The notes below the pieces were generated by a model. It did no database searches, was not told the DNA's origin, and was given only the letters and a program-made list of their open reading frames with translations. Shown here one piece after another: positions 1 to 60,364 of a stretch of 60,364 nucleotides of DNA (the first letter of the stretch is position 1; each line of letters begins with the position of its first letter). The stretch spans positions 1-60,364 of IMG/VR virus record IMGVR_UViG_3300030328_003717; one strand, given 5' to 3'. Origin of the DNA: a virus. Its lineage: Duplodnaviria; Caudoviricetes. The position numbers were made by a program, and so were the translations under genes.

Positions 1-118
1 TGACGTTTTAGTGGTAGAAACTGTATGTGACTTACTTGAGCTTTTAAGTAGATATGAAATATGGGTTAGGGTAGCGGGAGATACAAGCCTTTCTAAATTT
101 ATAAATACAGATAAAGCA
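1..118 (+). repeat. Direct repeat of 59287-59404 (3 mismatches in 118 bp)
   Basis: Base-by-base comparison; differences at positions 78, 93 and 104. Confidence 0.95.
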
Positions 119-154
119 GAAACAGATGCTTTTAAACTTAGGCAAGAAGGTTGA
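2..154 (+). CDS. 3' part of a small hypothetical protein, paralog of 59258-59434
   Basis: Frame DVLVVETVCDLLELLSRYEIWVRVAGDTSLSKFINTDKAETDAFKLRQEG*; truncated by the window start. Confidence 0.7.
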   Translation, partial: DVLVVETVCDLLELLSRYEIWVRVAGDTSLSKFINTDKAETDAFKLRQEG

Positions 155-178
155 CTTCTATAAGATATTTTGTATAAT
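151..178 (+). promoter_or_regulatory. sigma70-type promoter with TATAAGAT box in spacer
   Basis: TTGACT-N16-TATAAT. Confidence 0.7.
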
Positions 179-277
179 AACAGGGTGGCTAGAAACCCTG
201 ACTAGCTAGAAATTGTGAGACATACAAATAGGGTGCTCACTCTAGCCACACAACTTAACAATAATAAGGAGAACGAT

Positions 278-820
278 ATGGGAATGGACGTTTATGGATT
301 AAATCCAACAACCGAAGCACCAGCACAGCCTAACGAGAATATGCCAGAAGAGTGGAGAGAAAAAGCATGGCAAGACTATTTTGATGGTCAAGCATTAAGC
401 GGTCAATACTTTAGAAACAATGTTTGGTTTTGGCGACCACTTTGGGACTATGTTTGTGAGCTTTGTTCTGAGGTCATCACCGAAGAGGATTATGATCTTG
501 GACACAGCAATAGTGGACATGAGATCGATGGGGAGACTTGCAAGTATATTGCCAACGCTTTGAAGATCGAGTTAGACAACGGTGGCGTAGAAAGCTACAA
601 AGTTCTTTATGATCGAGCCATTGAAGCAATGCCATTGGTCGAGTGTGATATTTGCGACGGCAGTGGTCAACGAAACGACGAGTATGTGCAAGGCGATTGC
701 AATGGTTGTCAAGGCAAAGGAGAGCGCAAGCACTTCGATACTGGCTATCCTTTTGAAGTGGACAACGTTAAAGAGTTTCAACACTTTGTTGAGAACTGCG
801 GAGGGTTTAGTATATGTTAG
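278..820 (+). CDS. Hypothetical protein with DnaJ-like CxxCxGxG zinc-finger pair
   Basis: AAGGAG RBS before ATG 278 (start moved from 215); CDICDGSG and CNGCQGKG motifs. Confidence 0.75.
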   Translation: MGMDVYGLNPTTEAPAQPNENMPEEWREKAWQDYFDGQALSGQYFRNNVWFWRPLWDYVCELCSEVITEEDYDLGHSNSGHEIDGETCKYIANALKIELDNGGVESYKVLYDRAIEAMPLVECDICDGSGQRNDEYVQGDCNGCQGKGERKHFDTGYPFEVDNVKEFQHFVENCGGFSIC

Positions 821-897
821 CCGACCAAGTTTTTGTGGTTGTCATTGGTTTGGCTTTTATCATGGCAATCATTTGCATTTTAGCGACGATAGATTAG
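814..897 (+). CDS. 27-aa single-TM micropeptide
   Basis: GGAGG RBS at about 800; MLADQVFVVVIGLAFIMAIICILATID; overlaps the upstream stop. Confidence 0.5.
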   Translation: MLADQVFVVVIGLAFIMAIICILATID

Positions 898-981
898 TGG
901 TTTAGTAGCAAGGTGATGCTCCGGAGTAGGTGAAATCGCTCCATTATCAAAAGGAAGGCTAGCATCCTAAACCACTACCGA

Positions 982-1019
982 AGAGCTACCAAGCACTGTC
1001 CAAGCCGCTTGGTAGCTCT
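982..1019. other. Perfect 13-bp hairpin
   Basis: AGAGCTACCAAGC / GCTTGGTAGCTCT, 12-nt loop; no U-tract. Confidence 0.8.
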
Positions 1020-1031
1020 GAGGGTCGCCCT

Positions 1032-1070
1032 AGAAAAGACTGCTTGCTTGTCTTTTCTGACAAAAGAGCT
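1032..1070 (+). repeat. GCTTGCTTGTCT-family repeat
   Basis: AGAAAAGAC-TGCTTGCTT-GTCTTTTCT-GACAAAAGAGCT; near-identical to the 58633 copy. Confidence 0.9.
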
Positions 1071-1124
1071 GGCGGACCAGGGCCCGCTGGGCTGCAAGAA
1101 CACAGCTGTTGGTAAAGATAAGTG

Positions 1125-1153
1125 TTGTAATTATATAAGACCTGTCCTATAAT
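1125..1153 (+). promoter_or_regulatory. sigma70-type promoter with TATAAGAC box
   Basis: TTGTAA-N17-TATAAT upstream of AAGGAG RBS and ORF 1184. Confidence 0.7.
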
Positions 1154-1183
1154 AGAGGTTCAACCAATAACAAGGAGAACGTA

Positions 1184-1501
1184 ATGGACGATTACGAAAA
1201 AGAATATGAAGAAGTGTTTAAAATCACGAGAAAATCTATGGAAGCGTTGGGCGATACTATGTTAAACCTCACCAAAAAAAGAGGGGATATAACAGGCGAG
1301 TCAACCGATGCTCAGATGTTGATCGAACACTTAGTCAAGCACATGTGCGGGTTTATTCTTTGTACTTTAGCAGACGACGCTAAAGAAAGAGAAGAAGCGA
1401 TGAACATAATAAGGGAAGCAGTTAGGCATGCTGACAAGTATGCGCTAGAGGCTTTGGACGAAGCAGAAGCAAACGAAGCAAACAAATCAACCAAACACTA
1501 A
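1184..1501 (+). CDS. Hypothetical helical protein
   Basis: AAGGAG RBS, own promoter and terminator. Confidence 0.8.
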   Translation: MDDYEKEYEEVFKITRKSMEALGDTMLNLTKKRGDITGESTDAQMLIEHLVKHMCGFILCTLADDAKEREEAMNIIREAVRHADKYALEALDEAEANEANKSTKH

Positions 1502-1520
1502 ACGCCTCCTTGTTAGTGTG

Positions 1521-1549
1521 AAAGGGCTATCTTCGGGTAGCCCTTTTTT
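1521..1549 (+). terminator. Intrinsic terminator
   Basis: AAAGGGCTA-TC(TTCG)GG-TAGCCCTTT followed by T-run. Confidence 0.85.
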
Positions 1550-1576
1550 GTGCTTGAGTCCTTTGTCCATCGACCA

Positions 1577-1670
1577 AGAACAGACGCTTGCTTGTCTGTC
1601 CTCTCTAAAAAGATCACGGCCCGCAGCTGGCGCAGGACAGACTGCTTGCTTGTCTGTCCTTTCTAAAAAG
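1577..1670 (+). repeat. Two GCTTGCTTGTCTGTCCTYTCTAAAAAG repeats, 58 bp apart
   Basis: Copies at 1586 and 1644, between convergent terminators. Confidence 0.9.
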
Positions 1671-1700
1671 TTTTGCCGAAGGTTGCGCAGGAGACGGGCG

Positions 1701-1731
1701 AAAAAAAAACGCCCTCTTTCGAGGGCGTTTC
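1701..1731 (-). terminator. Intrinsic terminator
   Basis: Minus strand GAAACGCCCTC-GAAA-GAGGGCGTTTTTTTTT. Confidence 0.85.
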
Positions 1732-1765
1732 TACTTGCAACAGATTGTGGTGAACTATTAGGGGA

Positions 1766-1834
1766 CTATCTCCATGTTGCAAGTATGCCAAGAATGGCGA
1801 TAATCATCGCCACGACAATAGTGAACTCCATCAT
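1766..1834 (-). CDS. 22-aa single-TM micropeptide
   Basis: GGGAG RBS; MMEFTIVVAMIIAILGILATWR; overlaps stop of 1831-2010. Confidence 0.5.
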   Translation of the reverse strand: MMEFTIVVAMIIAILGILATWR

Positions 1835-2010
1835 TGTTGATTCTCCCATTGGTTTATGGTTGCTTCAGCAATCAGGTCAAGCGCTTCTTTGCGTTCGCAT
1901 TTGAACGAACTCATTACAGCCTTGATTTTGAGCTGCATTTCAGGTGAATTGTCAGAGCAGACTTCTTCGTAGATCCTTTCTCTCATCATTTCGTGTTCTA
2001 AGTGTGACAT
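1831..2010 (-). CDS. Small hypothetical protein
   Basis: GGAGG RBS before ATG 2010 (MSHLEHEMMRER...); start moved from 2118. Confidence 0.7.
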   Translation of the reverse strand: MSHLEHEMMRERIYEEVCSDNSPEMQLKIKAVMSSFKCERKEALDLIAEATINQWENQQ

Positions 2011-2039
2011 ATTGTCCTCCTTTGTTAAGTTCATATATA

Positions 2040-2068
2040 AGACTATCAAACTTATCCCATAGATGCAA
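2040..2068 (-). promoter_or_regulatory. sigma70-type promoter with TATGGGAT box
   Basis: TTGCAT-CTATGGGATAAGTTTGA-TAGTCT (17-nt spacer, TGn extended -10). Confidence 0.65.
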
Positions 2069-2134
2069 TACCAAACGCTGTTGTATAAAACCAACAGCTG
2101 TTGTATAAAAACAAACACATATATAAGATAAATA

Positions 2135-2162
2135 TTGACATATACTATACAATCATTAGAAT
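2135..2162 (+). promoter_or_regulatory. sigma70-type promoter, divergent from the 2040-2068 promoter
   Basis: TTGACA-N16-TAGAAT; TATAAGAT at 2122-2129 just upstream. Confidence 0.65.
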
Positions 2163-2192
2163 AGTATATGTAACTAATAAAGGGAGGCTAAT

Positions 2193-2435
2193 ATGCCAAA
2201 TATAACACAAGAAAACGACATACCTGTCATGGCTCTTACTGCTGACATCTCATCGCAAGATGTAGAGATCATCATGGGGCTTATCAAACTGTTGGTTAAC
2301 CAACGAAACGGGACAGCATCTGATGATGAGACGATGAGACTTCGTGACATCAAGAGCGCGCTTCGTGAAGGGTTGCTTCAACACAACCTAGATCAACACA
2401 ATCAGATGATGGAGGTGCAGAATGAAAATGTCTGA
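2193..2435 (+). CDS. Hypothetical protein
   Basis: GGGAGG RBS; coupled to next ORF. Confidence 0.7.
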   Translation: MPNITQENDIPVMALTADISSQDVEIIMGLIKLLVNQRNGTASDDETMRLRDIKSALREGLLQHNLDQHNQMMEVQNENV

Positions 2436-2748
2436 CCTACACATCGAGCAAATGGAGAGGGACGAAAGTCCCTCTACCATTCGGATTGAAAAGAATGTTC
2501 CATTGCCTACCGCAGCAGGCACAAGTGGCAGACCACCTTCTGAAGCAATGGTTTATTTAACTGAAGCTATTGACCAAATGAATATCGGCGACTCTTTAAT
2601 TCTTCCTGAAGAATTAGTGCAACGCGATAGTAAGTTAAAGAACCAAAACCAAGCCAAAGCCAATGTGAGAAAGGCTTTTTCAAAGCGCAACATGAAATGC
2701 GTGACAAGAGCAACTGATCTTGGCGTGAGAGTTTGGCGCATACAATAG
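2422..2748 (+). CDS. Putative small DNA-binding protein
   Basis: GGAGG RBS; IEKNVPLP...GRP...MNIGDS...RVWR pattern typical of small phage DNA-binding proteins. Confidence 0.6.
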   Translation: MKMSDLHIEQMERDESPSTIRIEKNVPLPTAAGTSGRPPSEAMVYLTEAIDQMNIGDSLILPEELVQRDSKLKNQNQAKANVRKAFSKRNMKCVTRATDLGVRVWRIQ

Positions 2749-2852
2749 GTTGTCCAAGCCTTAGAGCCTTTGCCGAACGCACATGGTAATCAAACCAACA
2801 ACGACGGACAAAGGCTCTTAAACTCGCGCTAGTTTGTTCTGAGGGCGGCTCT

Positions 2853-2904
2853 GACAAGCTAGCAAATGGGAGATAGGGGGAACCCCCCCATTTGCTAGCT
2901 TGTC
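2853..2904. repeat. Perfect 18-bp inverted repeat built from a variant of the repeat unit
   Basis: GACAAGCTAGCAAATGGG / CCCATTTGCTAGCTTGTC around AGATAGGGGGAACCCC. Confidence 0.9.
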
Positions 2905-3026
2905 TATCTTTATCTTTAGAGCAGAAAATAGACAGGCACAGAATATCCAGAAAATTTGACATTTTGCGACCCCCCTTATATAACAAAAAAGGTTAGGAGT
3001 CCCTGGGCCACCGTCAAATTTTATAT

Positions 3027-3473
3027 ATGAAAAAAACTTGCATCACTTGTAATCGAACACTTCCACAATCGGAATACACCAAGAAACGTAATGTTTGCAA
3101 ACGGTGCACCTCTTTTCAAAGAAACGTTGCAAGGAATCATACGCCGGAATCCTATCTCGCTGTGGTGTATCACAAATTAAAAACAGCAAGAGCAGATATG
3201 GAGTGGGATATTGATGCAGACCATATAAATAAATTGTGGCACAAACAAGAAGGATGTTGTGCTTTATCAGGTGTGTTTATGACGTGGCATGGAGGCGAAG
3301 GACGACAGGATCTTAATGCCAGTATTGATAGAAAAGATTCCAATAAAGGATATATAATAGGCAACGTGCAATTAGTGACACAAAGAGTCAACACCATAAA
3401 ACACACACTGGGAGAAGGAGAACTCTACTGGTGGTGCAAAAACATAATACACAACAAAGAAAATGCCAATTAA
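3027..3473 (+). CDS. HNH-like endonuclease with N-terminal Zn finger
   Basis: CITC...CKRC; CALSG...SIDRKDSNKGYIIGNVQLV...N; upstream of terL. Confidence 0.65.
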   Translation: MKKTCITCNRTLPQSEYTKKRNVCKRCTSFQRNVARNHTPESYLAVVYHKLKTARADMEWDIDADHINKLWHKQEGCCALSGVFMTWHGGEGRQDLNASIDRKDSNKGYIIGNVQLVTQRVNTIKHTLGEGELYWWCKNIIHNKENAN

Positions 3474-3651
3474 ATTTAAACCCTCAGAAAAAAATTACGA
3501 CCGCAGAACCGGGACAACCACCGTTGTTCATCATTGGATGAGAGGAACACCGACCAAGGACTTGTTAGAATCGCTTGAAAAAGAAAACACCAAGCCAAAA
3601 GTAAAACATAAAATAAGATTAGAATTGTTTCGCAGAAAGAAAAGTGGTTAA
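3463..3651 (+). CDS. Small basic hypothetical protein
   Basis: Tightly packed between the HNH-like gene and terL. Confidence 0.6.
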   Translation: MPIKFKPSEKNYDRRTGTTTVVHHWMRGTPTKDLLESLEKENTKPKVKHKIRLELFRRKKSG

Positions 3652-3653
3652 CT

Positions 3654-5135
3654 ATGAATATTGATTTGGAACGTTTGGCGGAGCAATACCCGGACGCAAC
3701 GAAAGAACTCATTGAATTGACAGAGGCATTACGCACCAAACAACTCCAACGCAATGGCGCAGAAAGCTTTCTGACGTATGTCAAACACATGTGGCCCGAT
3801 TTTATTGAAGGACGCCACCATCAGATTTTTGCTGAGAAACTTGAACAAGTTGCTCGTGGTGAACTAAAACGTTTGATTATTAACATGCCACCACGACATA
3901 CAAAGAGTGAGTTCGCATCCACATACTTTCCTTCGTGGGTTTTAGGCAGAAACCCAAAACTTAAAGTCATGCAAATTACACATACAGCAGAACTGGCTTT
4001 TCGTTTTGGTCGAAGAGTCAGGGACTTAATTGATTCCGAAGATTATCAAGCAGTTTTTCCAGGGGTGGCGCTTAAAGCAGACAGCAAATCGGCAGGACGT
4101 TGGGAAACCAGCGGTGGGGGCGAAGCGTTTTATTCGGGTATCGGCGGAGCCGTAACCGGACGGGGTGCGGATTTGTTGGTTCTCGATGACATTCACTCGG
4201 AGCAAGACGCATTATCACCCACAGCACTGGACAACGCATGGGAATACTACAGTTCTGGACCGCGACAGCGGCTACAGCCCGGTGGGGCTATTGTCATTGT
4301 GATGACTCGATGGTCGACCAAGGACTTAACAGGCAGATTATTGGCAAAACAGACACAAGATCACGCAGATCAGTGGGAAGTAGTCGAATTTCCAGCTATT
4401 TTTCCAGAGTCAAATAAGCCTTTATGGCCTGGCTATTGGAAAATTGAAGAGCTAGAGGGCGTAAAAGCGTCTATTCCTGTGTCAAAGTGGGAAGCACAGT
4501 GGATGCAGAACCCAACTTCGGAAGAAGGGGCGTTGCTCAAGCGTGAATGGTGGAACACTTGGAGCAAAAAAGAAGTGCCGCAAATGCACTACGTCATTCA
4601 AAGCTACGACACGGCGTTTAGCAAGAAAGAAACCGCGGACTACTCTGCTATTACCACTTGGTGCGTGTTTCATCCCGAAGAAGGCTCACATAGACCCTGT
4701 TTGTTACTACTAGACAGCAAAAAAGGGCGGTGGGACTTTCCAGAACTGAAAAGAATCGCATACGAGCAGTACACATATTGGGAACCAGACACCATTATTG
4801 TTGAAGCAAAAGCATCCGGTATGCCACTCACCGATGAATTGCGAGCAGCGGGGATTCCTGTAGTCAATTACTCTCCAGGAAAAGGACAAGACAAGATTGC
4901 AAGAGTGAACTCGGTTGCACCCATACTCGAATCGGGCATGGTCTATGTGCCAGAGACGCGTTGGGCGGAAGAACTCGTCGAAGAATGTGCAGCATTTCCT
5001 TTCGGAGATCACGACGATTTGGTAGACTCAACCACTCAGGCTCTTCTTCGCTATCGACAAGGGGGATTTATTGGTTTAGAATCAGATTATGATATGCAGG
5101 ACAACGAGCCTCGCAGAATCAGAGAATATTACTAG
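3654..5135 (+). CDS. terL: Terminase large subunit
   Basis: INMPPRHTKS Walker A, LLVLDD Walker B, VMTRW coupling motif, RNase H-like SYDTAF...DDLVDS. Confidence 0.95.
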   Translation: MNIDLERLAEQYPDATKELIELTEALRTKQLQRNGAESFLTYVKHMWPDFIEGRHHQIFAEKLEQVARGELKRLIINMPPRHTKSEFASTYFPSWVLGRNPKLKVMQITHTAELAFRFGRRVRDLIDSEDYQAVFPGVALKADSKSAGRWETSGGGEAFYSGIGGAVTGRGADLLVLDDIHSEQDALSPTALDNAWEYYSSGPRQRLQPGGAIVIVMTRWSTKDLTGRLLAKQTQDHADQWEVVEFPAIFPESNKPLWPGYWKIEELEGVKASIPVSKWEAQWMQNPTSEEGALLKREWWNTWSKKEVPQMHYVIQSYDTAFSKKETADYSAITTWCVFHPEEGSHRPCLLLLDSKKGRWDFPELKRIAYEQYTYWEPDTIIVEAKASGMPLTDELRAAGIPVVNYSPGKGQDKIARVNSVAPILESGMVYVPETRWAEELVEECAAFPFGDHDDLVDSTTQALLRYRQGGFIGLESDYDMQDNEPRRIREYY

Positions 5136-5145
5136 AGGAATTAAA

Positions 5146-5304
5146 ATGGACAAAGGTGAAAAGATCAAGGATCAAGGAATGGTTCCTTACGCAAAACAAA
5201 AAACCATAGCAACCAGCAAAGGGCCAAAGCCCGGCGCAGGCAAAGGTAAATCAAGAGGCAAAGGCGCAGCACTACGCGGCATCAAGTTTACAGGAGTATA
5301 TTAA
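5146..5304 (+). CDS. Small basic Gly/Lys-rich protein
   Basis: GAGG RBS; ends RGKGAALRGIKFTGVY. Confidence 0.65.
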   Translation: MDKGEKIKDQGMVPYAKQKTIATSKGPKPGAGKGKSRGKGAALRGIKFTGVY

Positions 5305-6008
5305 TGGCTATGGGAATACTTAAAGGTATTGGTAAAGGCCTTGGGTCTTTGATGCGAAGAGGCAGAGGACCAAACAGAAGGCTGACTCCTGAAGAAGTTG
5401 CGCAAAGGAATTTAATGGAGGCGAAACAGGCGACTCAAGCAGCAAAAGGGCGCTATGAAGCAGCTAGCACCCACCTAGATGAAGTGCTCCAACCCTACAG
5501 GATGAAAGACAGTTGGACCCCTGCTAGTTCAATTCCACGATATGCCCCCAGCACAGCCATGCGAGCCAAACAAGTTGGAGACGAAACCATGGGAATGATT
5601 AGAGACTCAATTATGAAAATGGATCTTCCAGCGGCTAAAAAAGTAGAAGCGATTAAATCAGCAGCAACAGCTGTTAGAAACGCAACGCCAGCTCAACTCG
5701 CTAAAGCAGATCCAGCTCAACTTTCTATGGACATTATAAAAATGGTAGGAGCAGGAGGCGCAGGACTCGTTGGAGGCATAGCACTAGAAGGAGCGGCCAG
5801 AGAAGGCAGACTTCCTGAAATGATACAAGATTCTTTTTTAGTCAGACCAGAGTTCAGAGGCATGAGAGAGCCAAGCCAAGCTGTTGGTAAAATGATGGAC
5901 GCAACTCAGATGGGTTACGACATGCCTGATCCAGAACCAGGACTTGGACAAGGAATGGTTTCTGATCTTTTCCTAGACCCAATGATTGACAAGTTGCTTG
6001 GAGACTAA
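5304..6008 (+). CDS. Hypothetical protein
   Basis: TAATG-coupled, between terL and portal. Confidence 0.75.
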   Translation: MAMGILKGIGKGLGSLMRRGRGPNRRLTPEEVAQRNLMEAKQATQAAKGRYEAASTHLDEVLQPYRMKDSWTPASSIPRYAPSTAMRAKQVGDETMGMIRDSIMKMDLPAAKKVEAIKSAATAVRNATPAQLAKADPAQLSMDIIKMVGAGGAGLVGGIALEGAAREGRLPEMIQDSFLVRPEFRGMREPSQAVGKMMDATQMGYDMPDPEPGLGQGMVSDLFLDPMIDKLLGD

Positions 6009-6011
6009 CCA

Positions 6012-8474
6012 ATGGCAATAGGCGACAACAAGCCGACCAATATAGATCGGATCTCTGATCTTATTGACTTAGACGTCGAAGCAGGCGAAACAGTAGAGAT
6101 CGAAGAACCAATGTCCATGGACCAAGGTGCTTCGGTATCGTTTATTGAAGACGGATCAGCGGAAATAAACTTTGGTCCGGAAGAAATGGACATGGACTTC
6201 ATGGATCAGATTCCTTTCGACGCAAACCTAGCGGATTATTTAGAAGAAGGAGAACTGGGACTGATTGCCAATGATCTAGTCGGCGACTTTGACGAAGATC
6301 ATGCAAGTCGTGGCGAATGGGAACAGACTTATGTCGAAGGACTAGACCTACTCGGTTTTAAATACGAAGATCGGGACCGTCCGTTTCCTGGCGCAAGCGG
6401 TGTCACCCACCCCCTCCTAGCAGAATCGGTTACTCAATTCCAAGCTCAAGCCTTTAAAGAGCTTTTGCCATCAAAAGGACCTGTAAAAACACAGGTAATG
6501 GGCATGGAAACACCTGAAATTGAGGCGCAAGCGGAGCGTGTTCAAGAGTACATGAACTACCAAATAACCACCGAAATGCAGGAATATACCCCTGAAATGG
6601 ACCAATTATTGTTCTATTTACCGCTTGCAGGGTCTGCGTTTAAGAAGGTTTATTTTGATCCAAGCAAACAAAGAGCGGTCAGCACCTTTGTACCCACAGA
6701 AGATTTAGTTGTTCCGTATACAGCAAGTGACTTAGAAACTTGCGAGCGCGTAACACACATTGTCAAAATGACATACAACGAAGTTCGAGCGCAACAACTT
6801 GCAGGATTCTACAGAGACATATCCATTGAACCGTCCGAGACAAACATAGACAGCAAGCCACAAGACAAAGTGGATGATCTCGAAGGCGTGTCCGCTAGCG
6901 GTGCAACAGAAATGATGTATGAACTCTTGGAGTTTCATGTGTCCATGGACATACCGGGATTTGAAGATCCCGACGGTATGCACATTCCTTATATAATTAC
7001 TGTTGATCGAACATCAAACAAAGTTTTGTCCATCCGTAGAAACTACGATCAGAATGATCCTCTAAAAAGAAAGACTCAGTATTTTGTTCACTACAAGTTC
7101 CTTCCAGGATTGGGTTTCTACGGATTCGGACTCATTCACATGATCGGCGGTTTGTCTAAAACTGCAACCGCAGCGCTTAGACAATTAATAGATGCGGGAA
7201 CCCTCGCAAACCTTCCTGCTGGATTTAAAGCAAGAGGTCTTAGAATCAGGGATGATGAGACTCCACTAGAGCCGGGAGAGTTTCGCGATGTTGATGCACC
7301 GGGAGGCGCGCTTCGAGATTCTTTAGTACCACTACCATATAAAGAACCATCGCAAACATTGCTCGCACTAATGGGAACTTGTGTTGAAGCGGGACAACGT
7401 TTTGCTTCTTTAGCAAATCTACAAATCGGCGAAGGCAATCAGGAACTACCAGTCGGCACAACCATGGCTCTATTAGAGCAAGGCACTCGTGTCATGTCGG
7501 CAGTACACAAACGACTGCATTACGCACAAAAAACAGAATTTAAAATACTAGCAAGATTGTTTGCTCAGTATCTACCACCAGAATATCCGTATCTTGTTGC
7601 TGGCGGAGATCAGATGATTAAACAACAGGACTTCGACGACCGCGTTGATGTTGTTCCTGTTTCTGATCCAAACTTCTTCTCAATGAGTCAAAGGATTTCA
7701 CTTGCGCAACAAGAACTACAACTGGTGCAAAGCAATCCAGAAATACACAACATTAAAGAATCCTATCGCAGAATGTATGAAGCGTTAGGAACAGAAAACA
7801 TTGAAGCACTGTTACTGCCTGATCCACCACCTCCCGCTCCTGTGGACCCAGCGTCAGAAAACGGTGCAGCAATCATGGGTGCTCCAGCGACAGCGTTCCC
7901 TGAACAAGAACACATGACGCACATTGAGGCGCACCTAACCTTATTAGAAAGTCCTGTGGCCATGATGAATCCAGCAACGGTGCCGTCTTTGGTGTCACAT
8001 ATCTTTCAACACATATCATTAGAAGCACAGAAAGTTGCCGACCAGCAAATGCCTGAACAACCTATGCCACAACAAGGCATGATGCCGCAAATGCAACAAG
8101 GCGGACCAACACCTCCTCCCGGTATGCCACAACAACCGCCTCCACCTAATCCAGAAAAAGAGGCATTGAAGGCGAGCATAGAAGTGGAGCTTATGGAAAC
8201 AATTATGCCTTCTCTCGAAGAAATCTTGACACCACCCGATGATGGAGTGGTAGAATTAAAACAACAAGAGCTTCAGATAAGATCGCAAGAAAACCAAGAT
8301 GATAAAGAAATTGCTGAGAAGAAACTAGAACTTGAAACAGCAAAACTTGTGCAGAAAGACCAAGCTGAAGAAGAAAAAATTAAATCTCAAGAAGACATCG
8401 CAGCACTAAAAGCGAATGTAGAAAGAGAGAGAATTAAAAAAGACATGGAGAAAGACAGTGGCAAGACGACTTAG
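6012..8474 (+). CDS. Portal protein (P22-like)
   Basis: 820 aa after terL; HPLLAESVTQFQAQA, GSAFKKVY, PVGTTMALLE; coiled-coil C-terminus. Confidence 0.88.
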   Translation: MAIGDNKPTNIDRISDLIDLDVEAGETVEIEEPMSMDQGASVSFIEDGSAEINFGPEEMDMDFMDQIPFDANLADYLEEGELGLIANDLVGDFDEDHASRGEWEQTYVEGLDLLGFKYEDRDRPFPGASGVTHPLLAESVTQFQAQAFKELLPSKGPVKTQVMGMETPEIEAQAERVQEYMNYQITTEMQEYTPEMDQLLFYLPLAGSAFKKVYFDPSKQRAVSTFVPTEDLVVPYTASDLETCERVTHIVKMTYNEVRAQQLAGFYRDISIEPSETNIDSKPQDKVDDLEGVSASGATEMMYELLEFHVSMDIPGFEDPDGMHIPYIITVDRTSNKVLSIRRNYDQNDPLKRKTQYFVHYKFLPGLGFYGFGLIHMIGGLSKTATAALRQLIDAGTLANLPAGFKARGLRIRDDETPLEPGEFRDVDAPGGALRDSLVPLPYKEPSQTLLALMGTCVEAGQRFASLANLQIGEGNQELPVGTTMALLEQGTRVMSAVHKRLHYAQKTEFKILARLFAQYLPPEYPYLVAGGDQMIKQQDFDDRVDVVPVSDPNFFSMSQRISLAQQELQLVQSNPEIHNIKESYRRMYEALGTENIEALLLPDPPPPAPVDPASENGAAIMGAPATAFPEQEHMTHIEAHLTLLESPVAMMNPATVPSLVSHIFQHISLEAQKVADQQMPEQPMPQQGMMPQMQQGGPTPPPGMPQQPPPPNPEKEALKASIEVELMETIMPSLEEILTPPDDGVVELKQQELQIRSQENQDDKEIAEKKLELETAKLVQKDQAEEEKIKSQEDIAALKANVERERIKKDMEKDSGKTT

Positions 8475-9642
8475 CACAACAGAACCTAGACGAAGTGGTG
8501 TGCCTAGTACAACAACGGGTCCAGTAATAATTCCTGGAACTGACCTAATCCAGAAAAAGATTCCACCAAGAAAACAGTTTCTTCAACGTCCACCAAGTAT
8601 CGAAGAACAGGTTGCGCAAGTTTTATCAGGACCTAGTTTTCCAGGAAAACAGACGCCAAAATTTACTCAACAACCCATGCGGATGCCAGAACCAGTTGGT
8701 CCCATGACCGACATGAGAACAATGCCGTCTATGCCTACAACAGGCATAGCTTCTTTATCTGACGTTTTACCTTTAATAGATATGGGAGGAGAAGACATTA
8801 TGCAACTTTTGTCCGGTCTTCCTAAAACACCTTCCGCACCTGTGATGGAAGATCCTGGAAGCCAAATTGTGGATTATGATCCATACTACCGTGATAGTTA
8901 TAGGATGATGGAAGATCCAGAAGAAAGGAACAGAGAAATATTAAGAGAAATGGAAGAAAATGCTTTGAACACGCCTAAACTAACCACGAACCGTATTCCA
9001 ATAGAAGAGATTAATCAAAACTTTAGGGACATAATGCAGACGGATCCAATGTCTATTCAGTCTAAAGAAGATTTGGATAATTTAATGACTGGACCATTAT
9101 TTGCTAGGCAAAGAGATGAGATATTTCAAAAGTATATTCAAAATCCTATTAATCAGCTTTGGAAAGCCAGCCAAACACCTATGATGGAAGAGGAAATGGT
9201 TTTTGATGATGTAGTTAGACCAATGCCAGTAGGAGAGGGAGTACCTTTTCCCATAGATTTAGGTGATGTTCAAGAACCAATCGACATAATTGATCCAAGA
9301 CCAATACCTGGGGCTGACCCAATGCCACCATCTCCAGAAACCACACCTGTTCAAGAAACAGGAACCACGCCTGTTCAAGGCATGACCATGGAACAAATGC
9401 AACAAATGATTGCCGACATGCAAGCGCAACAACAAGCGCAACAACAAGCGGCAACAAGGGAAGCTCAAGAAATGTCTAAACAATATATGGTTTATGGAGA
9501 CAGAACAGGATACAATCCTTATTTAAGTGGTCAGTATCAATCAGATCCGTACGGACCATCTGGAGTACCCAACATGGGAGGAATAACAACTATTCCAGTC
9601 CCTGATGGGTACGGAATTTACAACCCTGTATATGGTGGGTAA
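8458..9642 (+). CDS. Pro/Met/Gln-rich low-complexity protein
   Basis: 394-aa ORF in the head module. Confidence 0.7.
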   Translation: MARRLSTTEPRRSGVPSTTTGPVIIPGTDLIQKKIPPRKQFLQRPPSIEEQVAQVLSGPSFPGKQTPKFTQQPMRMPEPVGPMTDMRTMPSMPTTGIASLSDVLPLIDMGGEDIMQLLSGLPKTPSAPVMEDPGSQIVDYDPYYRDSYRMMEDPEERNREILREMEENALNTPKLTTNRIPIEEINQNFRDIMQTDPMSIQSKEDLDNLMTGPLFARQRDEIFQKYIQNPINQLWKASQTPMMEEEMVFDDVVRPMPVGEGVPFPIDLGDVQEPIDIIDPRPIPGADPMPPSPETTPVQETGTTPVQGMTMEQMQQMIADMQAQQQAQQQAATREAQEMSKQYMVYGDRTGYNPYLSGQYQSDPYGPSGVPNMGGITTIPVPDGYGIYNPVYGG

Positions 9643-9654
9643 TAGGAGCTAGAG

Positions 9655-9846
9655 ATAGATATTTTAGAGTTCGCGACAGCTGTGCAGCGCGCAATTGGGA
9701 AAAAAGAGCAGCAGATACAAGAAATGATGGCCAATGGTGAAACAAAAGATTGGTCACATTATCGTAATCTGGTCGGCCAAATCGAAGCGCTAAACTTCAT
9801 TCGCGAAGAAATTAGAACCATTCTAAAAAACCAGGATATAGAATAA
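9655..9846 (+). CDS. 63-aa helical protein, probable ATA start
   Basis: AGGAG 6 nt upstream of ATA; in-frame TAG at 9643; stop overlaps groES ATG. Confidence 0.7.
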   Translation: MDILEFATAVQRAIGKKEQQIQEMMANGETKDWSHYRNLVGQIEALNFIREEIRTILKNQDIE

Positions 9847-10295
9847 TGGCTAAAACAGCGCTAGAGCAAAAATGGGCTACAGAAGAGTCCGAAAAAACCC
9901 CCTTAGAAAAAGTATATGACGAAGGCATTGGGCTGGATTCAACAAAAGTTGGTGAAGATTTATTAGAAAGTCTTCCAGAGCCAACGGGATGGAGAATAAT
10001 GATTCTTCCTTTTAGAGGCGAAAGAAAAACAAAGGGAGGAATTGAGCTAACAGACGAAACACTTGGAAGACAACAAGTCAGCACCGTCTTAGGCTATGTT
10101 TTAAAAGTAGGTCCTTTGGCCTATAGCGGAGAAAGATTTTCAACCGGTTCTTGGTGCGAAGAGGGAGATTGGGTAATGTTTGGTCGTTACGCAGGATCTC
10201 GTTTTCAAATTGAGGGCGGTGAAATAAAAATACTCAATGACGATGAAATCATTGCAAGAGTACCTAACCCAGAAGCAATTCTGCATCAATTTTAA
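9846..10295 (+). CDS. groES: GroES-like co-chaperonin
   Basis: PTGWRIMI, KTKGGIEL mobile loop, VLKVGP, GDWVMFGRYAG, ILNDDEIIA. Confidence 0.9.
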   Translation: MAKTALEQKWATEESEKTPLEKVYDEGIGLDSTKVGEDLLESLPEPTGWRIMILPFRGERKTKGGIELTDETLGRQQVSTVLGYVLKVGPLAYSGERFSTGSWCEEGDWVMFGRYAGSRFQIEGGEIKILNDDEIIARVPNPEAILHQF

Positions 10296-10310
10296 CATGA
10301 GGAAAAAATC

Positions 10311-11216
10311 ATGCCAGAGCATAAACTAAACTTAAATCCTGCGGAAGAGCTTGTACAGATTGACGATACAGGCCCTGAAGTAGACGTTGAAATAGACGAA
10401 GACCAAAATGCAAATTTTGAAGCACAGCCTGTAAAAGAAAATATTTTAGAGGCAATGCCTGAAGAAAAAGAAAAAGTAGAAGACGAACACGAAGAATACA
10501 GCAAAGGTGTAAAGAAACGAATCGGCAAACTCACTGCAAAACTGCGCGAAGCAGAACGTAGAGAAGAAGCAGCGACTAAGTATGCTCAAAATGTACATAA
10601 AGAAAACGCAACACTTAAACAACAAAAACAAAACACAGACGGAAACTATATTCTTTCTGAAGCAAATAGAATTACGGCAGAAACAGAGGCTACAAAAACA
10701 CTATTACAAAAAGCGAACGAAGAACAAAATATAGATGCGCAAGTACAAGCGCAACAAAAATTGGCATCTTTGGCGGTAGAGGCTCAACGCGTACAAGCAC
10801 TCAACCAAAGAAGAACTCAACAGCCTGTACAACAGCAACAAGATTTTGTACAACAGCAACAAGAGGCTCCTATGAAACCCGATCCCAGAGCAGAAGCTTG
10901 GGCAGAAGACAACTCTTGGTTTGGTGATGATCGTGCAATGACCATTACTTCTTTCGCCATTCACGAAGATTTGTTGAACGAAGGGTTTGACGCGACAAGC
11001 GATGAGTATTATAGTGAGATAGATAAACGGATTCGAGATGAGTTTCCCCATAGATTTGGAGAAACATCTCAGCAAAACCGTCCCGCTCAAGCGGTAGCGC
11101 CAGCTAAACGCAGCGCTAAAAGTGGGCGCAAGTCTGTGAGACTCACACCTTCACAGGTAGCAATAGCGAAGAAGCTAGGTGTGCCTTTAAATGAATACGC
11201 GAAATATGTTGAATAA
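10311..11216 (+). CDS. Probable capsid scaffolding protein
   Basis: Acidic N-terminus, long coiled coil, C-terminal LTPSQVAIAKKLGVPLNEYAKY; upstream of MCP. Confidence 0.7.
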   Translation: MPEHKLNLNPAEELVQIDDTGPEVDVEIDEDQNANFEAQPVKENILEAMPEEKEKVEDEHEEYSKGVKKRIGKLTAKLREAERREEAATKYAQNVHKENATLKQQKQNTDGNYILSEANRITAETEATKTLLQKANEEQNIDAQVQAQQKLASLAVEAQRVQALNQRRTQQPVQQQQDFVQQQQEAPMKPDPRAEAWAEDNSWFGDDRAMTITSFAIHEDLLNEGFDATSDEYYSEIDKRIRDEFPHRFGETSQQNRPAQAVAPAKRSAKSGRKSVRLTPSQVAIAKKLGVPLNEYAKYVE

Positions 11217-11230
11217 ACGTGGAGACAACA

Positions 11231-11719
11231 ATGACAAAAAACAATAAAGTCGACGCAAGTCGCGAACCACGCGAAGCCCAAACTCGTGAGAAAAAACAAG
11301 CGAGAAAACCTTGGGCGCCACCATCCGCTTTGGATGCACCGAATCCTCCAGAAGGATACGTTCACCGTTGGGTAAGAATGGAAGCTAGAGGTCAAGACGA
11401 TCAGAAAAATGTGATGGCTAGACTTCGTGAAGGCTGGGAACCTGTGAGAGCAGATGAACACCCTGATTTCGATTCTCCCGTAATGGAAGAAGGTAAATTT
11501 CAAGGAGTAATTGGTGTTGGCGGATTGATTCTTTGTCGAATCCCAATCGAAACCGTCCAAGAAAGGACCGCTTACTTTACAACAAAGGCAGAGGGACAAA
11601 TGGACGCGGTTGATAATGATTTGATGAAAGATGGAACACATCCTAGTATGTCAATTAGTAAACCTAATAGGCAATCTCGCGTAACAATTGGCGGAACTCA
11701 AGGTTCTTCACAGAACTAA
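11231..11719 (+). CDS. Head-module hypothetical protein
   Basis: GGAG RBS before ATG 11231; position between scaffold and capsid genes. Confidence 0.75.
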   Translation: MTKNNKVDASREPREAQTREKKQARKPWAPPSALDAPNPPEGYVHRWVRMEARGQDDQKNVMARLREGWEPVRADEHPDFDSPVMEEGKFQGVIGVGGLILCRIPIETVQERTAYFTTKAEGQMDAVDNDLMKDGTHPSMSISKPNRQSRVTIGGTQGSSQN

Positions 11720-11760
11720 GGGTTTTTAATAATAATTCTTGAATAGAGGAAAAGTTTAAC

Positions 11761-12342
11761 ATGGCAAACGTAGACAAGGCTTTTGGTCTAAGACCTTATA
11801 AAGGCCTAAATGTTGGTTCAGCTGTACAAGAAGCTAATAAATATAGTATTGATCCTTCCGGATATGGTACAAGCATCTTTCAAGGTGACTTGTGCATATT
11901 CGCAGGCGGATATATTAATAGAGCAGCAGCTTCTTCAGCTAACATAGTCGGTGTGTTCTCACACTGCTACTATGTGAACACAAGCGGTGAGCCTACCTTC
12001 TCGAATTACTATCCAGCTAGTACAACGGCACTCGGAGGCGGAGCTATAGAATGTTATATCTATGACGACCCTAACCAAATGTTTCTTGTACAAGCGGACG
12101 GTGCTTCAGCTGTAACATGTATTGGTAGAAATGCTGATACTGACGGCATTGGTGGTTCAACGACTACAGGTGTTTCCACTCGTGAACTCGACTCTAGCAC
12201 TATAGCAACAACGCAAGGACTACAACTTAAAATCGTTGGTGTTGTTCAAGATGACTCTAATGGAGACCTCACAGCGGATAATGCAAATTTGGTTGTAATA
12301 ATCAATGAGCACGCTTACAGAGGTCCTGTTGCAGGAACGTAA
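11761..12342 (+). CDS. Probable capsid decoration/minor head protein
   Basis: GAGG RBS, beta-rich, directly before MCP. Confidence 0.6.
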   Translation: MANVDKAFGLRPYKGLNVGSAVQEANKYSIDPSGYGTSIFQGDLCIFAGGYINRAAASSANIVGVFSHCYYVNTSGEPTFSNYYPASTTALGGGAIECYIYDDPNQMFLVQADGASAVTCIGRNADTDGIGGSTTTGVSTRELDSSTIATTQGLQLKIVGVVQDDSNGDLTADNANLVVIINEHAYRGPVAGT

Positions 12343-12354
12343 GGAGTAATTTAG

Positions 12355-13263
12355 ATGGCAATTAGTAGAGCACAATTGGTAAAAGAATTGCTTCCAGGCC
12401 TTAACGCATTATTTGGTCTTGAGTACGATAGATATGATAACGAACATGAAGAAATTTATGACGTCGAATCAAGTGATCGTGCTTTTGAAGAAGAAGTAAT
12501 GTTAACAGGCTTTGATAGCGCACCTGTTAAGTCAGAAGGAGCAGGAGTTGCATTTGACCAAGCGCAAGAAGCGTTTACGTCAAGGTACACTCACGAAACG
12601 ATAGCATTGGCGTTTTCAATTACTGAGGAAGCGGTCGAAGATAACTTGTATGACAGACTGTCAGCAAGATATACTCGCGCGCTCGCCCGAAGTATGGCAA
12701 ACACTAAGCAAGTAAAAGCAGCATCTGTTTTAAACAGAGCGTTCAACACAAGTTATTTAGGCGGAGACGGTAAAGAACTTTGCGCAACAGACCACCCGAC
12801 TGTGGGTGGCGCTAATTTGCGTAACGAACTTTCAACTGCAGCTGACCTGAACGAAACTTCGTTGGAACAAGCTCTTATTGACATTGCAGCATTTACTGAC
12901 GAACGTGGATTGAAAGTAGCTCTTCAAGGAACGAAACTAATCATTCCTAAAGAACTACAGTTCACTGCCGATAGATTGTTGGAAACACCAGGACGTGTTG
13001 GAACGTCTGATAATGATATTAACGCTATGAAAAACATGGGAATGATCCCTGAAGGTTATACTGTTAATCATTATCTAACTGACACTGATGCTTGGTTCAT
13101 TAAGACTGATTGTCCGAACGGATTCAAAATGTTTGATCGTTCACCAATCAGAACTTCAATGGAAGCTGATTTTGACACAGGCAATGTTCGCTACAAGGCT
13201 AGAGAAAGATACTCTTTTGGATGGAGTGATCCAAGAGCAGTATTTGGAAGCCCAGGAGCATAA
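12355..13263 (+). CDS. Major capsid protein (HK97 fold)
   Basis: MAISRAQLVKELLPGLNALFG...KARERYSFGWSDPR; AAGGAG RBS; position. Confidence 0.9.
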   Translation: MAISRAQLVKELLPGLNALFGLEYDRYDNEHEEIYDVESSDRAFEEEVMLTGFDSAPVKSEGAGVAFDQAQEAFTSRYTHETIALAFSITEEAVEDNLYDRLSARYTRALARSMANTKQVKAASVLNRAFNTSYLGGDGKELCATDHPTVGGANLRNELSTAADLNETSLEQALIDIAAFTDERGLKVALQGTKLIIPKELQFTADRLLETPGRVGTSDNDINAMKNMGMIPEGYTVNHYLTDTDAWFIKTDCPNGFKMFDRSPIRTSMEADFDTGNVRYKARERYSFGWSDPRAVFGSPGA

Positions 13264-13271
13264 CCAAATAT

Positions 13272-13318
13272 GGAACCCCGCCGGGGGTTTCTTACTCAAC
13301 CCGGCACACTTTTCTCTT
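13272..13318 (+). terminator. Hairpin/terminator after MCP
   Basis: GGAACCCC-GCCG-GGGGTTTC; alternative GCCGGG/CCCGGC stem followed by pyrimidine tract. Confidence 0.55.
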
Positions 13319-13353
13319 TATATTTCCCTTCTTTCCAAGTAGTATGTAATTTA

Positions 13354-13408
13354 CTAGGGTTAACTTGTCCTACAGACTGACCTAGCAGACAAGCCAAGAC
13401 GGTAGGAC
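13354..13408 (+). ncRNA. Candidate structured leader RNA (pseudoknot)
   Basis: GTCCTAC/GTAGGAC stem; CTG-ACCTAG-CAG hairpin whose loop complements upstream CTAGG. Confidence 0.45.
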
Positions 13409-13433
13409 TTATTTTTTTCTCAGGAGGAAAATT

Positions 13434-13940
13434 ATGGCTAAATCAACCTTTTCAGGACCAGTACAATCACTGGCTGGATTTATTTCGGCAGGAAACGCTA
13501 ACGTAGTTAGTTTGACCGCTGACACAACTTTGACCGTTGCATCACATGCAGGCAAAGTATTAATAACCAATGACGCAGACGGTAAGTTTACTTTACCTTC
13601 TATTGTTGCAACTGCTCCAGGCAGTGACGACGATCCAAACCAAACCAATAACCTAGGCGCTACTTTTACGTTTATAGTTGTCACCGCAGCAACAGATATG
13701 GACATCTTAACGGATGGAACAGATAAGTTCGTTGGTGGTCTATATACTGGAGTTACTGATGCAACAGGTAAAACTTTTATTTCTGGTGCGAGCAACGATG
13801 TTATCACTATGAACGGAAGCACTAAGGGCGGACTTGCTGGTAGCATTGTAAAAGTAACTGCAATGGCTTCTGCTAAGTATGCGGTGGAAGGAATCATACT
13901 TGGTTCAGGAACACTAGTTACTCCATTCGCTGACGCATAA
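13434..13940 (+). CDS. Virion structural protein (possible head fibre/decoration)
   Basis: AGGAGG RBS; Thr/Gly/Ala beta-rich; directly after MCP. Confidence 0.7.
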   Translation: MAKSTFSGPVQSLAGFISAGNANVVSLTADTTLTVASHAGKVLITNDADGKFTLPSIVATAPGSDDDPNQTNNLGATFTFIVVTAATDMDILTDGTDKFVGGLYTGVTDATGKTFISGASNDVITMNGSTKGGLAGSIVKVTAMASAKYAVEGIILGSGTLVTPFADA

Positions 13941-13951
13941 GGAGGTAAACC

Positions 13952-14371
13952 ATGGCTAATACAGTCACAGGCCCTACCATTCAGTATGACTATGACAAAA
14001 AACTAATTGTTTATTGTTCAGTTTTATCAGACGGAAGCGCAAGTAGCACAACGTTGGTTGATGTTTCAGCATTGACAAAAAACAACGCAAAAGCTTGCGC
14101 TCACGTTGCACTAAATAAAATCTGGTACACAGTAGGCGGAGGAACAGATGCTCCTGCTTCCCTAGATTGGGATGCAGACACTAACGTTACTTTTTTAACG
14201 CTTTCTTATGACAATATGTTTGACTTTAGTTCTATTGGAGGATTGGTCAACACAGAAGCTACGGGATACAGTGGAGACGTTCTTTTCGTTATTCCATCAA
14301 CTTCCGATGCTGGAAACGAGTACACAGTTTGGTGCGAGTTCATAAAATATTATGAAGCACCTAATAATTAG
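13952..14371 (+). CDS. Virion-associated hypothetical protein
   Basis: AGGAGG RBS; position. Confidence 0.7.
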   Translation: MANTVTGPTIQYDYDKKLIVYCSVLSDGSASSTTLVDVSALTKNNAKACAHVALNKIWYTVGGGTDAPASLDWDADTNVTFLTLSYDNMFDFSSIGGLVNTEATGYSGDVLFVIPSTSDAGNEYTVWCEFIKYYEAPNN

Positions 14372-14380
14372 AGGTAAATC

Positions 14381-14551
14381 ATGCCAGGAATGAATGAAAG
14401 AAAAAGACACATGAGAGGCGAAACCAAGACCGCTCGCGGTGACTATGGAACTAAAGGTTACAAGTATGGCGGCAAGGTTAAAGTAATGCCAGGTTATGGC
14501 TCTATTAGTTCATCAATATCAAGAGCGCATAAGAAAGACCGTAGGCGTTAA
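14381..14551 (+). CDS. 56-aa basic protein with YKYGG motif
   Basis: GAGG RBS; MPGMNERKRH...YKYGGKVKV...KKDRRR; below the ORF-track cutoff. Confidence 0.65.
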   Translation: MPGMNERKRHMRGETKTARGDYGTKGYKYGGKVKVMPGYGSISSSISRAHKKDRRR

Positions 14552-14553
14552 TC

Positions 14554-15213
14554 ATGGCGACTTCAGGAACTACAGCATTCGATCTGAGTGTTGATGAAAT
14601 TATTGAAGAAGCATACGAGCGTTGCGGAATCGAACTTCGTACTGGGTACGATTTAGAAACCGCACGTCGTTCGTTGAATCTTATGATTGCTGAATGGGCA
14701 AACAGAGGCCTTAATCAGTGGTTAATTGTTAAAAATAATTTTACAGTTACTGAAGGCACAAACTATGTAGACTTAGGCACAGATGTTGTAGACATAACAT
14801 CTGCTGTCATTCAAAGAGACAACACAGATTTTCAACTTGAGCGTATAAGTAGGTCTGATTTTTTATATACACCAGAAAAAGCAGACAAAGCTAGACCAAC
14901 TCAGTTTTTCTTAGAAAGACACATAACACCTAGAATATATCTGTACCCAACACCAGAAAACTCTACAGACGTAGTTTATTACTACGCACTAACAAGGATG
15001 CAAGACGTAGGGGATTATACAAACACCATGGAAACAGTTTTTCGTTTTCTTCCGTGTATGGCCGCTGGTTTGGCTTATTATATAGCAATAAAAAGAGCAC
15101 CAGACAGAGTGCAGTTGTTAAAACAGATTTATGATGAGGAGTTTGATAGAGCAGCGTTTGAGGACATTGATTCTGTAAGTTCTAAGTTTGTTCCGCCTAG
15201 AGTGGTGATATAA
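14554..15213 (+). CDS. Head-tail adaptor (P22 gp4-like)
   Basis: ARRSLNLMIAEWANRG, P...YLYPTP pattern; size and position. Confidence 0.7.
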   Translation: MATSGTTAFDLSVDEIIEEAYERCGIELRTGYDLETARRSLNLMIAEWANRGLNQWLIVKNNFTVTEGTNYVDLGTDVVDITSAVIQRDNTDFQLERISRSDFLYTPEKADKARPTQFFLERHITPRIYLYPTPENSTDVVYYYALTRMQDVGDYTNTMETVFRFLPCMAAGLAYYIAIKRAPDRVQLLKQIYDEEFDRAAFEDIDSVSSKFVPPRVVI

Positions 15214-15974
15214 TGGCTTTTTCTGCTGGCAAACATGCTTGGGGAATTTGTGATATTTCGGGTCAAAGATACAGACTAAAAGACATGAAGACACAGTGGA
15301 ACGGTCTTCGTGTTGGTTATGACCAATTTGACACGAAACACCCACAACTAGATCCACCACATATAGCTGCAGACCCACAAGCGCTAAGAAACCCTAGACC
15401 AGACAGAACAGAACCTGTTGCAGAAGCTTTATTAATAAGCAATCCTTTTTTGTCTACAGCTTCTAGCGCAGTAGTAACTGTTTTTGAAGACGATCATGGA
15501 AGAACAACTGGTGATAAAGTTAGGTTTAGAGGAACTGAGTCTTTTGCTGGACTCTCTGCGTCTGTTTTAGAAGATCCTGACGCATACTCAATTACGGTTA
15601 TAAACACAGACACATACAGTTTTGGTGTTTCTTCTGGCACAGCAACTAGCGCTATTAGAGGCGGAGGCGGTTTCGTTTCAGTGGGACCAGCGCAAGCTCT
15701 TTTGCCTTTAGACCCATTTAAAACATTAACTTCTGGAGCAAACGCTGAAATTCAAGTTACAGAGTTTAAACACAACAGAACTACAGGAGATACGGTTAGG
15801 CTTCGTAACACAAAAGCTTTTGACGGCATAACAACAACTATACTTGAAGCTTCGGATGGATATACAATAACAGTTGTAAACGACAATAATTATAAATTTA
15901 CTTCAACAGGAACAGCTACTACTGGCGATGTTAGCGGTGGTGGCTCAAAAGCAACAGCAGGACCTACAACATGA
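15213..15974 (+). CDS. Virion protein with two HGxxxGDxVxF-type beta repeats
   Basis: Duplicated HGRTTGDKVRF / HNRTTGDTVRL modules. Confidence 0.7.
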   Translation: MAFSAGKHAWGICDISGQRYRLKDMKTQWNGLRVGYDQFDTKHPQLDPPHIAADPQALRNPRPDRTEPVAEALLISNPFLSTASSAVVTVFEDDHGRTTGDKVRFRGTESFAGLSASVLEDPDAYSITVINTDTYSFGVSSGTATSAIRGGGGFVSVGPAQALLPLDPFKTLTSGANAEIQVTEFKHNRTTGDTVRLRNTKAFDGITTTILEASDGYTITVVNDNNYKFTSTGTATTGDVSGGGSKATAGPTT

Positions 15975-16633
15975 GTTTTACATACAGCGGACTAAAGACA
16001 GCGGTACAGAATTATATAGATAGTTCTGAAACCACTTTTGTAAACACGTTGGATACGTTTATACAACAAGCGGAAAACCGCATATTTAATACGATTGAAC
16101 TCAATGTTTTTAGAAAAAATGTAACAGGTACGGCAGCCTCTGGAAATCAATATTTGTCTGCACCAACAGATTTTATTTCTCCTTTGAGTTTGGCTGTTTT
16201 AGACAGTGACAGTAAATACACTTATTTATTATTAAAGCACCCTAGTTTCATGCGCAACTATACAACAACAGCGGCCACCACAGGATCACCTAAATATTAC
16301 GGACAGTTTGATGATGACACATTTATTTTGGCGCCAACACCAAACGCTAATTTAACTTTTGAACTGCATTATCTATATCAACCAAATTCATTGACTGCAG
16401 CGGGAGACAGTGGCACAACTTGGGTTTCAAAAAATGCTCCCGATTTACTACTGTATGGAACGTTAGTGGAAGCAAGCGTGTTTTTAAAACAAGACTTAAA
16501 CGAAACAAACATGTTTGAGGCTCGTTTTCAAGAAAACTTAGTTAGACTTAGTAATTTAATGGAAGGAAGATCTACAAGAGACGAAAATCGATTTGATAGA
16601 CAAAGAGGTTTTGTTTCTGCTTCACCTCAGTAG
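15971..16633 (+). CDS. Second adaptor-like tail protein
   Basis: GSPKYY...LAPTP...LLLYGTLVEA pattern, similar to 14554. Confidence 0.65.
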   Translation: MSFTYSGLKTAVQNYIDSSETTFVNTLDTFIQQAENRIFNTIELNVFRKNVTGTAASGNQYLSAPTDFISPLSLAVLDSDSKYTYLLLKHPSFMRNYTTTAATTGSPKYYGQFDDDTFILAPTPNANLTFELHYLYQPNSLTAAGDSGTTWVSKNAPDLLLYGTLVEASVFLKQDLNETNMFEARFQENLVRLSNLMEGRSTRDENRFDRQRGFVSASPQ

Positions 16634-17350
16634 ATGCTAGAAAACAAACTTAAAGGCAAGAAAATTGCCATAGTTGCTATGGGCAGAAGTCAAATAGACT
16701 ATCATTTGTCCATCAGCCATAGTCAAGAATACGATGAAGTTTGGACCATAGGTTCAATGTGCGCTGTTGTAAGCCCAGATAGAGCTTTTGTCATGGACCC
16801 AGCCACTCGTTTTTTTGACACAAACGATGCTGGCCCTCAAACAGAAATAATGCGCAAAACACTACCAAGACTAGATATTCCAATTTATTCTTGCACAGAA
16901 GACAACCGTGTTCCTGGGATTGTTTTATATCCTTTGCAGGAAGTCATTCAAAAAACAGGTTGCGCTTATTTTAATAATTCCATTGCTTATGCGATTGCGT
17001 TTGCTCTTTATCAAGAAGTAGGATCTATCAACATGTTTGGAGCAGATTTTACATATAAAACCAACGTGCATTTTGGAGAAATGGGACGAGCGTGCTGCGA
17101 GTTTTGGTTGTCTAAATGTATCCAAAAAGGAATAGATATTGCGATTGCACCGTCTTCTTCACTATTAGACACAAACGTATCTATACAAGAAAAATTATAT
17201 GGATACCATAGGCTTGAAGATCCACCTGTGGTATATTTAGAAAAAGGTGAATTAGTTGTTGGAAACCTTTCGGAAGTTTTAGAAGAAAAACCACTTACAG
17301 GACTTTCGGGAAGACAAGACATTGGTCCACCAGAACCAGAGAAATATTAA
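16634..17350 (+). CDS. Putative nucleotide-sugar transferase-like Rossmann protein
   Basis: KIAIVAMGRS...NSIAYAIAFAL...INMFGADF resembles MAF/DUF115/sialyltransferase-like folds; tentative. Confidence 0.45.
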   Translation: MLENKLKGKKIAIVAMGRSQIDYHLSISHSQEYDEVWTIGSMCAVVSPDRAFVMDPATRFFDTNDAGPQTEIMRKTLPRLDIPIYSCTEDNRVPGIVLYPLQEVIQKTGCAYFNNSIAYAIAFALYQEVGSINMFGADFTYKTNVHFGEMGRACCEFWLSKCIQKGIDIAIAPSSSLLDTNVSIQEKLYGYHRLEDPPVVYLEKGELVVGNLSEVLEEKPLTGLSGRQDIGPPEPEKY

Positions 17351-17640
17351 TGGAAACTGATTCATTTAAAATCTCCATAGGAAACCTTGGAGTAAAAACA
17401 ACACATGGTAGAGGCCATACAGTAGAAGAAGTTGCTGAAATGGCTACTAATAAATTGGTTTCGGTGAGCGACACAGCGCCGGAACCGATCAAAGCGCAAG
17501 CCCATGCCTTCAGAAATTCGTGTCAGATTATTATTGCTCATTACATGCGTGAGGCAATTAAAAACCACATGTGTACGATAGGCAATCAATTAGAAGCGCA
17601 AGGACATAAAGACCTTGCAGAAATTATTAGGAGGCTATAA
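17350..17640 (+). CDS. Hypothetical protein
   Basis: TAATG coupling on both sides. Confidence 0.75.
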   Translation: METDSFKISIGNLGVKTTHGRGHTVEEVAEMATNKLVSVSDTAPEPIKAQAHAFRNSCQIIIAHYMREAIKNHMCTIGNQLEAQGHKDLAEIIRRL

Positions 17641-18071
17641 TGGCTATAACACAAGCAATGTGTACTTCTTTCAAAAGTGAGCTTTTGCAAGCGGTACATA
17701 ACTTTAAAGCAACTGGAGGAAACTCCTTTAAGCTTGCTTTGTACACTAGCTCCGCGACCATGAGTGCTTCTACCACAGCTTATAGTACAAACCAAGAAGC
17801 ATCAGGAACGAACTATACTGCGGGTGGTGCAGCTTTAACAAACGTCAATCCTACAACATCAGGAACAACTGCGTACACTGATTTTGCTGATTTGACTTTT
17901 GGAACAGCTACTGTCACTGCGAGAGGTTGTATGATTTATAATGATACAGCTACTGGCGATCCAGCAGTCGCCGTTTTTGATTTCGGTGGAGACAAAACAA
18001 GTACAGCAGGTAGTTTTACAATATCTTTTCCAACCGCAGACGCAAGTAACGCTGTTATTAGAATAGCGTAA
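17640..18071 (+). CDS. Tail/virion structural protein
   Basis: MAITQAMCTSFKSELL...FKLALYTS...Y.AGG..L pattern; AGGAGG RBS. Confidence 0.7.
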   Translation: MAITQAMCTSFKSELLQAVHNFKATGGNSFKLALYTSSATMSASTTAYSTNQEASGTNYTAGGAALTNVNPTTSGTTAYTDFADLTFGTATVTARGCMIYNDTATGDPAVAVFDFGGDKTSTAGSFTISFPTADASNAVIRIA

Positions 18072-18078
18072 ACCAGTT

Positions 18079-18912
18079 ATGTCTGGTTGGGGTCGGTCCA
18101 CATGGGGCACTGGTCCTTGGGGTGAACCTGCAATAGTTAATGTTACAGTTAATGTAACAGGCGTTGCGGGAACAACTGCACTAGGAACAGAAACCGTTAG
18201 TTGTGATGCTAATGTCGCAGAGACAGGTGTCGCTGCTACGGGTGGTATTGGCAGTTTAACTGTAACGGGTGTTGCTAATGTTACGGAAACAGGTGTCGCT
18301 GGAACAAGTGCACTAGGATCATTAAGTATATCCGCTGATGCGAATGTAAGCGAAACAGGAGTTGCTGGTACAGGAGCAGTAAATAGCTTAACTGTTACAG
18401 GTGTAGCTAATCTTTCTGTAACAGGAGTTGCTGGTACTAGTGCTTTAGGCACAGAATCAGTAAGCGGTGATGCGAATGTCAGCGAAACAGGAGTAGCTGG
18501 TACTGGTGCTGTCGGCACAGTTGTTCCAAATGGAGCAGCCATTGTAGGTGTTAGCGGTGCTGCCTCAACGATATCACAAGGCGATGAAACAGTTACTTGT
18601 GACGCGAATGTTTATCCGACAGGAATAGCTGCTACAAGTGCGTTAGGCACAATCAGCACTGTTAGTAATAATGTTATTTCTGTTACGCAAAGTGCTAGTA
18701 CAGGACAAGTTGGCGACCTTACTCCTCAAGCAAGTGCAGGAGCTTCAGTTACAGGAGTAGAGGGAACAGGCCAAATTAGTCAACTCCTTGTTTGGGGCAA
18801 CATTGTTCCAGGGCAAGACGCTGAATGGGCCGTGATTGACGATTCTCAAACAGCAAGTTGGTCTGAGATAGATGATTCTCAGTCCCCAGATTGGACAGAT
18901 GTTGCGGCATAA
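18079..18912 (+). CDS. Virion protein with about 22-aa tandem repeats
   Basis: Repeated ANVxETGVAGTxALGxxxV units; WG-rich N-terminus. Confidence 0.75.
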   Translation: MSGWGRSTWGTGPWGEPAIVNVTVNVTGVAGTTALGTETVSCDANVAETGVAATGGIGSLTVTGVANVTETGVAGTSALGSLSISADANVSETGVAGTGAVNSLTVTGVANLSVTGVAGTSALGTESVSGDANVSETGVAGTGAVGTVVPNGAAIVGVSGAASTISQGDETVTCDANVYPTGIAATSALGTISTVSNNVISVTQSASTGQVGDLTPQASAGASVTGVEGTGQISQLLVWGNIVPGQDAEWAVIDDSQTASWSEIDDSQSPDWTDVAA

Positions 18913-18953
18913 TAATATAAAGACTATAATCTATTAAATAACGGAGGCATTTA

Positions 18954-21806
18954 GTGGCAACTTATGTAAATGATTTAAGGCTTAAAGAAATCGCTACAGG
19001 CGATGAGTCGGGTACTTGGGGAACCAGTACCAACACAAATTTAGAATTAATTGCGGAAGCATGGGGTTCTGGCTCAGAAGCCATTACAGGAACAACCCAC
19101 ACAATCACGATGGCAGATGGTACTGCCGATGCAGCGAGAGCCTTTGCTCTAACGCTGACAGGATCAATCACCGCAACCAATACAGTAACTCTCGCACCGA
19201 ACACAGTCAGTAAGACTTGGGTGATTCAAAACAACGCAGGTTATCAAGTAACGATATCTCAAGGCACAGGCGCAAATGTAGTCATTCCGAATGGCGGAAT
19301 CAAGATGGTTGTCACCGATGGTGCTGGTGCAGGTGCTGCTGTAACTGACGTATTAGATATGACAGGCGGTACAGGTAATGTCGGACTAGGTTCTGGCTCA
19401 CTCGGTACAGCAATTACGACAGGAACGGATAATGTAGCCATAGGTGAGAATGCACTTGATGCAGTCACGACTGGCTCAGATAACACAGTGGTTGGAGACA
19501 ATGCTGCTACTGCTTTAACCACAGGTAATTTTAATACTGCTATCGGTTCTGGAGCATTAATTACACAAACAACAGGAAGTTACAACACCGCAGTGGGTTA
19601 TTTATCTTTAACAGCAAACACAACAGGTATAGCAAATGTTGGGTTGGGAGAGTCCACACTAGCAGCAAACACAACTGGAGATAATAATACTGCACTAGGT
19701 TATGGTGCATTAGCAGTAAACACCACAGGCAGTGAAAATACGGCAGTGGGCAGAAACGCTCTTGATGCGAATACCACAGCAGACAATAACACAGCCGTCG
19801 GTTATGCTGCTTTAGGAGCAAACACCACAGGTACAGGTAACACAGCAGTTGGTCAGACTTCTCTAAATAATGCTACTACAGCCGATAACAATACAGCATT
19901 TGGTAGAAATGCTTTATCCTCAACCACAACAGGACACAGTAATACAGCCGTGGGTAAATCTGCTTTGTATGGTAATACAACAGGTAATTATAATGTTGCT
20001 GTTGGTCTTAATGCTGGTCAAGGTACAACAGGCAGTAACAATACATCAGTTGGGTATGAGGCTTTAAAGCCTGTAACCACAGGTGAATACAATGTAGCTA
20101 TAGGTTCTCTTGCTTTAACAGCAAATACAACTGGTTCGCAAAACACAGGTATGGGATATTCAGCAATGAATGTAAATACCACTGGCGATAATAATACTGC
20201 TATGGGTTTTGGCGCATTAGATGCTAATACCACAGCCGATAACAACTCCGCAGTTGGTTATGCAGCTTTAGGAGCAAATACCACAGGTACTTCAAATACA
20301 GCAGTGGGTGCAACTGCTTTAGATGCCAACACCACAGCCAACAACAATACAGCCGTCGGTTATGCTGCTTTAGGAGCAAATACCACAGGACACAGTAATA
20401 CCGCTGTGGGTAAAAATGCAGGTACTGCAATTACAACTGGTGATGAAAATGTTGCTATTGGAAGTGATGCTTTAGAAGCTGCAACTACAGGAGGTTCAAA
20501 TACGGCTGTTGGTCAAAATGCTTTATTAAGTAACACGACTGCTTCAAGTAACACCGCAGTTGGAAAATCATCTTTAGCATCAAACACCACAGGCGGAGAA
20601 AATGTTGCAGTTGGAACTAGTACTTTAGGAGCAAATACTACAGGCGCACAAAACGTGGCAGTAGGTTCAAATGCTTTAGACGCTAACACAACGGCAGCAA
20701 ATAACACGGCAGTTGGCTACAATGCTTTGACAGGAAATACCACAGGAACAGCAAACGTAGCGGTAGGTACTGCATCTTTGGTAAGTAATACAACTGCTTC
20801 AAATAACACTGCAGTTGGATATGCAGCTTTAAACGCAAATACCACAGGCTCTGAAAATACTGCAGTAGGACAAAATGCTGGCGATGCTATAACAACGGCT
20901 GCTGCAAATGTTGCTGTGGGTCAATCTTCGCTTTCAGGAGCTACTACTGGTGGTAATAACACCGCCATAGGAGTAGATGCTCTTAATGGACTTACAACAG
21001 GATCAGGTAATGTTGCAGTGGGTAAAAGTTGCGCAGATGCTTATAATGCAAACAATCTTACAGCAGTTGGTTATGGTGCGCTTGGTGCTGCTACAACAGG
21101 CGGTGGAAACGTGGCTATGGGCTATAATGCACTAGCAGCAAACACCACTGGAGACAACAACACGGCATTTGGTTATGAGGCTTCGGAATCAACCACTACT
21201 GGCACAAATAACACTGCTGTGGGTTCTCAAGCACTGGATGCTCATACAACAGGACATAGTAATGCTTGTTTTGGGTATGCAGCAGGTGGAGACATAACTA
21301 CTGGCGGAAATAATATATGTGTTGGTAATCAGGCTGGAACTTCGGCTGGACCAGGAGGCTCTATTACCACAGGTAATAATTCTCTTGTTTTAGGTAATGA
21401 TAGCATTAGTGCTTTTTATTGTGCCGATACAACTATTTCATCTTCAGATGTTAGGGATAAAACAGACATAACTGACTTTAACGCAGGATTAGACTTTATT
21501 AATAAAATGCAACCTGTTACTTATAAATGGGATAAAAGAAGTTGGTACAGTGATGACCTTTCTGTAGTTCCTGATGGAAGTAAAAAAGAGAATAAAACTA
21601 ATGTTGGTTTTAGAGCGCAAGACGTAGTGGAATTAGAAAAAGAAATAGGTTTTGCTAACGACAAAAACGATATGCTGTTTGCAAGTTTAACAGACGATGA
21701 AAAAAGATACGGAATGAAGTACGAAAGACTGGTAACAGTTATAGTAAATGCAATCCAAGAACTCTCAGCAGATGTTGAAGAATTAAAATCAAAAATAGAG
21801 GAATAA
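18954..21806 (+). CDS. Tail fibre: 14-aa beta-roll repeats plus C-terminal S74 intramolecular chaperone
   Basis: Dozens of NTAVGxxALxxNTT units; SSDVRDKTDI...QPVTYKW...GFRAQDV...Y..L...AIQEL. Confidence 0.85.
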   Translation: MATYVNDLRLKEIATGDESGTWGTSTNTNLELIAEAWGSGSEAITGTTHTITMADGTADAARAFALTLTGSITATNTVTLAPNTVSKTWVIQNNAGYQVTISQGTGANVVIPNGGIKMVVTDGAGAGAAVTDVLDMTGGTGNVGLGSGSLGTAITTGTDNVAIGENALDAVTTGSDNTVVGDNAATALTTGNFNTAIGSGALITQTTGSYNTAVGYLSLTANTTGIANVGLGESTLAANTTGDNNTALGYGALAVNTTGSENTAVGRNALDANTTADNNTAVGYAALGANTTGTGNTAVGQTSLNNATTADNNTAFGRNALSSTTTGHSNTAVGKSALYGNTTGNYNVAVGLNAGQGTTGSNNTSVGYEALKPVTTGEYNVAIGSLALTANTTGSQNTGMGYSAMNVNTTGDNNTAMGFGALDANTTADNNSAVGYAALGANTTGTSNTAVGATALDANTTANNNTAVGYAALGANTTGHSNTAVGKNAGTAITTGDENVAIGSDALEAATTGGSNTAVGQNALLSNTTASSNTAVGKSSLASNTTGGENVAVGTSTLGANTTGAQNVAVGSNALDANTTAANNTAVGYNALTGNTTGTANVAVGTASLVSNTTASNNTAVGYAALNANTTGSENTAVGQNAGDAITTAAANVAVGQSSLSGATTGGNNTAIGVDALNGLTTGSGNVAVGKSCADAYNANNLTAVGYGALGAATTGGGNVAMGYNALAANTTGDNNTAFGYEASESTTTGTNNTAVGSQALDAHTTGHSNACFGYAAGGDITTGGNNICVGNQAGTSAGPGGSITTGNNSLVLGNDSISAFYCADTTISSSDVRDKTDITDFNAGLDFINKMQPVTYKWDKRSWYSDDLSVVPDGSKKENKTNVGFRAQDVVELEKEIGFANDKNDMLFASLTDDEKRYGMKYERLVTVIVNAIQELSADVEELKSKIEE

Positions 21807-21809
21807 AAA

Positions 21810-22130
21810 ATGGCAGTAACTAAAACGCTAACGAAATCTATTCCCCATGTAAAATCAAGCAAGGTTGAGCAATGGGATTTAGAAATGACTTACGAGAACG
21901 ACAGTGAAGGTGATGCAACTTATTACAAGTCTGTATTTAGTCACACAGCGGTCGCAGCCGATGGTGATTTTACCAAAGCAGCTAAAAGTTCGTTTAATCT
22001 GGCAGCACTGACAGCAATGTTTCCAACAGCACATTGGGATACAGTATTTGCAAGTCAGGTAGATTCAGTGATTACGAATCCCGCTACACCAGCAGTGGCA
22101 GATAACGACTTTTCAGTACCTTCTAGCTAG
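21810..22130 (+). CDS. Tail-fibre-associated small protein
   Basis: GAGG RBS; follows the fibre gene. Confidence 0.65.
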   Translation: MAVTKTLTKSIPHVKSSKVEQWDLEMTYENDSEGDATYYKSVFSHTAVAADGDFTKAAKSSFNLAALTAMFPTAHWDTVFASQVDSVITNPATPAVADNDFSVPSS

Positions 22131-22132
22131 TC

Positions 22133-22858
22133 ATGGCTGACAAAGAGGCAGTGCCTGTAGAGGGTACAGATATTGATGTTAATATCTGGACAATGCCTGC
22201 GGTTTTCGTATTAGAGACTCGTATGCCAGACGGCATGGTTGAGGACTTAAATACCTATCTTGACGATCTTAGAGAACAAGCAGATAAAGAATCATTGGCT
22301 CATTCATTGGTAGGACAGATTGCTCATGGTGAGCAACTGAACATGGACCCAGAGCATGAGAAGGTTAGACAGTATTCTAAGTTTGTAACTTTGTTAGGCG
22401 CTCAATACATTAATCATTTTATGAAAAGCACAGGACAATCTTTACCTAAAAATAGGCAGGTTTCTATAGACGAAACGTGGTCGGTGCATAGTTATGAGGG
22501 TGATTACAACCCTATACACGATCACGGCACTAAAACGATTATGGGTATATCAACAACTTGTTGGACTAAAGTACCACAACAAATACTGGATCAACCTGCT
22601 GCTGGAAGTCCTTTATATAATAAATATGAAGCGTCTGGTGCGTGTGATGGTTATTTAGCTTTTAATTATGGTCGTAATGAAATAATGAATGTAGAACGAT
22701 TGAGACCACCACAAAGTTTTGAAGTACAGCCTGAAGTCGGAAAACTATACATTTTTCCATCCTGGCTTTCTCACATGGTTTATCCATTTAGAGGCGAAGG
22801 CGAAAGACGAACAGTTGCTTCTAACCTTAATTGTTGGGAAGTAGAGGAAGCAGCATGA
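22133..22858 (+). CDS. Putative 2OG-Fe(II) oxygenase
   Basis: YNPIHDH...G.LYIFPSWLSHMVYPF...ERR motifs. Confidence 0.8.
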   Translation: MADKEAVPVEGTDIDVNIWTMPAVFVLETRMPDGMVEDLNTYLDDLREQADKESLAHSLVGQIAHGEQLNMDPEHEKVRQYSKFVTLLGAQYINHFMKSTGQSLPKNRQVSIDETWSVHSYEGDYNPIHDHGTKTIMGISTTCWTKVPQQILDQPAAGSPLYNKYEASGACDGYLAFNYGRNEIMNVERLRPPQSFEVQPEVGKLYIFPSWLSHMVYPFRGEGERRTVASNLNCWEVEEAA

Positions 22859-23037
22859 GCAAACTTACCATAGCTGAAGTGAACGCTAAAATAGAAAAAC
22901 ACGAAGCGGTTTGTGCAGAGCGTTGGCTAGAAGTTTTACACAGAGTTACTAGACTTGAACAATTCATTTTGATAACTTTGATTACGCTTGTTATGAGTAT
23001 GGCAGGCATAATTTTTAAAGTAATAACAGGGGAATAA
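22855..23037 (+). CDS. Small coiled-coil plus C-terminal TM protein (lysis-associated?)
   Basis: ATGA overlap; HEAVCAERW followed by a hydrophobic helix. Confidence 0.65.
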   Translation: MSKLTIAEVNAKIEKHEAVCAERWLEVLHRVTRLEQFILITLITLVMSMAGIIFKVITGE

Positions 23038-23038
23038 T

Positions 23039-23203
23039 ATGCAAACATTTGCAAATATAATGGCGATTATAATGACGGTTGTAACAACCGCTAGTGTGAT
23101 CGCTATGGTAACACCAACACCGCAAAAAACGGGTTGGATGAAAAAAGTGTATTCAATCATCGATATGTGTGCATTGAATATTTGGAAAGCAAAAGATAAA
23201 TAA
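23039..23203 (+). CDS. 54-aa membrane protein (holin-like)
   Basis: MQTFANIMAIIMTVVTTASVIAMVTPTP...ALNIWKAKDK. Confidence 0.6.
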   Translation: MQTFANIMAIIMTVVTTASVIAMVTPTPQKTGWMKKVYSIIDMCALNIWKAKDK

Positions 23204-23335
23204 ATGTATGAACTGTTCCAAAGAGGGAAAATCTCAAAAGAAGTCTTTAACGAATTTCAATTCTACAAAAGATCTTTCTGGATTTGTTTTTCCTACGTTC
23301 TTTGGGACACGTTCAGAGCTTTTGGCCTAATATAA
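23204..23335 (+). CDS. 43-aa aromatic-rich small protein
   Basis: ATG directly after the previous stop; fills the gap. Confidence 0.45.
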   Translation: MYELFQRGKISKEVFNEFQFYKRSFWICFSYVLWDTFRAFGLI

Positions 23336-23354
23336 ATTTAAGGAGGAAACGGCC

Positions 23355-24500
23355 GTGGCAAAGTGGGGCATCTTTGCAGCGTGGTGGTTGGCGCTGCTAT
23401 TTACAGCAACTACTGTTAAAGCAGATCAGACGGGTGACTGTACTGCTGGGGAACAGTATTGTGAACAAAACTCGATGACAACTACATCCACTACGACTAC
23501 AACCAATACCAACACGAATACTAATACCAACACAAACACCAATACTAATACCAACACCAATAACAACACCAATACCAATACGACTACAACAACATCTACT
23601 GGTACCAATACGAATACAAACACGAACACAAACAACAATACAAACAACAATACCAGCACGTCCACTGCTACGAATACAAACACAAACAACAACACCAGCA
23701 CAACCACGTCTACTGGTACTAACACCAATACTAATACAAACACCAATAACAACACGTCGACAAGTACAAACACCAATAACAACACGTCGACTAATACCAA
23801 CAACAACACAAACACTAGTACGTCTACAAACACAAACACCAACACTAGTACGTCTACAAACACCAACAACAATACCAATACCAACACCAATTTAAATACG
23901 TCAACGTCCAATAACACAAATAAAAATGTGAATGAGTCGACTTCCACATCGAATGTGCAGACAAACAATAAAAACGTGAATGAGAACAACAACACCTCTA
24001 ATAACACAAACCGGAATATAAACGAGTCAAAGTCTGAGCAAACGATTAATCAGAATATTAAAACAGAAGCTCCACCCGCCTCCGCTATCGCACCATCAAT
24101 AATGAGTTACAGTCAGGATCTTTGTACGGTGGGAAGATCAGGAGCGTTTCAAGGTCAAGTGTTTGGTATTTCTACAGGGCGAACAGTAAGAGATGAAAAC
24201 TGTGAGCGACTTAAACTTTCTAAGTATTTATTTGACACAGGCATGCGCGTGGCGGCAGTCGGAATTTTGTGTCAAGACGTAAGAGTTTTTAAAGCAATGC
24301 AAATGGCAGGTACGCCTTGTCCATACAAAGGCAAAATTGGAGAAGAGGCAAAAGCAGCGTGGGCAACTAACCCTAAAGACCGACCAGATTATAAAGAAGC
24401 AAAATCAGCTTATGTTGCCAAGTGCTATAATTCACTAAACAGTTCGGGACTGAAAAAATCTAGGATGACGTGTCGTCGTGAGTTTGATTCGGGCAATTAG
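23355..24500 (+). CDS. Exported protein with long Thr/Asn tract and Cys-containing C-terminal domain
   Basis: AGGAGG RBS; signal peptide ending VKA; (TN)n tract; DLC...DENCERLK...LCQD...GTPCP. Confidence 0.8.
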   Translation: MAKWGIFAAWWLALLFTATTVKADQTGDCTAGEQYCEQNSMTTTSTTTTTNTNTNTNTNTNTNTNTNTNNNTNTNTTTTTSTGTNTNTNTNTNNNTNNNTSTSTATNTNTNNNTSTTTSTGTNTNTNTNTNNNTSTSTNTNNNTSTNTNNNTNTSTSTNTNTNTSTSTNTNNNTNTNTNLNTSTSNNTNKNVNESTSTSNVQTNNKNVNENNNTSNNTNRNINESKSEQTINQNIKTEAPPASAIAPSIMSYSQDLCTVGRSGAFQGQVFGISTGRTVRDENCERLKLSKYLFDTGMRVAAVGILCQDVRVFKAMQMAGTPCPYKGKIGEEAKAAWATNPKDRPDYKEAKSAYVAKCYNSLNSSGLKKSRMTCRREFDSGN

Positions 24501-26763
24501 TTTATCGATTTTTTTATTTGTACCCACACTTAACGCAGGTTACATCTACGAAGCAGACCAAGCTCTTATTGATTTAACAAACCAAACAGGTACAACTAAT
24601 ATGGGTGTTGGCGATGACCAAGTATCCAGTGCTTTTAATTTAGATTTTACTTTTACGTTTTATGGTGAGGATTTCACATCTGCTAGAATGGCAACCAATG
24701 GTTGTTTACATTTTGGGTCGACAGGAGGTTATTGTAATGACTACACACCTGATCCACTTCCTGAAATCACATACACCTTATACCCTTTTTGGACTGATTT
24801 AATACGAGACAACGGCTCAAAAGTGTTGGCTAAGAATTTCACCGACAAGTCTGTTTTTGGTTGGTATAACTTACGAGAATACAACCGAAGCAACACAGAC
24901 AACTCTTTTGAGGTAATACTTTGGAAAGCAGACGACAGCTTTGAGTATCGTTATGGTGGATTAAATATTATTAATCACGATGTTTTGATTGGTGAGCAAG
25001 GTGCAGCAGACGAACTTTACACTTATTTGTTTTATGACCAATGTGGTAAAGGAACAACGAATGTTTCTGGTACTTGTGTAAACGCTACTTGGAATAATAG
25101 TTCTTTTAATACACTGTTGGAAAATGGTGGTAGCTTATATGGAGTGGGTTCAGGCAATGCGTTAGATTGTAGTAACCCTTTAAACAACACTGCTTGTTCG
25201 GGATATGCGGCAGCTTATTTAACACAACAATGTGACTTAGATGGATTGTATTCTACTCAGTGTCCTAACTATTGGGACGATTTATTTGATTACGAGTGCT
25301 CGTATGACTCGCAATATTCTCCTGCGTGTCCAGGGTACATGGTCGAAACTTTTGTTGAAGATACCTATTATCAAGATGATATCTTTGGTTATGAAGATTA
25401 TCAAGACGACCAGTATGGATATGTGGACTCGTATTATGAAGAAGATTATTTTTTTGAAGAAGACCTTGTATACGCTACTGAGTTATCGTGGATAGAGGAA
25501 GAATACTTTTTTGAAGAAGAGCATTTTTTTGAAGAAACATTGTTTTTTGAAGAAGAATATTTTGATCCTTTTACAGAAGAATTTGATTTAATACCCGAAG
25601 AACTTATTCCATTAAGTTATATTGAAGAAGAGCTTTATATAGAAGAGATATATGAAGAAATCTTGTTAGCGGAAGAGTATTATGAAACAAACTACGCTCT
25701 TCCTGTTTTAGAAGACATTTTATTAGAACATTTTGAACACGAAGAACACATTGAAGAATATTTTGACGAAGAACCTATAGAGTTTTTAGAGTTTGAAACC
25801 ATAGAAGAGTTGGAGGAGTGGATTGAAGAAGAAACTGAAGAAGTGTTGGAAGAACTTGCTGATCTATCTGATGTTGAAGATGGAGACTTGGAGGATTCGG
25901 AGACAGTTGAAGAAGAGGTACAAGACCGAGAAGAAACTGTCGAACTTGTTGTCACGGAGAATGAAGAGAAAAAAGACAACAAAAGAGCAGAACAACTAAA
26001 CATTGTTGCAAACACCATTCGGGCTGCAAGCAACAGTGTTAGTGGAACAACAGCGGGAACTTCAGCGCACTCTACAGGAAACTCTGTTGCATCCGGTGGA
26101 ATAGCGGCCAGTTCTCAAAGTTCCGTTGTAAGTTCTTCTGTTTCAGGTGGTACCATAAGCATTGACAGTTCACCTAGTATCTCTGCTCAAGTTGCTAGTT
26201 CAGCGCAACAAACGCAACAAATTTTATCCATGAGCGTTTCCGATGTAAGCTCCTCAAGTGGAGTAGGAACAACGGATACAAGTATGTCAACGGCGGACCA
26301 AGGACAGGGGACCACGGACAGTACGGCTTCCAATACAGCCGGAGGACAATCTGCCCTTGTTGAAACGGCTGTGGTGGAAGTGCAACAAAACGATAATCAA
26401 ATGCAAGACGTGCAAAGTCAGATAGATACTGCAATATCAGGGGGTATGTCTGAAAGCGAAGCAGATCAAGTAGCAAGTCAAATTGTGGCGCAAAACATAG
26501 AAAACCAAAAAGAAGAAATGGAACAAGAACAGCAAGAAACAGGTGAGTATGCAGATTCCAGCGCTTTAATAGCTTACATGGGCTATGTTCCTGGCTTTAA
26601 CGCATACAGCCAAGTGACGCTTGATGATGCCTCCAACTGGTATGAACCGAAAGCAATTTATGGTAATGTATCCATACCGGACAATAGCTCTGCTTTTGTT
26701 GGGTTATATGGTCAAAGTTTGACTGGAATGAAAGATTTAATGGATATGCAACCTAATTTATAG
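24478..26763 (+). CDS. Exported protein: NIDO-like domain, Cys repeats, hyperacidic and Ser-rich regions
   Basis: Signal peptide ending LNA; DD...L.F.FTFYG..F...TNG.L.F...PFWTDL; C...Y...CP.Y repeats. Confidence 0.7.
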   Translation: MSLIRAISLSIFLFVPTLNAGYIYEADQALIDLTNQTGTTNMGVGDDQVSSAFNLDFTFTFYGEDFTSARMATNGCLHFGSTGGYCNDYTPDPLPEITYTLYPFWTDLIRDNGSKVLAKNFTDKSVFGWYNLREYNRSNTDNSFEVILWKADDSFEYRYGGLNIINHDVLIGEQGAADELYTYLFYDQCGKGTTNVSGTCVNATWNNSSFNTLLENGGSLYGVGSGNALDCSNPLNNTACSGYAAAYLTQQCDLDGLYSTQCPNYWDDLFDYECSYDSQYSPACPGYMVETFVEDTYYQDDIFGYEDYQDDQYGYVDSYYEEDYFFEEDLVYATELSWIEEEYFFEEEHFFEETLFFEEEYFDPFTEEFDLIPEELIPLSYIEEELYIEEIYEEILLAEEYYETNYALPVLEDILLEHFEHEEHIEEYFDEEPIEFLEFETIEELEEWIEEETEEVLEELADLSDVEDGDLEDSETVEEEVQDREETVELVVTENEEKKDNKRAEQLNIVANTIRAASNSVSGTTAGTSAHSTGNSVASGGIAASSQSSVVSSSVSGGTISIDSSPSISAQVASSAQQTQQILSMSVSDVSSSSGVGTTDTSMSTADQGQGTTDSTASNTAGGQSALVETAVVEVQQNDNQMQDVQSQIDTAISGGMSESEADQVASQIVAQNIENQKEEMEQEQQETGEYADSSALIAYMGYVPGFNAYSQVTLDDASNWYEPKAIYGNVSIPDNSSAFVGLYGQSLTGMKDLMDMQPNL

Positions 26764-26772
26764 AGAAAGGAT

Positions 26773-27138
26773 ATGGACTGGTTTCAAAGTAAAACAACAC
26801 AACTGATTGCACTAGCTGGTATTGTTAGTACCCTTGCTGGTTTCGGCTATACAGGTGCAACGTATGTTAACCGGATAGAGAATCTTGAGTCTAAAATGGC
26901 TCGTTACATTAACGAAATAGATGCGCTTGCTGACGAAGTAGCGGTTATGGATAAGCAAGTGGTTGCTGTAGGGGAACAGATTAAATCGTTAAACATAGAA
27001 ACAGAAGATTTAACGCCGATCAAAGACGATATTGTTTTGTTGCAAACAAGTGTTGCAGGTATAAATGCAAGTGTTGATTCTATATATGACGATGTAAGAA
27101 GTTTAAAAAACATGAACGATAACCCATTGGCAAACTAA
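26773..27138 (+). CDS. N-terminal TM plus coiled-coil protein
   Basis: LIALAGIVSTLAGFGY followed by heptads. Confidence 0.75.
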   Translation: MDWFQSKTTQLIALAGIVSTLAGFGYTGATYVNRIENLESKMARYINEIDALADEVAVMDKQVVAVGEQIKSLNIETEDLTPIKDDIVLLQTSVAGINASVDSIYDDVRSLKNMNDNPLAN

Positions 27139-27156
27139 ATAAGGAGCGTAATATTT

Positions 27157-27324
27157 ATGACTTGGTATGCAAAAGAAATAGGGCTAACAAACTGGTTTAA
27201 AAAAACATTTTTAGGCATGGAAGAAATAACTGTGCGTACTAGAAACAAAAAAGGCCAGTATGTTAAGGATGATCCAAAAACAAAAAAGAATGAAGCCTAC
27301 ACTAAAAAAGTAGTGAGGAAATAG
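27157..27324 (+). CDS. 55-aa basic protein
   Basis: AAGGAG RBS; RTRNKKGQYVKDDPKTKKNEAY. Confidence 0.6.
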   Translation: MTWYAKEIGLTNWFKKTFLGMEEITVRTRNKKGQYVKDDPKTKKNEAYTKKVVRK

Positions 27325-27325
27325 C

Positions 27326-27703
27326 ATGGGCGACGATCAATATCATCCAAGCAGCAGATTCGGTGGCGACATGTCTCGAAACGAAGTTGAGATGGACTTA
27401 TCCAAGTTCATGGAGATGCTTCAAGAGAACTCTGCGCTTAAAGATAAAATAAGAACTTTAGAAGATGAGAAGAACGACAACCCTTATCAAAAGTTTATAT
27501 TTGTAGCACAAGCCATAGACAGTTGGCGCATTATTCCTAGGTGTTTTCTAGGGGTATATATGTATTTATTATACTTTACAACGTTTTGGTTCATGGATTT
27601 ACCAGATCCTACTTTTGAACAATCGGGCTTAATTTCAATTGTTGTGGGTGCTGGCGCAGCCTGGTTCGGCTTGTATACAAATAGCTCTAAACCTAAAGTA
27701 TGA
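27326..27703 (+). CDS. Two-TM holin-like protein
   Basis: DSWRIIPR...WFM.LP.PT...IVVGAGAAWFGLY; two hydrophobic helices. Confidence 0.6.
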   Translation: MGDDQYHPSSRFGGDMSRNEVEMDLSKFMEMLQENSALKDKIRTLEDEKNDNPYQKFIFVAQAIDSWRIIPRCFLGVYMYLLYFTTFWFMDLPDPTFEQSGLISIVVGAGAAWFGLYTNSSKPKV

Positions 27704-27704
27704 A

Positions 27705-28145
27705 GTGGGCTTTCCGTTTGAGATAATCACCATGTTGGGATCTACTCTATTGAGTAGTTTATTAAGCATTTGGTCACAAAGCAGAAAAGCTAAAGCAGAA
27801 GAACAAAAACTTCTTATAACAAGAGGTGAGTTTGAGATGAAATCTAAAAAACAATCTCTTGACCATAGTTTAAAAGATAAAGGGTTTGCTTGGACACGAA
27901 GAATAATAGCACTGACTGCTATATTCGCCATTGTTCTTTTACCAAAACTTGTAGCAGTATTTTATCCAATGGTTGATGTAACGGTTGGATACACAAACTG
28001 GAGACCCGGATTTATGTTTTTTAGAGAAGGACGAGAAGTTTTTGAATGGATTACGTTTCAAGGACTTGTAATAACACAACTAGATACAAACTTGGTATCG
28101 GCTATAATTGGAATGTACTTTGGAGGAAGTTTAGTTAAAAAATAA
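27705..28145 (+). CDS. Membrane protein (holin-like)
   Basis: GTG start at 27705; hydrophobic helices; ends AIIGMYFGGSLVKK. Confidence 0.6.
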   Translation: MGFPFEIITMLGSTLLSSLLSIWSQSRKAKAEEQKLLITRGEFEMKSKKQSLDHSLKDKGFAWTRRIIALTAIFAIVLLPKLVAVFYPMVDVTVGYTNWRPGFMFFREGREVFEWITFQGLVITQLDTNLVSAIIGMYFGGSLVKK

Positions 28146-28146
28146 T

Positions 28147-30027
28147 ATGCCTTATAGTAAATATAATTTTAGACCGGGAATAAATAGAGAAGGTACAGAC
28201 TATTCTAACGAAGGTGGCTGGTTTGATTCTAACTTAGTGCGTTTTCGTAAAGGGCTTCCAGAAAAAATAGGTGGTTGGGTAAAAGAAATTTCTACCACTT
28301 TTTTAGGCACAGGCAGAGCGCTATTGGCTTGGGTTTCTTTAGATTCTACAAGATGGTTGGGATTGGGCACGACATGGAAGTATTATGTGTCCGATGGTAA
28401 CTCTTACAACGATATAACACCATTACGAGTAACAACGTCTGCTGGTGATGTGACTTTCTCAGCCACTAATGGTGATGCGACCATTACTGTTGCCGATACT
28501 TCTCACGGTGCAGTACAAAATGATTTTGTTACATTTAGTGGTGTGGACAGCAATGGGTTAGGTGCAGGAGGTAATATTACCGAAGCTGTTTTAGAACAAG
28601 AATATCAGATTGCCACGATTGTAAACGCGAATAGTTACACAATAGAAGCCAAAGACACTTCTGGCGCAACCGTTTTAGCAAACGCAAGTGATTCAGGAAA
28701 CGGTGGATCAAGCACGGTAGGTGCTTATCAGATTAACGTAGGGCTGGATGTTTATGTTTCTTCTACTGGTTGGGGTGTTGGTGCTTGGAACACAGGTGCT
28801 TTTGGTAGTTCTACCGCTGTTTCCGCAACAAATCAGTTAAGGCTTTGGTCACACGATGCGTTTGGTGAAGACCTTTTATTGAATCCTAGATCTGGAAGCA
28901 TCTATTATTGGGATGAATCTTCTGGTACTTCTACAAGAGCAGTAAACATCACAGCTTTGTCAGGAGCAAATTTAGCGCCTACTGTTGGATTTCAAACCAT
29001 AGTCAGTGATATAGACAGACACATTATAGTTTTAGGAGCAGACCCAATAGAAGGCTCAACAAGAAGTGGCACAATTGATCCTTTGTTGATTGCGTTTAGT
29101 GACCAAGAAAGCGCTACTCAATGGGAACCGTTAAGCACAAACACGGCTGGGTCAATACGGCTGTCTTCAGGTTCACAAATTGTAGGCGGTTTACGAGCTC
29201 GTCAAGAAATATTGGTTTGGACAGACACATCTTTGTATTCTATGCAGTTTGTAGGTCCTCCGTTTACTTTTGGTGTTAATTTAATAAACGAAAACATTGG
29301 TTTAATTTCTCCAAACGCGGCTATAAACGCACCAGACGGTATATATTGGATGGCAAGAGACGGCTTTTACAAGTACGACGGCGCTGTTTCAAGAGTGCCT
29401 TGTTCTGTTTTAAATTTTGTATTGGATGGATACAACGCGTCGCAAGCCTTTAAAACATTTGCAATTACTAATCGCGAGTTTAACGAGGTTGGTTGGTACT
29501 ATGTTTCTACGGATAGCACAGAAATTGACCGTTATGTTATATACAACTACTTAGAACAAGTGTGGTCCATAGGTGCATTATCAAGAACAGCTTGGATAGA
29601 CGATGGAATATTTACTAAACCAAGAGCCACATCAAACGGTTATTTGTATGAGCATGAAACAGGAAACGATGCGGACGGTTCTCCTATGGACAATGTGTAT
29701 ATAGAATCCAGTGATTTTGACATTGACGACGGAGAATTTATTTCTTTTGTTAGAAGCATAATACCAGACGTTAAATTTACAGGGAGCGGTGGCACAGGCC
29801 AAGCAATAAACTTTGTTTTAAAACACAGAAACTATCCTGGAGAAAGCTTGACTACTTCTAGCACTTCTTCGGTTACAAGCTCTACAACAAAAGTAGACAC
29901 TCGTTTAAGGGGAAGACAAGCTGTTTTAAGGTTAGAATCTGATGACGATAACGTGCCTGGAAACACAGGCGTAGGTTGGAGGCTTGGTAGCACTCGGTTT
30001 GACATTCGACCAGATGGTAAACGCTAG
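28147..30027 (+). CDS. Tail nozzle/stabilisation protein (P22 gp10-like)
   Basis: 626 aa, beta-propeller-like composition, precedes ejection genes. Confidence 0.7.
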   Translation: MPYSKYNFRPGINREGTDYSNEGGWFDSNLVRFRKGLPEKIGGWVKEISTTFLGTGRALLAWVSLDSTRWLGLGTTWKYYVSDGNSYNDITPLRVTTSAGDVTFSATNGDATITVADTSHGAVQNDFVTFSGVDSNGLGAGGNITEAVLEQEYQIATIVNANSYTIEAKDTSGATVLANASDSGNGGSSTVGAYQINVGLDVYVSSTGWGVGAWNTGAFGSSTAVSATNQLRLWSHDAFGEDLLLNPRSGSIYYWDESSGTSTRAVNITALSGANLAPTVGFQTIVSDIDRHIIVLGADPIEGSTRSGTIDPLLIAFSDQESATQWEPLSTNTAGSIRLSSGSQIVGGLRARQEILVWTDTSLYSMQFVGPPFTFGVNLINENIGLISPNAAINAPDGIYWMARDGFYKYDGAVSRVPCSVLNFVLDGYNASQAFKTFAITNREFNEVGWYYVSTDSTEIDRYVIYNYLEQVWSIGALSRTAWIDDGIFTKPRATSNGYLYEHETGNDADGSPMDNVYIESSDFDIDDGEFISFVRSIIPDVKFTGSGGTGQAINFVLKHRNYPGESLTTSSTSSVTSSTTKVDTRLRGRQAVLRLESDDDNVPGNTGVGWRLGSTRFDIRPDGKR

Positions 30028-30350
30028 TGGCAAAACTTTTAAACAGTAGACTGCCTCTTGCTTCAAGCGCTGTAGATGTTGCTTTGTACAACAGAATGGT
30101 GCGTATTTTAGAAATAAATTTAGGTAAATTTGATCCTACAGCAACTCCGCAATATACTGATGTACAGATAGGACAAAATAAATTTGCTGCTGGCGATGTA
30201 GTATGGAACACATCAAAAGGTGTTTTACAAGTTTACACAGGCAGTCAATGGCAAGATTTATCAACACGAACACCAGTAGGACTTGAAGCCACGGGTTCTG
30301 TTGGAACATTAACAGTCGCTACAAACGGCTCAACAACAGTTTCTTTATAA
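30027..30350 (+). CDS. Small tail protein
   Basis: GDVVWNTSKGVLQVYTGSQW motif; coupled. Confidence 0.65.
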   Translation: MAKLLNSRLPLASSAVDVALYNRMVRILEINLGKFDPTATPQYTDVQIGQNKFAAGDVVWNTSKGVLQVYTGSQWQDLSTRTPVGLEATGSVGTLTVATNGSTTVSL

Positions 30351-31363
30351 TGCCGATACAAAAAGTAAAAGGAGGATATAAGTGGGGTAAATCTGGAAAG
30401 GTTTATCCAACAAAAGCTCAAGCTGCGAAACAAGCAAGAGCTGCGTATGCTTCTGGATACAAAGGGTATCAGTCAGGTGGTTCGGTTTGGGTAACAGAGG
30501 AGGAAGATGTTTCACCAGCTGTTCAAGAAATTCGTGACGCAGATAAAAAGTTTAAAAGAGACTTTGCCAAACGTATGTTGATGACAGGTATTTTGTCTAA
30601 TCCTAAAGCTAGACAAGGTTTTGGAATGTATAAAGCGTTCAGGGACCAAGGACCTATGGGACTTGGCAAAGCTCTAGGACAACGAGCAGGTATAGAAGCG
30701 TTGTTTAGAAAAGTTGGTCCGTGGGGAATGTTGTTGGGTGGTCGTGGAGGTCTTCTTGGGTTAGGTTCCGAAGGTCCTTTAGGATTAGGTATTAAGCAAG
30801 GACTTCAGGACCCCAGAACAGGAGGGCTTCCAGGAATAATAAACAGGGTGAAGTTTCTTCAAGCGTTTCCACAAGTAGTTGCTACTAGAATGTTGATGGA
30901 TAAAATTCACCAGAGAATACCAGGACAAAAAGGTATTTTAGGTGGGACGTTTGGACCACAAGCTAGAAACATAGCTAGTCTCTTTTTGCCATTTATAAAG
31001 TCTTATGAAGAAAAATACAACACGGGTTCGGTTGAAGAAGACATGTATCCAGACATACAGCCTATAGAAGTGACTGCTCAAACGAGAGAAACACAAGCAC
31101 AAGCAGACGCACGAGAAAGAGCAGAAAGAGCTGCTAGGGTGCAACAGTTTGCTAACGAAAGCTATGCAAACAGAATAGGAGAAACAGGCGGTGATCCTAT
31201 CTCCTATATGTCTGGTTTAGTGCCAGGTGTTGCACAGTCCATGAACCAAGGACAAAGAGCAGTTAATTTTCTAAGAAGAATGACAAAAAGAAAAACACCG
31301 TCTAAAAAAGATTTTTACCAGCCAGACCGTAAAATAAGCAGTGGCGGGTTTTCAAGAAGATAA
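30350..31363 (+). CDS. Probable internal virion protein
   Basis: Basic, Gly-rich; YQSGGSV motif; position. Confidence 0.6.
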   Translation: MPIQKVKGGYKWGKSGKVYPTKAQAAKQARAAYASGYKGYQSGGSVWVTEEEDVSPAVQEIRDADKKFKRDFAKRMLMTGILSNPKARQGFGMYKAFRDQGPMGLGKALGQRAGIEALFRKVGPWGMLLGGRGGLLGLGSEGPLGLGIKQGLQDPRTGGLPGIINRVKFLQAFPQVVATRMLMDKIHQRIPGQKGILGGTFGPQARNIASLFLPFIKSYEEKYNTGSVEEDMYPDIQPIEVTAQTRETQAQADARERAERAARVQQFANESYANRIGETGGDPISYMSGLVPGVAQSMNQGQRAVNFLRRMTKRKTPSKKDFYQPDRKISSGGFSRR

Positions 31364-31413
31364 ACATTAACAAAAAAACATGGTAGAATTAAATGAAAAT
31401 AACGGAGACATAA

Positions 31414-32553
31414 ATGGGACTGTTTGACGACGATTACAGTTTTGACGATCTTCTTGGAGATCTCGATTTTTCTTACCCTGTCGGCACTAGTGGCGACATT
31501 TCTGTCGGCACTGATACCAGTGGCGACATTTCTGAATATGGTTCTAGTATTTTTGACATTTATGACACAGCGGGTGCTGATTTATTGGATGATCTTATTC
31601 AAGAAGAAATTTACGGTGGAAGCGGTTCTAGTATTTTTGACACAGAGGGCGCTAATTCATTGGATGGTCTTATTCAAGAAGAAAGTGTAGACGAAGATGT
31701 TTGGCAAGGTCCTTTCGGATGGGGTATTATTCCTGGAATTAGAAACACTATTTTTGGTCAAGGATCAGGTCCTTTGGGCGGAAACGTTTTAGAAGGCGGT
31801 GGCATACTCGGTCAAATATTAGGCTTCGGCGGGGCCGGAGCAGCCGGCGGTGGAGGAGGCGAAGCAGGCGAAAGCGGACTTGGCAGTTTTCTCAGCGGTG
31901 CTAATCCGTTAATGCAGTTTTTAGCCATGAAATCTTTAATGAAAGACGATGGTGGAGGAGGCGGAGCCCCTATTGGAGGACAAGCTTACGGAGGACCAGC
32001 CTTTAATTATCAAGATTATCAACCCACTAACCTACAGCCTGCATTAATGCCGGGTGTTGCGTATGCAAATATGGGCGCACCAGGTATGATAAGCGGTGGA
32101 CTCGCTATGCCGAGCTCTGCTGATCTTGAAAGAAGGCGTCAAAATGTTTTAGAACAACCAGGGCTTACAAGCGGTTTAGAAATGGGAATGCCGTCTTTTG
32201 CAAGACCTGGAATAAGAGTAGAGGTTGAAGAACCAAGCACACAGGAAATACTTGCAGCGATACAAAACGATCAAGTGGTAGAGCTTGGAGACGGCTCTGT
32301 TGTTGTAGCTGTTGATGGCCAGTACACAATAATATCTCCTCGAAGGTTGGCGGGAATAAAAGATGCCTGGAGAAGAAAGGGGTTTACAGGCATGCAAAGC
32401 GGTGGGTCCACGGACGACAGACCAGGTGATATTACTTTTGCAAAACTAGAACCGGGTGAGTTTGTTATTCAAAAGCCGGCTGTAGACGCCATTGGTATTG
32501 AAACATTAAGAAAAATTAACAGCATGGGAGACGGGAGGCCTTATTATGGCTAG
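31414..32553 (+). CDS. Probable ejection protein
   Basis: Gly-rich; C-terminal MQSGG...D...AKLEPGEFVI...AV..IG motif. Confidence 0.65.
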   Translation: MGLFDDDYSFDDLLGDLDFSYPVGTSGDISVGTDTSGDISEYGSSIFDIYDTAGADLLDDLIQEEIYGGSGSSIFDTEGANSLDGLIQEESVDEDVWQGPFGWGIIPGIRNTIFGQGSGPLGGNVLEGGGILGQILGFGGAGAAGGGGGEAGESGLGSFLSGANPLMQFLAMKSLMKDDGGGGGAPIGGQAYGGPAFNYQDYQPTNLQPALMPGVAYANMGAPGMISGGLAMPSSADLERRRQNVLEQPGLTSGLEMGMPSFARPGIRVEVEEPSTQEILAAIQNDQVVELGDGSVVVAVDGQYTIISPRRLAGIKDAWRRKGFTGMQSGGSTDDRPGDITFAKLEPGEFVIQKPAVDAIGIETLRKINSMGDGRPYYG

Positions 32554-33559
32554 TTACGGAGTTCCAACCACACAAGCTTTTTATGACGAGCCTTATGGTG
32601 GCGCAATGCGTCGTGGGTTCTTAGAGTCCGCGTCTGCTTTAGCAAGACAGCCTATGCCGATTCCGGTCAGGCAATACGCAGGGCTTGATCCTTATAGTAT
32701 GCAAGCACGAGCAATGGCCGGTGGCCTTGGTGGCTTTACACCGTATCTACAACAAGGTGCAAATATGGCACAACAAGGGTTTGGTACGATGCAACAAGGA
32801 GCTGGTGCGTTGCCTATGGCACAACAAATGTATGGTCAAGGTGCTGGAATGTATGGTCAAGCCACAGGTTTGGCTGGTCAAGCGGCAAACATGTTTGCTC
32901 CTGGAGCTGCACAACAGTTCTACAACCCTTACGAAGATCAAGTAATTCAAGGCACCATAGAACAAATGAGCCAACAGAACCAGCAGCAGGCACAGGCTGA
33001 CAGAGCTAATGCTGTATCCTCTGGTGCGTTTGGCGGTTCTCGTGGACGTCTTATGGAACAAGAAAGAGAAAAAGCCTTTGGCCGTGGTCTAACGCAAGCG
33101 GTGGGTGGTTTAAGACAACAAGGTTGGAACCAAGCACAACAAATGGCACAAGGCGCTGGACAAGGTTTAGGACAAATCAGTGGTCAGCTTGGACAATTTG
33201 GACAAGGACTTGGTGCGCTTGGTCAAGGCATTACCAGCATGGCTGGACAATACGGACAACTCGGACGAGGCATGGGTCAAATGGGCGGAGCGTTTACTGA
33301 TCTTGGCATGACTGGGCAACGAGGGTTGATGAATCAAATAAATACTTTTGACAAATTTGGACAAGAAGGACGAGGCATACAAAATAAAATGTACGGCGCT
33401 CAGTATGATGCAGCAAACAAAATGGCGCAAGAGCCTTGGCAACGTATGCGAGCGTATCAAGATATGCTTGGCATGTTGCCACAAGGGTCCAATACCACTT
33501 GGAATCCTCAAGCGGGCAATAGTCTTGCTAATTACATGAAGTTTTTTGGAATGGTTTAA
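32546..33559 (+). CDS. Probable ejection (DNA pilot-like) protein
   Basis: Gln/Gly/Ala heptads; YNPY..QV...GAFGGSR motif. Confidence 0.7.
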   Translation: MASYGVPTTQAFYDEPYGGAMRRGFLESASALARQPMPIPVRQYAGLDPYSMQARAMAGGLGGFTPYLQQGANMAQQGFGTMQQGAGALPMAQQMYGQGAGMYGQATGLAGQAANMFAPGAAQQFYNPYEDQVIQGTIEQMSQQNQQQAQADRANAVSSGAFGGSRGRLMEQEREKAFGRGLTQAVGGLRQQGWNQAQQMAQGAGQGLGQISGQLGQFGQGLGALGQGITSMAGQYGQLGRGMGQMGGAFTDLGMTGQRGLMNQINTFDKFGQEGRGIQNKMYGAQYDAANKMAQEPWQRMRAYQDMLGMLPQGSNTTWNPQAGNSLANYMKFFGMV

Positions 33560-34971
33560 TGAATTGGAAAAGACGTAAAATGTTCTCTTCCGCCGTCGAC
33601 ATGCAAAGCGGAGGATCTGTACCTTATCCTAGCTACGAGAGTGGTGGGGTTGTTGGTGCAGTCGGTGCAACGCCTACGGAACGCAAAAGAATGTTTTCTA
33701 TTTGGGACAAGATGACCCAAGATCAGAAAGAAAAAGCCATGGACGGCAACCGTTATCAAATCGGCGGACCTGTTGTGCCTACGCCTTTGTTTGAAGAAGG
33801 CGATCAAGACATCAACATGGCTCTTAATACCATGGCAAGTACCACAAGTCCTTCAGTCAGTGATGTAAAAGAAACTGTTTCTATGGGTCCTTCTATGGAA
33901 GATTCAATGACGATGGACCAAGGACCTGAAAGTTTTGAAGACGCTCTCTTTATGCTTAAACAAGAATTTTATGATGAAATAACAAGCTTTGTCTCATCAA
34001 CGGGAGATATAAAAGAGATAGAAAATTATCTACAAGGAATGAACGCTACTTATACAAACGAGTTGAAGAAAGTAAAAAGAGCTTTTAATATTGATGTTGT
34101 ACATCCTGAAGAAGAGCTTTTGACACCAAGGTTCGTTCAAGAACTTCAGAATATGTTAACGGCTCCTGAGATGCAAGAAGGTGCGTTTACCGGTATGCAA
34201 GACGGAAGTTTAGTGGGGTTGATTAATTCGCAAGACGATCTTGATAAATATGGCATAATGATTCCTTGGGAGTTTTGGAAAAGCTACGACGAAGACAAAA
34301 AACAAAGGTGGATAGAATCCACTCTTTTGAGTCAGCAGGGAGGAAGTTCTTCGGTCGGAGCTAACGAAGCTCAGACACAAATGTTGGGAAGAGTTAACCA
34401 AATTATTGAAGAACGTAAAAAATTGGCGAAAAAATCTGCTGAAATGCCTTTAACCATGCAAGGAGGCTTCGGTGGTTTTGTCGAGCAGATGAACGCATAT
34501 AGAGCCAACCAAGCCGCAGCTGAAGACAAAGTTCTTTCTGATGAGATGGATTACCTTCAATACGCAGTTAGAACGGGACAATCTCCTACAAACAGAAATA
34601 CAATGTCTGCTTTTCAAAAAGAATACGTTCTAAAACCCAAACCAGCGCCTATCACAACTAAAGATTGGGTGGACCTAGCAGAAGGCGCGGCAAGGAAAGG
34701 GGGCGTGAATCCAGATGAAGAAGTTCCTTTTATACAGGTTTATTTAGCACTGAATGGAAAACAAGAGGTTCTTGACGAAGTTTTTCCAGGGTATCTTGAC
34801 TCAGTGAGAGATGTTAAGGTAAATGTGGAAGGAACAGAAGTTGATCAAGCCATGACTTTTGCGGATTTCTTGCGACACAAAAAGAAAATAGAAGGAGACA
34901 CTTTTGATATATCAACCAATCCAGGTTTTTATATCTCCGAATTTTTAGCCCTCGACTTATCGCCGGAGTAA
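33559..34971 (+). CDS. Probable ejection protein
   Basis: Several MQSGG/YESGG/YQIGG motifs; position. Confidence 0.6.
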   Translation: MNWKRRKMFSSAVDMQSGGSVPYPSYESGGVVGAVGATPTERKRMFSIWDKMTQDQKEKAMDGNRYQIGGPVVPTPLFEEGDQDINMALNTMASTTSPSVSDVKETVSMGPSMEDSMTMDQGPESFEDALFMLKQEFYDEITSFVSSTGDIKEIENYLQGMNATYTNELKKVKRAFNIDVVHPEEELLTPRFVQELQNMLTAPEMQEGAFTGMQDGSLVGLINSQDDLDKYGIMIPWEFWKSYDEDKKQRWIESTLLSQQGGSSSVGANEAQTQMLGRVNQIIEERKKLAKKSAEMPLTMQGGFGGFVEQMNAYRANQAAAEDKVLSDEMDYLQYAVRTGQSPTNRNTMSAFQKEYVLKPKPAPITTKDWVDLAEGAARKGGVNPDEEVPFIQVYLALNGKQEVLDEVFPGYLDSVRDVKVNVEGTEVDQAMTFADFLRHKKKIEGDTFDISTNPGFYISEFLALDLSPE

Positions 34972-34977
34972 TAAGCT

Positions 34978-37900
34978 ATGGGCCTATCTGAAGCTCAGAA
35001 AAAAAGAAACGAGGAAGCACTAGCCGAGGCGATTGCTAATAAAGCCGCGTCTGAATCTAATCAAGAAGTTTCTAGTGATGGGGAGCAAGAACCCGACAAA
35101 AAATATATCGAGGTAGGCGACCTACCTTATCCTGTTGCGTCTTATAACATACCAGAAATTTTTGCTAAAAGTCTTGGTAAAGGTTGGAAAGGAGATCAAT
35201 TATCGTACGCACAAACCAGACAACTTGTTTCTGAAGACGAGGATAGAGCAGAAAAAATCGAAACCCTAAAAGACGAGACCCAAGAAGTTGTTTACGAGTC
35301 TAAGTATGGAGACGAAGGACTCACTCAGTTTAAAAACCTACAGGACCCTAACTGGTGGGCTAAGTCTTTGGGAGAAGGTATCGCGGGCTCTCTTCCCTTT
35401 TTTACTGGAATAGGGGCGGGAGGAGCTGCAGGGTTTGTGGCAGCCGGTCCTGCTGGAGTTATCCCTGGTATGACTATAGGAGGGGGTCTCGCCGTCTACG
35501 CTCAATCTTTTGGACCCGCCTATTATGAATACCTAGAAGCGCATCCTGGTGATGAGCAAGGCGCAGAAGACTACGCAATAATGGTATCTGGTCTTAGCAC
35601 GGTTATCAGTTCCGCTTCGGTTCCTGCTTCCTTGGCTGGGAGAAGCGCCGAGCCTATAAAACGGTTTATTATTCAGTCCATGCTTCAAGGAGGACTAGAA
35701 GCGGGGGACAGTATTTCGGGAAATCTTTTAGCTAAACACTATGTGGACCCCAACAGGGATCCTTTTACTGGTTTGGCGTCTGGCTTGGTTTCTGAAATTA
35801 CTTTTGAAAGCCCCACTTTATTTAAAACAACCACTTCAAGTAAACAAAGACAAGAGGCAAAAGAAGCAAGGGAAGCCGCTTTCAAAGAAAACCAAGAACA
35901 GCAGGATAAGAACCATGCTCTTATGGCTGAAAAAAGAGTTTTAGATGAGATCATGTCAAAAAGAAAAGAGCAAAGCAGAATCGACGGAACTCAAGAAGAC
36001 ATGACTGTTATTAGACCAAAAGTTTTGGCGGAAATACAAGAAGGGAATTTTGATAGTTTAGACATTGGTCATTTAAAAGAGATTGCGGAAAAACTTAAAA
36101 TCAGTTTTTTACCCATTGACAACAAAGAGACCTTGTTTAACAAAGTCAAAGAAAAAATGGAGGCTAATATAAGTAAAATAGTTTCTGATAACGAGGCCAA
36201 GGACATAGCTCAAAGCGAGCTAACTTTTGAAGATAGGTTTAACGAACAAAAAAACATACTTGAGGGGTTGTCTGGACAACAGGTTTTTGACTACATACAG
36301 CGAGAGTTTGATATGGGTTCTCCAGAGAAAACTTGGGAACAGTTTACTTATTGGGCAGAAAGACAAGGAGACTTTTCTTTTTCTCCAGCGGCTTTTGAGT
36401 CGGAGTATTACAACAAGCAAAAAGTGGAGGGCGATTATGGTTCACAAATGATAAACGCTCTGGCTCATGCTAGTGCTACACGTCTTCACAGCGAACAAAC
36501 CACAGGAGCCATCTCTTATTCATTGGGTGGCAAAGGCGAATTTAGAGAGCATGTAAAAGATATTACCGATAGATACACTAGAAAACAATTAGAAGATCAA
36601 TACAGTTTTTTATATACGGTAGACGACACAACTAAAATGTCTAATACAGACTTAGCAGGGAAAATAGCTGAGAAAATGATGATTTTAGAAAACGCTAGAA
36701 TGAAAAAAAAGAAAAGCGTTGGTCCTCTTGAACACACTCTCCCAGATACTTCGGTGAGCGCGAAAGGTTTTGAGGCCAACCCCAACTTTATTAAAGAAGT
36801 TTCACCCGATGGTAATGCTCGTAAAGCAAGGGCCGTTGTCTATGGTGAAGACGGCGAAGCACAAGGCACAATATTTTTTCAAAGAGAGCTTTTAGAGGAG
36901 CCAGAGTATAACAACCTTTTAGACAGAGCAGGGGTTGACCAAGATTTTAGTGACACAGAAACGGAAAGAGTTAAAAACTTAGGTCGATTAGTGGCTGTCA
37001 ATATGGAAAGTCCCTTTGGAGCATCGCCTATATTTGATTGGCAAAACGCAGAAAATTGGAAAGGTAAAACCATAGAAGAACTTGTGGTAGATCCCATTTC
37101 TTCAATACCTAATATTAAAGTGACTCAGTTAGGTACTGTTGGCACAGCGATGCCTCAGTACCAAAGAAGTTGGTTTACAAAAGGAAAAGGAAAAATTTCC
37201 TCTTGGTTTAGACCAGCGGGAAGATTAGGCTATGTCACTTTTCATAAAAAGAAGCAGGTCGAAGCCTTTGAGAGACAAGCTGATAGAGACGCTAAAAATC
37301 TTGCAAACGATGTAGAAGTAGCCATTATAAACGCGGCAAAAGAACAAGTTCTTAAAGGAGACACTCAAAAGAGATTTAATCCGAAAAACATTTTTAGGTG
37401 GAAAAAATATTTAGCCGCAGAAAAAGAGATACGCAGAAAAACCGGAGCTGTATTAAGAGACACTGCCTATAGTTTTATAGCTAATCCACAACAAAGAGCT
37501 GCTATAGAAACAGAAATAAACCGTTTGAAAACAAACATGAGTAAAGGAATCGTTTCAACGCCAGAACAGTTGGCTAATTACGAGGCACAAATAAACGAAT
37601 TAAACCTTCTTCTTGAAGGAAGCAAGCCTATTAAAGCGGCGATTGAAGAGCTTCCTACAAAAGCCTTACAAAGAGCCGTGAGAAACGCTCGATCAACAAT
37701 AGATGCTTTTAGCTCAAGACTTTTAAACGAGTTTCCAGGAGAGCTGTTGGGGGACATAGACGGAGAAAAAGGTGGGGGAAGAAAAGCTATAGAAGAGGGT
37801 CTTGGGTCTTATGTGACCACTTCTTACGGCGTAAATGAGCCGGGTTTAAACTATGCTCCTAAGTTTAGTATGAGATTTTTGGGGTCTAAATCGGCTAAAA

Positions 37901-40710
37901 AACTTTTTGAGGCCGGAGTAACATCTTTTCAAGAACAAAATCGTGGAGATCCTGATTGGGAAGGAGAAAAAGGAAGGCAGTTGGCAATAGATGCTATGAA
38001 CAATCTTTGGGGTCGTGAGCAGCAAAACTCCAGCATGAGTTCGCAAATTCTTCCAGGAACTATAAAAGGTACTTTCTCCAACGAAAAAGGTCAAAGTCTT
38101 CCTACTGTTACACAAATGTTAGAACAACGGCACAAGCTTCCTCTTCCTATTAGAAAGGCTTTGGGTGAAGTAACCGATCCTACGCTATTGATAGCGTCCA
38201 CTATATCTAGGGTTTCAAGAGTTATTTCAAAACAAAATTATTATAGAGATCTTTTAAGGACCAATTATATGCCTGGAGAAATGATGTTCTCAGTTTCAAA
38301 AATAGGTCCTTTTACTGTGCCAATCGCTAAAGATGAAGCCAATCCTTTGAGCGGTCTTTTTACAACCCCTGATTTTGCAAAAGAAATAAGCTCACAAGTT
38401 ACTTCTGAGGCAACTGATATGTCTCCTATGATCCACATTTGGAAATCGTTTGCTCAAATCAAAGGAGGAGTGCAAGGAATAATGATTATTCTCAGTCCGG
38501 GAACACAAACGAGAAACCTTATGGGAGCGGGGCTTATGTTTGCAAATGCAGGACACATAAAGCAAGGTGATTGGGCGTCGTCTTTCAGAGCAATTAACCA
38601 AGAGATTTTCCCAGGAGTAGCATACGACAAAAACGGAAACCTTACAGGGGATGCAACAGAGGCTAGGGAAAACATGCGTTTAATTGCTCGTCTTGGTGTA
38701 ACCAGTACCAACCCTAATATCGGTGACGCCTTTGGAGTAAGTCAAGAAATGGCAAGTGGAAGGTACACCACATTAGACGAAATTGTTCATGCTCTTATGT
38801 CAACCAGAAAGTTTAATCCTGAAACCCTTAGAAGTACGGCTGTCACGGGTGTAGGGGCTGCTGTGGATAAAACCGTGGGGGCTGTTTGGAGAAAAGCCAA
38901 GGCCTTTTACACAGGCATTGATGACTTTTTTAAACGAATGGCTTGGGGAGCAAATGTAATAGAAATAAAAAGAAGTTTGGATAGGTTTGATGAAATCGCT
39001 AGAAACATGCCACCAATAGACGTAACTCCATCAAAACCCGTCTTGGGGACCGAACTCGTTGAGACTGTGGGTAAAGAGCCTGTGGCACCTGTAGTAAAGG
39101 AACAACTGCCTGGGTTGGAGTATAGCCAAGATGGAAAGGTCTTGGGTGTAACCGACGAATGGAAACTGGCTTTGTTAAGAGAATACACAAGCACTTTAAC
39201 AAACAATATGGGAACCTATCGTACAAATGCGGCGGTTCTGTACAGAAATGTTGATAATTTAAGCGATTATATTAAACATTTAGCTGCTCACTTAACTAGA
39301 AACACAATGCCAAACTACGATTATGTAGGTGCTTTTGCCAAGCTCATACGACTTCTTCCTTGGGGTAATTTTATTGCTTTTGATACCGAGATGATAAGGG
39401 TAACGGGAAACTTAATACAACTGCAATACAAAGACACCATGTTTAAACTTTCAGATAAACTTATGGCACAGGCGGGTCTGCCCAAAGAACAGGTTGTGTA
39501 CAACGCGGTGAAAGATTCGGACGGTAATTGGCAGGCAACAAACCCTTATGTGAAACAATTGAATCAAAGACCTTTTCATCGTAAAGCGGTGAAACGGGCT
39601 GTGATTGGAAACGCTGCAATGGTCGGACTTATCCCCGCTATTATTGCAGGGGCACAATGGATTTACGATGTTGACGACGAGGAATTAGAGGCCGCGGATA
39701 AGATTGGACCGGAGTACGCAAAAGGTTCGTCAAGAGCGCCTACCAGTGGTGTCAAAGACGGTAAGATGAAGTTTCTTTTATTAGACTACCTTATTCCTAC
39801 TTCTTTTTTGTTTAGGGCTAAAAACATTATTCTGCAAAGTACGAAAGACGCAGAAGACATGAACGAGACAATTCCAGAGGCTGCTGTAAAAGGAGTTTTT
39901 GAAGCTTTTTTTGATTTTATGGAAACCTATTATAAAATCTCCATTGCTCCCGCCACTGCGAAGGAGATTATAGAAAACAAAAACAAAAACGGAAAACCTG
40001 TTTACAACGAAACGGATAATTGGGGAGAAATACTCAACGTCGTGTCAAAATATATTTTGAATGAAGCGGGTCCTGGTGGGTATAGGCAGATGAGAGATAT
40101 TTACAAAGCTTTTGCAAAGGACCAAGATTTAAGCTACACCGCATCGGGTAAGAAAATAGAAAAGATGCCCGCTGCTTTGAAAGTTGTTGGATTTGGTGAA
40201 GGTGAAGTTGATGGTAATAAGGGCATAGGTTATAGAATAGACAACATTACCAATATCACAAGAGGGAGTTTCAAAAATAATGTTTCATCGAATATGGATG
40301 TTGTGAGGTGGGACACACAAACCACGTCGCAAGACATACTAGATCAGTGGACAGACGCTCAAGTAGCGTGGTTTGATATTCAAAAGCAGTTGTACTTCGA
40401 CCTACAGGAGTACGAAATAATGGAAACAAACCCCAAAAAAATAAAAGAAGCACTAAGCCGTTTAGGAAACCTTCCTGGGGTGTACACCAGTTCAGAAACT
40501 GAAACGAATATTACAAACAATCTAAAAAAAGGAATATTTACTCCTTGGAAGATGCCAAATAAGTATAAAAAGACGTTTAATGACGTTAAACGAGAGTCGA
40601 ATTTAAAAAGAGTGTGGCCTCAAAACGAGTTAAGAAGAAGGGAAAGACAATTAAAAGGAATTAGTCTTCGTGAACACAGTTCTCTTCCTCTTGCTTGGAC
40701 AGAAGACTAA
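34978..40710 (+). CDS. Large internal virion/ejection protein (1910 aa)
   Basis: Last and largest structural-block ORF; Gly/Ala hydrophobic N-terminal segment, helical. Confidence 0.7.
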   Translation: MGLSEAQKKRNEEALAEAIANKAASESNQEVSSDGEQEPDKKYIEVGDLPYPVASYNIPEIFAKSLGKGWKGDQLSYAQTRQLVSEDEDRAEKIETLKDETQEVVYESKYGDEGLTQFKNLQDPNWWAKSLGEGIAGSLPFFTGIGAGGAAGFVAAGPAGVIPGMTIGGGLAVYAQSFGPAYYEYLEAHPGDEQGAEDYAIMVSGLSTVISSASVPASLAGRSAEPIKRFIIQSMLQGGLEAGDSISGNLLAKHYVDPNRDPFTGLASGLVSEITFESPTLFKTTTSSKQRQEAKEAREAAFKENQEQQDKNHALMAEKRVLDEIMSKRKEQSRIDGTQEDMTVIRPKVLAEIQEGNFDSLDIGHLKEIAEKLKISFLPIDNKETLFNKVKEKMEANISKIVSDNEAKDIAQSELTFEDRFNEQKNILEGLSGQQVFDYIQREFDMGSPEKTWEQFTYWAERQGDFSFSPAAFESEYYNKQKVEGDYGSQMINALAHASATRLHSEQTTGAISYSLGGKGEFREHVKDITDRYTRKQLEDQYSFLYTVDDTTKMSNTDLAGKIAEKMMILENARMKKKKSVGPLEHTLPDTSVSAKGFEANPNFIKEVSPDGNARKARAVVYGEDGEAQGTIFFQRELLEEPEYNNLLDRAGVDQDFSDTETERVKNLGRLVAVNMESPFGASPIFDWQNAENWKGKTIEELVVDPISSIPNIKVTQLGTVGTAMPQYQRSWFTKGKGKISSWFRPAGRLGYVTFHKKKQVEAFERQADRDAKNLANDVEVAIINAAKEQVLKGDTQKRFNPKNIFRWKKYLAAEKEIRRKTGAVLRDTAYSFIANPQQRAAIETEINRLKTNMSKGIVSTPEQLANYEAQINELNLLLEGSKPIKAAIEELPTKALQRAVRNARSTIDAFSSRLLNEFPGELLGDIDGEKGGGRKAIEEGLGSYVTTSYGVNEPGLNYAPKFSMRFLGSKSAKKLFEAGVTSFQEQNRGDPDWEGEKGRQLAIDAMNNLWGREQQNSSMSSQILPGTIKGTFSNEKGQSLPTVTQMLEQRHKLPLPIRKALGEVTDPTLLIASTISRVSRVISKQNYYRDLLRTNYMPGEMMFSVSKIGPFTVPIAKDEANPLSGLFTTPDFAKEISSQVTSEATDMSPMIHIWKSFAQIKGGVQGIMIILSPGTQTRNLMGAGLMFANAGHIKQGDWASSFRAINQEIFPGVAYDKNGNLTGDATEARENMRLIARLGVTSTNPNIGDAFGVSQEMASGRYTTLDEIVHALMSTRKFNPETLRSTAVTGVGAAVDKTVGAVWRKAKAFYTGIDDFFKRMAWGANVIEIKRSLDRFDEIARNMPPIDVTPSKPVLGTELVETVGKEPVAPVVKEQLPGLEYSQDGKVLGVTDEWKLALLREYTSTLTNNMGTYRTNAAVLYRNVDNLSDYIKHLAAHLTRNTMPNYDYVGAFAKLIRLLPWGNFIAFDTEMIRVTGNLIQLQYKDTMFKLSDKLMAQAGLPKEQVVYNAVKDSDGNWQATNPYVKQLNQRPFHRKAVKRAVIGNAAMVGLIPAIIAGAQWIYDVDDEELEAADKIGPEYAKGSSRAPTSGVKDGKMKFLLLDYLIPTSFLFRAKNIILQSTKDAEDMNETIPEAAVKGVFEAFFDFMETYYKISIAPATAKEIIENKNKNGKPVYNETDNWGEILNVVSKYILNEAGPGGYRQMRDIYKAFAKDQDLSYTASGKKIEKMPAALKVVGFGEGEVDGNKGIGYRIDNITNITRGSFKNNVSSNMDVVRWDTQTTSQDILDQWTDAQVAWFDIQKQLYFDLQEYEIMETNPKKIKEALSRLGNLPGVYTSSETETNITNNLKKGIFTPWKMPNKYKKTFNDVKRESNLKRVWPQNELRRRERQLKGISLREHSSLPLAWTED

Positions 40711-41380
40711 ACTTCTCTACTCGATCCATCCAAGCTTCAGCGGCTCGGTCAAACTCACTGCCTTCTAAAACAAACTCTTGATACAAGCAGTCTACTGAAC
40801 ACATCATAATCACGCCTTTGTGTATGTCTGTGCCGTACAGTTCGTTGTGTGCCAAAGAATATGCAGCAAGTTGTTGAAAGTAATCCCAAACCCACTGTCT
40901 GCGCTTTGGTTTGTTTGTCTGCTTAAAGTCTATGATAGAAAGATCGTTGTCGTGTACACCAATAACATCCGCTTGGCCTGCGTATTTATCAGGATAATAC
41001 AAAGATACTTCACAACCATACACTTGTGATATGTTAGGAAACCCTTCGTCCATGATCGTACATGCCATCTTCAAAGCTCTCTTTTGCTCTGCGTTCTCAG
41101 GCTTGTATTCCCAAATCTCACCGTTGATGATTTGTTTCTCAAGAATGTTGTGCATGTATGTGCCTCTGGCCGCAGCTTCAAGGCGAATACGTTCTGCTTC
41201 TTCCTCACCTACTTTGTCTATCCATTTTTTTAAGAAGTCTCCTTCTTTTGTTCCAGATAGTACAGTAGTTACTGAAGGAAGCTTGTCTCCATTGCAGTCA
41301 TAAAACCTTCCGCTTTTGCGAGTTTCACTAGAGAACACACCGTACTCATACGGTGATTCGTAAAGTATTTTGTGCTTCAC
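40661..41380 (-). CDS. PD-(D/E)XK exonuclease
   Basis: LPSVTTVL...RGTYMH...E..L...YAGQAD...IIDFKQ...QLAAY. Confidence 0.85.
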   Translation of the reverse strand: MKHKILYESPYEYGVFSSETRKSGRFYDCNGDKLPSVTTVLSGTKEGDFLKKWIDKVGEEEAERIRLEAAARGTYMHNILEKQIINGEIWEYKPENAEQKRALKMACTIMDEGFPNISQVYGCEVSLYYPDKYAGQADVIGVHDNDLSIIDFKQTNKPKRRQWVWDYFQQLAAYSLAHNELYGTDIHKGVIMMCSVDCLYQEFVLEGSEFDRAAEAWMDRVEKFSLLSKQEEENCVHED

Positions 41381-41547
41381 TGCTTTGGTACTTCAGAGAG
41401 GTTGCCTTCTTCTATGTCTTTTTTCAAACGTTTTACCGCGAAAGCAAAAACATTGCTGGTAGGTCTTTCCGTTTTTTCACCGATTTCAGCGGCTATATCA
41501 ACGATTTCTCTGCGTATTGCTACACTTTTCCATTTTTTTGTGTCCAT
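41377..41547 (-). CDS. 56-aa ribbon-helix-helix-like regulator
   Basis: AGGAG RBS; MDTKKWKSVAIRREIVDIAAEIGEKTERPTSNVFAFAV; GTGA overlap with the exonuclease. Confidence 0.65.
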   Translation of the reverse strand: MDTKKWKSVAIRREIVDIAAEIGEKTERPTSNVFAFAVKRLKKDIEEGNLSEVPKQ

Positions 41548-41564
41548 TTCGACTCCTATTTTAC

Positions 41565-41588
41565 AGTATATTTTAAGATATATCTTGA
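41565..41588 (-). promoter_or_regulatory. -10 box plus palindromic operator upstream of the RHH gene
   Basis: TATACT (41570-41565) adjacent to perfect palindrome AAGATATATCTT (41575-41586). Confidence 0.55.
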
Positions 41589-43450
41589 TTTTTTGCGATC
41601 ATAGAATCGCCCCAATTCTTTCCAACTTCGGCATCAACCTTGTTTGGAACATCCAGGGGAACGGCTTCTTCCATGAGTTTGCAGATGTTGCTAACGTCCT
41701 CTTTATCCCTGACTGAGAACACCAGCTCGTCATGCACTTGAAGCAGAGGGGGGAACCCCGCTTCAAAACATTGGACCATGGACTGCTTCGTCATGTCAGC
41801 AGCCGAACCTTGAATTAGTTTATTGAGCGCCTTGTAAACAAACGCTCGTTTAATTTCTCCGTTGTACTCGTGTACAGCTTCTTTATATTTCATAGGCCTA
41901 CCTGTTCCATATCTAAGCGGTTCCCACATATCAAAGTGACAACGCCTACCCAATATGGTTTTAATATATCCTTTCTGACTTGCGCTTCTCATTACAGAAT
42001 CTGCAAGTTGTCTAACAAAAGGAGTGTAGGTATTAAACTTGGCGAGTATTTCTGAAGCTTCTTCTACTGTCACACCCAACTGATCTGCCAGCTTGCCTTT
42101 GCCCATGCCATACATAATGCCAAGCCCTATGGTCTTAGCGGTCTTTCTGTCTATGCCTGCAAGATTCGCAACCTCTTGGTGAAAGTCTGCGTCTCCTTGT
42201 TGATAAGCGTCGGCAACCGACTCTGCTCCGTCGTAATGAGAACGATTGGCATAATGTGTCAGTATTCTTGGCTCTTGTTGAGAAAAGTCAGCAGAACACC
42301 ACTGCTCTCCCTTTTCCGGTAAAAACAAAGACCGAATCAAAGGACCGATCTCTTTGTTTCTCGCGGGCACTTGCTGTAGGTTTGGATTGCTCATGGACAA
42401 CCGACCAGTGACTGTGCCACCAGACTCTCCTTTTAGTTGCCTAATCTCAGCGTGTATACGTCCGTTGTGTTCATGCTTTAAAATAGAGTCTATAAACGTG
42501 CTGTGTGTTTTATTGACTTCCCTAGCTTCTCTTATCTTTTGAGCTATGGGGTGTCTGTGGTTTTCTAAGAACGCTTTGGTAAAGCTAGGCAGTCCTGTGG
42601 GCGTCCTAGAATAAGATAGGTCCATCGCATCAAAAACTTTCGCCAAAGAGTTTGCTGCCCAAAGCTGTATGTCTTTAACGCCAGACTCATCCAGTATTTC
42701 TTTCACAATTTTCTTTTCTCTAGCAATCAATTTCTTTTTAAGAACAGACGCTCTTTCAACATCTACGCGAACGCCTCTTTGTTTCATATCAAGAACCACG
42801 GGAAGAACTCTCATCTCTAGTTCAAAGATGTTCCAAAGATTTTGTTCTTCAAGCAGTAGTTTAAAATGATTCCAAAGTTTTAAAGTCAGTGCAGCATCTT
42901 GTGTTGCATAGGTTCCCACATAAGCAGAAGGCAGTCGCCACATTTCTGCTTTCGGATCAATGCCCCATTCTTCTGCGGCTTGTCGTAACTCTGCTTCTGA
43001 TTTTCCTTCTTGCAAATACTCTTGTCCCAAAGCATTTAACGTATACCAATACATGTTCTCGTTAATTAAAGGTGCGACAATCATGGTATCTATAATCTTT
43101 CCTTTGACGTCTATGCCTTCGTTCTTTAACCAACCCACATCGTATGTTGCATTGTGAAACACTTTGTCTTGTTGTTCTGACACAACGTCTTTAACAAAAT
43201 CTAAAACTCGTTTCTTTGGAAAATTAAAACCAGACTCGTGTGCAAACGGAAAGTAGTCGGCAAAGCCGTCGCAAGCAATAGACACGCCTACGGCTTCTCC
43301 ATCGCCACGAATATATCCAGGGCCTAATTCTTTTAGTCTTGGATCTCTAGTCTCCAAGTCAATTGCAATCTCCTTTGCATCTTTCAATAGTTGTGTTGGA
43401 AAAACATCTGGTGGTGTCCACTCTGTGGGGGGTTTGTAAACAAAACTCAT
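41573..43450 (-). CDS. polA: Family A DNA polymerase (3'-5' exo plus pol), Leu762 type
   Basis: IDLET ExoI, TGRLS..NPNLQQVP, DFSQQEPR, RKTAKTIGLGIMYG, QVHDELVF. Confidence 0.95.
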   Translation of the reverse strand: MSFVYKPPTEWTPPDVFPTQLLKDAKEIAIDLETRDPRLKELGPGYIRGDGEAVGVSIACDGFADYFPFAHESGFNFPKKRVLDFVKDVVSEQQDKVFHNATYDVGWLKNEGIDVKGKIIDTMIVAPLINENMYWYTLNALGQEYLQEGKSEAELRQAAEEWGIDPKAEMWRLPSAYVGTYATQDAALTLKLWNHFKLLLEEQNLWNIFELEMRVLPVVLDMKQRGVRVDVERASVLKKKLIAREKKIVKEILDESGVKDIQLWAANSLAKVFDAMDLSYSRTPTGLPSFTKAFLENHRHPIAQKIREAREVNKTHSTFIDSILKHEHNGRIHAEIRQLKGESGGTVTGRLSMSNPNLQQVPARNKEIGPLIRSLFLPEKGEQWCSADFSQQEPRILTHYANRSHYDGAESVADAYQQGDADFHQEVANLAGIDRKTAKTIGLGIMYGMGKGKLADQLGVTVEEASEILAKFNTYTPFVRQLADSVMRSASQKGYIKTILGRRCHFDMWEPLRYGTGRPMKYKEAVHEYNGEIKRAFVYKALNKLIQGSAADMTKQSMVQCFEAGFPPLLQVHDELVFSVRDKEDVSNICKLMEEAVPLDVPNKVDAEVGKNWGDSMIAKNQDIS

Positions 43451-44988
43451 ATAACGTACCTATAATAATCATCTTGGGCTTTTATAAAATACAAGTTCTC
43501 AACTGTACGCGTAACTGCGACATAGAACTGTCTGTGAAGCCCATCGGGTTGTAGTGTTGAAGACTGTTTTTGTGCTTTCGATAAATCAAGATACACAGCC
43601 ACATTCTCCGCTTCACCGCCTTTTGCTTGGTGTATCGTAGATATAACAATGCGCGGTTCTCCATGTAGGTCTTCTTTGTTATTCATTGCTTTTTCAATAA
43701 ATCCTTTTCGTTCTACGTCTATGCTTTTGTCAAATAGTTCTTTCCATGTTTTGTCTAATATTTCTTCTTTTAAACCATAGTTGTCCATGGCTTCGTCTAA
43801 AGTTACTTTGTGTCCCAGCTCTTTGTCTTGTCCCACCTTACTTATAAACCCTCTTTTTACACCCTGTTTTCCTAAGTAATAATACAAATCATCTAGCTCT
43901 GATAAAGTGACCGGCTCGGTTTTTATTTTTTCCCAAGTTTCAATAGCTGAAATCATTCTTAAAGGAATGTACCTGTAGTGGTTGTGAGCAAAAGGATAGC
44001 CGTTGTCTATTAAATACTTTCTAATGTTGTATCCTTTTGATGTGTCGGTCAACATGTAATCACAAGAAGCCATAATCAACCACTCTCCTTTTTCCAAAGG
44101 CAACGTATCTATTGAAGAAACGTTATTGACACTTCCTGGTTCTTCTCTTGGCTTATATTCTTTTGGTTCCCTAGAGACTATTCTCTCTGATATTCTTTTT
44201 GCAATCGGATGCACAGTTCTTGGTATCCTATAGGACTGATTTAGCACGATTTTATTTCCCTCATAGTTTACAAACCTTTCAGGCCTAGCTCCGTTCCATT
44301 CATAAATGGCTTGGTCATCGTCTCCAGCAATAAAAGTTCTCTCCGTTGTGCTCGCTAGTTTGTCTACCAAACGCCAGTTCAGCTCCGCCAAATCTTGTGC
44401 TTCGTCTACAATTAAAAGGTCTAGTGGTGGTGGTGTGCCGTCTTCTAAAAAACTTACAATCATATCGGCAAAAGAAAACAACACAGGTGTTCGAGACAAC
44501 CTAAACTCTTCCCAAGCTTCTGATAACGGTTCCAACATGTGTGGTACAACACCTTTTCTTTGAGACGCGTCTAAAGACAGTCGCTCTTCTTTTAAAGACC
44601 GACAGTTTGTTTTTGCTCGTTCTATGATGTCGAAATACGGATCTTGGACCACGGACCTAATTGCTCTTGCGTTGTTTGGATATTCTTTGGTTAACTTAAA
44701 TTCGTATTCTTTTAAAAAATCAAACACGTCTCTGCCACCCACCACATGCGATATGCCCATGACTCTTTTGCAAAACGCGTGGCTTGTGCAGAAGTAAGGC
44801 ATCTCTTCAAAAGTTAAACCAAACTTGACGTGTGCTCTGTTCTTTCCTTCTTCAGCTGCTTTTTTAGAAAAAGATATAAAAGCAATTCGCTCTGGTGCAA
44901 CTCCCTCGTCTATGCTTTTCTCTATAATATTTAGCAAAGTTGTTGTCTTCCCTGTTCCTGGAGGACCATAATATTTTGTTACTCCCAT
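43447..44988 (-). CDS. UvrD/Rep-like SF1 helicase
   Basis: GPPGTGKT, VDEAQD, GDDDQAIY, QSYR, STIHQAKGGE, YVAVTR. Confidence 0.92.
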   Translation of the reverse strand: MGVTKYYGPPGTGKTTTLLNIIEKSIDEGVAPERIAFISFSKKAAEEGKNRAHVKFGLTFEEMPYFCTSHAFCKRVMGISHVVGGRDVFDFLKEYEFKLTKEYPNNARAIRSVVQDPYFDIIERAKTNCRSLKEERLSLDASQRKGVVPHMLEPLSEAWEEFRLSRTPVLFSFADMIVSFLEDGTPPPLDLLIVDEAQDLAELNWRLVDKLASTTERTFIAGDDDQAIYEWNGARPERFVNYEGNKIVLNQSYRIPRTVHPIAKRISERIVSREPKEYKPREEPGSVNNVSSIDTLPLEKGEWLIMASCDYMLTDTSKGYNIRKYLIDNGYPFAHNHYRYIPLRMISAIETWEKIKTEPVTLSELDDLYYYLGKQGVKRGFISKVGQDKELGHKVTLDEAMDNYGLKEEILDKTWKELFDKSIDVERKGFIEKAMNNKEDLHGEPRIVISTIHQAKGGEAENVAVYLDLSKAQKQSSTLQPDGLHRQFYVAVTRTVENLYFIKAQDDYYRYVI

Positions 44989-46568
44989 TCTTTGTTCTCC
45001 GTTTCTAGTCTAAAATCATCTAAAGACACAGCGTCTTCATTTATCTCTCTAACATCCATGATCCAAACCTTTTTGTTTCCAACAGCCTTGTCAACCCATT
45101 TAGATGTGTTGATGCCTCCCATTTCTTTTAACTGTGTAAACACCTCTGCTTCTTTAATGTTCCTCATCTTCTTAAACTCTTGTATAAAGATGACTGCATC
45201 CCTACCTGTAAACCACCACTCTTTAATGCCTTCTTCTTCGTGTCTATACACGCCACCAGAAACCAAAGCCATACGAGAAGAGGACTCTGATATTCTGCAA
45301 AACTCATATATTGCGTCTTTTAACACTCCTCGTTTTGTCATGTCAGAAGGAACATCCACAATCTGCACTTCCTGTAGCCATGCGTTAAGTTGCGCAACCC
45401 AGTCTGATTTCTTTTTATCGGGCGGACATATATTTAAAACCTCCATACATTTTTGTTGATACATAGAAAAGTTATGAAGCTGTTTTGTTTCTAAAACAAT
45501 TGTTTGACCATCAATGTCTAAATGCCAAAGAGGTGGATCAGTCATGTATTTTCTAAGACCACCATAAACAGGTTCTCTTTGTGATGCGTCTATGCCATGT
45601 CTTTTGGTTATACAAATACCGCTCTGGCAAAAACTTTTTAATGGGTCTTTGCCGCACTGATATTTGTAATCCGTTTTTTCTAAACTTTGTATGATTGAGT
45701 TAAGCTCGCTGTGAGACAGAGCGTTTGTGCAAGCTGTTTTGTTTACTTCCTGTAGTTTGTCTTTCCACTGCTCGCCTTCAGGGTAAACCTTTCTTAAAAA
45801 TACTCCGTAGTTCAACATTGCGTTATTTCTTGTGCCTTCAGGCACGCCGTTAAGTTTCATGTGAACCAAACAAGGAGGCGCCTCGTCCCACAAACCGTCT
45901 CCGTTTAATTGTTTCTTTCTGCTCTTTTTTATTGCAACAAACTTATCTAGGTCTTCTTCACTAATTGCTCTTCTTTTTACAATCCTTACAAACTCCTCAA
46001 TGCTTAAAGCGTCTCCTTTTGAGTTCAGAGCGTATCTAGTAGTATCGTCTCCAGAAAAATACGGCATGTTTAACCAATTTCCTGTTTGTTTTTGTTGAGG
46101 CAACTGCTTTGACCATTCATATTGTTTAGGAAATATCTCATCGCCTGTACGGCCCATTGCTGCCGCTATCTCTTCTAGCTTGTTTTGAAACTTAAACGCG
46201 GGTATGGGTTCTTTAGTGAACATAAAAAGATGCACCCCGCCTGATTTTGTCATGCAGGGTACAAGGGGCAGTTGCATTTCACTGATTGTCTTTAGAATTT
46301 GCTTGGTGTTGATAGGATATTCGTCCACATCAATACACCCCCAAGAGCATTTTTCATCATCTGTTAAAGGAATAATTCCTATTGATACCTCTCCGGCAAC
46401 GTGTTTTTGCCAAAGCTCTGTTGTAACTGGTTGGTGCAGAGTTTTCCCTCTGCCTTCTTTTTTAATTCCTTTTGCTGTGTTCTTTTGCTTTCCTGTTATC
46501 TCGTAAATTCCGTGTGCTCTAGTTAAACCAGAGAAAATGCGCATCAAAATTTCTGCTTTTTCTTTCAC
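44979..46568 (-). CDS. Primase-polymerase-like protein (AEP plus PriCT-like)
   Basis: WGCIDVD, TKSGGVH, NMPY, PPC...EGTRNN. Confidence 0.75.
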   Translation of the reverse strand: MKEKAEILMRIFSGLTRAHGIYEITGKQKNTAKGIKKEGRGKTLHQPVTTELWQKHVAGEVSIGIIPLTDDEKCSWGCIDVDEYPINTKQILKTISEMQLPLVPCMTKSGGVHLFMFTKEPIPAFKFQNKLEEIAAAMGRTGDEIFPKQYEWSKQLPQQKQTGNWLNMPYFSGDDTTRYALNSKGDALSIEEFVRIVKRRAISEEDLDKFVAIKKSRKKQLNGDGLWDEAPPCLVHMKLNGVPEGTRNNAMLNYGVFLRKVYPEGEQWKDKLQEVNKTACTNALSHSELNSIIQSLEKTDYKYQCGKDPLKSFCQSGICITKRHGIDASQREPVYGGLRKYMTDPPLWHLDIDGQTIVLETKQLHNFSMYQQKCMEVLNICPPDKKKSDWVAQLNAWLQEVQIVDVPSDMTKRGVLKDAIYEFCRISESSSRMALVSGGVYRHEEEGIKEWWFTGRDAVIFIQEFKKMRNIKEAEVFTQLKEMGGINTSKWVDKAVGNKKVWIMDVREINEDAVSLDDFRLETENKEWE

Positions 46569-46669
46569 ATAGCTTCCTTGTCTCTAGGAAAACCCCTCTG
46601 AAACCAATTTGGACTCGGTTATTGTTTATTTGTCTATACACAATACACAGAGGGGCATCCTTTTTTCGT

Positions 46670-47464
46670 TTAGTCTTCCCAATCCTTTTTGTTACCGGAC
46701 TGTTCCAACGCAGGACTGCTACCAGATTTGCTAGGGCCACCTAGCTGATCCAAAGCACCAGAAGATCCGAATTTAGCAAACTCTTCTGCTTCTGCAAAAA
46801 GGTCTCTTTCTTTCTCTTCTAACACCCGCTCCTGCATGATGTGATAACTGTACCAGCTACCTCTATCATTGGACTCGACTTGTGTGGATAGACGGTACCA
46901 ATGAGAGTAAGCCGGAGGCGTGAACATGCCTTTTGCTCCTTTCATTTTTGTACCTTGGATCATCGTGTTCCACGCACGCGAATGCTTCAGTTGCGATCCT
47001 GTCATGTTAATGACGCATTTTTGTGGCACGTCATCAACGAGCGCGAAGCCGTAGTGGTTTGAGGTTACGGTCAATTGGGTTTCCCCATTTGGTGTAACCA
47101 TACGCCCTTGGCTGTCGCGTGTGCATCGGTTCAAAAGGTCAGAATCTGCTGGGTGCACGCCTTTGAAGCCTCCACCTTTCTCACGCAAGCCCCACTCAAC
47201 GAGTGTTTTGCTATAGTAAGAAGGTAAAAACAACAAGCCGTCATCGCCACTAATAGCGACACTGCTTCCACTGTAGTACAAATCACCTTCTTCCGCGTCA
47301 GCAAGATAATCACTAGAGTTCTTTTGTCTCTGTGGAGACAAAGCCTGGATTATGCTGATTCTTGGAGTACGAAGGTCTTCCGTACTGAGATCACCGAAAC
47401 CTTTTTCTTCGATGTTTTCAAATAGGGACGTTATAGATGTCCCATTACTTTTCTTCGTTGCCAT
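46670..47464 (-). CDS. Probable ssDNA-binding/recombination protein
   Basis: P.ISIIQALSP...EG; aromatic beta core, acidic tail; position in replication block. Confidence 0.55.
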   Translation of the reverse strand: MATKKSNGTSITSLFENIEEKGFGDLSTEDLRTPRISIIQALSPQRQKNSSDYLADAEEGDLYYSGSSVAISGDDGLLFLPSYYSKTLVEWGLREKGGGFKGVHPADSDLLNRCTRDSQGRMVTPNGETQLTVTSNHYGFALVDDVPQKCVINMTGSQLKHSRAWNTMIQGTKMKGAKGMFTPPAYSHWYRLSTQVESNDRGSWYSYHIMQERVLEEKERDLFAEAEEFAKFGSSGALDQLGGPSKSGSSPALEQSGNKKDWED

Positions 47465-47486
47465 ATCTTATTTCCTCTTTATTTAT

Positions 47487-48050
47487 TCAACGGTTTATTT
47501 TTGTGCGTTTGCCTGCATACACGGAGAAACTTTTCTGTGTGTCTACATCAAACGATGGGTCCCCCGATTCTATTCTTTCTTTTACGAAAGCACGGAGGGT
47601 GCTTGGATGAACTGCTTCTTTCGTTGCTGGCATGTGGCCTTGTTTCGTAAGCAGCTCCGCCAATTCGGAAGCGATCTCATCCTCACCTTGTCCAAAAGTA
47701 AGCGTCAAAGTGTTCTTTATTAGATCACCGTGTCCGTTTTCTCTTAGCCAGTTGTGAGCTGTCTCGACGTTGCGAGCCGTGATGCGAGCGCTGTAAAATG
47801 GTTCTGCTGATATGCTAGAGCCGTCTGATAGTTTCAATTCAGAAACGCCGTACTCTGCAAGTTTATTTGGAATGGTTTGTTCACTGAGTTCCCTAGACTG
47901 CTCTTTGAGTCGTCTCAGTTTTTCTTCAGTGTTGCCGATTTGTCCTTCAAGTGTAAGTAAGTCTTTGCAAAGTTTACTCAGACTTTCGATGTCTGTTTCT
48001 TCGATGCTTTCTACTTGTTTTCTTATGCTCTCTTCAAATAACTCTTTCAT
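47487..48050 (-). CDS. Replication-block hypothetical protein
   Basis: Coiled coil, WLRENGHGDLIKN...VHPSTLRAFVKE. Confidence 0.75.
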   Translation of the reverse strand: MKELFEESIRKQVESIEETDIESLSKLCKDLLTLEGQIGNTEEKLRRLKEQSRELSEQTIPNKLAEYGVSELKLSDGSSISAEPFYSARITARNVETAHNWLRENGHGDLIKNTLTLTFGQGEDEIASELAELLTKQGHMPATKEAVHPSTLRAFVKERIESGDPSFDVDTQKSFSVYAGKRTKINR

Positions 48051-48346
48051 TATTTTTTACCTCGTTCTATTGGTGTTACGTTATTTTTTTCTTCTTTCTT
48101 CGGTTCGTAGTTGATCTCAAAGTCAGGCACAAAAAATATAAGGCCTTCGTTGTTAACCTCTACAACTTCAACACTATGTTTTGGTTGATCCAATATAGTG
48201 TACACATATCTTAATGATTCATCCAAACTGTTGAACGGACCTAAAGATTCGCCGAAACTTTGATGAGGAGTGAAGTTAATAAACCATTCATTTTTTCTGT
48301 TGCTACAGATTTCTAAAATGATTTTTTTCTTTCGTTCTCTCGTCAT
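48050..48346 (-). CDS. Hypothetical protein
   Basis: First gene of the - strand block; coupled. Confidence 0.65.
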   Translation of the reverse strand: MTRERKKKIILEICSNRKNEWFINFTPHQSFGESLGPFNSLDESLRYVYTILDQPKHSVEVVEVNNEGLIFFVPDFEINYEPKKEEKNNVTPIERGKK

Positions 48347-48348
48347 GG

Positions 48349-48376
48349 TTGACTAATCTTATACTATCAGTAGAAT
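48349..48376 (+). promoter_or_regulatory. Promoter in divergent control region with inverted TATAAGAT box
   Basis: TTGACT-AATCTTATACTATCAG-TAGAAT. Confidence 0.55.
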
Positions 48377-48412
48377 AGATTGCAAGAAATATTTTAACGA
48401 ATAACGAAGGAT

Positions 48413-49870
48413 ATGAAAATAATGGATATAGAAGCTTATAATTACAAAACCGAACCCTACGACCACCAACGAGAAACTTTAGCCAAGAGTGCTCACAAAA
48501 GTCTTTACGCACTTTTCCTTGAGATGGGCCTTGGCAAATCAAAAATCTTATTAGATAACGCCGGTATGCTCTTCGAGCAAGGAAAAATTACTGGACTTCT
48601 TATTGTATCACCAAAAGGTAATTTAAGAAACTGGGACGTGCATGAGGTCAACAAACATTTACCGGACCACATACAAAGAAACGTTTTGGTTTGGCAGCCT
48701 AATCATACTAAACAATGGCTAAAGGACTACAAAGAAATGGTTGAAGGCAACAGCGACGGAACACTAAACATATTTTTAGTCAATGTCGAAGCGTTTGCTA
48801 CTGTTAAAGCGTGTAAGTTTGTAGAAGAGTTTATGGTTGTTCACGATGTAATGATGGCTATTGATGAATCCACGACAATAAAAAATCCGAAAGCTAAAAG
48901 AACAAAACATTTAATCAAGTTGGCACCTCTTGCTGACTACCGAAGAATCCTTACCGGATTTCCAATCACAAAAGCCCCTCTAGATTTGTACAGCCAGTGT
49001 TATTTTCTGTCGCCTAACTTACTCGGCTTCAGTAGTTATTATGCGTTCAGCGCACGTTATGCAATCACCCAGGCACGTCGCATGGGATCGCACAGCTTTC
49101 AACAGATCGTAGGGTTTCAAAGGCTTGAAGAACTGCAAGAATCCATCAAAGACTTCTCGATTCGTAAGACGAAGGACCAATGCCTAGACCTTCCTCCGAA
49201 AGTCTACACAAAGCGGTATGTTGAACTGACTGATGAACAGAAAAAAGCGTATGCAACCATGAAACAAAAAGCATTGATGGTTTTAGACAATGAAGTATTC
49301 AGCACTATGAATGTGTTGACACAGATTATGCGGTTGCAACAAGTCGTTGCTGGTAGTTTGCGTAACGAAGATGGAGAAACGATTGTTCTTAAAAACAATC
49401 GAGTGCGTACTGTGCTAGATCTATTAGAAGAAACGTCTGATAAAGCTGTGATTTTTGCTGTGTTTCAAACCGACATTCAACAATTAGAAAAAGCCATAGC
49501 GGAGAAGTTTGGTGAAAACTCTGTTGCGTCTTATTATGGCAAAACACCACAGGACGAAAGACAAAGAATTATTGATAAGTTTCAAGATCCAGAGTCTGAG
49601 TTGCGCTACTTCATTTCCAATCCGCAAACAGGTGGCCGAGGTATTACTTTAACCGAAGCCGGTACCATGATATTTTATTCTAATTCCTATGATTTAGAAC
49701 TCAGGGTGCAAGCCGAGGATCGGATTCACAGAATAGGACAAGAAAAAAGTTGCACATACATCGACCTTGTATCAGAAAATACGGTTGATGAAAAAATACT
49801 TCAAAATCTTTTAAGCAAAGTTAAAATCAGCAATGAGATTCTTGGAGAAATAAGAAATTGGTTTAAATAA
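48413..49870 (+). CDS. SNF2-family helicase
   Basis: EMGLGKS, IDEST, LTGFP, GRGITLTEA, QAEDRIHRIGQ. Confidence 0.92.
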   Translation: MKIMDIEAYNYKTEPYDHQRETLAKSAHKSLYALFLEMGLGKSKILLDNAGMLFEQGKITGLLIVSPKGNLRNWDVHEVNKHLPDHIQRNVLVWQPNHTKQWLKDYKEMVEGNSDGTLNIFLVNVEAFATVKACKFVEEFMVVHDVMMAIDESTTIKNPKAKRTKHLIKLAPLADYRRILTGFPITKAPLDLYSQCYFLSPNLLGFSSYYAFSARYAITQARRMGSHSFQQIVGFQRLEELQESIKDFSIRKTKDQCLDLPPKVYTKRYVELTDEQKKAYATMKQKALMVLDNEVFSTMNVLTQIMRLQQVVAGSLRNEDGETIVLKNNRVRTVLDLLEETSDKAVIFAVFQTDIQQLEKAIAEKFGENSVASYYGKTPQDERQRIIDKFQDPESELRYFISNPQTGGRGITLTEAGTMIFYSNSYDLELRVQAEDRIHRIGQEKSCTYIDLVSENTVDEKILQNLLSKVKISNEILGEIRNWFK

Positions 49871-49882
49871 AAGGCTATAATA

Positions 49883-50146
49883 ATGAGTACAGACACAGTA
49901 AAAGAATATCTAGATCACCCCATGACACAAACAACCGTAGACAAAATTGTCGCAGACATGATTCCAATAATACGAAATCATTTTGACGAAGAAGACGTAA
50001 GTCCCTGGGAAGTAGCCACTGCTTTGGTTGTGCTGTTGTCTTCTGTTACAAACACCATGGATCTTGATCGAGAGACAATGGTCGAACTAGCCACGTTTAT
50101 TATGCAAACAACGGCGGACCAAGGACTTTTTTCAAACCGACATTAA
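49883..50146 (+). CDS. Hypothetical protein
   Basis: Fills the gap in the + strand run. Confidence 0.6.
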   Translation: MSTDTVKEYLDHPMTQTTVDKIVADMIPIIRNHFDEEDVSPWEVATALVVLLSSVTNTMDLDRETMVELATFIMQTTADQGLFSNRH

Positions 50147-50161
50147 GTGTATGATAGGGGT

Positions 50162-53100
50162 ATGGCGACGACCCCCAAAGATACAAGCCTTTCTTCGGCT
50201 TTTCGATACGCAATAGATCAACCCCTGGAGAACATGGCAACCACTTTTCAAGCCCTTGGTATGAAGGATTGGGAAAAGTTTATGCGTGACATTGTTGAAG
50301 AACCTGAAAACTATGAAGCTGCGGCCGGAGAGTTTATCAATGCCCAGGGCGAAGGGTTTAATTGGGAGTATTTTCCAAGAGCTATATTTGAACAAGCGGG
50401 ACAAATCGCTGGAAGTTTAGCGACCAGAGCCGGTGGTGCGGCAATTGGTGCCACAGCGGGGCCTGTCAGCATGGCGGTTGGGGCTTTGTTGGGACCTGCT
50501 TTGTTTGAAGCGGTGCAGATTGCTGGACCTGTTGCATTGGAAAGGGCAAAAAACGAAGGTAGAGAAGAGCCGAATTGGGAAGATTGGACAGGCGCGCTGG
50601 GCACAGCGGCAGCCAGTGGTGTGTTAAACGCGGTTGGTATTAAAAACGTTGGGGTTCTAAACAGCATTGGTAAAGGCACTCTTAAACAAGCGGGGAAACA
50701 AACAGTTAAAGCCGGTGTTGCTGAAGGATCGACTGAAGGGCTGCAAGGAGCAACGGAACAAATTGGCGGTTCAGCGCTCACGGCCCAGGGACTACAGTTT
50801 GATCCCAAAGCAGCCGTTGGTGAAGGTTTGTTGGGAGCCGGTGCTGGAACAGGCACACAGATTGGTACACAAACTGTAGGGCAAATTGCTCCTCCAACTC
50901 AAGATGGAACGCTGGGCGCTAATCTTTTTACAAAACTTTTTGGAAAGAAAAAAGACACACAAGAAGTTGTTGAAGAGGTTGTTGAAGAAACTCCCGTTGT
51001 ATCACAAGACGAAGAAAGACAAGCTAGAATAGAACAAGCTCAAATTAATGCGAGAGTTACAGCAGAGTCTTTGTACCCAAATTTAATAAAAGCGTATGAG
51101 CCTTCTGAAATAGATTTTTTAGAAATAGGGGCTACGCAAATGTCCAATGGAAACGTTGATGCACAAAGCTTTGACGAAATTTTTCCTAAAATACTTTCTA
51201 CAGCGGAACAGTTTGGCATAAAAGAAGAGGATGTTGTTCCTTTCGTTAAAAGAATAATGGGTAAAGTCTCAACAGACGACGCTTATCTTATAGTACCAGA
51301 ATACACAGACGATGAGCGTTTGGTTGGACTGGATGAAAACGCAATTTTAGATTTTGTTGCAGAATCAGCTAAAGGTTATTACGACGAAGTGAAGTCTTCA
51401 AGACCTGAAATGTACCTTAATAAGCCAAAAATTAAAGGAAAAGACATTTACAACAAACCTCCTTTGTTAAAGGTTGAAGGAATATCCCAAGACATACACC
51501 AGTTTGATCCTGATTTTCCTAGAGGCGCCACCCCTCCGCTTGGAATGGTAAAGCCAAGGTTTAGCGAAGAACAATCGGACATTTTATTGAACTCAAAACA
51601 AGGTATGGTTGAGCCAACTTTGTTTTCATACAGTAAATTTTTGTCTCCAGAAAATCCTTTGTTAGCCAATTTTCCTAAAAAAGGAGTGCCAGCCGACGAA
51701 GCGTTAAAGCTTTTAAACATTGAACTTGCACCAGGAGAAGGTAAAAAATCTCACGGTATGTTTAAACCAGCAAAAAATAAAAATTCTTTGTTTGCTACGA
51801 GAGCCATAGAAGGAAAGATAGCTGATTTTCTTTTAAACAAAGGAAAAGAAACAGTTACCAAACAAGATATTATAGATAGATATGTAAACCACTTGTCTGC
51901 GTTTAACGGTATTTTGTTGTCGGATGCTGGTAGGACGGTTGACAGAGACGACTACACTTCTTTTGCTATTCCAAACTTAGATGAAAGGTTTGATAGAGAC
52001 ACTTATTTTGGAAACAGGTATTTGGAAATTGTTAAAGAGGAGTTAGAAAAAGTTGATGCACCTAGAACACTTATAGATACTTTAAATGAAGACCCAGACG
52101 ATGTTGAAACCAGAATACTGGAATTTCCTGCTCAACAAGATATGGAAATGCAAAACAAGTTAGATGATGCAAAAGAAAAAGCCGACGAAAGAATGGCTGG
52201 AATAGTTTCTCTCAATTCCATGTTCTTTCCTTCTGAACAATCGAAAGGAAGACCGATTGAGCCTTATACACCAAAACACGGCGCAAGTATGCAAACATTT
52301 AGCGAGTTTCAAGGAAACGGTACACCTGAACTAAGAAGATTGGGCGAAGACATAGAGGTTGTTTTAAACTATGATGCGGAACTTGATCCAGAAGGAGAAG
52401 CCAGCTTGTCTCAGCTTCCTCCTGACATAGATTTAACCGCTCCTATGAACCAACAGCTTAGAAGAATTGCTACTTACCAAGAAGAAATAAAACGACGCGA
52501 TCCTGATTACTATTCTTTTAAAGACAGCACGCACCATTGGACTGGAGATGGGACATTGGCGTGGATGCGTGGCGGTATGTTTAGCCATGGGCCAGATGGT
52601 AAATACAAAAACACCAAAGGCGTAAACATGACCGAAGTACAGTCGGGAGCGCATGGTTGGGTGCAAAGCACAAGGCCTTCGTACAGCGACTTTATTTACA
52701 AAAGCAAGGCTGGTGGAACCAAACTTACGAGAAAAGAGTTTGACAAACTAGAAAACGGTTACATGTTTGACAGAGCTATTGATCAACTTCAAGCTGTTGC
52801 GTTTCCAAGCGCTCCTGGAGCGGCTTTATTTTCTTTGTTGCCAGACTTTAATAGAAACGTGTTTTTAAAACCAAGCGCAGTGCGTGATCTCAATGTTGGT
52901 CCTTCTGCGTATGTTTCGGTTCTTAAAGAGATTCTTCCTAGTAATATTTATACGAATTTAAAAAACTCAGGTGAGTTGCGTGAAAATATGAAAAAAGCTA
53001 GTGACATGTATGCAGACTATGGCAGAAGTATAGCAGAAGCCGAATTTACACGTTCCCGAACACCAGCTTTAGGTACTACCACCATAGGTGGAATGTTAAG

Positions 53101-53902
53101 ACAAACATTGGGAGTGGTTCCAACCAAAGAACAGGTCGACACTTTGACTGAAGATTGGATTGGAGACGGAAACTTTACATACAAACCTGGTTCTCTTTTA
53201 AAACTTGGTTTAATGAGCCGTGATGATATTGGAGATCCAGAAATCGGTGATTTGGGGCAAAGAATACAAACAAGGTTGAATAAAATTCAAGACACTGCCG
53301 CAGAATGGAACAAAAAAGATGTTGCTGCGTTGTACAAACCGTATTTTGAAGAGGCCATGGTACACAGCCCAGCGCTTTTTGAGTTATATAAAAGAGCGTC
53401 TGATGAGAGTAACCTACCAAATTTAAACGAGTTTGCTGACCTTAAATTAATGGAGTCTCAAGCCACGGCGACGGGTCGTGGTGTAACTCCTGATATGCCT
53501 TTAAAGAAAGACTGGCCTAGGGCTATGGTTCAACTTACGATTGTGAAAAGTCTCATGCACGATCCCAATGTGACTCACCTTTATATTCCTACTGCAAGTA
53601 AGGGAGGCGGTCCAACAAGTCCTTACTTAGACGCTTTTAATGAAGCAGAACAAATATCTGAACAGTTTGATTTGGATTTTAAAAAGATATTTGATTTTAT
53701 AGGAGAGGTGAAAGATCCAGAAACAGGACGGACAGTGGAAAAACCCGTAGATGTTTTTGCATTGGAAATCGCACCGCTTCGAGAAATGCTTATCGAAGGT
53801 GGTGGATTTGAAGGTAAGATGCAGAAAGGCGGTTTGGTCAAAGGCTCTTCACCTGTGCATGAAGTTCTAAACCTAGGCGATTACGGACGTAGGTTTATTT
53901 AA
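50162..53902 (+). CDS. Large (about 1246 aa) internal-virion-like/polyvalent protein
   Basis: Gly/Ala-rich N-terminus like 34978; C-terminal MQKGGLV; ATG 50162 preferred over GTG 50147. Confidence 0.65.
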   Translation: MATTPKDTSLSSAFRYAIDQPLENMATTFQALGMKDWEKFMRDIVEEPENYEAAAGEFINAQGEGFNWEYFPRAIFEQAGQIAGSLATRAGGAAIGATAGPVSMAVGALLGPALFEAVQIAGPVALERAKNEGREEPNWEDWTGALGTAAASGVLNAVGIKNVGVLNSIGKGTLKQAGKQTVKAGVAEGSTEGLQGATEQIGGSALTAQGLQFDPKAAVGEGLLGAGAGTGTQIGTQTVGQIAPPTQDGTLGANLFTKLFGKKKDTQEVVEEVVEETPVVSQDEERQARIEQAQINARVTAESLYPNLIKAYEPSEIDFLEIGATQMSNGNVDAQSFDEIFPKILSTAEQFGIKEEDVVPFVKRIMGKVSTDDAYLIVPEYTDDERLVGLDENAILDFVAESAKGYYDEVKSSRPEMYLNKPKIKGKDIYNKPPLLKVEGISQDIHQFDPDFPRGATPPLGMVKPRFSEEQSDILLNSKQGMVEPTLFSYSKFLSPENPLLANFPKKGVPADEALKLLNIELAPGEGKKSHGMFKPAKNKNSLFATRAIEGKIADFLLNKGKETVTKQDIIDRYVNHLSAFNGILLSDAGRTVDRDDYTSFAIPNLDERFDRDTYFGNRYLEIVKEELEKVDAPRTLIDTLNEDPDDVETRILEFPAQQDMEMQNKLDDAKEKADERMAGIVSLNSMFFPSEQSKGRPIEPYTPKHGASMQTFSEFQGNGTPELRRLGEDIEVVLNYDAELDPEGEASLSQLPPDIDLTAPMNQQLRRIATYQEEIKRRDPDYYSFKDSTHHWTGDGTLAWMRGGMFSHGPDGKYKNTKGVNMTEVQSGAHGWVQSTRPSYSDFIYKSKAGGTKLTRKEFDKLENGYMFDRAIDQLQAVAFPSAPGAALFSLLPDFNRNVFLKPSAVRDLNVGPSAYVSVLKEILPSNIYTNLKNSGELRENMKKASDMYADYGRSIAEAEFTRSRTPALGTTTIGGMLRQTLGVVPTKEQVDTLTEDWIGDGNFTYKPGSLLKLGLMSRDDIGDPEIGDLGQRIQTRLNKIQDTAAEWNKKDVAALYKPYFEEAMVHSPALFELYKRASDESNLPNLNEFADLKLMESQATATGRGVTPDMPLKKDWPRAMVQLTIVKSLMHDPNVTHLYIPTASKGGGPTSPYLDAFNEAEQISEQFDLDFKKIFDFIGEVKDPETGRTVEKPVDVFALEIAPLREMLIEGGGFEGKMQKGGLVKGSSPVHEVLNLGDYGRRFI

Positions 53903-54164
53903 AAAAGTCTTCGTCTTCTACAACAACGGCCCACTCACCACTAAAAGGTATAAACCCTAAACAACAAGGGATTTCTTGTTCCTCGTATATTTTGTATGCC
54001 GTTAAAGCAGACAATTGACTCTCAAAGAAATGAATTATGGGTGAATGCGTTGGCAGCTCTCCTCTGTATGTTTCTTTTGGGTCAAGAAAGTCTTTGGTGT
54101 ATTGCGCTGTTGTATGACTTAAAAAGTCTGCGTCTTCTTTTGTGTAATAAATTAATGTGTTCAT
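53895..54164 (-). CDS. Hypothetical protein
   Basis: AGGAG RBS; own promoter and structured leader. Confidence 0.7.
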   Translation of the reverse strand: MNTLIYYTKEDADFLSHTTAQYTKDFLDPKETYRGELPTHSPIIHFFESQLSALTAYKIYEEQEIPCCLGFIPFSGEWAVVVEDEDFFK

Positions 54165-54194
54165 AGTATGCTCCTAAATATGTGTTTAAGTGGT

Positions 54195-54310
54195 GTGGCC
54201 TCATTGTTTACTAAAATCCACTTGGGAGAACTAAGCGCTAATCTTTAGTAAACTTTTTCCTACGAACTGAGACCACCTCTTATCCGTATAACTTAACGCG
54301 CTTAGTTATA
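54195..54310 (-). ncRNA. Candidate structured leader RNA with kissing loops
   Basis: Three stems plus 10-nt complementarity 54229-54238 / 54298-54307. Confidence 0.5.
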
Positions 54311-54322
54311 GTTAATTGACTA

Positions 54323-54351
54323 AGTATATAAAATTAGTCCCATACATACAA
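54323..54351 (-). promoter_or_regulatory. sigma70-type promoter with TATGGGAC box
   Basis: TTGTAT-GTATGGGACTAATTTTA-TATACT. Confidence 0.65.
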
Positions 54352-54358
54352 GTATAAT

Positions 54359-54810
54359 TGTGGATAAAAATACGTCGAGTAGGAATTGTACAATTTGACG
54401 TTCGTTGAGTTTTTTAGGGACGAAGGACCAAGGACTTTTGGTCATTTCCCACAGTTTTCTTACTGTTTCCATGTGGTGCACTCCAATTTATAGGCATAAA
54501 GGTTTAATTTCTAGGGGTTTTGTGTTGATTTATCCACCGCACCTCAAAAAAACGTAGAAGTTCACTAAAAGTTAGGTAAAAATCGAGGTATGGTACGCCC
54601 GAAACCCTTTAAAATCAAGGGGTCTTGTTTTCCTATATAGACAACTACAACCTAACCTGAACTTCTGTTTTTGAGATTTTACAAAAGACTAATCAGAATT
54701 TTTTTTCAAAAAGTGAGGTGCGGAGGTGCGTTTTGGACGAAAGCCTTTGTTTATAGGGGTTTTCACCTAACCTGAGTGAGGTGCGGTGGAGGTGCGGTGG
54801 GTGCGGTGAA
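54359..54810. other. Putative replication origin or packaging control region
   Basis: ORF-free; DnaA box at 54359; AGGTNNGGT iteron-like repeats in both orientations; 14-bp inverted repeat. Confidence 0.5.
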
Positions 54811-54851
54811 ATATCTTTACTTATTTTTACTTTGATGGGTATAATTCAAAC

Positions 54852-55361
54852 ATGCCAAAAGGAACATCAGGAAACATAAAAGGCCGAAACGATAAACACT
54901 TGACCAACAAGCAAATCAAATTTGCGAAAGAGTTTGTTTACAACGACGGATCTAAAACACAAACCGAGTGCGCTATTGCAGCCGGGTATAGCAAAGAAAG
55001 TGCTCATGTCAGAGCATCAGAACTTCTAAACCCACAAAAATATCCTGTTGTAGTTAGGTATATAAGAGAACTCCAAGCTGAAGTAGATCGTAAATACGAA
55101 GTTACATTCGGTAGGCACGTTAGAAAATTAGCAGATATTCGAGATCAGGCCTTAGAAAAAGGTAATTTGACTGCTGCTGTGTCAGCTGAAGTGCAAAGAG
55201 GAAGAGCTGCGGGACTTTATGTTGAGCGTAAGGAGATCCGTACAGGCTCTTTGGATTCTTTATCTGAAACTGAAATCAAGAAAAGAATTAAGGACCTGTT
55301 GTCAGACTACAAGCCTCTCCTGGAAGCAGAAGAGGCTGTGTTTACTGAAGGTTCTGATTAG
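54852..55361 (+). CDS. terS: Terminase small subunit
   Basis: LTNKQIKFAKEFV...TECAIAAGYS...ASELL HTH pattern; A..AE..RG.A.GLY. Confidence 0.8.
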   Translation: MPKGTSGNIKGRNDKHLTNKQIKFAKEFVYNDGSKTQTECAIAAGYSKESAHVRASELLNPQKYPVVVRYIRELQAEVDRKYEVTFGRHVRKLADIRDQALEKGNLTAAVSAEVQRGRAAGLYVERKEIRTGSLDSLSETEIKKRIKDLLSDYKPLLEAEEAVFTEGSD

Positions 55362-55500
55362 TCCTGTTTAATAGTCTTATGGCTCTTTTCGCTAGCTTGT
55401 GTGCTTCTTTCTCAACTTGAGTACAAAGCCTAACTTTTTGTCCATTAGAACTAATTAACAAGTATTCATCAGGTTTCTTTATCAGTCGGTAATCCTGCAT
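55342..55500 (-). CDS. 52-aa hypothetical protein
   Basis: MQDYRLIKKPDEYLLISSNGQK...; continues the - strand run. Confidence 0.4.
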   Translation of the reverse strand: MQDYRLIKKPDEYLLISSNGQKVRLCTQVEKEAHKLAKRAIRLLNRTNQNLQ

Positions 55501-55726
55501 CGTTTTCACCTTGTTTTTCTATATGAAGCCTCAACCTTGCTAAGTACCATTGAGCCTTCTTTAAATCTTCTATACCATTTTTATGCTCATAACGCCATAA
55601 ATATTTGATAATATTTCCTTTTAAATAAGCTCGAAACCCTTCTGATGTCATACTTGATTCGATAGCTATAATGCACTCTACCCCTCCTTGGTTGTAATGA
55701 GGAGGTTTGTTTACCATGTCAGTCAT
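55469..55726 (-). CDS. DUF3310-family protein (T7 gp1.7 nucleotide kinase-like)
   Basis: DMVNKPPHY..GGVECI...GNIIKYLWRY..KNGIEDLKKA.WYL. Confidence 0.85.
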   Translation of the reverse strand: MTDMVNKPPHYNQGGVECIIAIESSMTSEGFRAYLKGNIIKYLWRYEHKNGIEDLKKAQWYLARLRLHIEKQGENDAGLPTDKET

Positions 55727-55727
55727 T

Positions 55728-55934
55728 TTAAGATTCGCCGTAAAATTTTTCTCTTAACCATTCGGGATATTTCCTGTAGTAATCAAATACGTTTTGATAC
55801 TCTCTTTGTCCATGCTCTCTTCTTTCTCGACAATTGCTGTCGTACATTTGCTGAACAAAATAATAAAACTTAGGATCTTTTTGAAGGTCCTCAGTCATTT
55901 CTTCCCATTCGTTTTTTCGCCATATTTTTGTCAT
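55728..55934 (-). CDS. Hypothetical protein
   Basis: Packed in the - strand run. Confidence 0.6.
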   Translation of the reverse strand: MTKIWRKNEWEEMTEDLQKDPKFYYFVQQMYDSNCRERREHGQREYQNVFDYYRKYPEWLREKFYGES

Positions 55935-56040
55935 TTTTTCTTTGGTAGGGTTTGTATAGGCCCGTTTTTAATTCTATTGATTTTTTGTTTAATCCAATCA
56001 AACAAATTAAAAATAGGGTCTAGGATTTTAGTTATTAGTT

Positions 56041-56244
56041 TCATGTTGGTGTTGCGTCTATCCAACCAGGTTCGTTGCAAGTGCCACAACACTCAGGTGT
56101 GCCACAATTTTCGTGTATTTCTCTTTGCTTCCAATACATCTTTCTAATGTATTTGCCTAAAGCAGCATCATTAGGATATTCCACAACCAACTGGTTAAGT
56201 TCTTTTAACCCTAAGAACTGATGTTCTTTGTTTTTAACTTTCAT
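56041..56244 (-). CDS. Small protein with HxxCGTPECCGxC motif
   Basis: YPNDAALGKYIR...HENCGTPECCGTC; start at 56244 avoids a long overlap. Confidence 0.55.
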   Translation of the reverse strand: MKVKNKEHQFLGLKELNQLVVEYPNDAALGKYIRKMYWKQREIHENCGTPECCGTCNEPGWIDATPT

Positions 56245-56533
56245 AATCAAAACCATAAAATTTTCTGGGACCATCTGGCATTTTATCATAATCTTCTTTA
56301 GACATTCTTTTGCCCTCATAAAAATGAATTTTGGTCCACTCACCATTTTCTATAATTCTCTTGGTTGTGTTCCGCACACTTCCGTTAGACTCAAACAACT
56401 CCTCAACAAAGTTTAAAACAATGTCGTTTAATTCTTTCCTGGTCAAAAGTTTTTTGTTTGTAGTGTTGTTGTATTTTTGAGCTAGGTTCAAACGTTGGTC
56501 GTCCGATAGCTTTATTGAAATATTTGTTTTCAT
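56234..56533 (-). CDS. Hypothetical protein
   Basis: Packed in the - strand run. Confidence 0.6.
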   Translation of the reverse strand: MKTNISIKLSDDQRLNLAQKYNNTTNKKLLTRKELNDIVLNFVEELFESNGSVRNTTKRIIENGEWTKIHFYEGKRMSKEDYDKMPDGPRKFYGFDYES

Positions 56534-56534
56534 G

Positions 56535-56741
56535 TTATTTTCCCGTTAGATAAAAACCATAGCCTACGATTGAAACACACAAAAAAGATTGTGCAACGGC
56601 CGTGGTGTAGTTAAGTGAAAAAAGGTTATTAAAAGTTCCCAGTAAATATATAAAATACAAATCCTTCTTGATTGGCAAAGTAGATAAATCTAACCACACC
56701 AAACCAAGAACGATAAGTATTAAACCAAGTAACCTCAACAT
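56535..56741 (-). CDS. Small membrane protein
   Basis: Hydrophobic helices; coupled. Confidence 0.6.
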   Translation of the reverse strand: MLRLLGLILIVLGLVWLDLSTLPIKKDLYFIYLLGTFNNLFSLNYTTAVAQSFLCVSIVGYGFYLTGK

Positions 56742-56962
56742 CAGTTTTGCGCCTTTTTATATATTACTTTTGCTCTGCTGATAAGAATTTGGCTGACCCT
56801 AGCATCTTCGCTAGGATCAATCCAAGTTATCTCGTTTGTTGTTGGGTCTTTTTCAAACAGCACTTTACCTCTGCCCCAACCCAACATAACAGCGCCTTTG
56901 TTTTCGTTGTCTTGTTCGTAGACAACTTCTTGACGAGTGCCTTGTTTGTAATAATTAGTCAT
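56741..56962 (-). CDS. Hypothetical protein
   Basis: TGATG coupling. Confidence 0.6.
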   Translation of the reverse strand: MTNYYKQGTRQEVVYEQDNENKGAVMLGWGRGKVLFEKDPTTNEITWIDPSEDARVSQILISRAKVIYKKAQN

Positions 56963-57291
56963 CAGACATTCCCTCTTATAAAAGCTACAGTTTTATAGTA
57001 AGCGGTCGTAAATATTGCCCTTAAAGTATGGCTATTCTCGTCATAACAAGAATGACAAAGCACATCGTAAGGGTGGCAATTTACATTTTCTTCCCAATCA
57101 TCTCCTTTACAACACACCTCTCCTTCCCAACTTTGTATGATGCCGCACTTATCGCAAGAAGTTAAACCTGTGTTTCCTTCATCAAGCCATTCTTTTTGTT
57201 CTTTGGTTAGTTTGTGATAATAGTTGTCGTATATGTCATTAAAACAAACCTCTTTTTCATAAAATAAATGCTCGTTGTATTTACTCATCAC
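56962..57291 (-). CDS. Zn-finger hypothetical protein
   Basis: CDKC...CHSC; GAGGAGG RBS. Confidence 0.6.
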   Translation of the reverse strand: MMSKYNEHLFYEKEVCFNDIYDNYYHKLTKEQKEWLDEGNTGLTSCDKCGIIQSWEGEVCCKGDDWEENVNCHPYDVLCHSCYDENSHTLRAIFTTAYYKTVAFIRGNV

Positions 57292-57926
57292 ACCACCTCC
57301 TCAAAAACCGCAACTTCTGAGTTCAAAAGCTCGTTGTCGTCTAGGTCTTGTGTTTTTCTTGGCATAACTCCAACAACCCCATTCGGTGTTTGAAAGATAT
57401 TAACTTTCTCTGCACTAGATCGAAGAAGCGTTACTGAGTCGTTTGATCCTTTTAATACAAAGTCCTTTAATAAAGCCAAGTATTTTGGATCAAAACTTAC
57501 ATTTTCTTGATGCTCAACTTCTTGCTTAAATATCTGTCGCCAGTCAGGATACATTCCATCAATAACAGTAACCAATCTTGAATTGAGCGCGTCGTCGTCT
57601 GTAATAGAAACAGCACCAGACCAACCTTCATCGGTCATATTTACTCTTCTTGGTTTCTTTTTAAGATCACCAAAAAAAGAATGTATTCTTGATGAGTTTT
57701 CTTGGTAGATGTCGAGTATCACACCTTCAAAATCTTCGTTTGGTATGGCTTCTTCATCTGTGTAACAACAAAGAATATGGCCGTTGGTGGCTACTATGTA
57801 AACACCTCCCTCTTCTCTGCGTTCAACAAACACGCTTCTTAAATAGAAACGTGAGTCTTTTGGTTTAGCTGCAAAAGCGCAGGCTCTGGCTAACATTTCG
57901 CCGTTTAAGTGTTTTACTTTATTCAT
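57288..57926 (-). CDS. Truncated sliding-clamp (beta-clamp)-like protein
   Basis: RFYLRSV...IVATNGHIL...IDGMYPDWRQIF...FDPKYL...VMP match beta-clamp domains II-III. Confidence 0.7.
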   Translation of the reverse strand: MNKVKHLNGEMLARACAFAAKPKDSRFYLRSVFVERREEGGVYIVATNGHILCCYTDEEAIPNEDFEGVILDIYQENSSRIHSFFGDLKKKPRRVNMTDEGWSGAVSITDDDALNSRLVTVIDGMYPDWRQIFKQEVEHQENVSFDPKYLALLKDFVLKGSNDSVTLLRSSAEKVNIFQTPNGVVGVMPRKTQDLDDNELLNSEVAVFEEVV

Positions 57927-58028
57927 AATTAACTCCCTTAGTTAAGTTTGTTTTTACAAGTAGTGCCAACCGAAGATGACACTACCCGTCGTTTATCCGT
58001 GTAGAAAATTATTTCTCTACACTACTCA

Positions 58029-58056
58029 AGTCTATCAAACCTATCTTATATATCAA
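58029..58056 (-). promoter_or_regulatory. sigma70-type promoter with TATAAGAT box
   Basis: TTGATA-TATAAGATAGGTTTGA-TAGACT; near-copy of the 2040-2068 promoter. Confidence 0.65.
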
Positions 58057-58092
58057 GTTCTTTTTTGTTTATTCTGATACACTCGACTTACT

Positions 58093-58524
58093 GTGGCTAA
58101 AAAAGAATCTTTATTTTGGAAAAAAGTCAAAACGAATTTGAAGTCGTTTCGGCTGATACGCATTGAGTCATGGGTTAATCTAGGTATTCCTGATGTATTG
58201 GGGGTGTCCCCAGCTGGCGTGTACTTTACTGCTGAACTTAAAGTAACCCAAAGTAACAAAGTTTCGCTATCGCCGCACCAGATCGCATATCACGAAGAGA
58301 GAGCAGACGCACCCGCTTTTATCCTGGCCCAGGCCCTCCGCCCTTCTACCCCCAGAAAATTTACGATGCACCTCTATCATGCGTCCCAGGTCGAGTCGTT
58401 GGTCGTCCATGGGCTAAAAACAGAGCCTATATGGACCGGGGACCAAGGTTCTTGGGCCGAGCTCGAAGAAACATGGACCAAAGCCCTTAGAAATCCAATC
58501 AGCCGCTTCTTTATTCTGCCGTAA
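58093..58524 (+). CDS. VRR-NUC/Holliday-junction resolvase-like nuclease
   Basis: ES.FW...RIES...GIPD...ELKV...LSPHQIAYH. Confidence 0.75.
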   Translation: MAKKESLFWKKVKTNLKSFRLIRIESWVNLGIPDVLGVSPAGVYFTAELKVTQSNKVSLSPHQIAYHEERADAPAFILAQALRPSTPRKFTMHLYHASQVESLVVHGLKTEPIWTGDQGSWAELEETWTKALRNPISRFFILP

Positions 58525-58569
58525 CCTGTGGATAACTAACCACAAACTGTTAATAACCTGTGGATAACT
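58522..58569. promoter_or_regulatory. Two perfect DnaA boxes
   Basis: TGTGGATAA at 58527 and 58559 within a 16-bp direct repeat TAACCTGTGGATAACT. Confidence 0.6.
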
Positions 58570-58810
58570 GCTTGCTTGTCTGTTCTGGCAAAAGAGCTGC
58601 CGTCTGGGCCAGCCTGGCAGCAGGATCCGCCGTGCTTGCTTGTCTGTTCTGACAAAAGAGCTGCCGTCCCTGGGCCGCTGCTGGTGCATCTAACGTAGCT
58701 ATTGGTGCTTGCTTGTCTGTTCTGACAAGCGATCGGCAGCCCGCGGTCTGCTAACGCATCTGTGCTTGCTTGTCTGTTCTGACAAGAGATCGGCAGCCCG
58801 TCTGGTGCAG
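58569..58810 (+). repeat. Four tandem TGCTTGCTTGTCTGTTCTGRCAA repeats
   Basis: Starts at 58569, 58633, 58706, 58763; GC-rich, mutually similar linkers. Confidence 0.95.
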
Positions 58811-58829
58811 CGGGTTGTAAAAACAAGTG

Positions 58830-58858
58830 TTGTATATCTATGGGATATTTCGTATAAT
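58830..58858 (+). promoter_or_regulatory. sigma70-type promoter with TATGGGAT box
   Basis: TTGTAT-ATCTATGGGATATTTCG-TATAAT. Confidence 0.7.
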
Positions 58859-58887
58859 GTATATTCTTTAATAAACAGGGAGAAACA

Positions 58888-59274
58888 ATGAAAACTTATA
58901 ACGTAATTATAGACATGACTGAGAGCTTTCTATGTCCAATAGAGGCCGAGTCAGAAGAAAAAGCCTTAGAAAAAGCTGAAGGTGTTAACCCCTCTGAAAA
59001 TAATGTTCCATACTACAGCGAAGCAAACGTGATCGGTGTTCGTGGTGATGATTATATTATTAATCAGTCGCGAAACTATGTGCAAGCTGCAGAAGAAAGA
59101 GGTTATAAAGATACAGATACTTTTGAGTTGTTCAAAAAAGATTTAGACAAAGTGTTAGAAAAACATTATCCAGACACAGACTATCAATGGGATTTTTTAG
59201 ATGAGCATTGGATTGAATTAAAGGTGTGGCTTAGAGAGCCAATAGAGGAGAAAAGCGATGAGCATAACTGTTGA
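58888..59274 (+). CDS. Hypothetical early protein
   Basis: GGGAG RBS; IEAESEEKALEKA motif. Confidence 0.7.
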   Translation: MKTYNVIIDMTESFLCPIEAESEEKALEKAEGVNPSENNVPYYSEANVIGVRGDDYIINQSRNYVQAAEERGYKDTDTFELFKKDLDKVLEKHYPDTDYQWDFLDEHWIELKVWLREPIEEKSDEHNC

Positions 59275-59434
59275 TAAAGATAATGGTGACGTTTTAGTGG
59301 TAGAAACTGTATGTGACTTACTTGAGCTTTTAAGTAGATATGAAATATGGGTTAGGGTAGCGGAAGATACAAGCCTTTTTAAATTTATAGATACAGATAA
59401 AGCATTAAAATTGGAGGTGTCTGATGATGAATAG
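59258..59434 (+). CDS. 58-aa hypothetical protein, paralog of 2-154
   Basis: GAGGAG RBS; MSITVDKDNGDVLVVETVCDLL... Confidence 0.7.
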   Translation: MSITVDKDNGDVLVVETVCDLLELLSRYEIWVRVAEDTSLFKFIDTDKALKLEVSDDE

Positions 59435-59570
59435 ATATTATGTTGAATTTATAAATGACGGCTTCGGTAATGGAAAAAGGGTTTGCATTTATGTATACGC
59501 ACACAGTCCAGAGCAAGTGAAAGAAATGTTCAATGAATATATTTTAATTGCTTGTGATCCAACGGATTAA
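59424..59570 (+). CDS. 48-aa hypothetical protein
   Basis: GGAGG RBS; overlaps the previous stop. Confidence 0.55.
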   Translation: MMNRYYVEFINDGFGNGKRVCIYVYAHSPEQVKEMFNEYILIACDPTD

Positions 59571-59597
59571 TTAAATTAAAAAGACAGGAGTTTAACA

Positions 59598-60296
59598 ATG
59601 AGCTACAAACTACTATCAGTAAACAGCAATCCTAAGATTGATAAGAGCAATGAGATACAAGGTGAGTATTGGTCGTGTATTCTACATATGCGACCTATTA
59701 ATACTAAGATATGTCCGTATCAAAATATTGCAGGTTGTAAGGATGCTTGTTTAAATACAGCAGGATTAGGCGGTGTATATCCTAGTATTCAAAATGCTAG
59801 GCAGAGAAAGACTGATCTATTCTTAAATGATAGGGCTGAGTTTATGTCTCAACTAGTGTTGGATATTATAAAGTTTATCGGTGCTTGTGATCGTAAAGGT
59901 AAGAAGCCTTGTATTAGATTGAATGGCACGAGTGATATACAATGGGAAAAGATTATGGTTGAGTGTGGCCAAAATATATTTGAGATGTTTCCACAGGTGC
60001 AGTTCTATGACTACACTAAGATACCTACAAGAAAAGTAGATCACATATCTAACTATCATTTAACGTGGAGCTATAGTGAAGCTGCAGAAAAGTATGCTAA
60101 GTTGTTTGATAGTGTGCCTTATAATAAAGCTGTGGTGTTCCGTAATAAAGACTTGCCTTCTACCTTCAAAGGTGTTAAGGTTATAGATGGAGACAAGCAC
60201 GATATGAGATTTTTAGATGAGACTAATGTAGTAGTAGGTCTGAAAGCAAAAGGTAAAGCCAAGTTAGATGACTCAGGCTTTGTAATTGATAATTAA
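59598..60296 (+). CDS. GP88-like phage protein with CPx5Cx3C motif
   Basis: CPYQNIAGCKDACL...RLNGTSDI.WE...QFYDYTK...NYHLTWS. Confidence 0.6.
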   Translation: MSYKLLSVNSNPKIDKSNEIQGEYWSCILHMRPINTKICPYQNIAGCKDACLNTAGLGGVYPSIQNARQRKTDLFLNDRAEFMSQLVLDIIKFIGACDRKGKKPCIRLNGTSDIQWEKIMVECGQNIFEMFPQVQFYDYTKIPTRKVDHISNYHLTWSYSEAAEKYAKLFDSVPYNKAVVFRNKDLPSTFKGVKVIDGDKHDMRFLDETNVVVGLKAKGKAKLDDSGFVIDN

Positions 60297-60314
60297 TGTA
60301 GGAGAAAGAGAGTT

Positions 60315-60364
60315 ATGTCACATTGGAGTAAAGATGCTATCGTTGATAGAGTAGAGAGTGAACT
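60315..60364 (+). CDS. 5' part of a hypothetical protein (truncated)
   Basis: Purine-rich RBS region, ATG 60315, open to the window end. Confidence 0.4.
   Translation, partial: MSHWSKDAIVDRVESE

Follow-up and report, generated by a model that had tools for sequence, protein, structure and literature searches.

The closest described systems are the theta replicons built on iterons and Rep operators, such as P1 oriR, F, pPS10 and RK2, together with the ori/crr of phage P4. In these replicons, same-orientation repeats of variable copy number lie beside DnaA boxes, and extra clusters can be found kilobases away. Classical iterons follow each other at a regular, helically phased spacing of ~22 bp. 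Inverted partial copies overlap promoters; the Rep operators, for instance, overlap the promoter -35. As in co-evolving pairs of a protein and its site in general, the architecture of iterons stays the same and their sequence is lineage-specific.

Three further systems come from phages. The untranslated repeat regions of T5 were discussed in connection with an injection stop signal (Davison, bioRxiv 10.1101/866236). According to this preprint, the non-coding pre-early stretches of T5 are rich in direct repeats, inverted repeats, palindromes and paired DnaA boxes, and are more conserved than the neighbouring ORFs. The stoperators of cluster A mycobacteriophages are described as 13-bp sites which occur genome-wide, are oriented with transcription, depend on this orientation for their function and are bound by a monomeric phage protein (PMC9283540). 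The PeSLs of T4-like phages are presented as short, conserved, composite promoter-terminator motifs which flank small variable early ORFs and mediate indels (PMC2839356; PMC4122927).

The DNA analysed here, called the window in the following, is a single phage contig of 60,364 bp. A small ORF continues in frame from 60315 to 154 across the contig end, and the assembly is therefore circular. The gene content comprises an HNH/endonuclease VII-like protein, a large terminase (TerL), a portal, a family-A DNA polymerase, an archaeo-eukaryotic-type primase, helicases, and a TerS-like gene. The DNA polymerase is 49-53% identical to those of the Pelagibacter phages HTVC023P and HTVC027P and of 023Pt_psg01 and DSL-LC04, which places the phage in or near the HTVC023P-type group. 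Between the TerS-like gene and HNH-TerL, a repeat-bearing region runs from 58569 to 2918 across the circular junction and takes up 4.7 kb of the 60.4 kb (7.8% of the genome). Its small ORFs and consensus sigma-70-type promoters suggest an early region, and the term is used in this sense below.

In this region, a sequence-only reading had pointed out three repeat copies with covarying arms. The copies at 1032-1058 (AGAAAAGAC-TGCTTGCTT-GTCTTTTCT) and 1634-1660 (AGGACAGAC-TGCTTGCTT-GTCTGTCCT) are indeed perfect 9-bp stems with a 9-nt loop; the differences between them, at stem positions 3 and 5, are compensated on both arms. The copy at 1577-1602 (AGAACAGAC-GCTTGCTT-GTCTGTCCT) has an 8-nt loop and a single A/C mismatch. 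As had also been stated, the 1577 and 1634 copies lie between convergent terminators, both of which fold as a long stem followed by a U run. Chance is excluded as an explanation for the trio: the 17-mer AGACTGCTTGCTTGTCT with up to three mismatches gives 3 matches compared to 0.30 expected, a number which none of 100 shuffles attained. Folded as single-stranded DNA, the three stems reach -6.7, -4.5 and -8.2 kcal/mol (z -3.7, -1.8 and -3.3). They were rejected as intrinsic terminators, being AT-rich with loops of 8-9 nt and unlisted in the terminator scan. The one entry of that scan near the 1634 copy (1632-1649, +) is a different, 5-pair stem which overlaps it.

The three hairpins are members of a larger, strand-polar family of ~26-base repeats located in the non-coding gaps of the early region (Table 1). 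The original trio was thus real and incomplete, as four more copies are found at 58569-58800 and a variant at 2893-2918. The core GCTTGCTTGTCT occurs in seven exact copies (1042, 1586, 1644, 58570, 58634, 58707 and 58764). With up to one mismatch, this 12-mer gives 9 matches where 0.54 are expected, all on the + strand as are the exact ones; no shuffle out of 100 gave as many. Units A to D form the primary array, with start-to-start spacings of 64, 73 and 57 bp, and none of the four has the upstream arm. They fold at -2 to -6.6 kcal/mol; one clearly beats its shuffles (z -2.78, 3/200), and the remaining three range from z +0.98 to -1.26. Unit H, just 5' of the promoter of the HNH-TerL operon, holds the variant core GCTAGCTTGTCT in a palindrome of -23.5 kcal/mol (z -7.4), which is conserved in relatives.

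Table 1. Repeat units and neighbouring features, in coordinates of the window
Feature	Position	Strand	Remarks
Archaeo-eukaryotic-type primase	44979-46568		
TerS-like gene	54852-55361		
PD-(D/E)XK nuclease, VRR-NUC/Hjc resolvase type, 143 aa	58093..58524	+	immediate 5' neighbour of the primary array in all cases
Two perfect DnaA boxes (TTATCCACA)	58527-58535, 58559-58567	-	degenerate box between them; last box adjoins unit A
Unit A core (TGCTTGCTTGTCTGTTCTGGCAAAAG)	58569..58594	+	without upstream arm; GC-rich tail to 58632
Unit B core	58633..58658	+	tail to 58705, includes CCCTGGGCC
Unit C core	58706..58731	+	local 8-bp hairpin TGCTTGTC/GACAAGCG with closing pair G-T in place of the upstream arm
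Unit D core	58763..58788	+	final unit of the array
Sigma-70-type early promoter, TTGTAT-17-TATAAT	58830..58858	+	conserved spacer TATGGGATATTT; read by eye, below scan threshold
Unit E	1032..1066	+	hairpin 1032-1058, core 1041-1066; arms AGAAAAGAC/GTCTTTTCT
Sigma-70-type promoter of gene 1184-1501, TTGTAA-17-TATAAT	1125..1153	+	
Intrinsic terminator of gene 1184-1501	1520..1547	+	12-bp stem, then U run
Unit F	1577..1610	+	hairpin 1577-1602, core 1585-1610; 8-nt loop, A/C mismatch
Unit G	1634..1668	+	hairpin 1634-1660, core 1643-1668; arms AGGACAGAC/GTCTGTCCT
Intrinsic terminator of leftward small-gene operon	~1701..1732	-	12-bp stem and U9
Unit H	2853..2918	+	18-bp perfect palindrome 2853-2904; right arm is core variant TGCTAGCTTGTCT at 2893-2905
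HNH / endonuclease VII-like gene	3027..3473	+	marks right boundary of the repeat-bearing region
Terminase large subunit	3654..5135	+	right of the HNH gene

Hundreds of copies of the ~26-nt element were found in related IMG/VR contigs, many of which are 77-94% DNA-identical to the source genome around the repeats. The pattern TGCTTGCTTGTCTNTYCT has matches in 107 IMG/VR stretches, many with 3-11 copies; loci with a single match may be due to chance. Cores with up to one mismatch were collected and identical 130-nt contexts removed, leaving 352 contexts (272 of unit type) which include overlapping loci and orthologues in close relatives and are not independent. The element consists of an asymmetric ~26-bp core, tGCTTGCTTGTCT(T/G)TTCT..CTAAAA (unit consensus tGCTTGCTTGTCTtTTCT..CtaAaa), and of a GC-rich, partly palindromic box (CCWGG/GGCCC) at about +35. 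On the 3' side of the consensus, sequence conservation ends and the G+C content climbs to 70%. CCWGG and GGCCC words concentrate at +30 to +44, where 165 CCWGG occurrences were counted in 274 units. The core is near-invariant over 18 nt, and tails, copy number and neighbouring genes vary among the relatives. Across the family, cores start 45-170 bp apart with no preferred phase.

From prokaryote genomes, the element is virtually absent. A 23-nt version of the core has a single match in 185,579 prokaryote genomes (one per species), dissimilar to the source phage; a host site is thus unlikely, and host mimicry was rejected. The 12-mer core is missing from the three complete relatives HTVC023P, 023Pt_psg01 and DSL-LC04. 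Degenerate GCTTGCTTGT copies are present in 023Pt_psg01. In HTVC023P, the nuclease homologue is followed by three same-strand direct repeats of unrelated sequence, 56 and 58 bp apart (14932-15063 of MN698239.1).

Several known types of short elements were considered and set aside. Chi-like words (GCTGG[TC]G) occur in only ~23 of 274 units, at +45..+54. A restriction-site decoy is contradicted by the 70 copies of CCWGG in the genome, where the word is not avoided. The tails do not behave as minus-strand terminators, as they fold at -12.8 compared to -10.8 kcal/mol for mononucleotide shuffles and several are hairpin-free. A CRISPR-like mini-array was rejected given the fixed offset of the GC box shared by the tails and the wide range of the spacing.

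The arms seen at first turned out to characterise a part of the family. At least eight of nine upstream-arm positions are complementary in 53 of 366 distinct contexts, with loops of 8-12 nt allowed. No context scores 7/9 and the others score 1-6, so the hairpin form is a discrete subtype. Perfect stems are formed by 51 of the 53 arm-bearing copies through five covarying arm pairs, namely AGAAAAGAC/GTCTTTTCT (36 copies), AGAACAGAC/GTCTGTTCT (10 copies), AGGACAGAC/GTCTGTCCT and AGAAGAAAC/GTTTCTTCT (2 copies each), and AGAAAAAAC/GTTTTTTCT (1 copy). Permuting the 3' arms among units yielded on average 17 perfect stems, with a maximum of 27 in 200 trials. The full set was counted by script. The formal pair count was restricted to the hairpins with a 9-nt loop, 7 of 14 distinct sequences, because MAFFT gapped the 5' arms where loop lengths differed. 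In these seven gap-free sequences of equal length, three of nine pairs show two-sided change and none one-sided change; 98% of the cells are paired, compared to 52-65% with the partner slid.

Alignment of homologous loci bears out the covariation proposed by the sequence-only reading, as the arms are complementary in relatives. The site orthologous to 1032-1058 exists in three perfectly paired versions: AGAAAAGAC/GTCTTTTCT in the source genome, AGAACAGAC/GTCTGTTCT in L029, L060, L063 and L074, and AGAAAAAAC/GTTTTTTCT in L035. These compensated versions indicate that complementarity is maintained and under some constraint. Conversion of a whole hairpin from another copy could, nonetheless, mimic selection on the arms.

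The claim that the hairpin is the defining feature of the repeats does not hold, since 313 of the 366 distinct copies lack the arm and still carry the same asymmetric core. Likewise, a cruciform is not favoured, as 9-nt loops and AT-rich 9-bp arms are energetically weak, and a simple dyad protein site leaves the several spacings and arrangements of the inverted partners unexplained. In other copies, the 3' segment of the core finds its partner in an inverted copy downstream, or the whole core stands opposite an inverted one at varied distances, and no structure is common to the whole family. The hairpin or cruciform could itself be the target, bound or cut by the resolvase-type nuclease, the HNH protein or a primase acting on single-stranded DNA. 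The real covariation would fit such a role, as would the pairing of the 3' part of the core with one partner or another, copy by copy. The constant neighbour gene encodes a Holliday-junction-resolvase-like nuclease, and an archaeo-eukaryotic-type primase is also encoded. Against these points stand the many armless copies, the weak folding of the array units, the absence of a shared structure among the partner arrangements, and loops of 8-10 nt, which would make cruciform extrusion costly. Recognition of the structure as such is therefore considered distinctly unlikely.

The orientation of the units is nearly uniform. An ORF-based count is unreliable because GC-rich arrays create false ORFs; orientation was scored via protein anchors and promoter motifs. 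In loci with at least two units and an anchor gene, which overlap and do not correspond to contig counts, the units lie on the same strand as the nuclease gene in 60 of 60 loci, as HNH in 16 of 16 and as TerL in 13 of 13, and opposite to a RusA-like gene in 26 of 26. The majority orientation comprises 497 units and the minority 12. This bias, together with the arm being limited to 53 of 366 copies, led to the rejection of REP/BIME-like palindromic repeats. Uniform orientation is no proof of selection, because an ancestral tandem array split by cassettes gives the same pattern; it could be the neutral outcome of tandem duplication followed by cassette insertion.

The orientation does not follow the promoters. 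The early promoters share TTGNNN..TATRGGAT..TATAAT and, depending on the subclade, have the direction of the units (19 distinct cases) or the opposite one (30). The contig behind L048-L051 has leftward early genes, and 14 of its units point rightward and 1 leftward. The units were consequently rejected as stoperators, which they resemble in being asymmetric sites present many times in short gaps between genes. Compared to the stoperators of PMC9283540, they are also longer (~26 bp plus a second box) and restricted to 8% of the genome.

In a role in transcription control, a phage regulator bound to the repeats would shut off or separate the early transcription units, with the repeats serving as operators, roadblocks or insulators. 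Units are found 70-90 bp 5' of early promoters (58830, whose promoter type is also present in relatives, 1125 and pre-HNH) and beside terminators. In some relatives, the core even supplies the -35 (TTGCTT-17-TATAAT) or sits in a palindrome overlapping it. This explanation is nevertheless unlikely. The repeats are oriented regardless of promoter direction, relatives contain arrays of 3-8 copies with no promoter behind them, and some copies are enclosed between two terminators. Hairpin promoters for a phage polymerase (N4-type) were rejected because no recognisable polymerase was found. The sole lead to a single-subunit RNA polymerase was a 1251-aa ORF with a PHROG match at E 3.5e-5, lacking PDB or Pfam support and motif B.

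Since orientation is independent of promoters and copies are enclosed by terminators, the units do not depend on transcription in one sense, which favours DNA recognition. The view of the sequence-only reading that the role is at the DNA rather than the RNA level is thereby retained, and the orientation data are a stronger ground for it than the one originally given. Selection on the hairpin or cruciform as such is unlikely. As RNA elements, the repeats could, for example, be modules in the 3' UTR of the nuclease mRNA, sites of processing or sponges for proteins. In every case, the nuclease gene is directly followed by the primary array in the same orientation, in the source genome no terminator separates the two, and the whole array folds as RNA somewhat better than shuffles (z -2.4). 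Yet dispersed copies are antisense to local genes in many relatives, units F and G stand behind terminators, the tails only slightly beat shuffles, and the stems lack G-U intermediates. No match to known RNA families (Rfam) or tRNAs was obtained. RNA contigs of public runs cover 59598-60364 well and are uninformative on the repeat units; a few 34-44-nt pieces of low identity near 55250-55582 continue into unlike sequence. An RNA role is highly improbable.

Perfect DnaA boxes are enriched in the genome, with 4 copies compared to 0.54 expected, and two of them are at the array. The array starts two bases after one of them, and the second lies 32 bp upstream. In 12 of 16 distinct related loci, two to three boxes in 11-bp register precede the first unit. 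They are absent from the 4 other loci, which belong to more distant subclades, and from several arrays.

The product of the gene at 58093-58524 had been called a resolvase, which is plausible and not firm. The PD...ELK motif is invariant across 24 aligned homologues, and the protein matches phrog_2165 and phrog_93 in PHROG and has no Pfam match. Its structural model (mean pLDDT 71) finds as best folds 4qbn VRR_NUC (probability 0.96, E 0.026), Hjc and PrfA resolvases, all of them weak matches, as are those to solved structures in sequence and profile searches. Scans of 31 and 18+9 ORFs revealed neither a Rep-like initiator nor a helix-turn-helix protein beside the array. The neighbours are the nuclease and small ORFs without family matches.

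The reading which is preferred, as possible rather than probable, is that a phage protein binds iteron-like sites in an origin or control region assisted by DnaA, where the hairpin copies would be operator-like inverted repeats. The units would be sites of a phage-encoded, sequence-specific DNA-binding protein. The primary array after the nuclease gene would be an iteron-type origin or control locus, where host DnaA and the phage protein may assemble jointly. The dispersed units would belong to the same array, divided by inserted early-gene cassettes. In the hairpin copies, the 3' sub-site GTCTNTNCT is also inverted across the core; the outcome may be an inverted repeat resembling an operator or, in single-stranded DNA, a hairpin.

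This reading is favoured because DnaA boxes abut a same-orientation array, because the architecture is kept while the repeat sequence is lineage-specific, as seen in HTVC023P, because the copy number drifts, and because inverted partial and promoter-overlapping copies exist. Clusters kilobases away are a further likeness to iterons. The array contains four same-orientation direct repeats here and 3-8 in relatives, in line with the three or more expected of iterons. On the other hand, the wide spacing without helical phasing counts against classical iterons, from which the units also differ by their variable GC-rich tails. An initiator not seen among the ORFs scanned and the absence of DnaA boxes from distant subclades also weigh against an iteron-like origin, and the carrier is a lytic-type podophage. 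Apart from the early promoter, the array has no clear AT-rich unwinding element. Replication genes are 10-17 kb away, and the GC skew, which tracks gene direction, locates no origin.

The closest alternative to the iteron-like reading is a T5-like entry or packaging signal, which is held to be rather unlikely. The units and DnaA boxes would bound the first-entering or last-packaged segment, or serve near the genome ends as repeats recognised by the terminase or the HNH protein. The region is situated between the TerS-like gene and HNH-TerL, with its polarity locked to those genes, and the strongly conserved palindrome of unit H lies directly 5' of the HNH gene. An annotated TerS gene is found just upstream of, and divergent from, the nuclease homologue of 023Pt_psg01, and in DSL-LC04 the nuclease match overlaps a CDS annotated as TerS; in HTVC023P, the upstream position is taken by gp24, annotated as hypothetical. 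As in the T5 regions described by Davison, non-coding direct and inverted repeats, palindromes and paired DnaA boxes occur among presumed early genes, and the repeat stretches are more conserved than the neighbouring ORFs (10.1101/866236). The share of the genome is also similar to the 7.9% given there for the first-step segment of T5. However, the two phages have no sequence similarity, and the eight boxes reported for T5 are in inverted pairs, compared to two or three on one side here. Several dispersed copies would make packaging starts ambiguous, and the assembly is circular. Moreover, the DnaA model for T5 is put forward in the preprint as a proposal.

A more specific version concerns DNA entry. 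The 4.7-kb early region would be the first-step-transfer segment of a podophage, and the units and DnaA boxes a checkpoint at its far boundary. The incoming genome would be held at the membrane until early proteins, perhaps including the resolvase-type nuclease, release it. This version is deemed quite improbable.

Repeats may also be kept for their own sake. As selfish or neutral tandem repeats, the units would be maintained by unequal crossing-over and would offer homology for the shuffling of early cassettes, similar to the PeSL motifs (PMC4122927). One to five units are found between the convergent terminators in relatives, the cassette 1184-1501 and its promoter are missing in L029 and L074, and DNA contigs of public runs break at 58661-58781, inside the array. 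The likeness to PeSLs lies in short conserved motifs which flank small variable early ORFs and accompany indels. Compared to the published PeSLs (PMC2839356; PMC4122927), the units have no -10 element, are not terminators, form gene-free arrays and are oriented independently of transcription. They were rejected as PeSLs, as none of the -35-like hexamers in the consensus has a -10 hexamer at a distance of 16-18 bp and the tails are not consistent hairpins. Selfish maintenance would also have to account for a near-invariant 18-nt core next to diverging tails and genes, and for a second box retained at a fixed distance. Furthermore, what the cassette deletion brings together is not two cores but short similar words, one in a tail and one in the 3' end of the gene. 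The explanation is given little probability.

No published description of these repeats was found in the literature listings and main texts searched on the phage group, one preprint included. Term searches of the main texts of PMC9599517, PMC11598899 and PMC12753301 showed no mention of promoters, origins or intergenic repeats.

The carriers of the family are a group of very abundant marine phages, and the repeat arrays explain why their assemblies break in this region. If the checkpoint reading were true, these phages would have a DNA-entry hold of the kind which, for T5, the preprint proposes without demonstrating it (10.1101/866236). A near-invariant, strand-polar element next to DnaA boxes offers a handle on replication start, cell entry or early-gene organisation in these phages.

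Immediately ahead of repeat unit E, whose own hairpin spans 1032-1058, lies a perfect 13-bp hairpin with the arms AGAGCTACCAAGC and GCTTGGTAGCTCT (-28.5 kcal/mol, z -4.95). Both arms vary in concert in relatives, and the versions at two related IMG/VR loci (L029 and L060) contain G-T pairs on the + strand. The covariation and these pairs suggest an RNA-level 3' structure of the gene upstream.

The early promoters of the phage clade (loci L001-L107) share a word in the spacer between -35 and -10, TAT(A/G)(A/G)GAT(A/T)TTT, which occurs in three window promoters. Such a conserved spacer word is not typical of plain sigma-70 promoters, and it may mark an extra factor. Upstream of another promoter, a 20-nt repeat, AA(T/A)ACCAA(A/C)(C/A)GCTGTTGTAT, is present twice in tandem. 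The repeats contain the palindrome ACAGCTGT and may constitute an operator for a different regulator.

Features of the window and their positions
Feature	Position	Strand
Early promoters with spacer word	58830-58858; 1125-1153; 151-178	
13-bp hairpin	982-1019	
Tandem 20-nt repeats	2067-2106	
Promoter downstream of tandem repeats	2135-2162	
28-codon ORF	1766-1852	-
1251-aa ORF	50147-53902	
Paralogous small ORFs	59258-59434; 60315-60364 joined to 1-154	
Contig ends within repeat array	58661-58781	

Several coding regions were also noted. Two small ORFs are paralogous: over roughly 120 nt (1-120 versus 59287-59400) they are nearly identical at the DNA level. Since one of them crosses the window junction, the assembly is circular. 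The 28-codon ORF, which codes for a hydrophobic peptide, stops immediately ahead of the leftward terminator. The 1251-aa ORF has a glycine/alanine-rich N-terminus, and its sole leads are a weak PHROG match to the virion RNA polymerase of N4 and a neighbour cluster in the Atlas, 15% of whose members carry LPD22. Polymerase motifs were sought in this ORF and none were found; its product may be an injected polyvalent protein.

In the Pelagibacter phage HTVC023P, a relative, the direct repeat TTGAGA(A/T)TAACAACGAAA occurs three times (MN698239.1, 14932-15063), at spacings of 56 and 58 bp, in the unannotated gap following gp25, the homologue of the nuclease gene. As for the window's repeat array, which directly follows its nuclease gene, the public DNA run that matches best has contigs ending within it, at a point where word depth increases about fourfold. 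Evidently, several co-occurring genotypes have this array in common.

Follow-up and report, generated by a model that had tools for sequence, protein, structure and literature searches.

A strand-polar family of non-coding repeats in the variable early region of an HTVC023P-like marine podovirus

Described repeat systems and the present locus

PeSLs, which as reported consist of a promoter and a terminator co-oriented with the gene that they serve, mediate modular shuffling in the hyperplastic regions of T4-type phages (PMC2839356; PMC4122927). The pre-early region of phage T5 is described as carrying untranslated repeats that are better conserved than its ORFs, together with paired DnaA boxes (10.1101/866236). 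According to the published account of phage LLS, most of its 23 Chi sites lie at the genome's right end, 20 of them in the active orientation, with the left end carrying the terminase genes, while for one Pseudomonas phage the count is 32 sites versus 0 (PMC12315714). Here, we analyzed a window of 60,364 nucleotides, which is the entire ~60 kb IMG/VR phage record, and found that four repeat units in it are the proximal block of a lineage-specific, non-coding, strand-polar array that extends from the end of a nuclease gene to the HNH/terminase genes.

Iteron-type origins with DnaA boxes, such as those of P1, lambda and P4 (ori/crr), combine direct repeats with an AT-rich stretch and have extra repeat clusters kilobases off. 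The present locus likewise pairs direct repeats with DnaA boxes and an AT-rich stretch and has further repeat clusters at kilobase distances, but its repeats are irregularly and widely spaced, no initiator gene is adjacent, and most clades are without the boxes. Gene cassettes are separated by intergenic repeats, polar or partly palindromic, in integron attC arrays and bacterial REP/BIME elements. Our repeats also lie between cassettes, which have their own promoter and stand in either orientation, whereas neither an integrase nor a REP-associated transposase was recognised, one and the same gene occurs both ways between units, and the repeat is absent from the bacterial genomes scanned. The stoperators of mycobacteriophage L5 are asymmetric repressor sites oriented with the direction of transcription, while the orientation of our unit follows the genome backbone and not local transcription.

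With PeSLs, as these are described, the units share the character of short conserved non-coding modules in a hyperplastic early region, flanking small ORFan cassettes with sigma-70 promoters and terminators, and a putative link to indels and swaps between relatives (PMC2839356; PMC4122927). Unlike a PeSL, however, the unit has no -10 element, and thus no promoter of its own, and is not a terminator, with no stable terminating stem-loop; moreover, it keeps a backbone-wide polarity regardless of gene orientation, forms tandem arrays, and belongs to a non-T4 podovirus lineage. The likeness to the first-step-transfer region of T5 lies in gene-free early repeats that are better conserved than the ORFs, in direct and inverted repeats, and in DnaA boxes, as far as that region is documented (10.1101/866236), but the sequences show no similarity, the boxes here form a set of three co-oriented sites confined to one clade, and no two-step entry or fixed ends are known for the group. 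Chi sites of the LLS-type lambdoid phages are comparable as a short T/G-rich motif on the terminase-coding strand, a few kilobases upstream of terminase, with nearly all copies in one orientation and independent of gene direction (PMC12315714). Chi as described there is a host-defined 8-mer scattered through genes, whereas our repeat is a spacer-restricted 25-nt unit with subtypes.

The repeat units and their surroundings in the window

The first-pass annotation had drawn a comparison with T4-type phages, but PHROG and Pfam annotation and the TerL relatives group the phage with the HTVC023P-like marine podoviruses. To our knowledge, nothing is known about how the early host-takeover regions of HTVC023P-type phages are organised and diversify. 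Among known marine viral groups, they have been reported to be the most abundant (10.1101/2019.12.14.876532). Positions 1-118 (+ strand) duplicate 59286-59403 with 3 mismatches and are a second copy of the 5' part of a small gene (59258-59434); they mark an assembly break within the early region, and both window ends are therefore part of one early region. One DNA contig from public runs connects 59404 to window position 119 onward, and the early region is contiguous in relatives. The stretch is partly present, as contigs, in 20 public runs labelled marine, seawater or plankton metagenomes; contigs from two RNA runs cover the widely conserved GP88 gene alone (59598-60364), and DNA contigs from public runs break at units. 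Neither the duplication nor the DnaA boxes described below had been mentioned in the first-pass annotation.

Exactly seven significant copies of the 25-nt unit occur in the window, every one on the + strand. Four of them stand in tandem (58569-58789), and the other three are at 1041, 1586 and 1643. The four-unit array that had been noted earlier was recovered by a search with TGCTTGCTTGTCTGTTCTGRCAA, which matched with 0 mismatches at 58569, 58633, 58706 and 58763, giving the same start-to-start periods of 64, 73 and 57 nt, and the two tail subtypes were as previously described. At up to 3 mismatches, TGCTTGCTTGTCTGTTCTGRCAA had 5 matches, all on the + strand, the fifth being the copy at 1041 (1 mismatch), against a chance expectation of 0.01 and with 0/100 shuffles reaching 5. 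The 12-mer core GCTTGCTTGTCT occurred 7 times on the + strand (1042, 1586, 1644, 58570, 58634, 58707 and 58764) and 0 times on the - strand, and a profile that combined 138 distinct units, all taken from other contigs, found exactly these 7 sites, all on the + strand at E <= 3e-6. Within the array, the profile scored unit 1 (58569-58595) at E 3.6e-7, unit 2 (58633-58659) at 5.5e-8, unit 3 (58706-58728) at 3e-6 and unit 4 (58763-58789) at 4.8e-7, all on the + strand. A coding repeat was rejected, as the periods disrupt any reading frame.

The three dispersed copies are each preceded by an upstream arm. A solitary unit at 1041-1067 follows an inverted half-copy at 1032-1040 (together 1032-1067, + strand), which pairs with 1050-1058 and leaves the invariant core as a 9-nt loop (-6.7 kcal/mol, z -2.2). 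The unit at 1586-1611, with an imperfect arm at 1578-1585 (together 1578-1611, + strand), lies behind a terminator at 1520-1547, and the unit at 1643-1669, with a perfect 9-bp arm at 1634-1642 (together 1634-1669, + strand; hairpin -8.2 kcal/mol, z -2.35), lies ahead of a bidirectional terminator at 1701-1727. An upstream arm that pairs at 7/10 positions or more is found in only 45 of 231 distinct units. Where the hairpin forms, matching changes occur on both arms, and three stem variants are found within the window. While these three copies bore out the earlier claim of further same-orientation units, a fourth one claimed at 2893 was not significant as a unit (E 7.5) and is the right arm of a perfect 18-bp inverted repeat (2853-2870/2887-2904). 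On the right, the variable region is bounded by this strandless feature (2853-2904; DNA fold -23.5 kcal/mol, z -8), which lies upstream of the HNH gene; it is built from a one-letter variant of the unit core, is followed by a terminator-like T-rich tail, and is kept in relatives. The TTGTC-N6-GACAA dyad attributed to the units is present in units 2-4 and at 1041, while unit 1 has GGCAA; the dyads in the window are weak as hairpins (z +1.0 to -2.8), and the dyad, lacking conservation across the family, is not a family feature.

The last backbone gene before the array (58093-58524, + strand) encodes a VRR-NUC/PD-(D/E)xK-type nuclease of 143 aa. Its N-terminal part aligns to PDB 4qbn_A 'Nuclease' (E 0.017) and has a PD...ELK motif, and a 56%-identical homologue is named 'Holliday junction resolvase' in one source. 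In relatives, the array follows this gene, which is always co-oriented with it. A DnaA-box cluster (58527-58567, + strand) adjoins unit 1, with perfect TGTGGATAA copies at 58527-58535 and 58559-58567 and a 2-mismatch copy at 58548-58556, in a single orientation and at spacings of 21 and 11 bp. The three boxes stand at identical offsets in 19/19 close relatives and in 0/22 loci of clades at 45-56% identity; these phased boxes are a clade-specific add-on.

A sigma-70-type early promoter behind unit 4, TTGTAT-17-TATAAT at 58830-58858 (+ strand), serves the genes from 58888 onward, and a second, TTGTAA-17-TATAAT at 1125-1153 (+ strand), lies behind the 1041 unit. At both places, AAGTGTTGTA is followed by a TATAAT box, in agreement with the first-pass annotation, and the reuse of a repeat-plus-promoter arrangement was borne out by a co-oriented core within 160 nt upstream in 24 of 47 distinct promoter sites. 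The promoters are separate from the unit, 37-143 nt downstream of the co-oriented core. The unit itself contains a -35-like TTGCTT/TTGTCT without a -10 element at 16-18 nt, and, in a single diverged clade, a real promoter draws its -35 from reverse copies of the unit.

Occurrence, polarity and variable cassettes in relatives

The unit pattern was found in 95 stretches from 53 IMG/VR contigs, a set ascertained on the unit itself. An independent set, collected through the nuclease protein, showed the unit in 19/19 close relatives (>=91% aa identity) with 79 forward and 0 reverse 12-mers; both sets contradict an absence of the unit from relatives, which had been named beforehand as telling against the element. 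At the loci of distant nuclease relatives (33-41% identity), the core 9-mer was absent in 23/23 and DnaA boxes occurred in 0/22, and HTVC023P and DSL-LC04 carry other tandem repeats in the terS-terL interval, without this unit. In five records of 42-84 kb, all matches fell within <=5.4 kb, and a reversed control pattern gave 0; the units are confined to the variable early region between the VRR-NUC-type nuclease gene and the HNH/terminase genes. Elsewhere in the window we found no top-strand excess of unit k-mers, whose bias flips with gene strand and is therefore compositional.

Conservation spans 25 nt, with subtypes. The 5' core GCTTGCTTG, followed by TGTTC/TTTTC, is kept across clades in which the neighbouring protein is 45-56% identical. 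The array of diverged clades begins at the stop codon of the nuclease gene, and its core has turned into (GCTT)n, with (GCTT)2-6 and one (TGCTTGT)6 form in other clades. Units are spaced 45-128 nt apart (105 distinct segments), and the spacers between them have common motifs such as CCCWGGG and GAGCTGCC.

Searches of sequence collections returned no known counterpart. Rfam at gathering thresholds gave 0 matches in the whole window; blastn against 50,697 cultured-phage records left 58000-59300 unmatched, with chance-level matches only (E up to 10) for 58520-58860; and a 23-nt pattern had 4 single matches in bacterial genomes (185,579 species, 596 Gb), about the estimated chance number, so that the scanned genomes contain no matching CRISPR array or repeat family. 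In the accessible portions of the papers returned by a full-text literature search on this phage group, we found no published account of such repeats. The repeat is a real cis-element family for which no description was found, and the earlier characterisation as undescribed thus holds for Rfam, for cultured phages by blastn and for the literature as searched. Minus-strand terminators were rejected, since a hairpin of <= -8 kcal/mol abutting a T tract occurred in 33.5% of real versus 25.8% of shuffled tails, and CCWGG did not stand out as a restriction-related signal (70 observed versus 64 expected genome-wide). Overall, the unit is not a promoter, terminator, Rfam RNA, tRNA (0 tRNA/tmRNA genes by ARAGORN), coding repeat, CRISPR mimic or host element.

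Within 18 early regions, 126 of 129 units lie in spacers, and 53 of the 87 spacers contain at least one unit and 34 none, as counted with crude gene calls (ORF plus ribosome-binding site) from which ORFs <90 aa overlapping a unit had been dropped beforehand as presumed spurious. GC-rich arrays create spurious ORFs, and a simple ORF-overlap test is uninformative. Along the gene strand, the mapped order is gene, terminator, units, next promoter. Relative to the genome backbone, 250 units are forward, 35 reverse and 6 unoriented, while among 140 unit blocks, by the same gene calls, the upstream neighbour gene is anti-oriented in 78 and co-oriented in 48, and the downstream one antisense in 82 and co-oriented in 41. 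The 8-mers of the 3' half occur forward:reverse at 53:0, 38:0 and 32:0. Unit polarity follows the backbone, not the genes.

Between the units stand self-contained cassettes of a sigma-70 promoter, small gene(s) and a terminator, in either orientation, while complete units keep one polarity. The g278 homologue has the window orientation in 15 contigs and is inverted in 21, and g1184 is found 8 times each way; a PDB sequence search with the g278 protein gave nothing useful. Both cassettes are flipped in place with gene order intact and differ in orientation by clade, and, as the inversions track clades, these counts may reflect as few as two events. Some relatives carry extra genes between identical flanks, and one (L125) is without the GP88 segment. 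Units thus sit where gene content and orientation differ between relatives, as had been proposed. Like PeSLs, they occupy a hyperplastic region, and the suggested link to gene-content breakpoints was present but modest: 60 of 338 distinct homology breakpoints fell within 10 nt of a unit against a null of 41.2 +/- 5.8 (maximum 64 in 1000 trials), a ~1.5-fold enrichment that could arise simply from units being conserved within spacers that evolve fast. Linking alone does not account for a core conserved across clades, for the positional subtypes or for the DnaA boxes standing in phase.

Candidate roles of the array

We give a probability of roughly one in three to the reading that a tandem DNA-level array was invaded by early-gene cassettes and that its units are PeSL-like recombination linkers with a top-strand recognition function. 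Such invasion would have occurred repeatedly, and the units would serve as homology linkers through which related co-infecting phages could gain, lose, duplicate and swap cassettes, while the inverted half-copies may supply short inverted homology for flipping a cassette in place. As the 5' core is kept across clades of 45-56% identity, the unit should also have a sequence-specific job, and it may be a DNA-level site, read on the top strand, for a DNA-binding or DNA-tracking factor.

The array could instead be an origin region, where the units would be iteron-like landing sites for an initiator or for the archaeo-eukaryotic-type primase of the phage, the dispersed copies would be secondary, and, in the window's clade, host DnaA would help by loading host DnaB. 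In its favor, the tandem direct repeats lie beside the three co-oriented DnaA boxes with their constant 21- and 11-bp spacing, the array is followed in the window's clade by an AT-rich promoter stretch, one AT-rich relative has four units at a 27-35 nt period, and PHROG and Pfam annotation recognised a primase of AEP type together with UvrD-like and SNF2 helicases, whereas no replicative helicase of DnaB type was recognised. Recognition of a T/G-rich template sequence by a phage AEP primase is documented (PMC8718748), which gives this role a precedent as reported there. We consider an origin unlikely, however, because all 22 loci of the 45-56% identity clades keep the array without DnaA boxes, with a terminator and a convergent gene after it in place of the AT-rich stretch. 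Furthermore, the spacing is irregular, with no regular helix-phasing of at least three direct repeats, the spacers are GC-rich, (GCTT)n expansions are hard to square with a fixed duplex binding site, PHROGs and Pfam recognised no initiator gene (the neighbour being the VRR-NUC-type nuclease), and the replication genes are ~8.5 kb away from the array.

Likewise unlikely is an RNA element, with units acting in + strand transcripts, where they would form a 3'-UTR array on the mRNA of the nuclease or would signal processing, stabilisation or antitermination in read-through transcripts. The first unit does abut the nuclease stop codon, starting between 1 nt before and 3 nt after its end in 20/21 diverged loci, with no terminator between, while only 45 nt with the DnaA boxes intervene in the window; the matching arm changes with three stem variants also fit this role, and tolerance of (GCUU)n would suit single-strand recognition. 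Most dispersed units, however, lie outside transcription units or antisense to their neighbours. RNAalifold on 25 aligned segments found no conserved structure (+ strand -4.9 kcal/mol, - strand ~0), mispairs in the hairpin stems showed no wobble strand bias (8 G-T and 8 A-C), and Rfam gave no match. Ahead of the nuclease gene, we saw neither a sigma-70-like promoter nor a ribosome-binding site, and we found no late-promoter motif common to the pre-nuclease region and other intergenic regions; behind a strong terminator, the HNH/late genes have a promoter-like site of their own.

Backbone-tied, gene-independent polarity would also be expected if the core were the recognition sequence of a host RecBCD/AddAB-type helicase-nuclease, with its copies concentrated on the top strand a little upstream of terminase, where an enzyme coming from a free genome end would be tamed before it reaches essential genes and early-region recombination would be stimulated. 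The units lie on the TerL coding strand a few kilobases upstream of HNH/TerL, the same geometry as reported for phage LLS (PMC12315714); the tract is T/G-rich, and a dose effect would fit the irregular spacing, the varying number of copies and the microsatellite-like way in which the core is reiterated. The literature cited here describes Chi as unknown for most Proteobacteria (10.1101/2020.08.13.249359). This reading is nevertheless rather improbable, given that conservation extends over 25 nt with subtypes, that units occur in spacers only, with no top-strand excess elsewhere in the genome, and that known Chi-family octamers were neither enriched nor polar in 18 early regions, with only GCTGGTG at 13:1. 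It would, moreover, need a genome end near HNH/TerL, yet the Terminase_2 small-subunit gene (54852) is on the opposite side of the array.

Control of DNA entry in the manner of T5 is more doubtful still: the early cassettes would enter first, and the array at their inner border, with the DnaA boxes in this clade, would pause or control transfer. T5 provides, as described, the precedent of conserved untranslated repeats with paired DnaA boxes (10.1101/866236), the densest block and the boxes lie exactly at the border between early cassettes and backbone, and the early region of 2.6-4.6 kb in 18 relatives makes up about 4-8% of a ~60 kb genome. But the T5 mechanism, a proposed injection stop signal, is itself unproven, the boxes are clade-specific, and nothing shows two-step entry or fixed ends, with all six IMG/VR records checked classed as 'linear', an uninformative class, and without end repeats. 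Lastly, a phage RNA polymerase promoter, CRISPR-repeat mimic, coding repeat, minus-strand terminator or borrowed host repeat is very improbable and largely refuted: the ~25-nt asymmetric motif recalls single-subunit RNA polymerase promoters and the repeat-spacer look recalls mini-CRISPR arrays, but the next gene is antisense twice as often as co-oriented (82 versus 41), no RNA polymerase was recognised in Pfam, PHROG and PDB searches, in which the 1251-aa and 1910-aa proteins had no match, the few bacterial matches were about as many as expected by chance and none was array-like, the periods break frame, and real tails hardly exceeded shuffled ones as terminators (33.5% versus 25.8%).

Against the cassette-invaded array with recombination linkers, a scan of 60 proteins recognised neither a recombinase nor an integrase. 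The backbone-locked polarity amid cassettes that stand either way is unusual for phage intergenic repeats and points to a strand-reading process over gene regulation. More tentatively, a machine moving in from the terminase-proximal genome end may read the unit on a single DNA strand, which would make the unit a new kind of cis-signal in phages; such a machine could be the DNA-entry apparatus, a unidirectional replisome or an end-processing nuclease of the host.

The repeat provides a sequence handle on the early region, marking the variable segment in metagenomic contigs and accounting for the assembly breaks there, and it gives rise to hypotheses, open to testing, about how cassettes are exchanged, how the phage is defended against host nucleases, and how replication or entry is controlled. 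If a strand-read track is indeed present, the whole early region would be a freely invertible field of early genes along a polar track that stays fixed. Such a track, whether Chi-like, entry-stop or priming, would be the first to be described among relatives of the most abundant marine phage group, and the sequence recognised by an enzyme from an uncultured host would come to light.

Repeat units of the window and their relatives

Searching the window with TGCTTGCTTGTCTGTTCTGRCAA returned five matches against 0.01 expected, four of them on the + strand within 58569-58858 and a fifth at 1041 with one mismatch, and none of 100 shuffles gave five or more. This bears out the first-pass annotation, which had described a four-unit array here with unit-to-unit periods of 64, 73 and 57 nt and a promoter-like box after the last unit and likewise after the unit at 1041; both boxes are present (58830-58858 and 1125-1153). 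All seven occurrences of the 12-mer core are on the + strand, and the same seven sites (E <= 3e-6), with no further significant one in the window, were recovered by a profile of 138 distinct units taken from other contigs. The additional copy claimed at 2893 was not upheld: it scores E 7.5 as a unit and belongs instead to a perfect inverted repeat of 18 bp, of which it forms the right arm and which is made from a one-letter variant of the core. An internal dyad, also claimed, is found in one subtype and is not a feature of the family.

The unit-to-unit spacers (for example window 58596-58632, 58660-58705 and 1068-1124) share secondary motifs: GAGCTGCC recurs, CCCWGGG occurs in roughly 60 of the 105 distinct spacers, while AAYRYAGCWRTTGGT lies directly ahead of the next unit or promoter. 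An upstream inverted half-copy accompanies 45 of 231 distinct units and leaves the invariant GCTTGCTT as the loop, with three stem variants of matching arms, all represented in the window. As G-T and A-C mispairs are equally frequent in these stems (8 each), no strand is favored. Hairpins of single units are weak, no conserved structure was found in the spacers and no Rfam family for the repeat; minus-strand terminators were not supported.

Beyond the window, a degenerate 23-nt unit pattern matched 95 stretches from 53 IMG/VR contigs, most of which have 2-13 copies, giving the family consensus T-GCTTGCTTGTCT-K-TTCT-RWCWAAAR with flanks that are not conserved. In five records of 42-84 kb, 10-mer matches were confined to at most 5.4 kb, and a reversed control pattern had no match in the same records. 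The pattern was not found in cultured phages, and 596 Gb of bacterial genomes yielded four single hits, approximately the estimated chance number.

An independent set of loci was collected via the 143-aa VRR-NUC-type protein encoded just upstream of the array (58093-58524), not via the unit. Among close relatives (at least 91% aa identity in this protein), the array is present in all 19 loci with downstream DNA, with 79 forward and no reverse 12-mers. Relatives at 45-56% identity carry (GCTT)2-6 GTTTGYTCTG forms, an AT-rich form whose four units repeat every 27-35 nt, or a (TGCTTGT)6 microsatellite, and in 20 of 21 of their loci the start of the first unit falls in the interval from 1 nt before to 3 nt after the stop-codon end. 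At 33-41% identity, the core 9-mer was absent from all 23 loci.

A group of DnaA boxes, absent from the first-pass annotation, adjoins unit 1: two perfect and one degenerate, spaced by 21 and 11 bp and all pointing the same way. All 19 close relatives have three co-oriented boxes at fixed offsets, two box-like sites occur in part of the 66-71% identity clade, and none of the 22 loci of the 45-56% clades has boxes. Being fixed in close relatives and absent from the 45-56% clades, the boxes are an add-on to an older array. Two more perfect TGTGGATAA boxes lie at 38862 and 54359 on the same strand as the pair at the array, which brings the window's total to four, all oriented alike, against about 0.5 estimated by chance.

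A marine phage related to the HTVC023P group

The window spans one IMG/VR virus record from end to end. The record is classed as linear and 96% complete, and the public runs in which the stretch occurs bear the labels marine, seawater or plankton metagenome. The phage has genes for a large terminase (TerL), portal, major head protein and GroES-like co-chaperonin, and a replication module (41573-50146) with family A DNA polymerase, AEP-type primase, UvrD-like helicase and SNF2 helicase. No replicative helicase of DnaB or SF3/SF4 type was recognised in this module, and the phage may depend on a host helicase. For two very large proteins of 1910 and 1251 aa (34978-40710 and 50147-53902), searches of PHROG, Pfam and PDB sequences gave no match. 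The phage is not T4-type, the closest cultured phages by TerL being 023Pt_psg01, Pelagibacter phages HTVC027P and HTVC023P, and DSL-LC04, at 55-61% aa identity.

HTVC023P has tandem repeats of its own in the same terS-terL interval, three of 33 nt directly after terS (7470-7568) and three of about 57 nt further along (9919-10090); early regions of this phage group may generally have polar repeat blocks. DSL-LC04 has a GGTGCGGT array of 10-bp period elsewhere in its early region (10915-10978). In the window, three copies of AGTGAGGTGCGGWGG (54712-54800) closely precede the Terminase_2 small-subunit gene (54852-55361) and may be a terminase or pac recognition site.

Window positions 1-118 are a second copy of 59286-59403 (3 mismatches), and the nuclease gene, array, cassettes, HNH gene and TerL are contiguous in relatives, so we place the window ends at an assembly break inside one early region. 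The duplicated sequence is the 5' part of a 58-aa gene, and its copies border a segment (59404-60364) that includes a GP88-family gene and is absent from a close relative (L125). Contig depths across this segment differ 2- to 5-fold in one run, which may reflect strain variants or a duplication collapsed by assembly.

Polarity independent of local transcription

Maps of the window ends and of related contigs L048-L050 show the order gene, terminator, unit(s), sigma-70 promoter, next gene. Our own crude gene calls, from which ORFs below 90 aa overlapping a unit had been removed beforehand, place 126 of 129 units of 18 early regions in spacers; of the 87 spacers, 53 contain a unit. With the backbone genes as reference, 250 units point forward and 35 are reversed, a further 6 being unoriented; 3'-half 8-mers are forward without exception (53:0, 38:0 and 32:0), and the reverse copies are mostly 5' half-copies in hairpins or beside inverted promoters.

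The neighboring genes do not follow this polarity: upstream of units 78 are antisense versus 48 co-oriented, and downstream 82 versus 41. The cassette of g278 (278-820) has the window orientation in 15 contigs and is inverted in 21, and that of g1184 is split 8 to 8, each flipped in place with gene order unchanged. Since the flips follow clades, at least two events are required, and perhaps no more. With neighbors mostly antisense and cassettes that flip, polarity is a property of the array or backbone and not of local transcription, which argues against the dispersed copies acting as promoters, operators, stoperator-like sites or mRNA elements. The 180-aa product of g278 has a zinc-finger motif of DnaJ type, CXXCXGXG (Pfam E 0.0017, which does not reach the cut-off), and its gene is present in most related contigs examined, in orientations that differ between clades.

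Two promoter regions were also noted. Between 2193 and the minus-strand gene 1831-2010, a divergent promoter region contains GCTGTTGTATAAAA twice (2077-2114), 19-20 nt apart; the copies form a palindrome and have the GTTGTA motif in common with the early promoters. The nuclease gene is preceded by a divergent region of 166 nt (57927-58092) with two hairpins. This region lacks both a sigma-70-like promoter and a ribosome-binding site for the gene's GTG start (58093), and the gene may be of a later class or one under different control.

Cassette exchange and candidate functions of the unit

The simplest account of the polarity, intergenic placement, stop-codon-flush start and variable copy number is a tandem array behind the VRR-NUC-type gene into which autonomous cassettes would have been inserted in either orientation, and through which they would be exchanged. 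Homology breakpoints fall within 10 nt of a unit in 60 of 338 distinct cases versus 41.2 +/- 5.8 expected (null maximum 64), so that recombination at the units is supported only modestly; individual junctions at window 1058, 1610 and 1645 add to this support. As far as this goes, the units resemble the promoter-early stem-loop (PeSL) cassettes of T4-type phages in serving cassette exchange, but they contain neither promoter nor terminator and therefore fall outside that system.

Because the core is conserved across clades, the unit probably has a further sequence-specific function. Candidates are a Chi-like cluster, whose geometry would be as in LLS-type lambdoid phages, an origin or priming zone, a T5-like entry-control region, and an RNA element. 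Of the undescribed cis-element system initially proposed, what stands, outside a T4-type setting, is a real, conserved and apparently undescribed family linked to cassette plasticity by a proposed mechanism. The family joins the intergenic repeat modules of phage hyperplastic regions and is unusual among them in its backbone-locked polarity.
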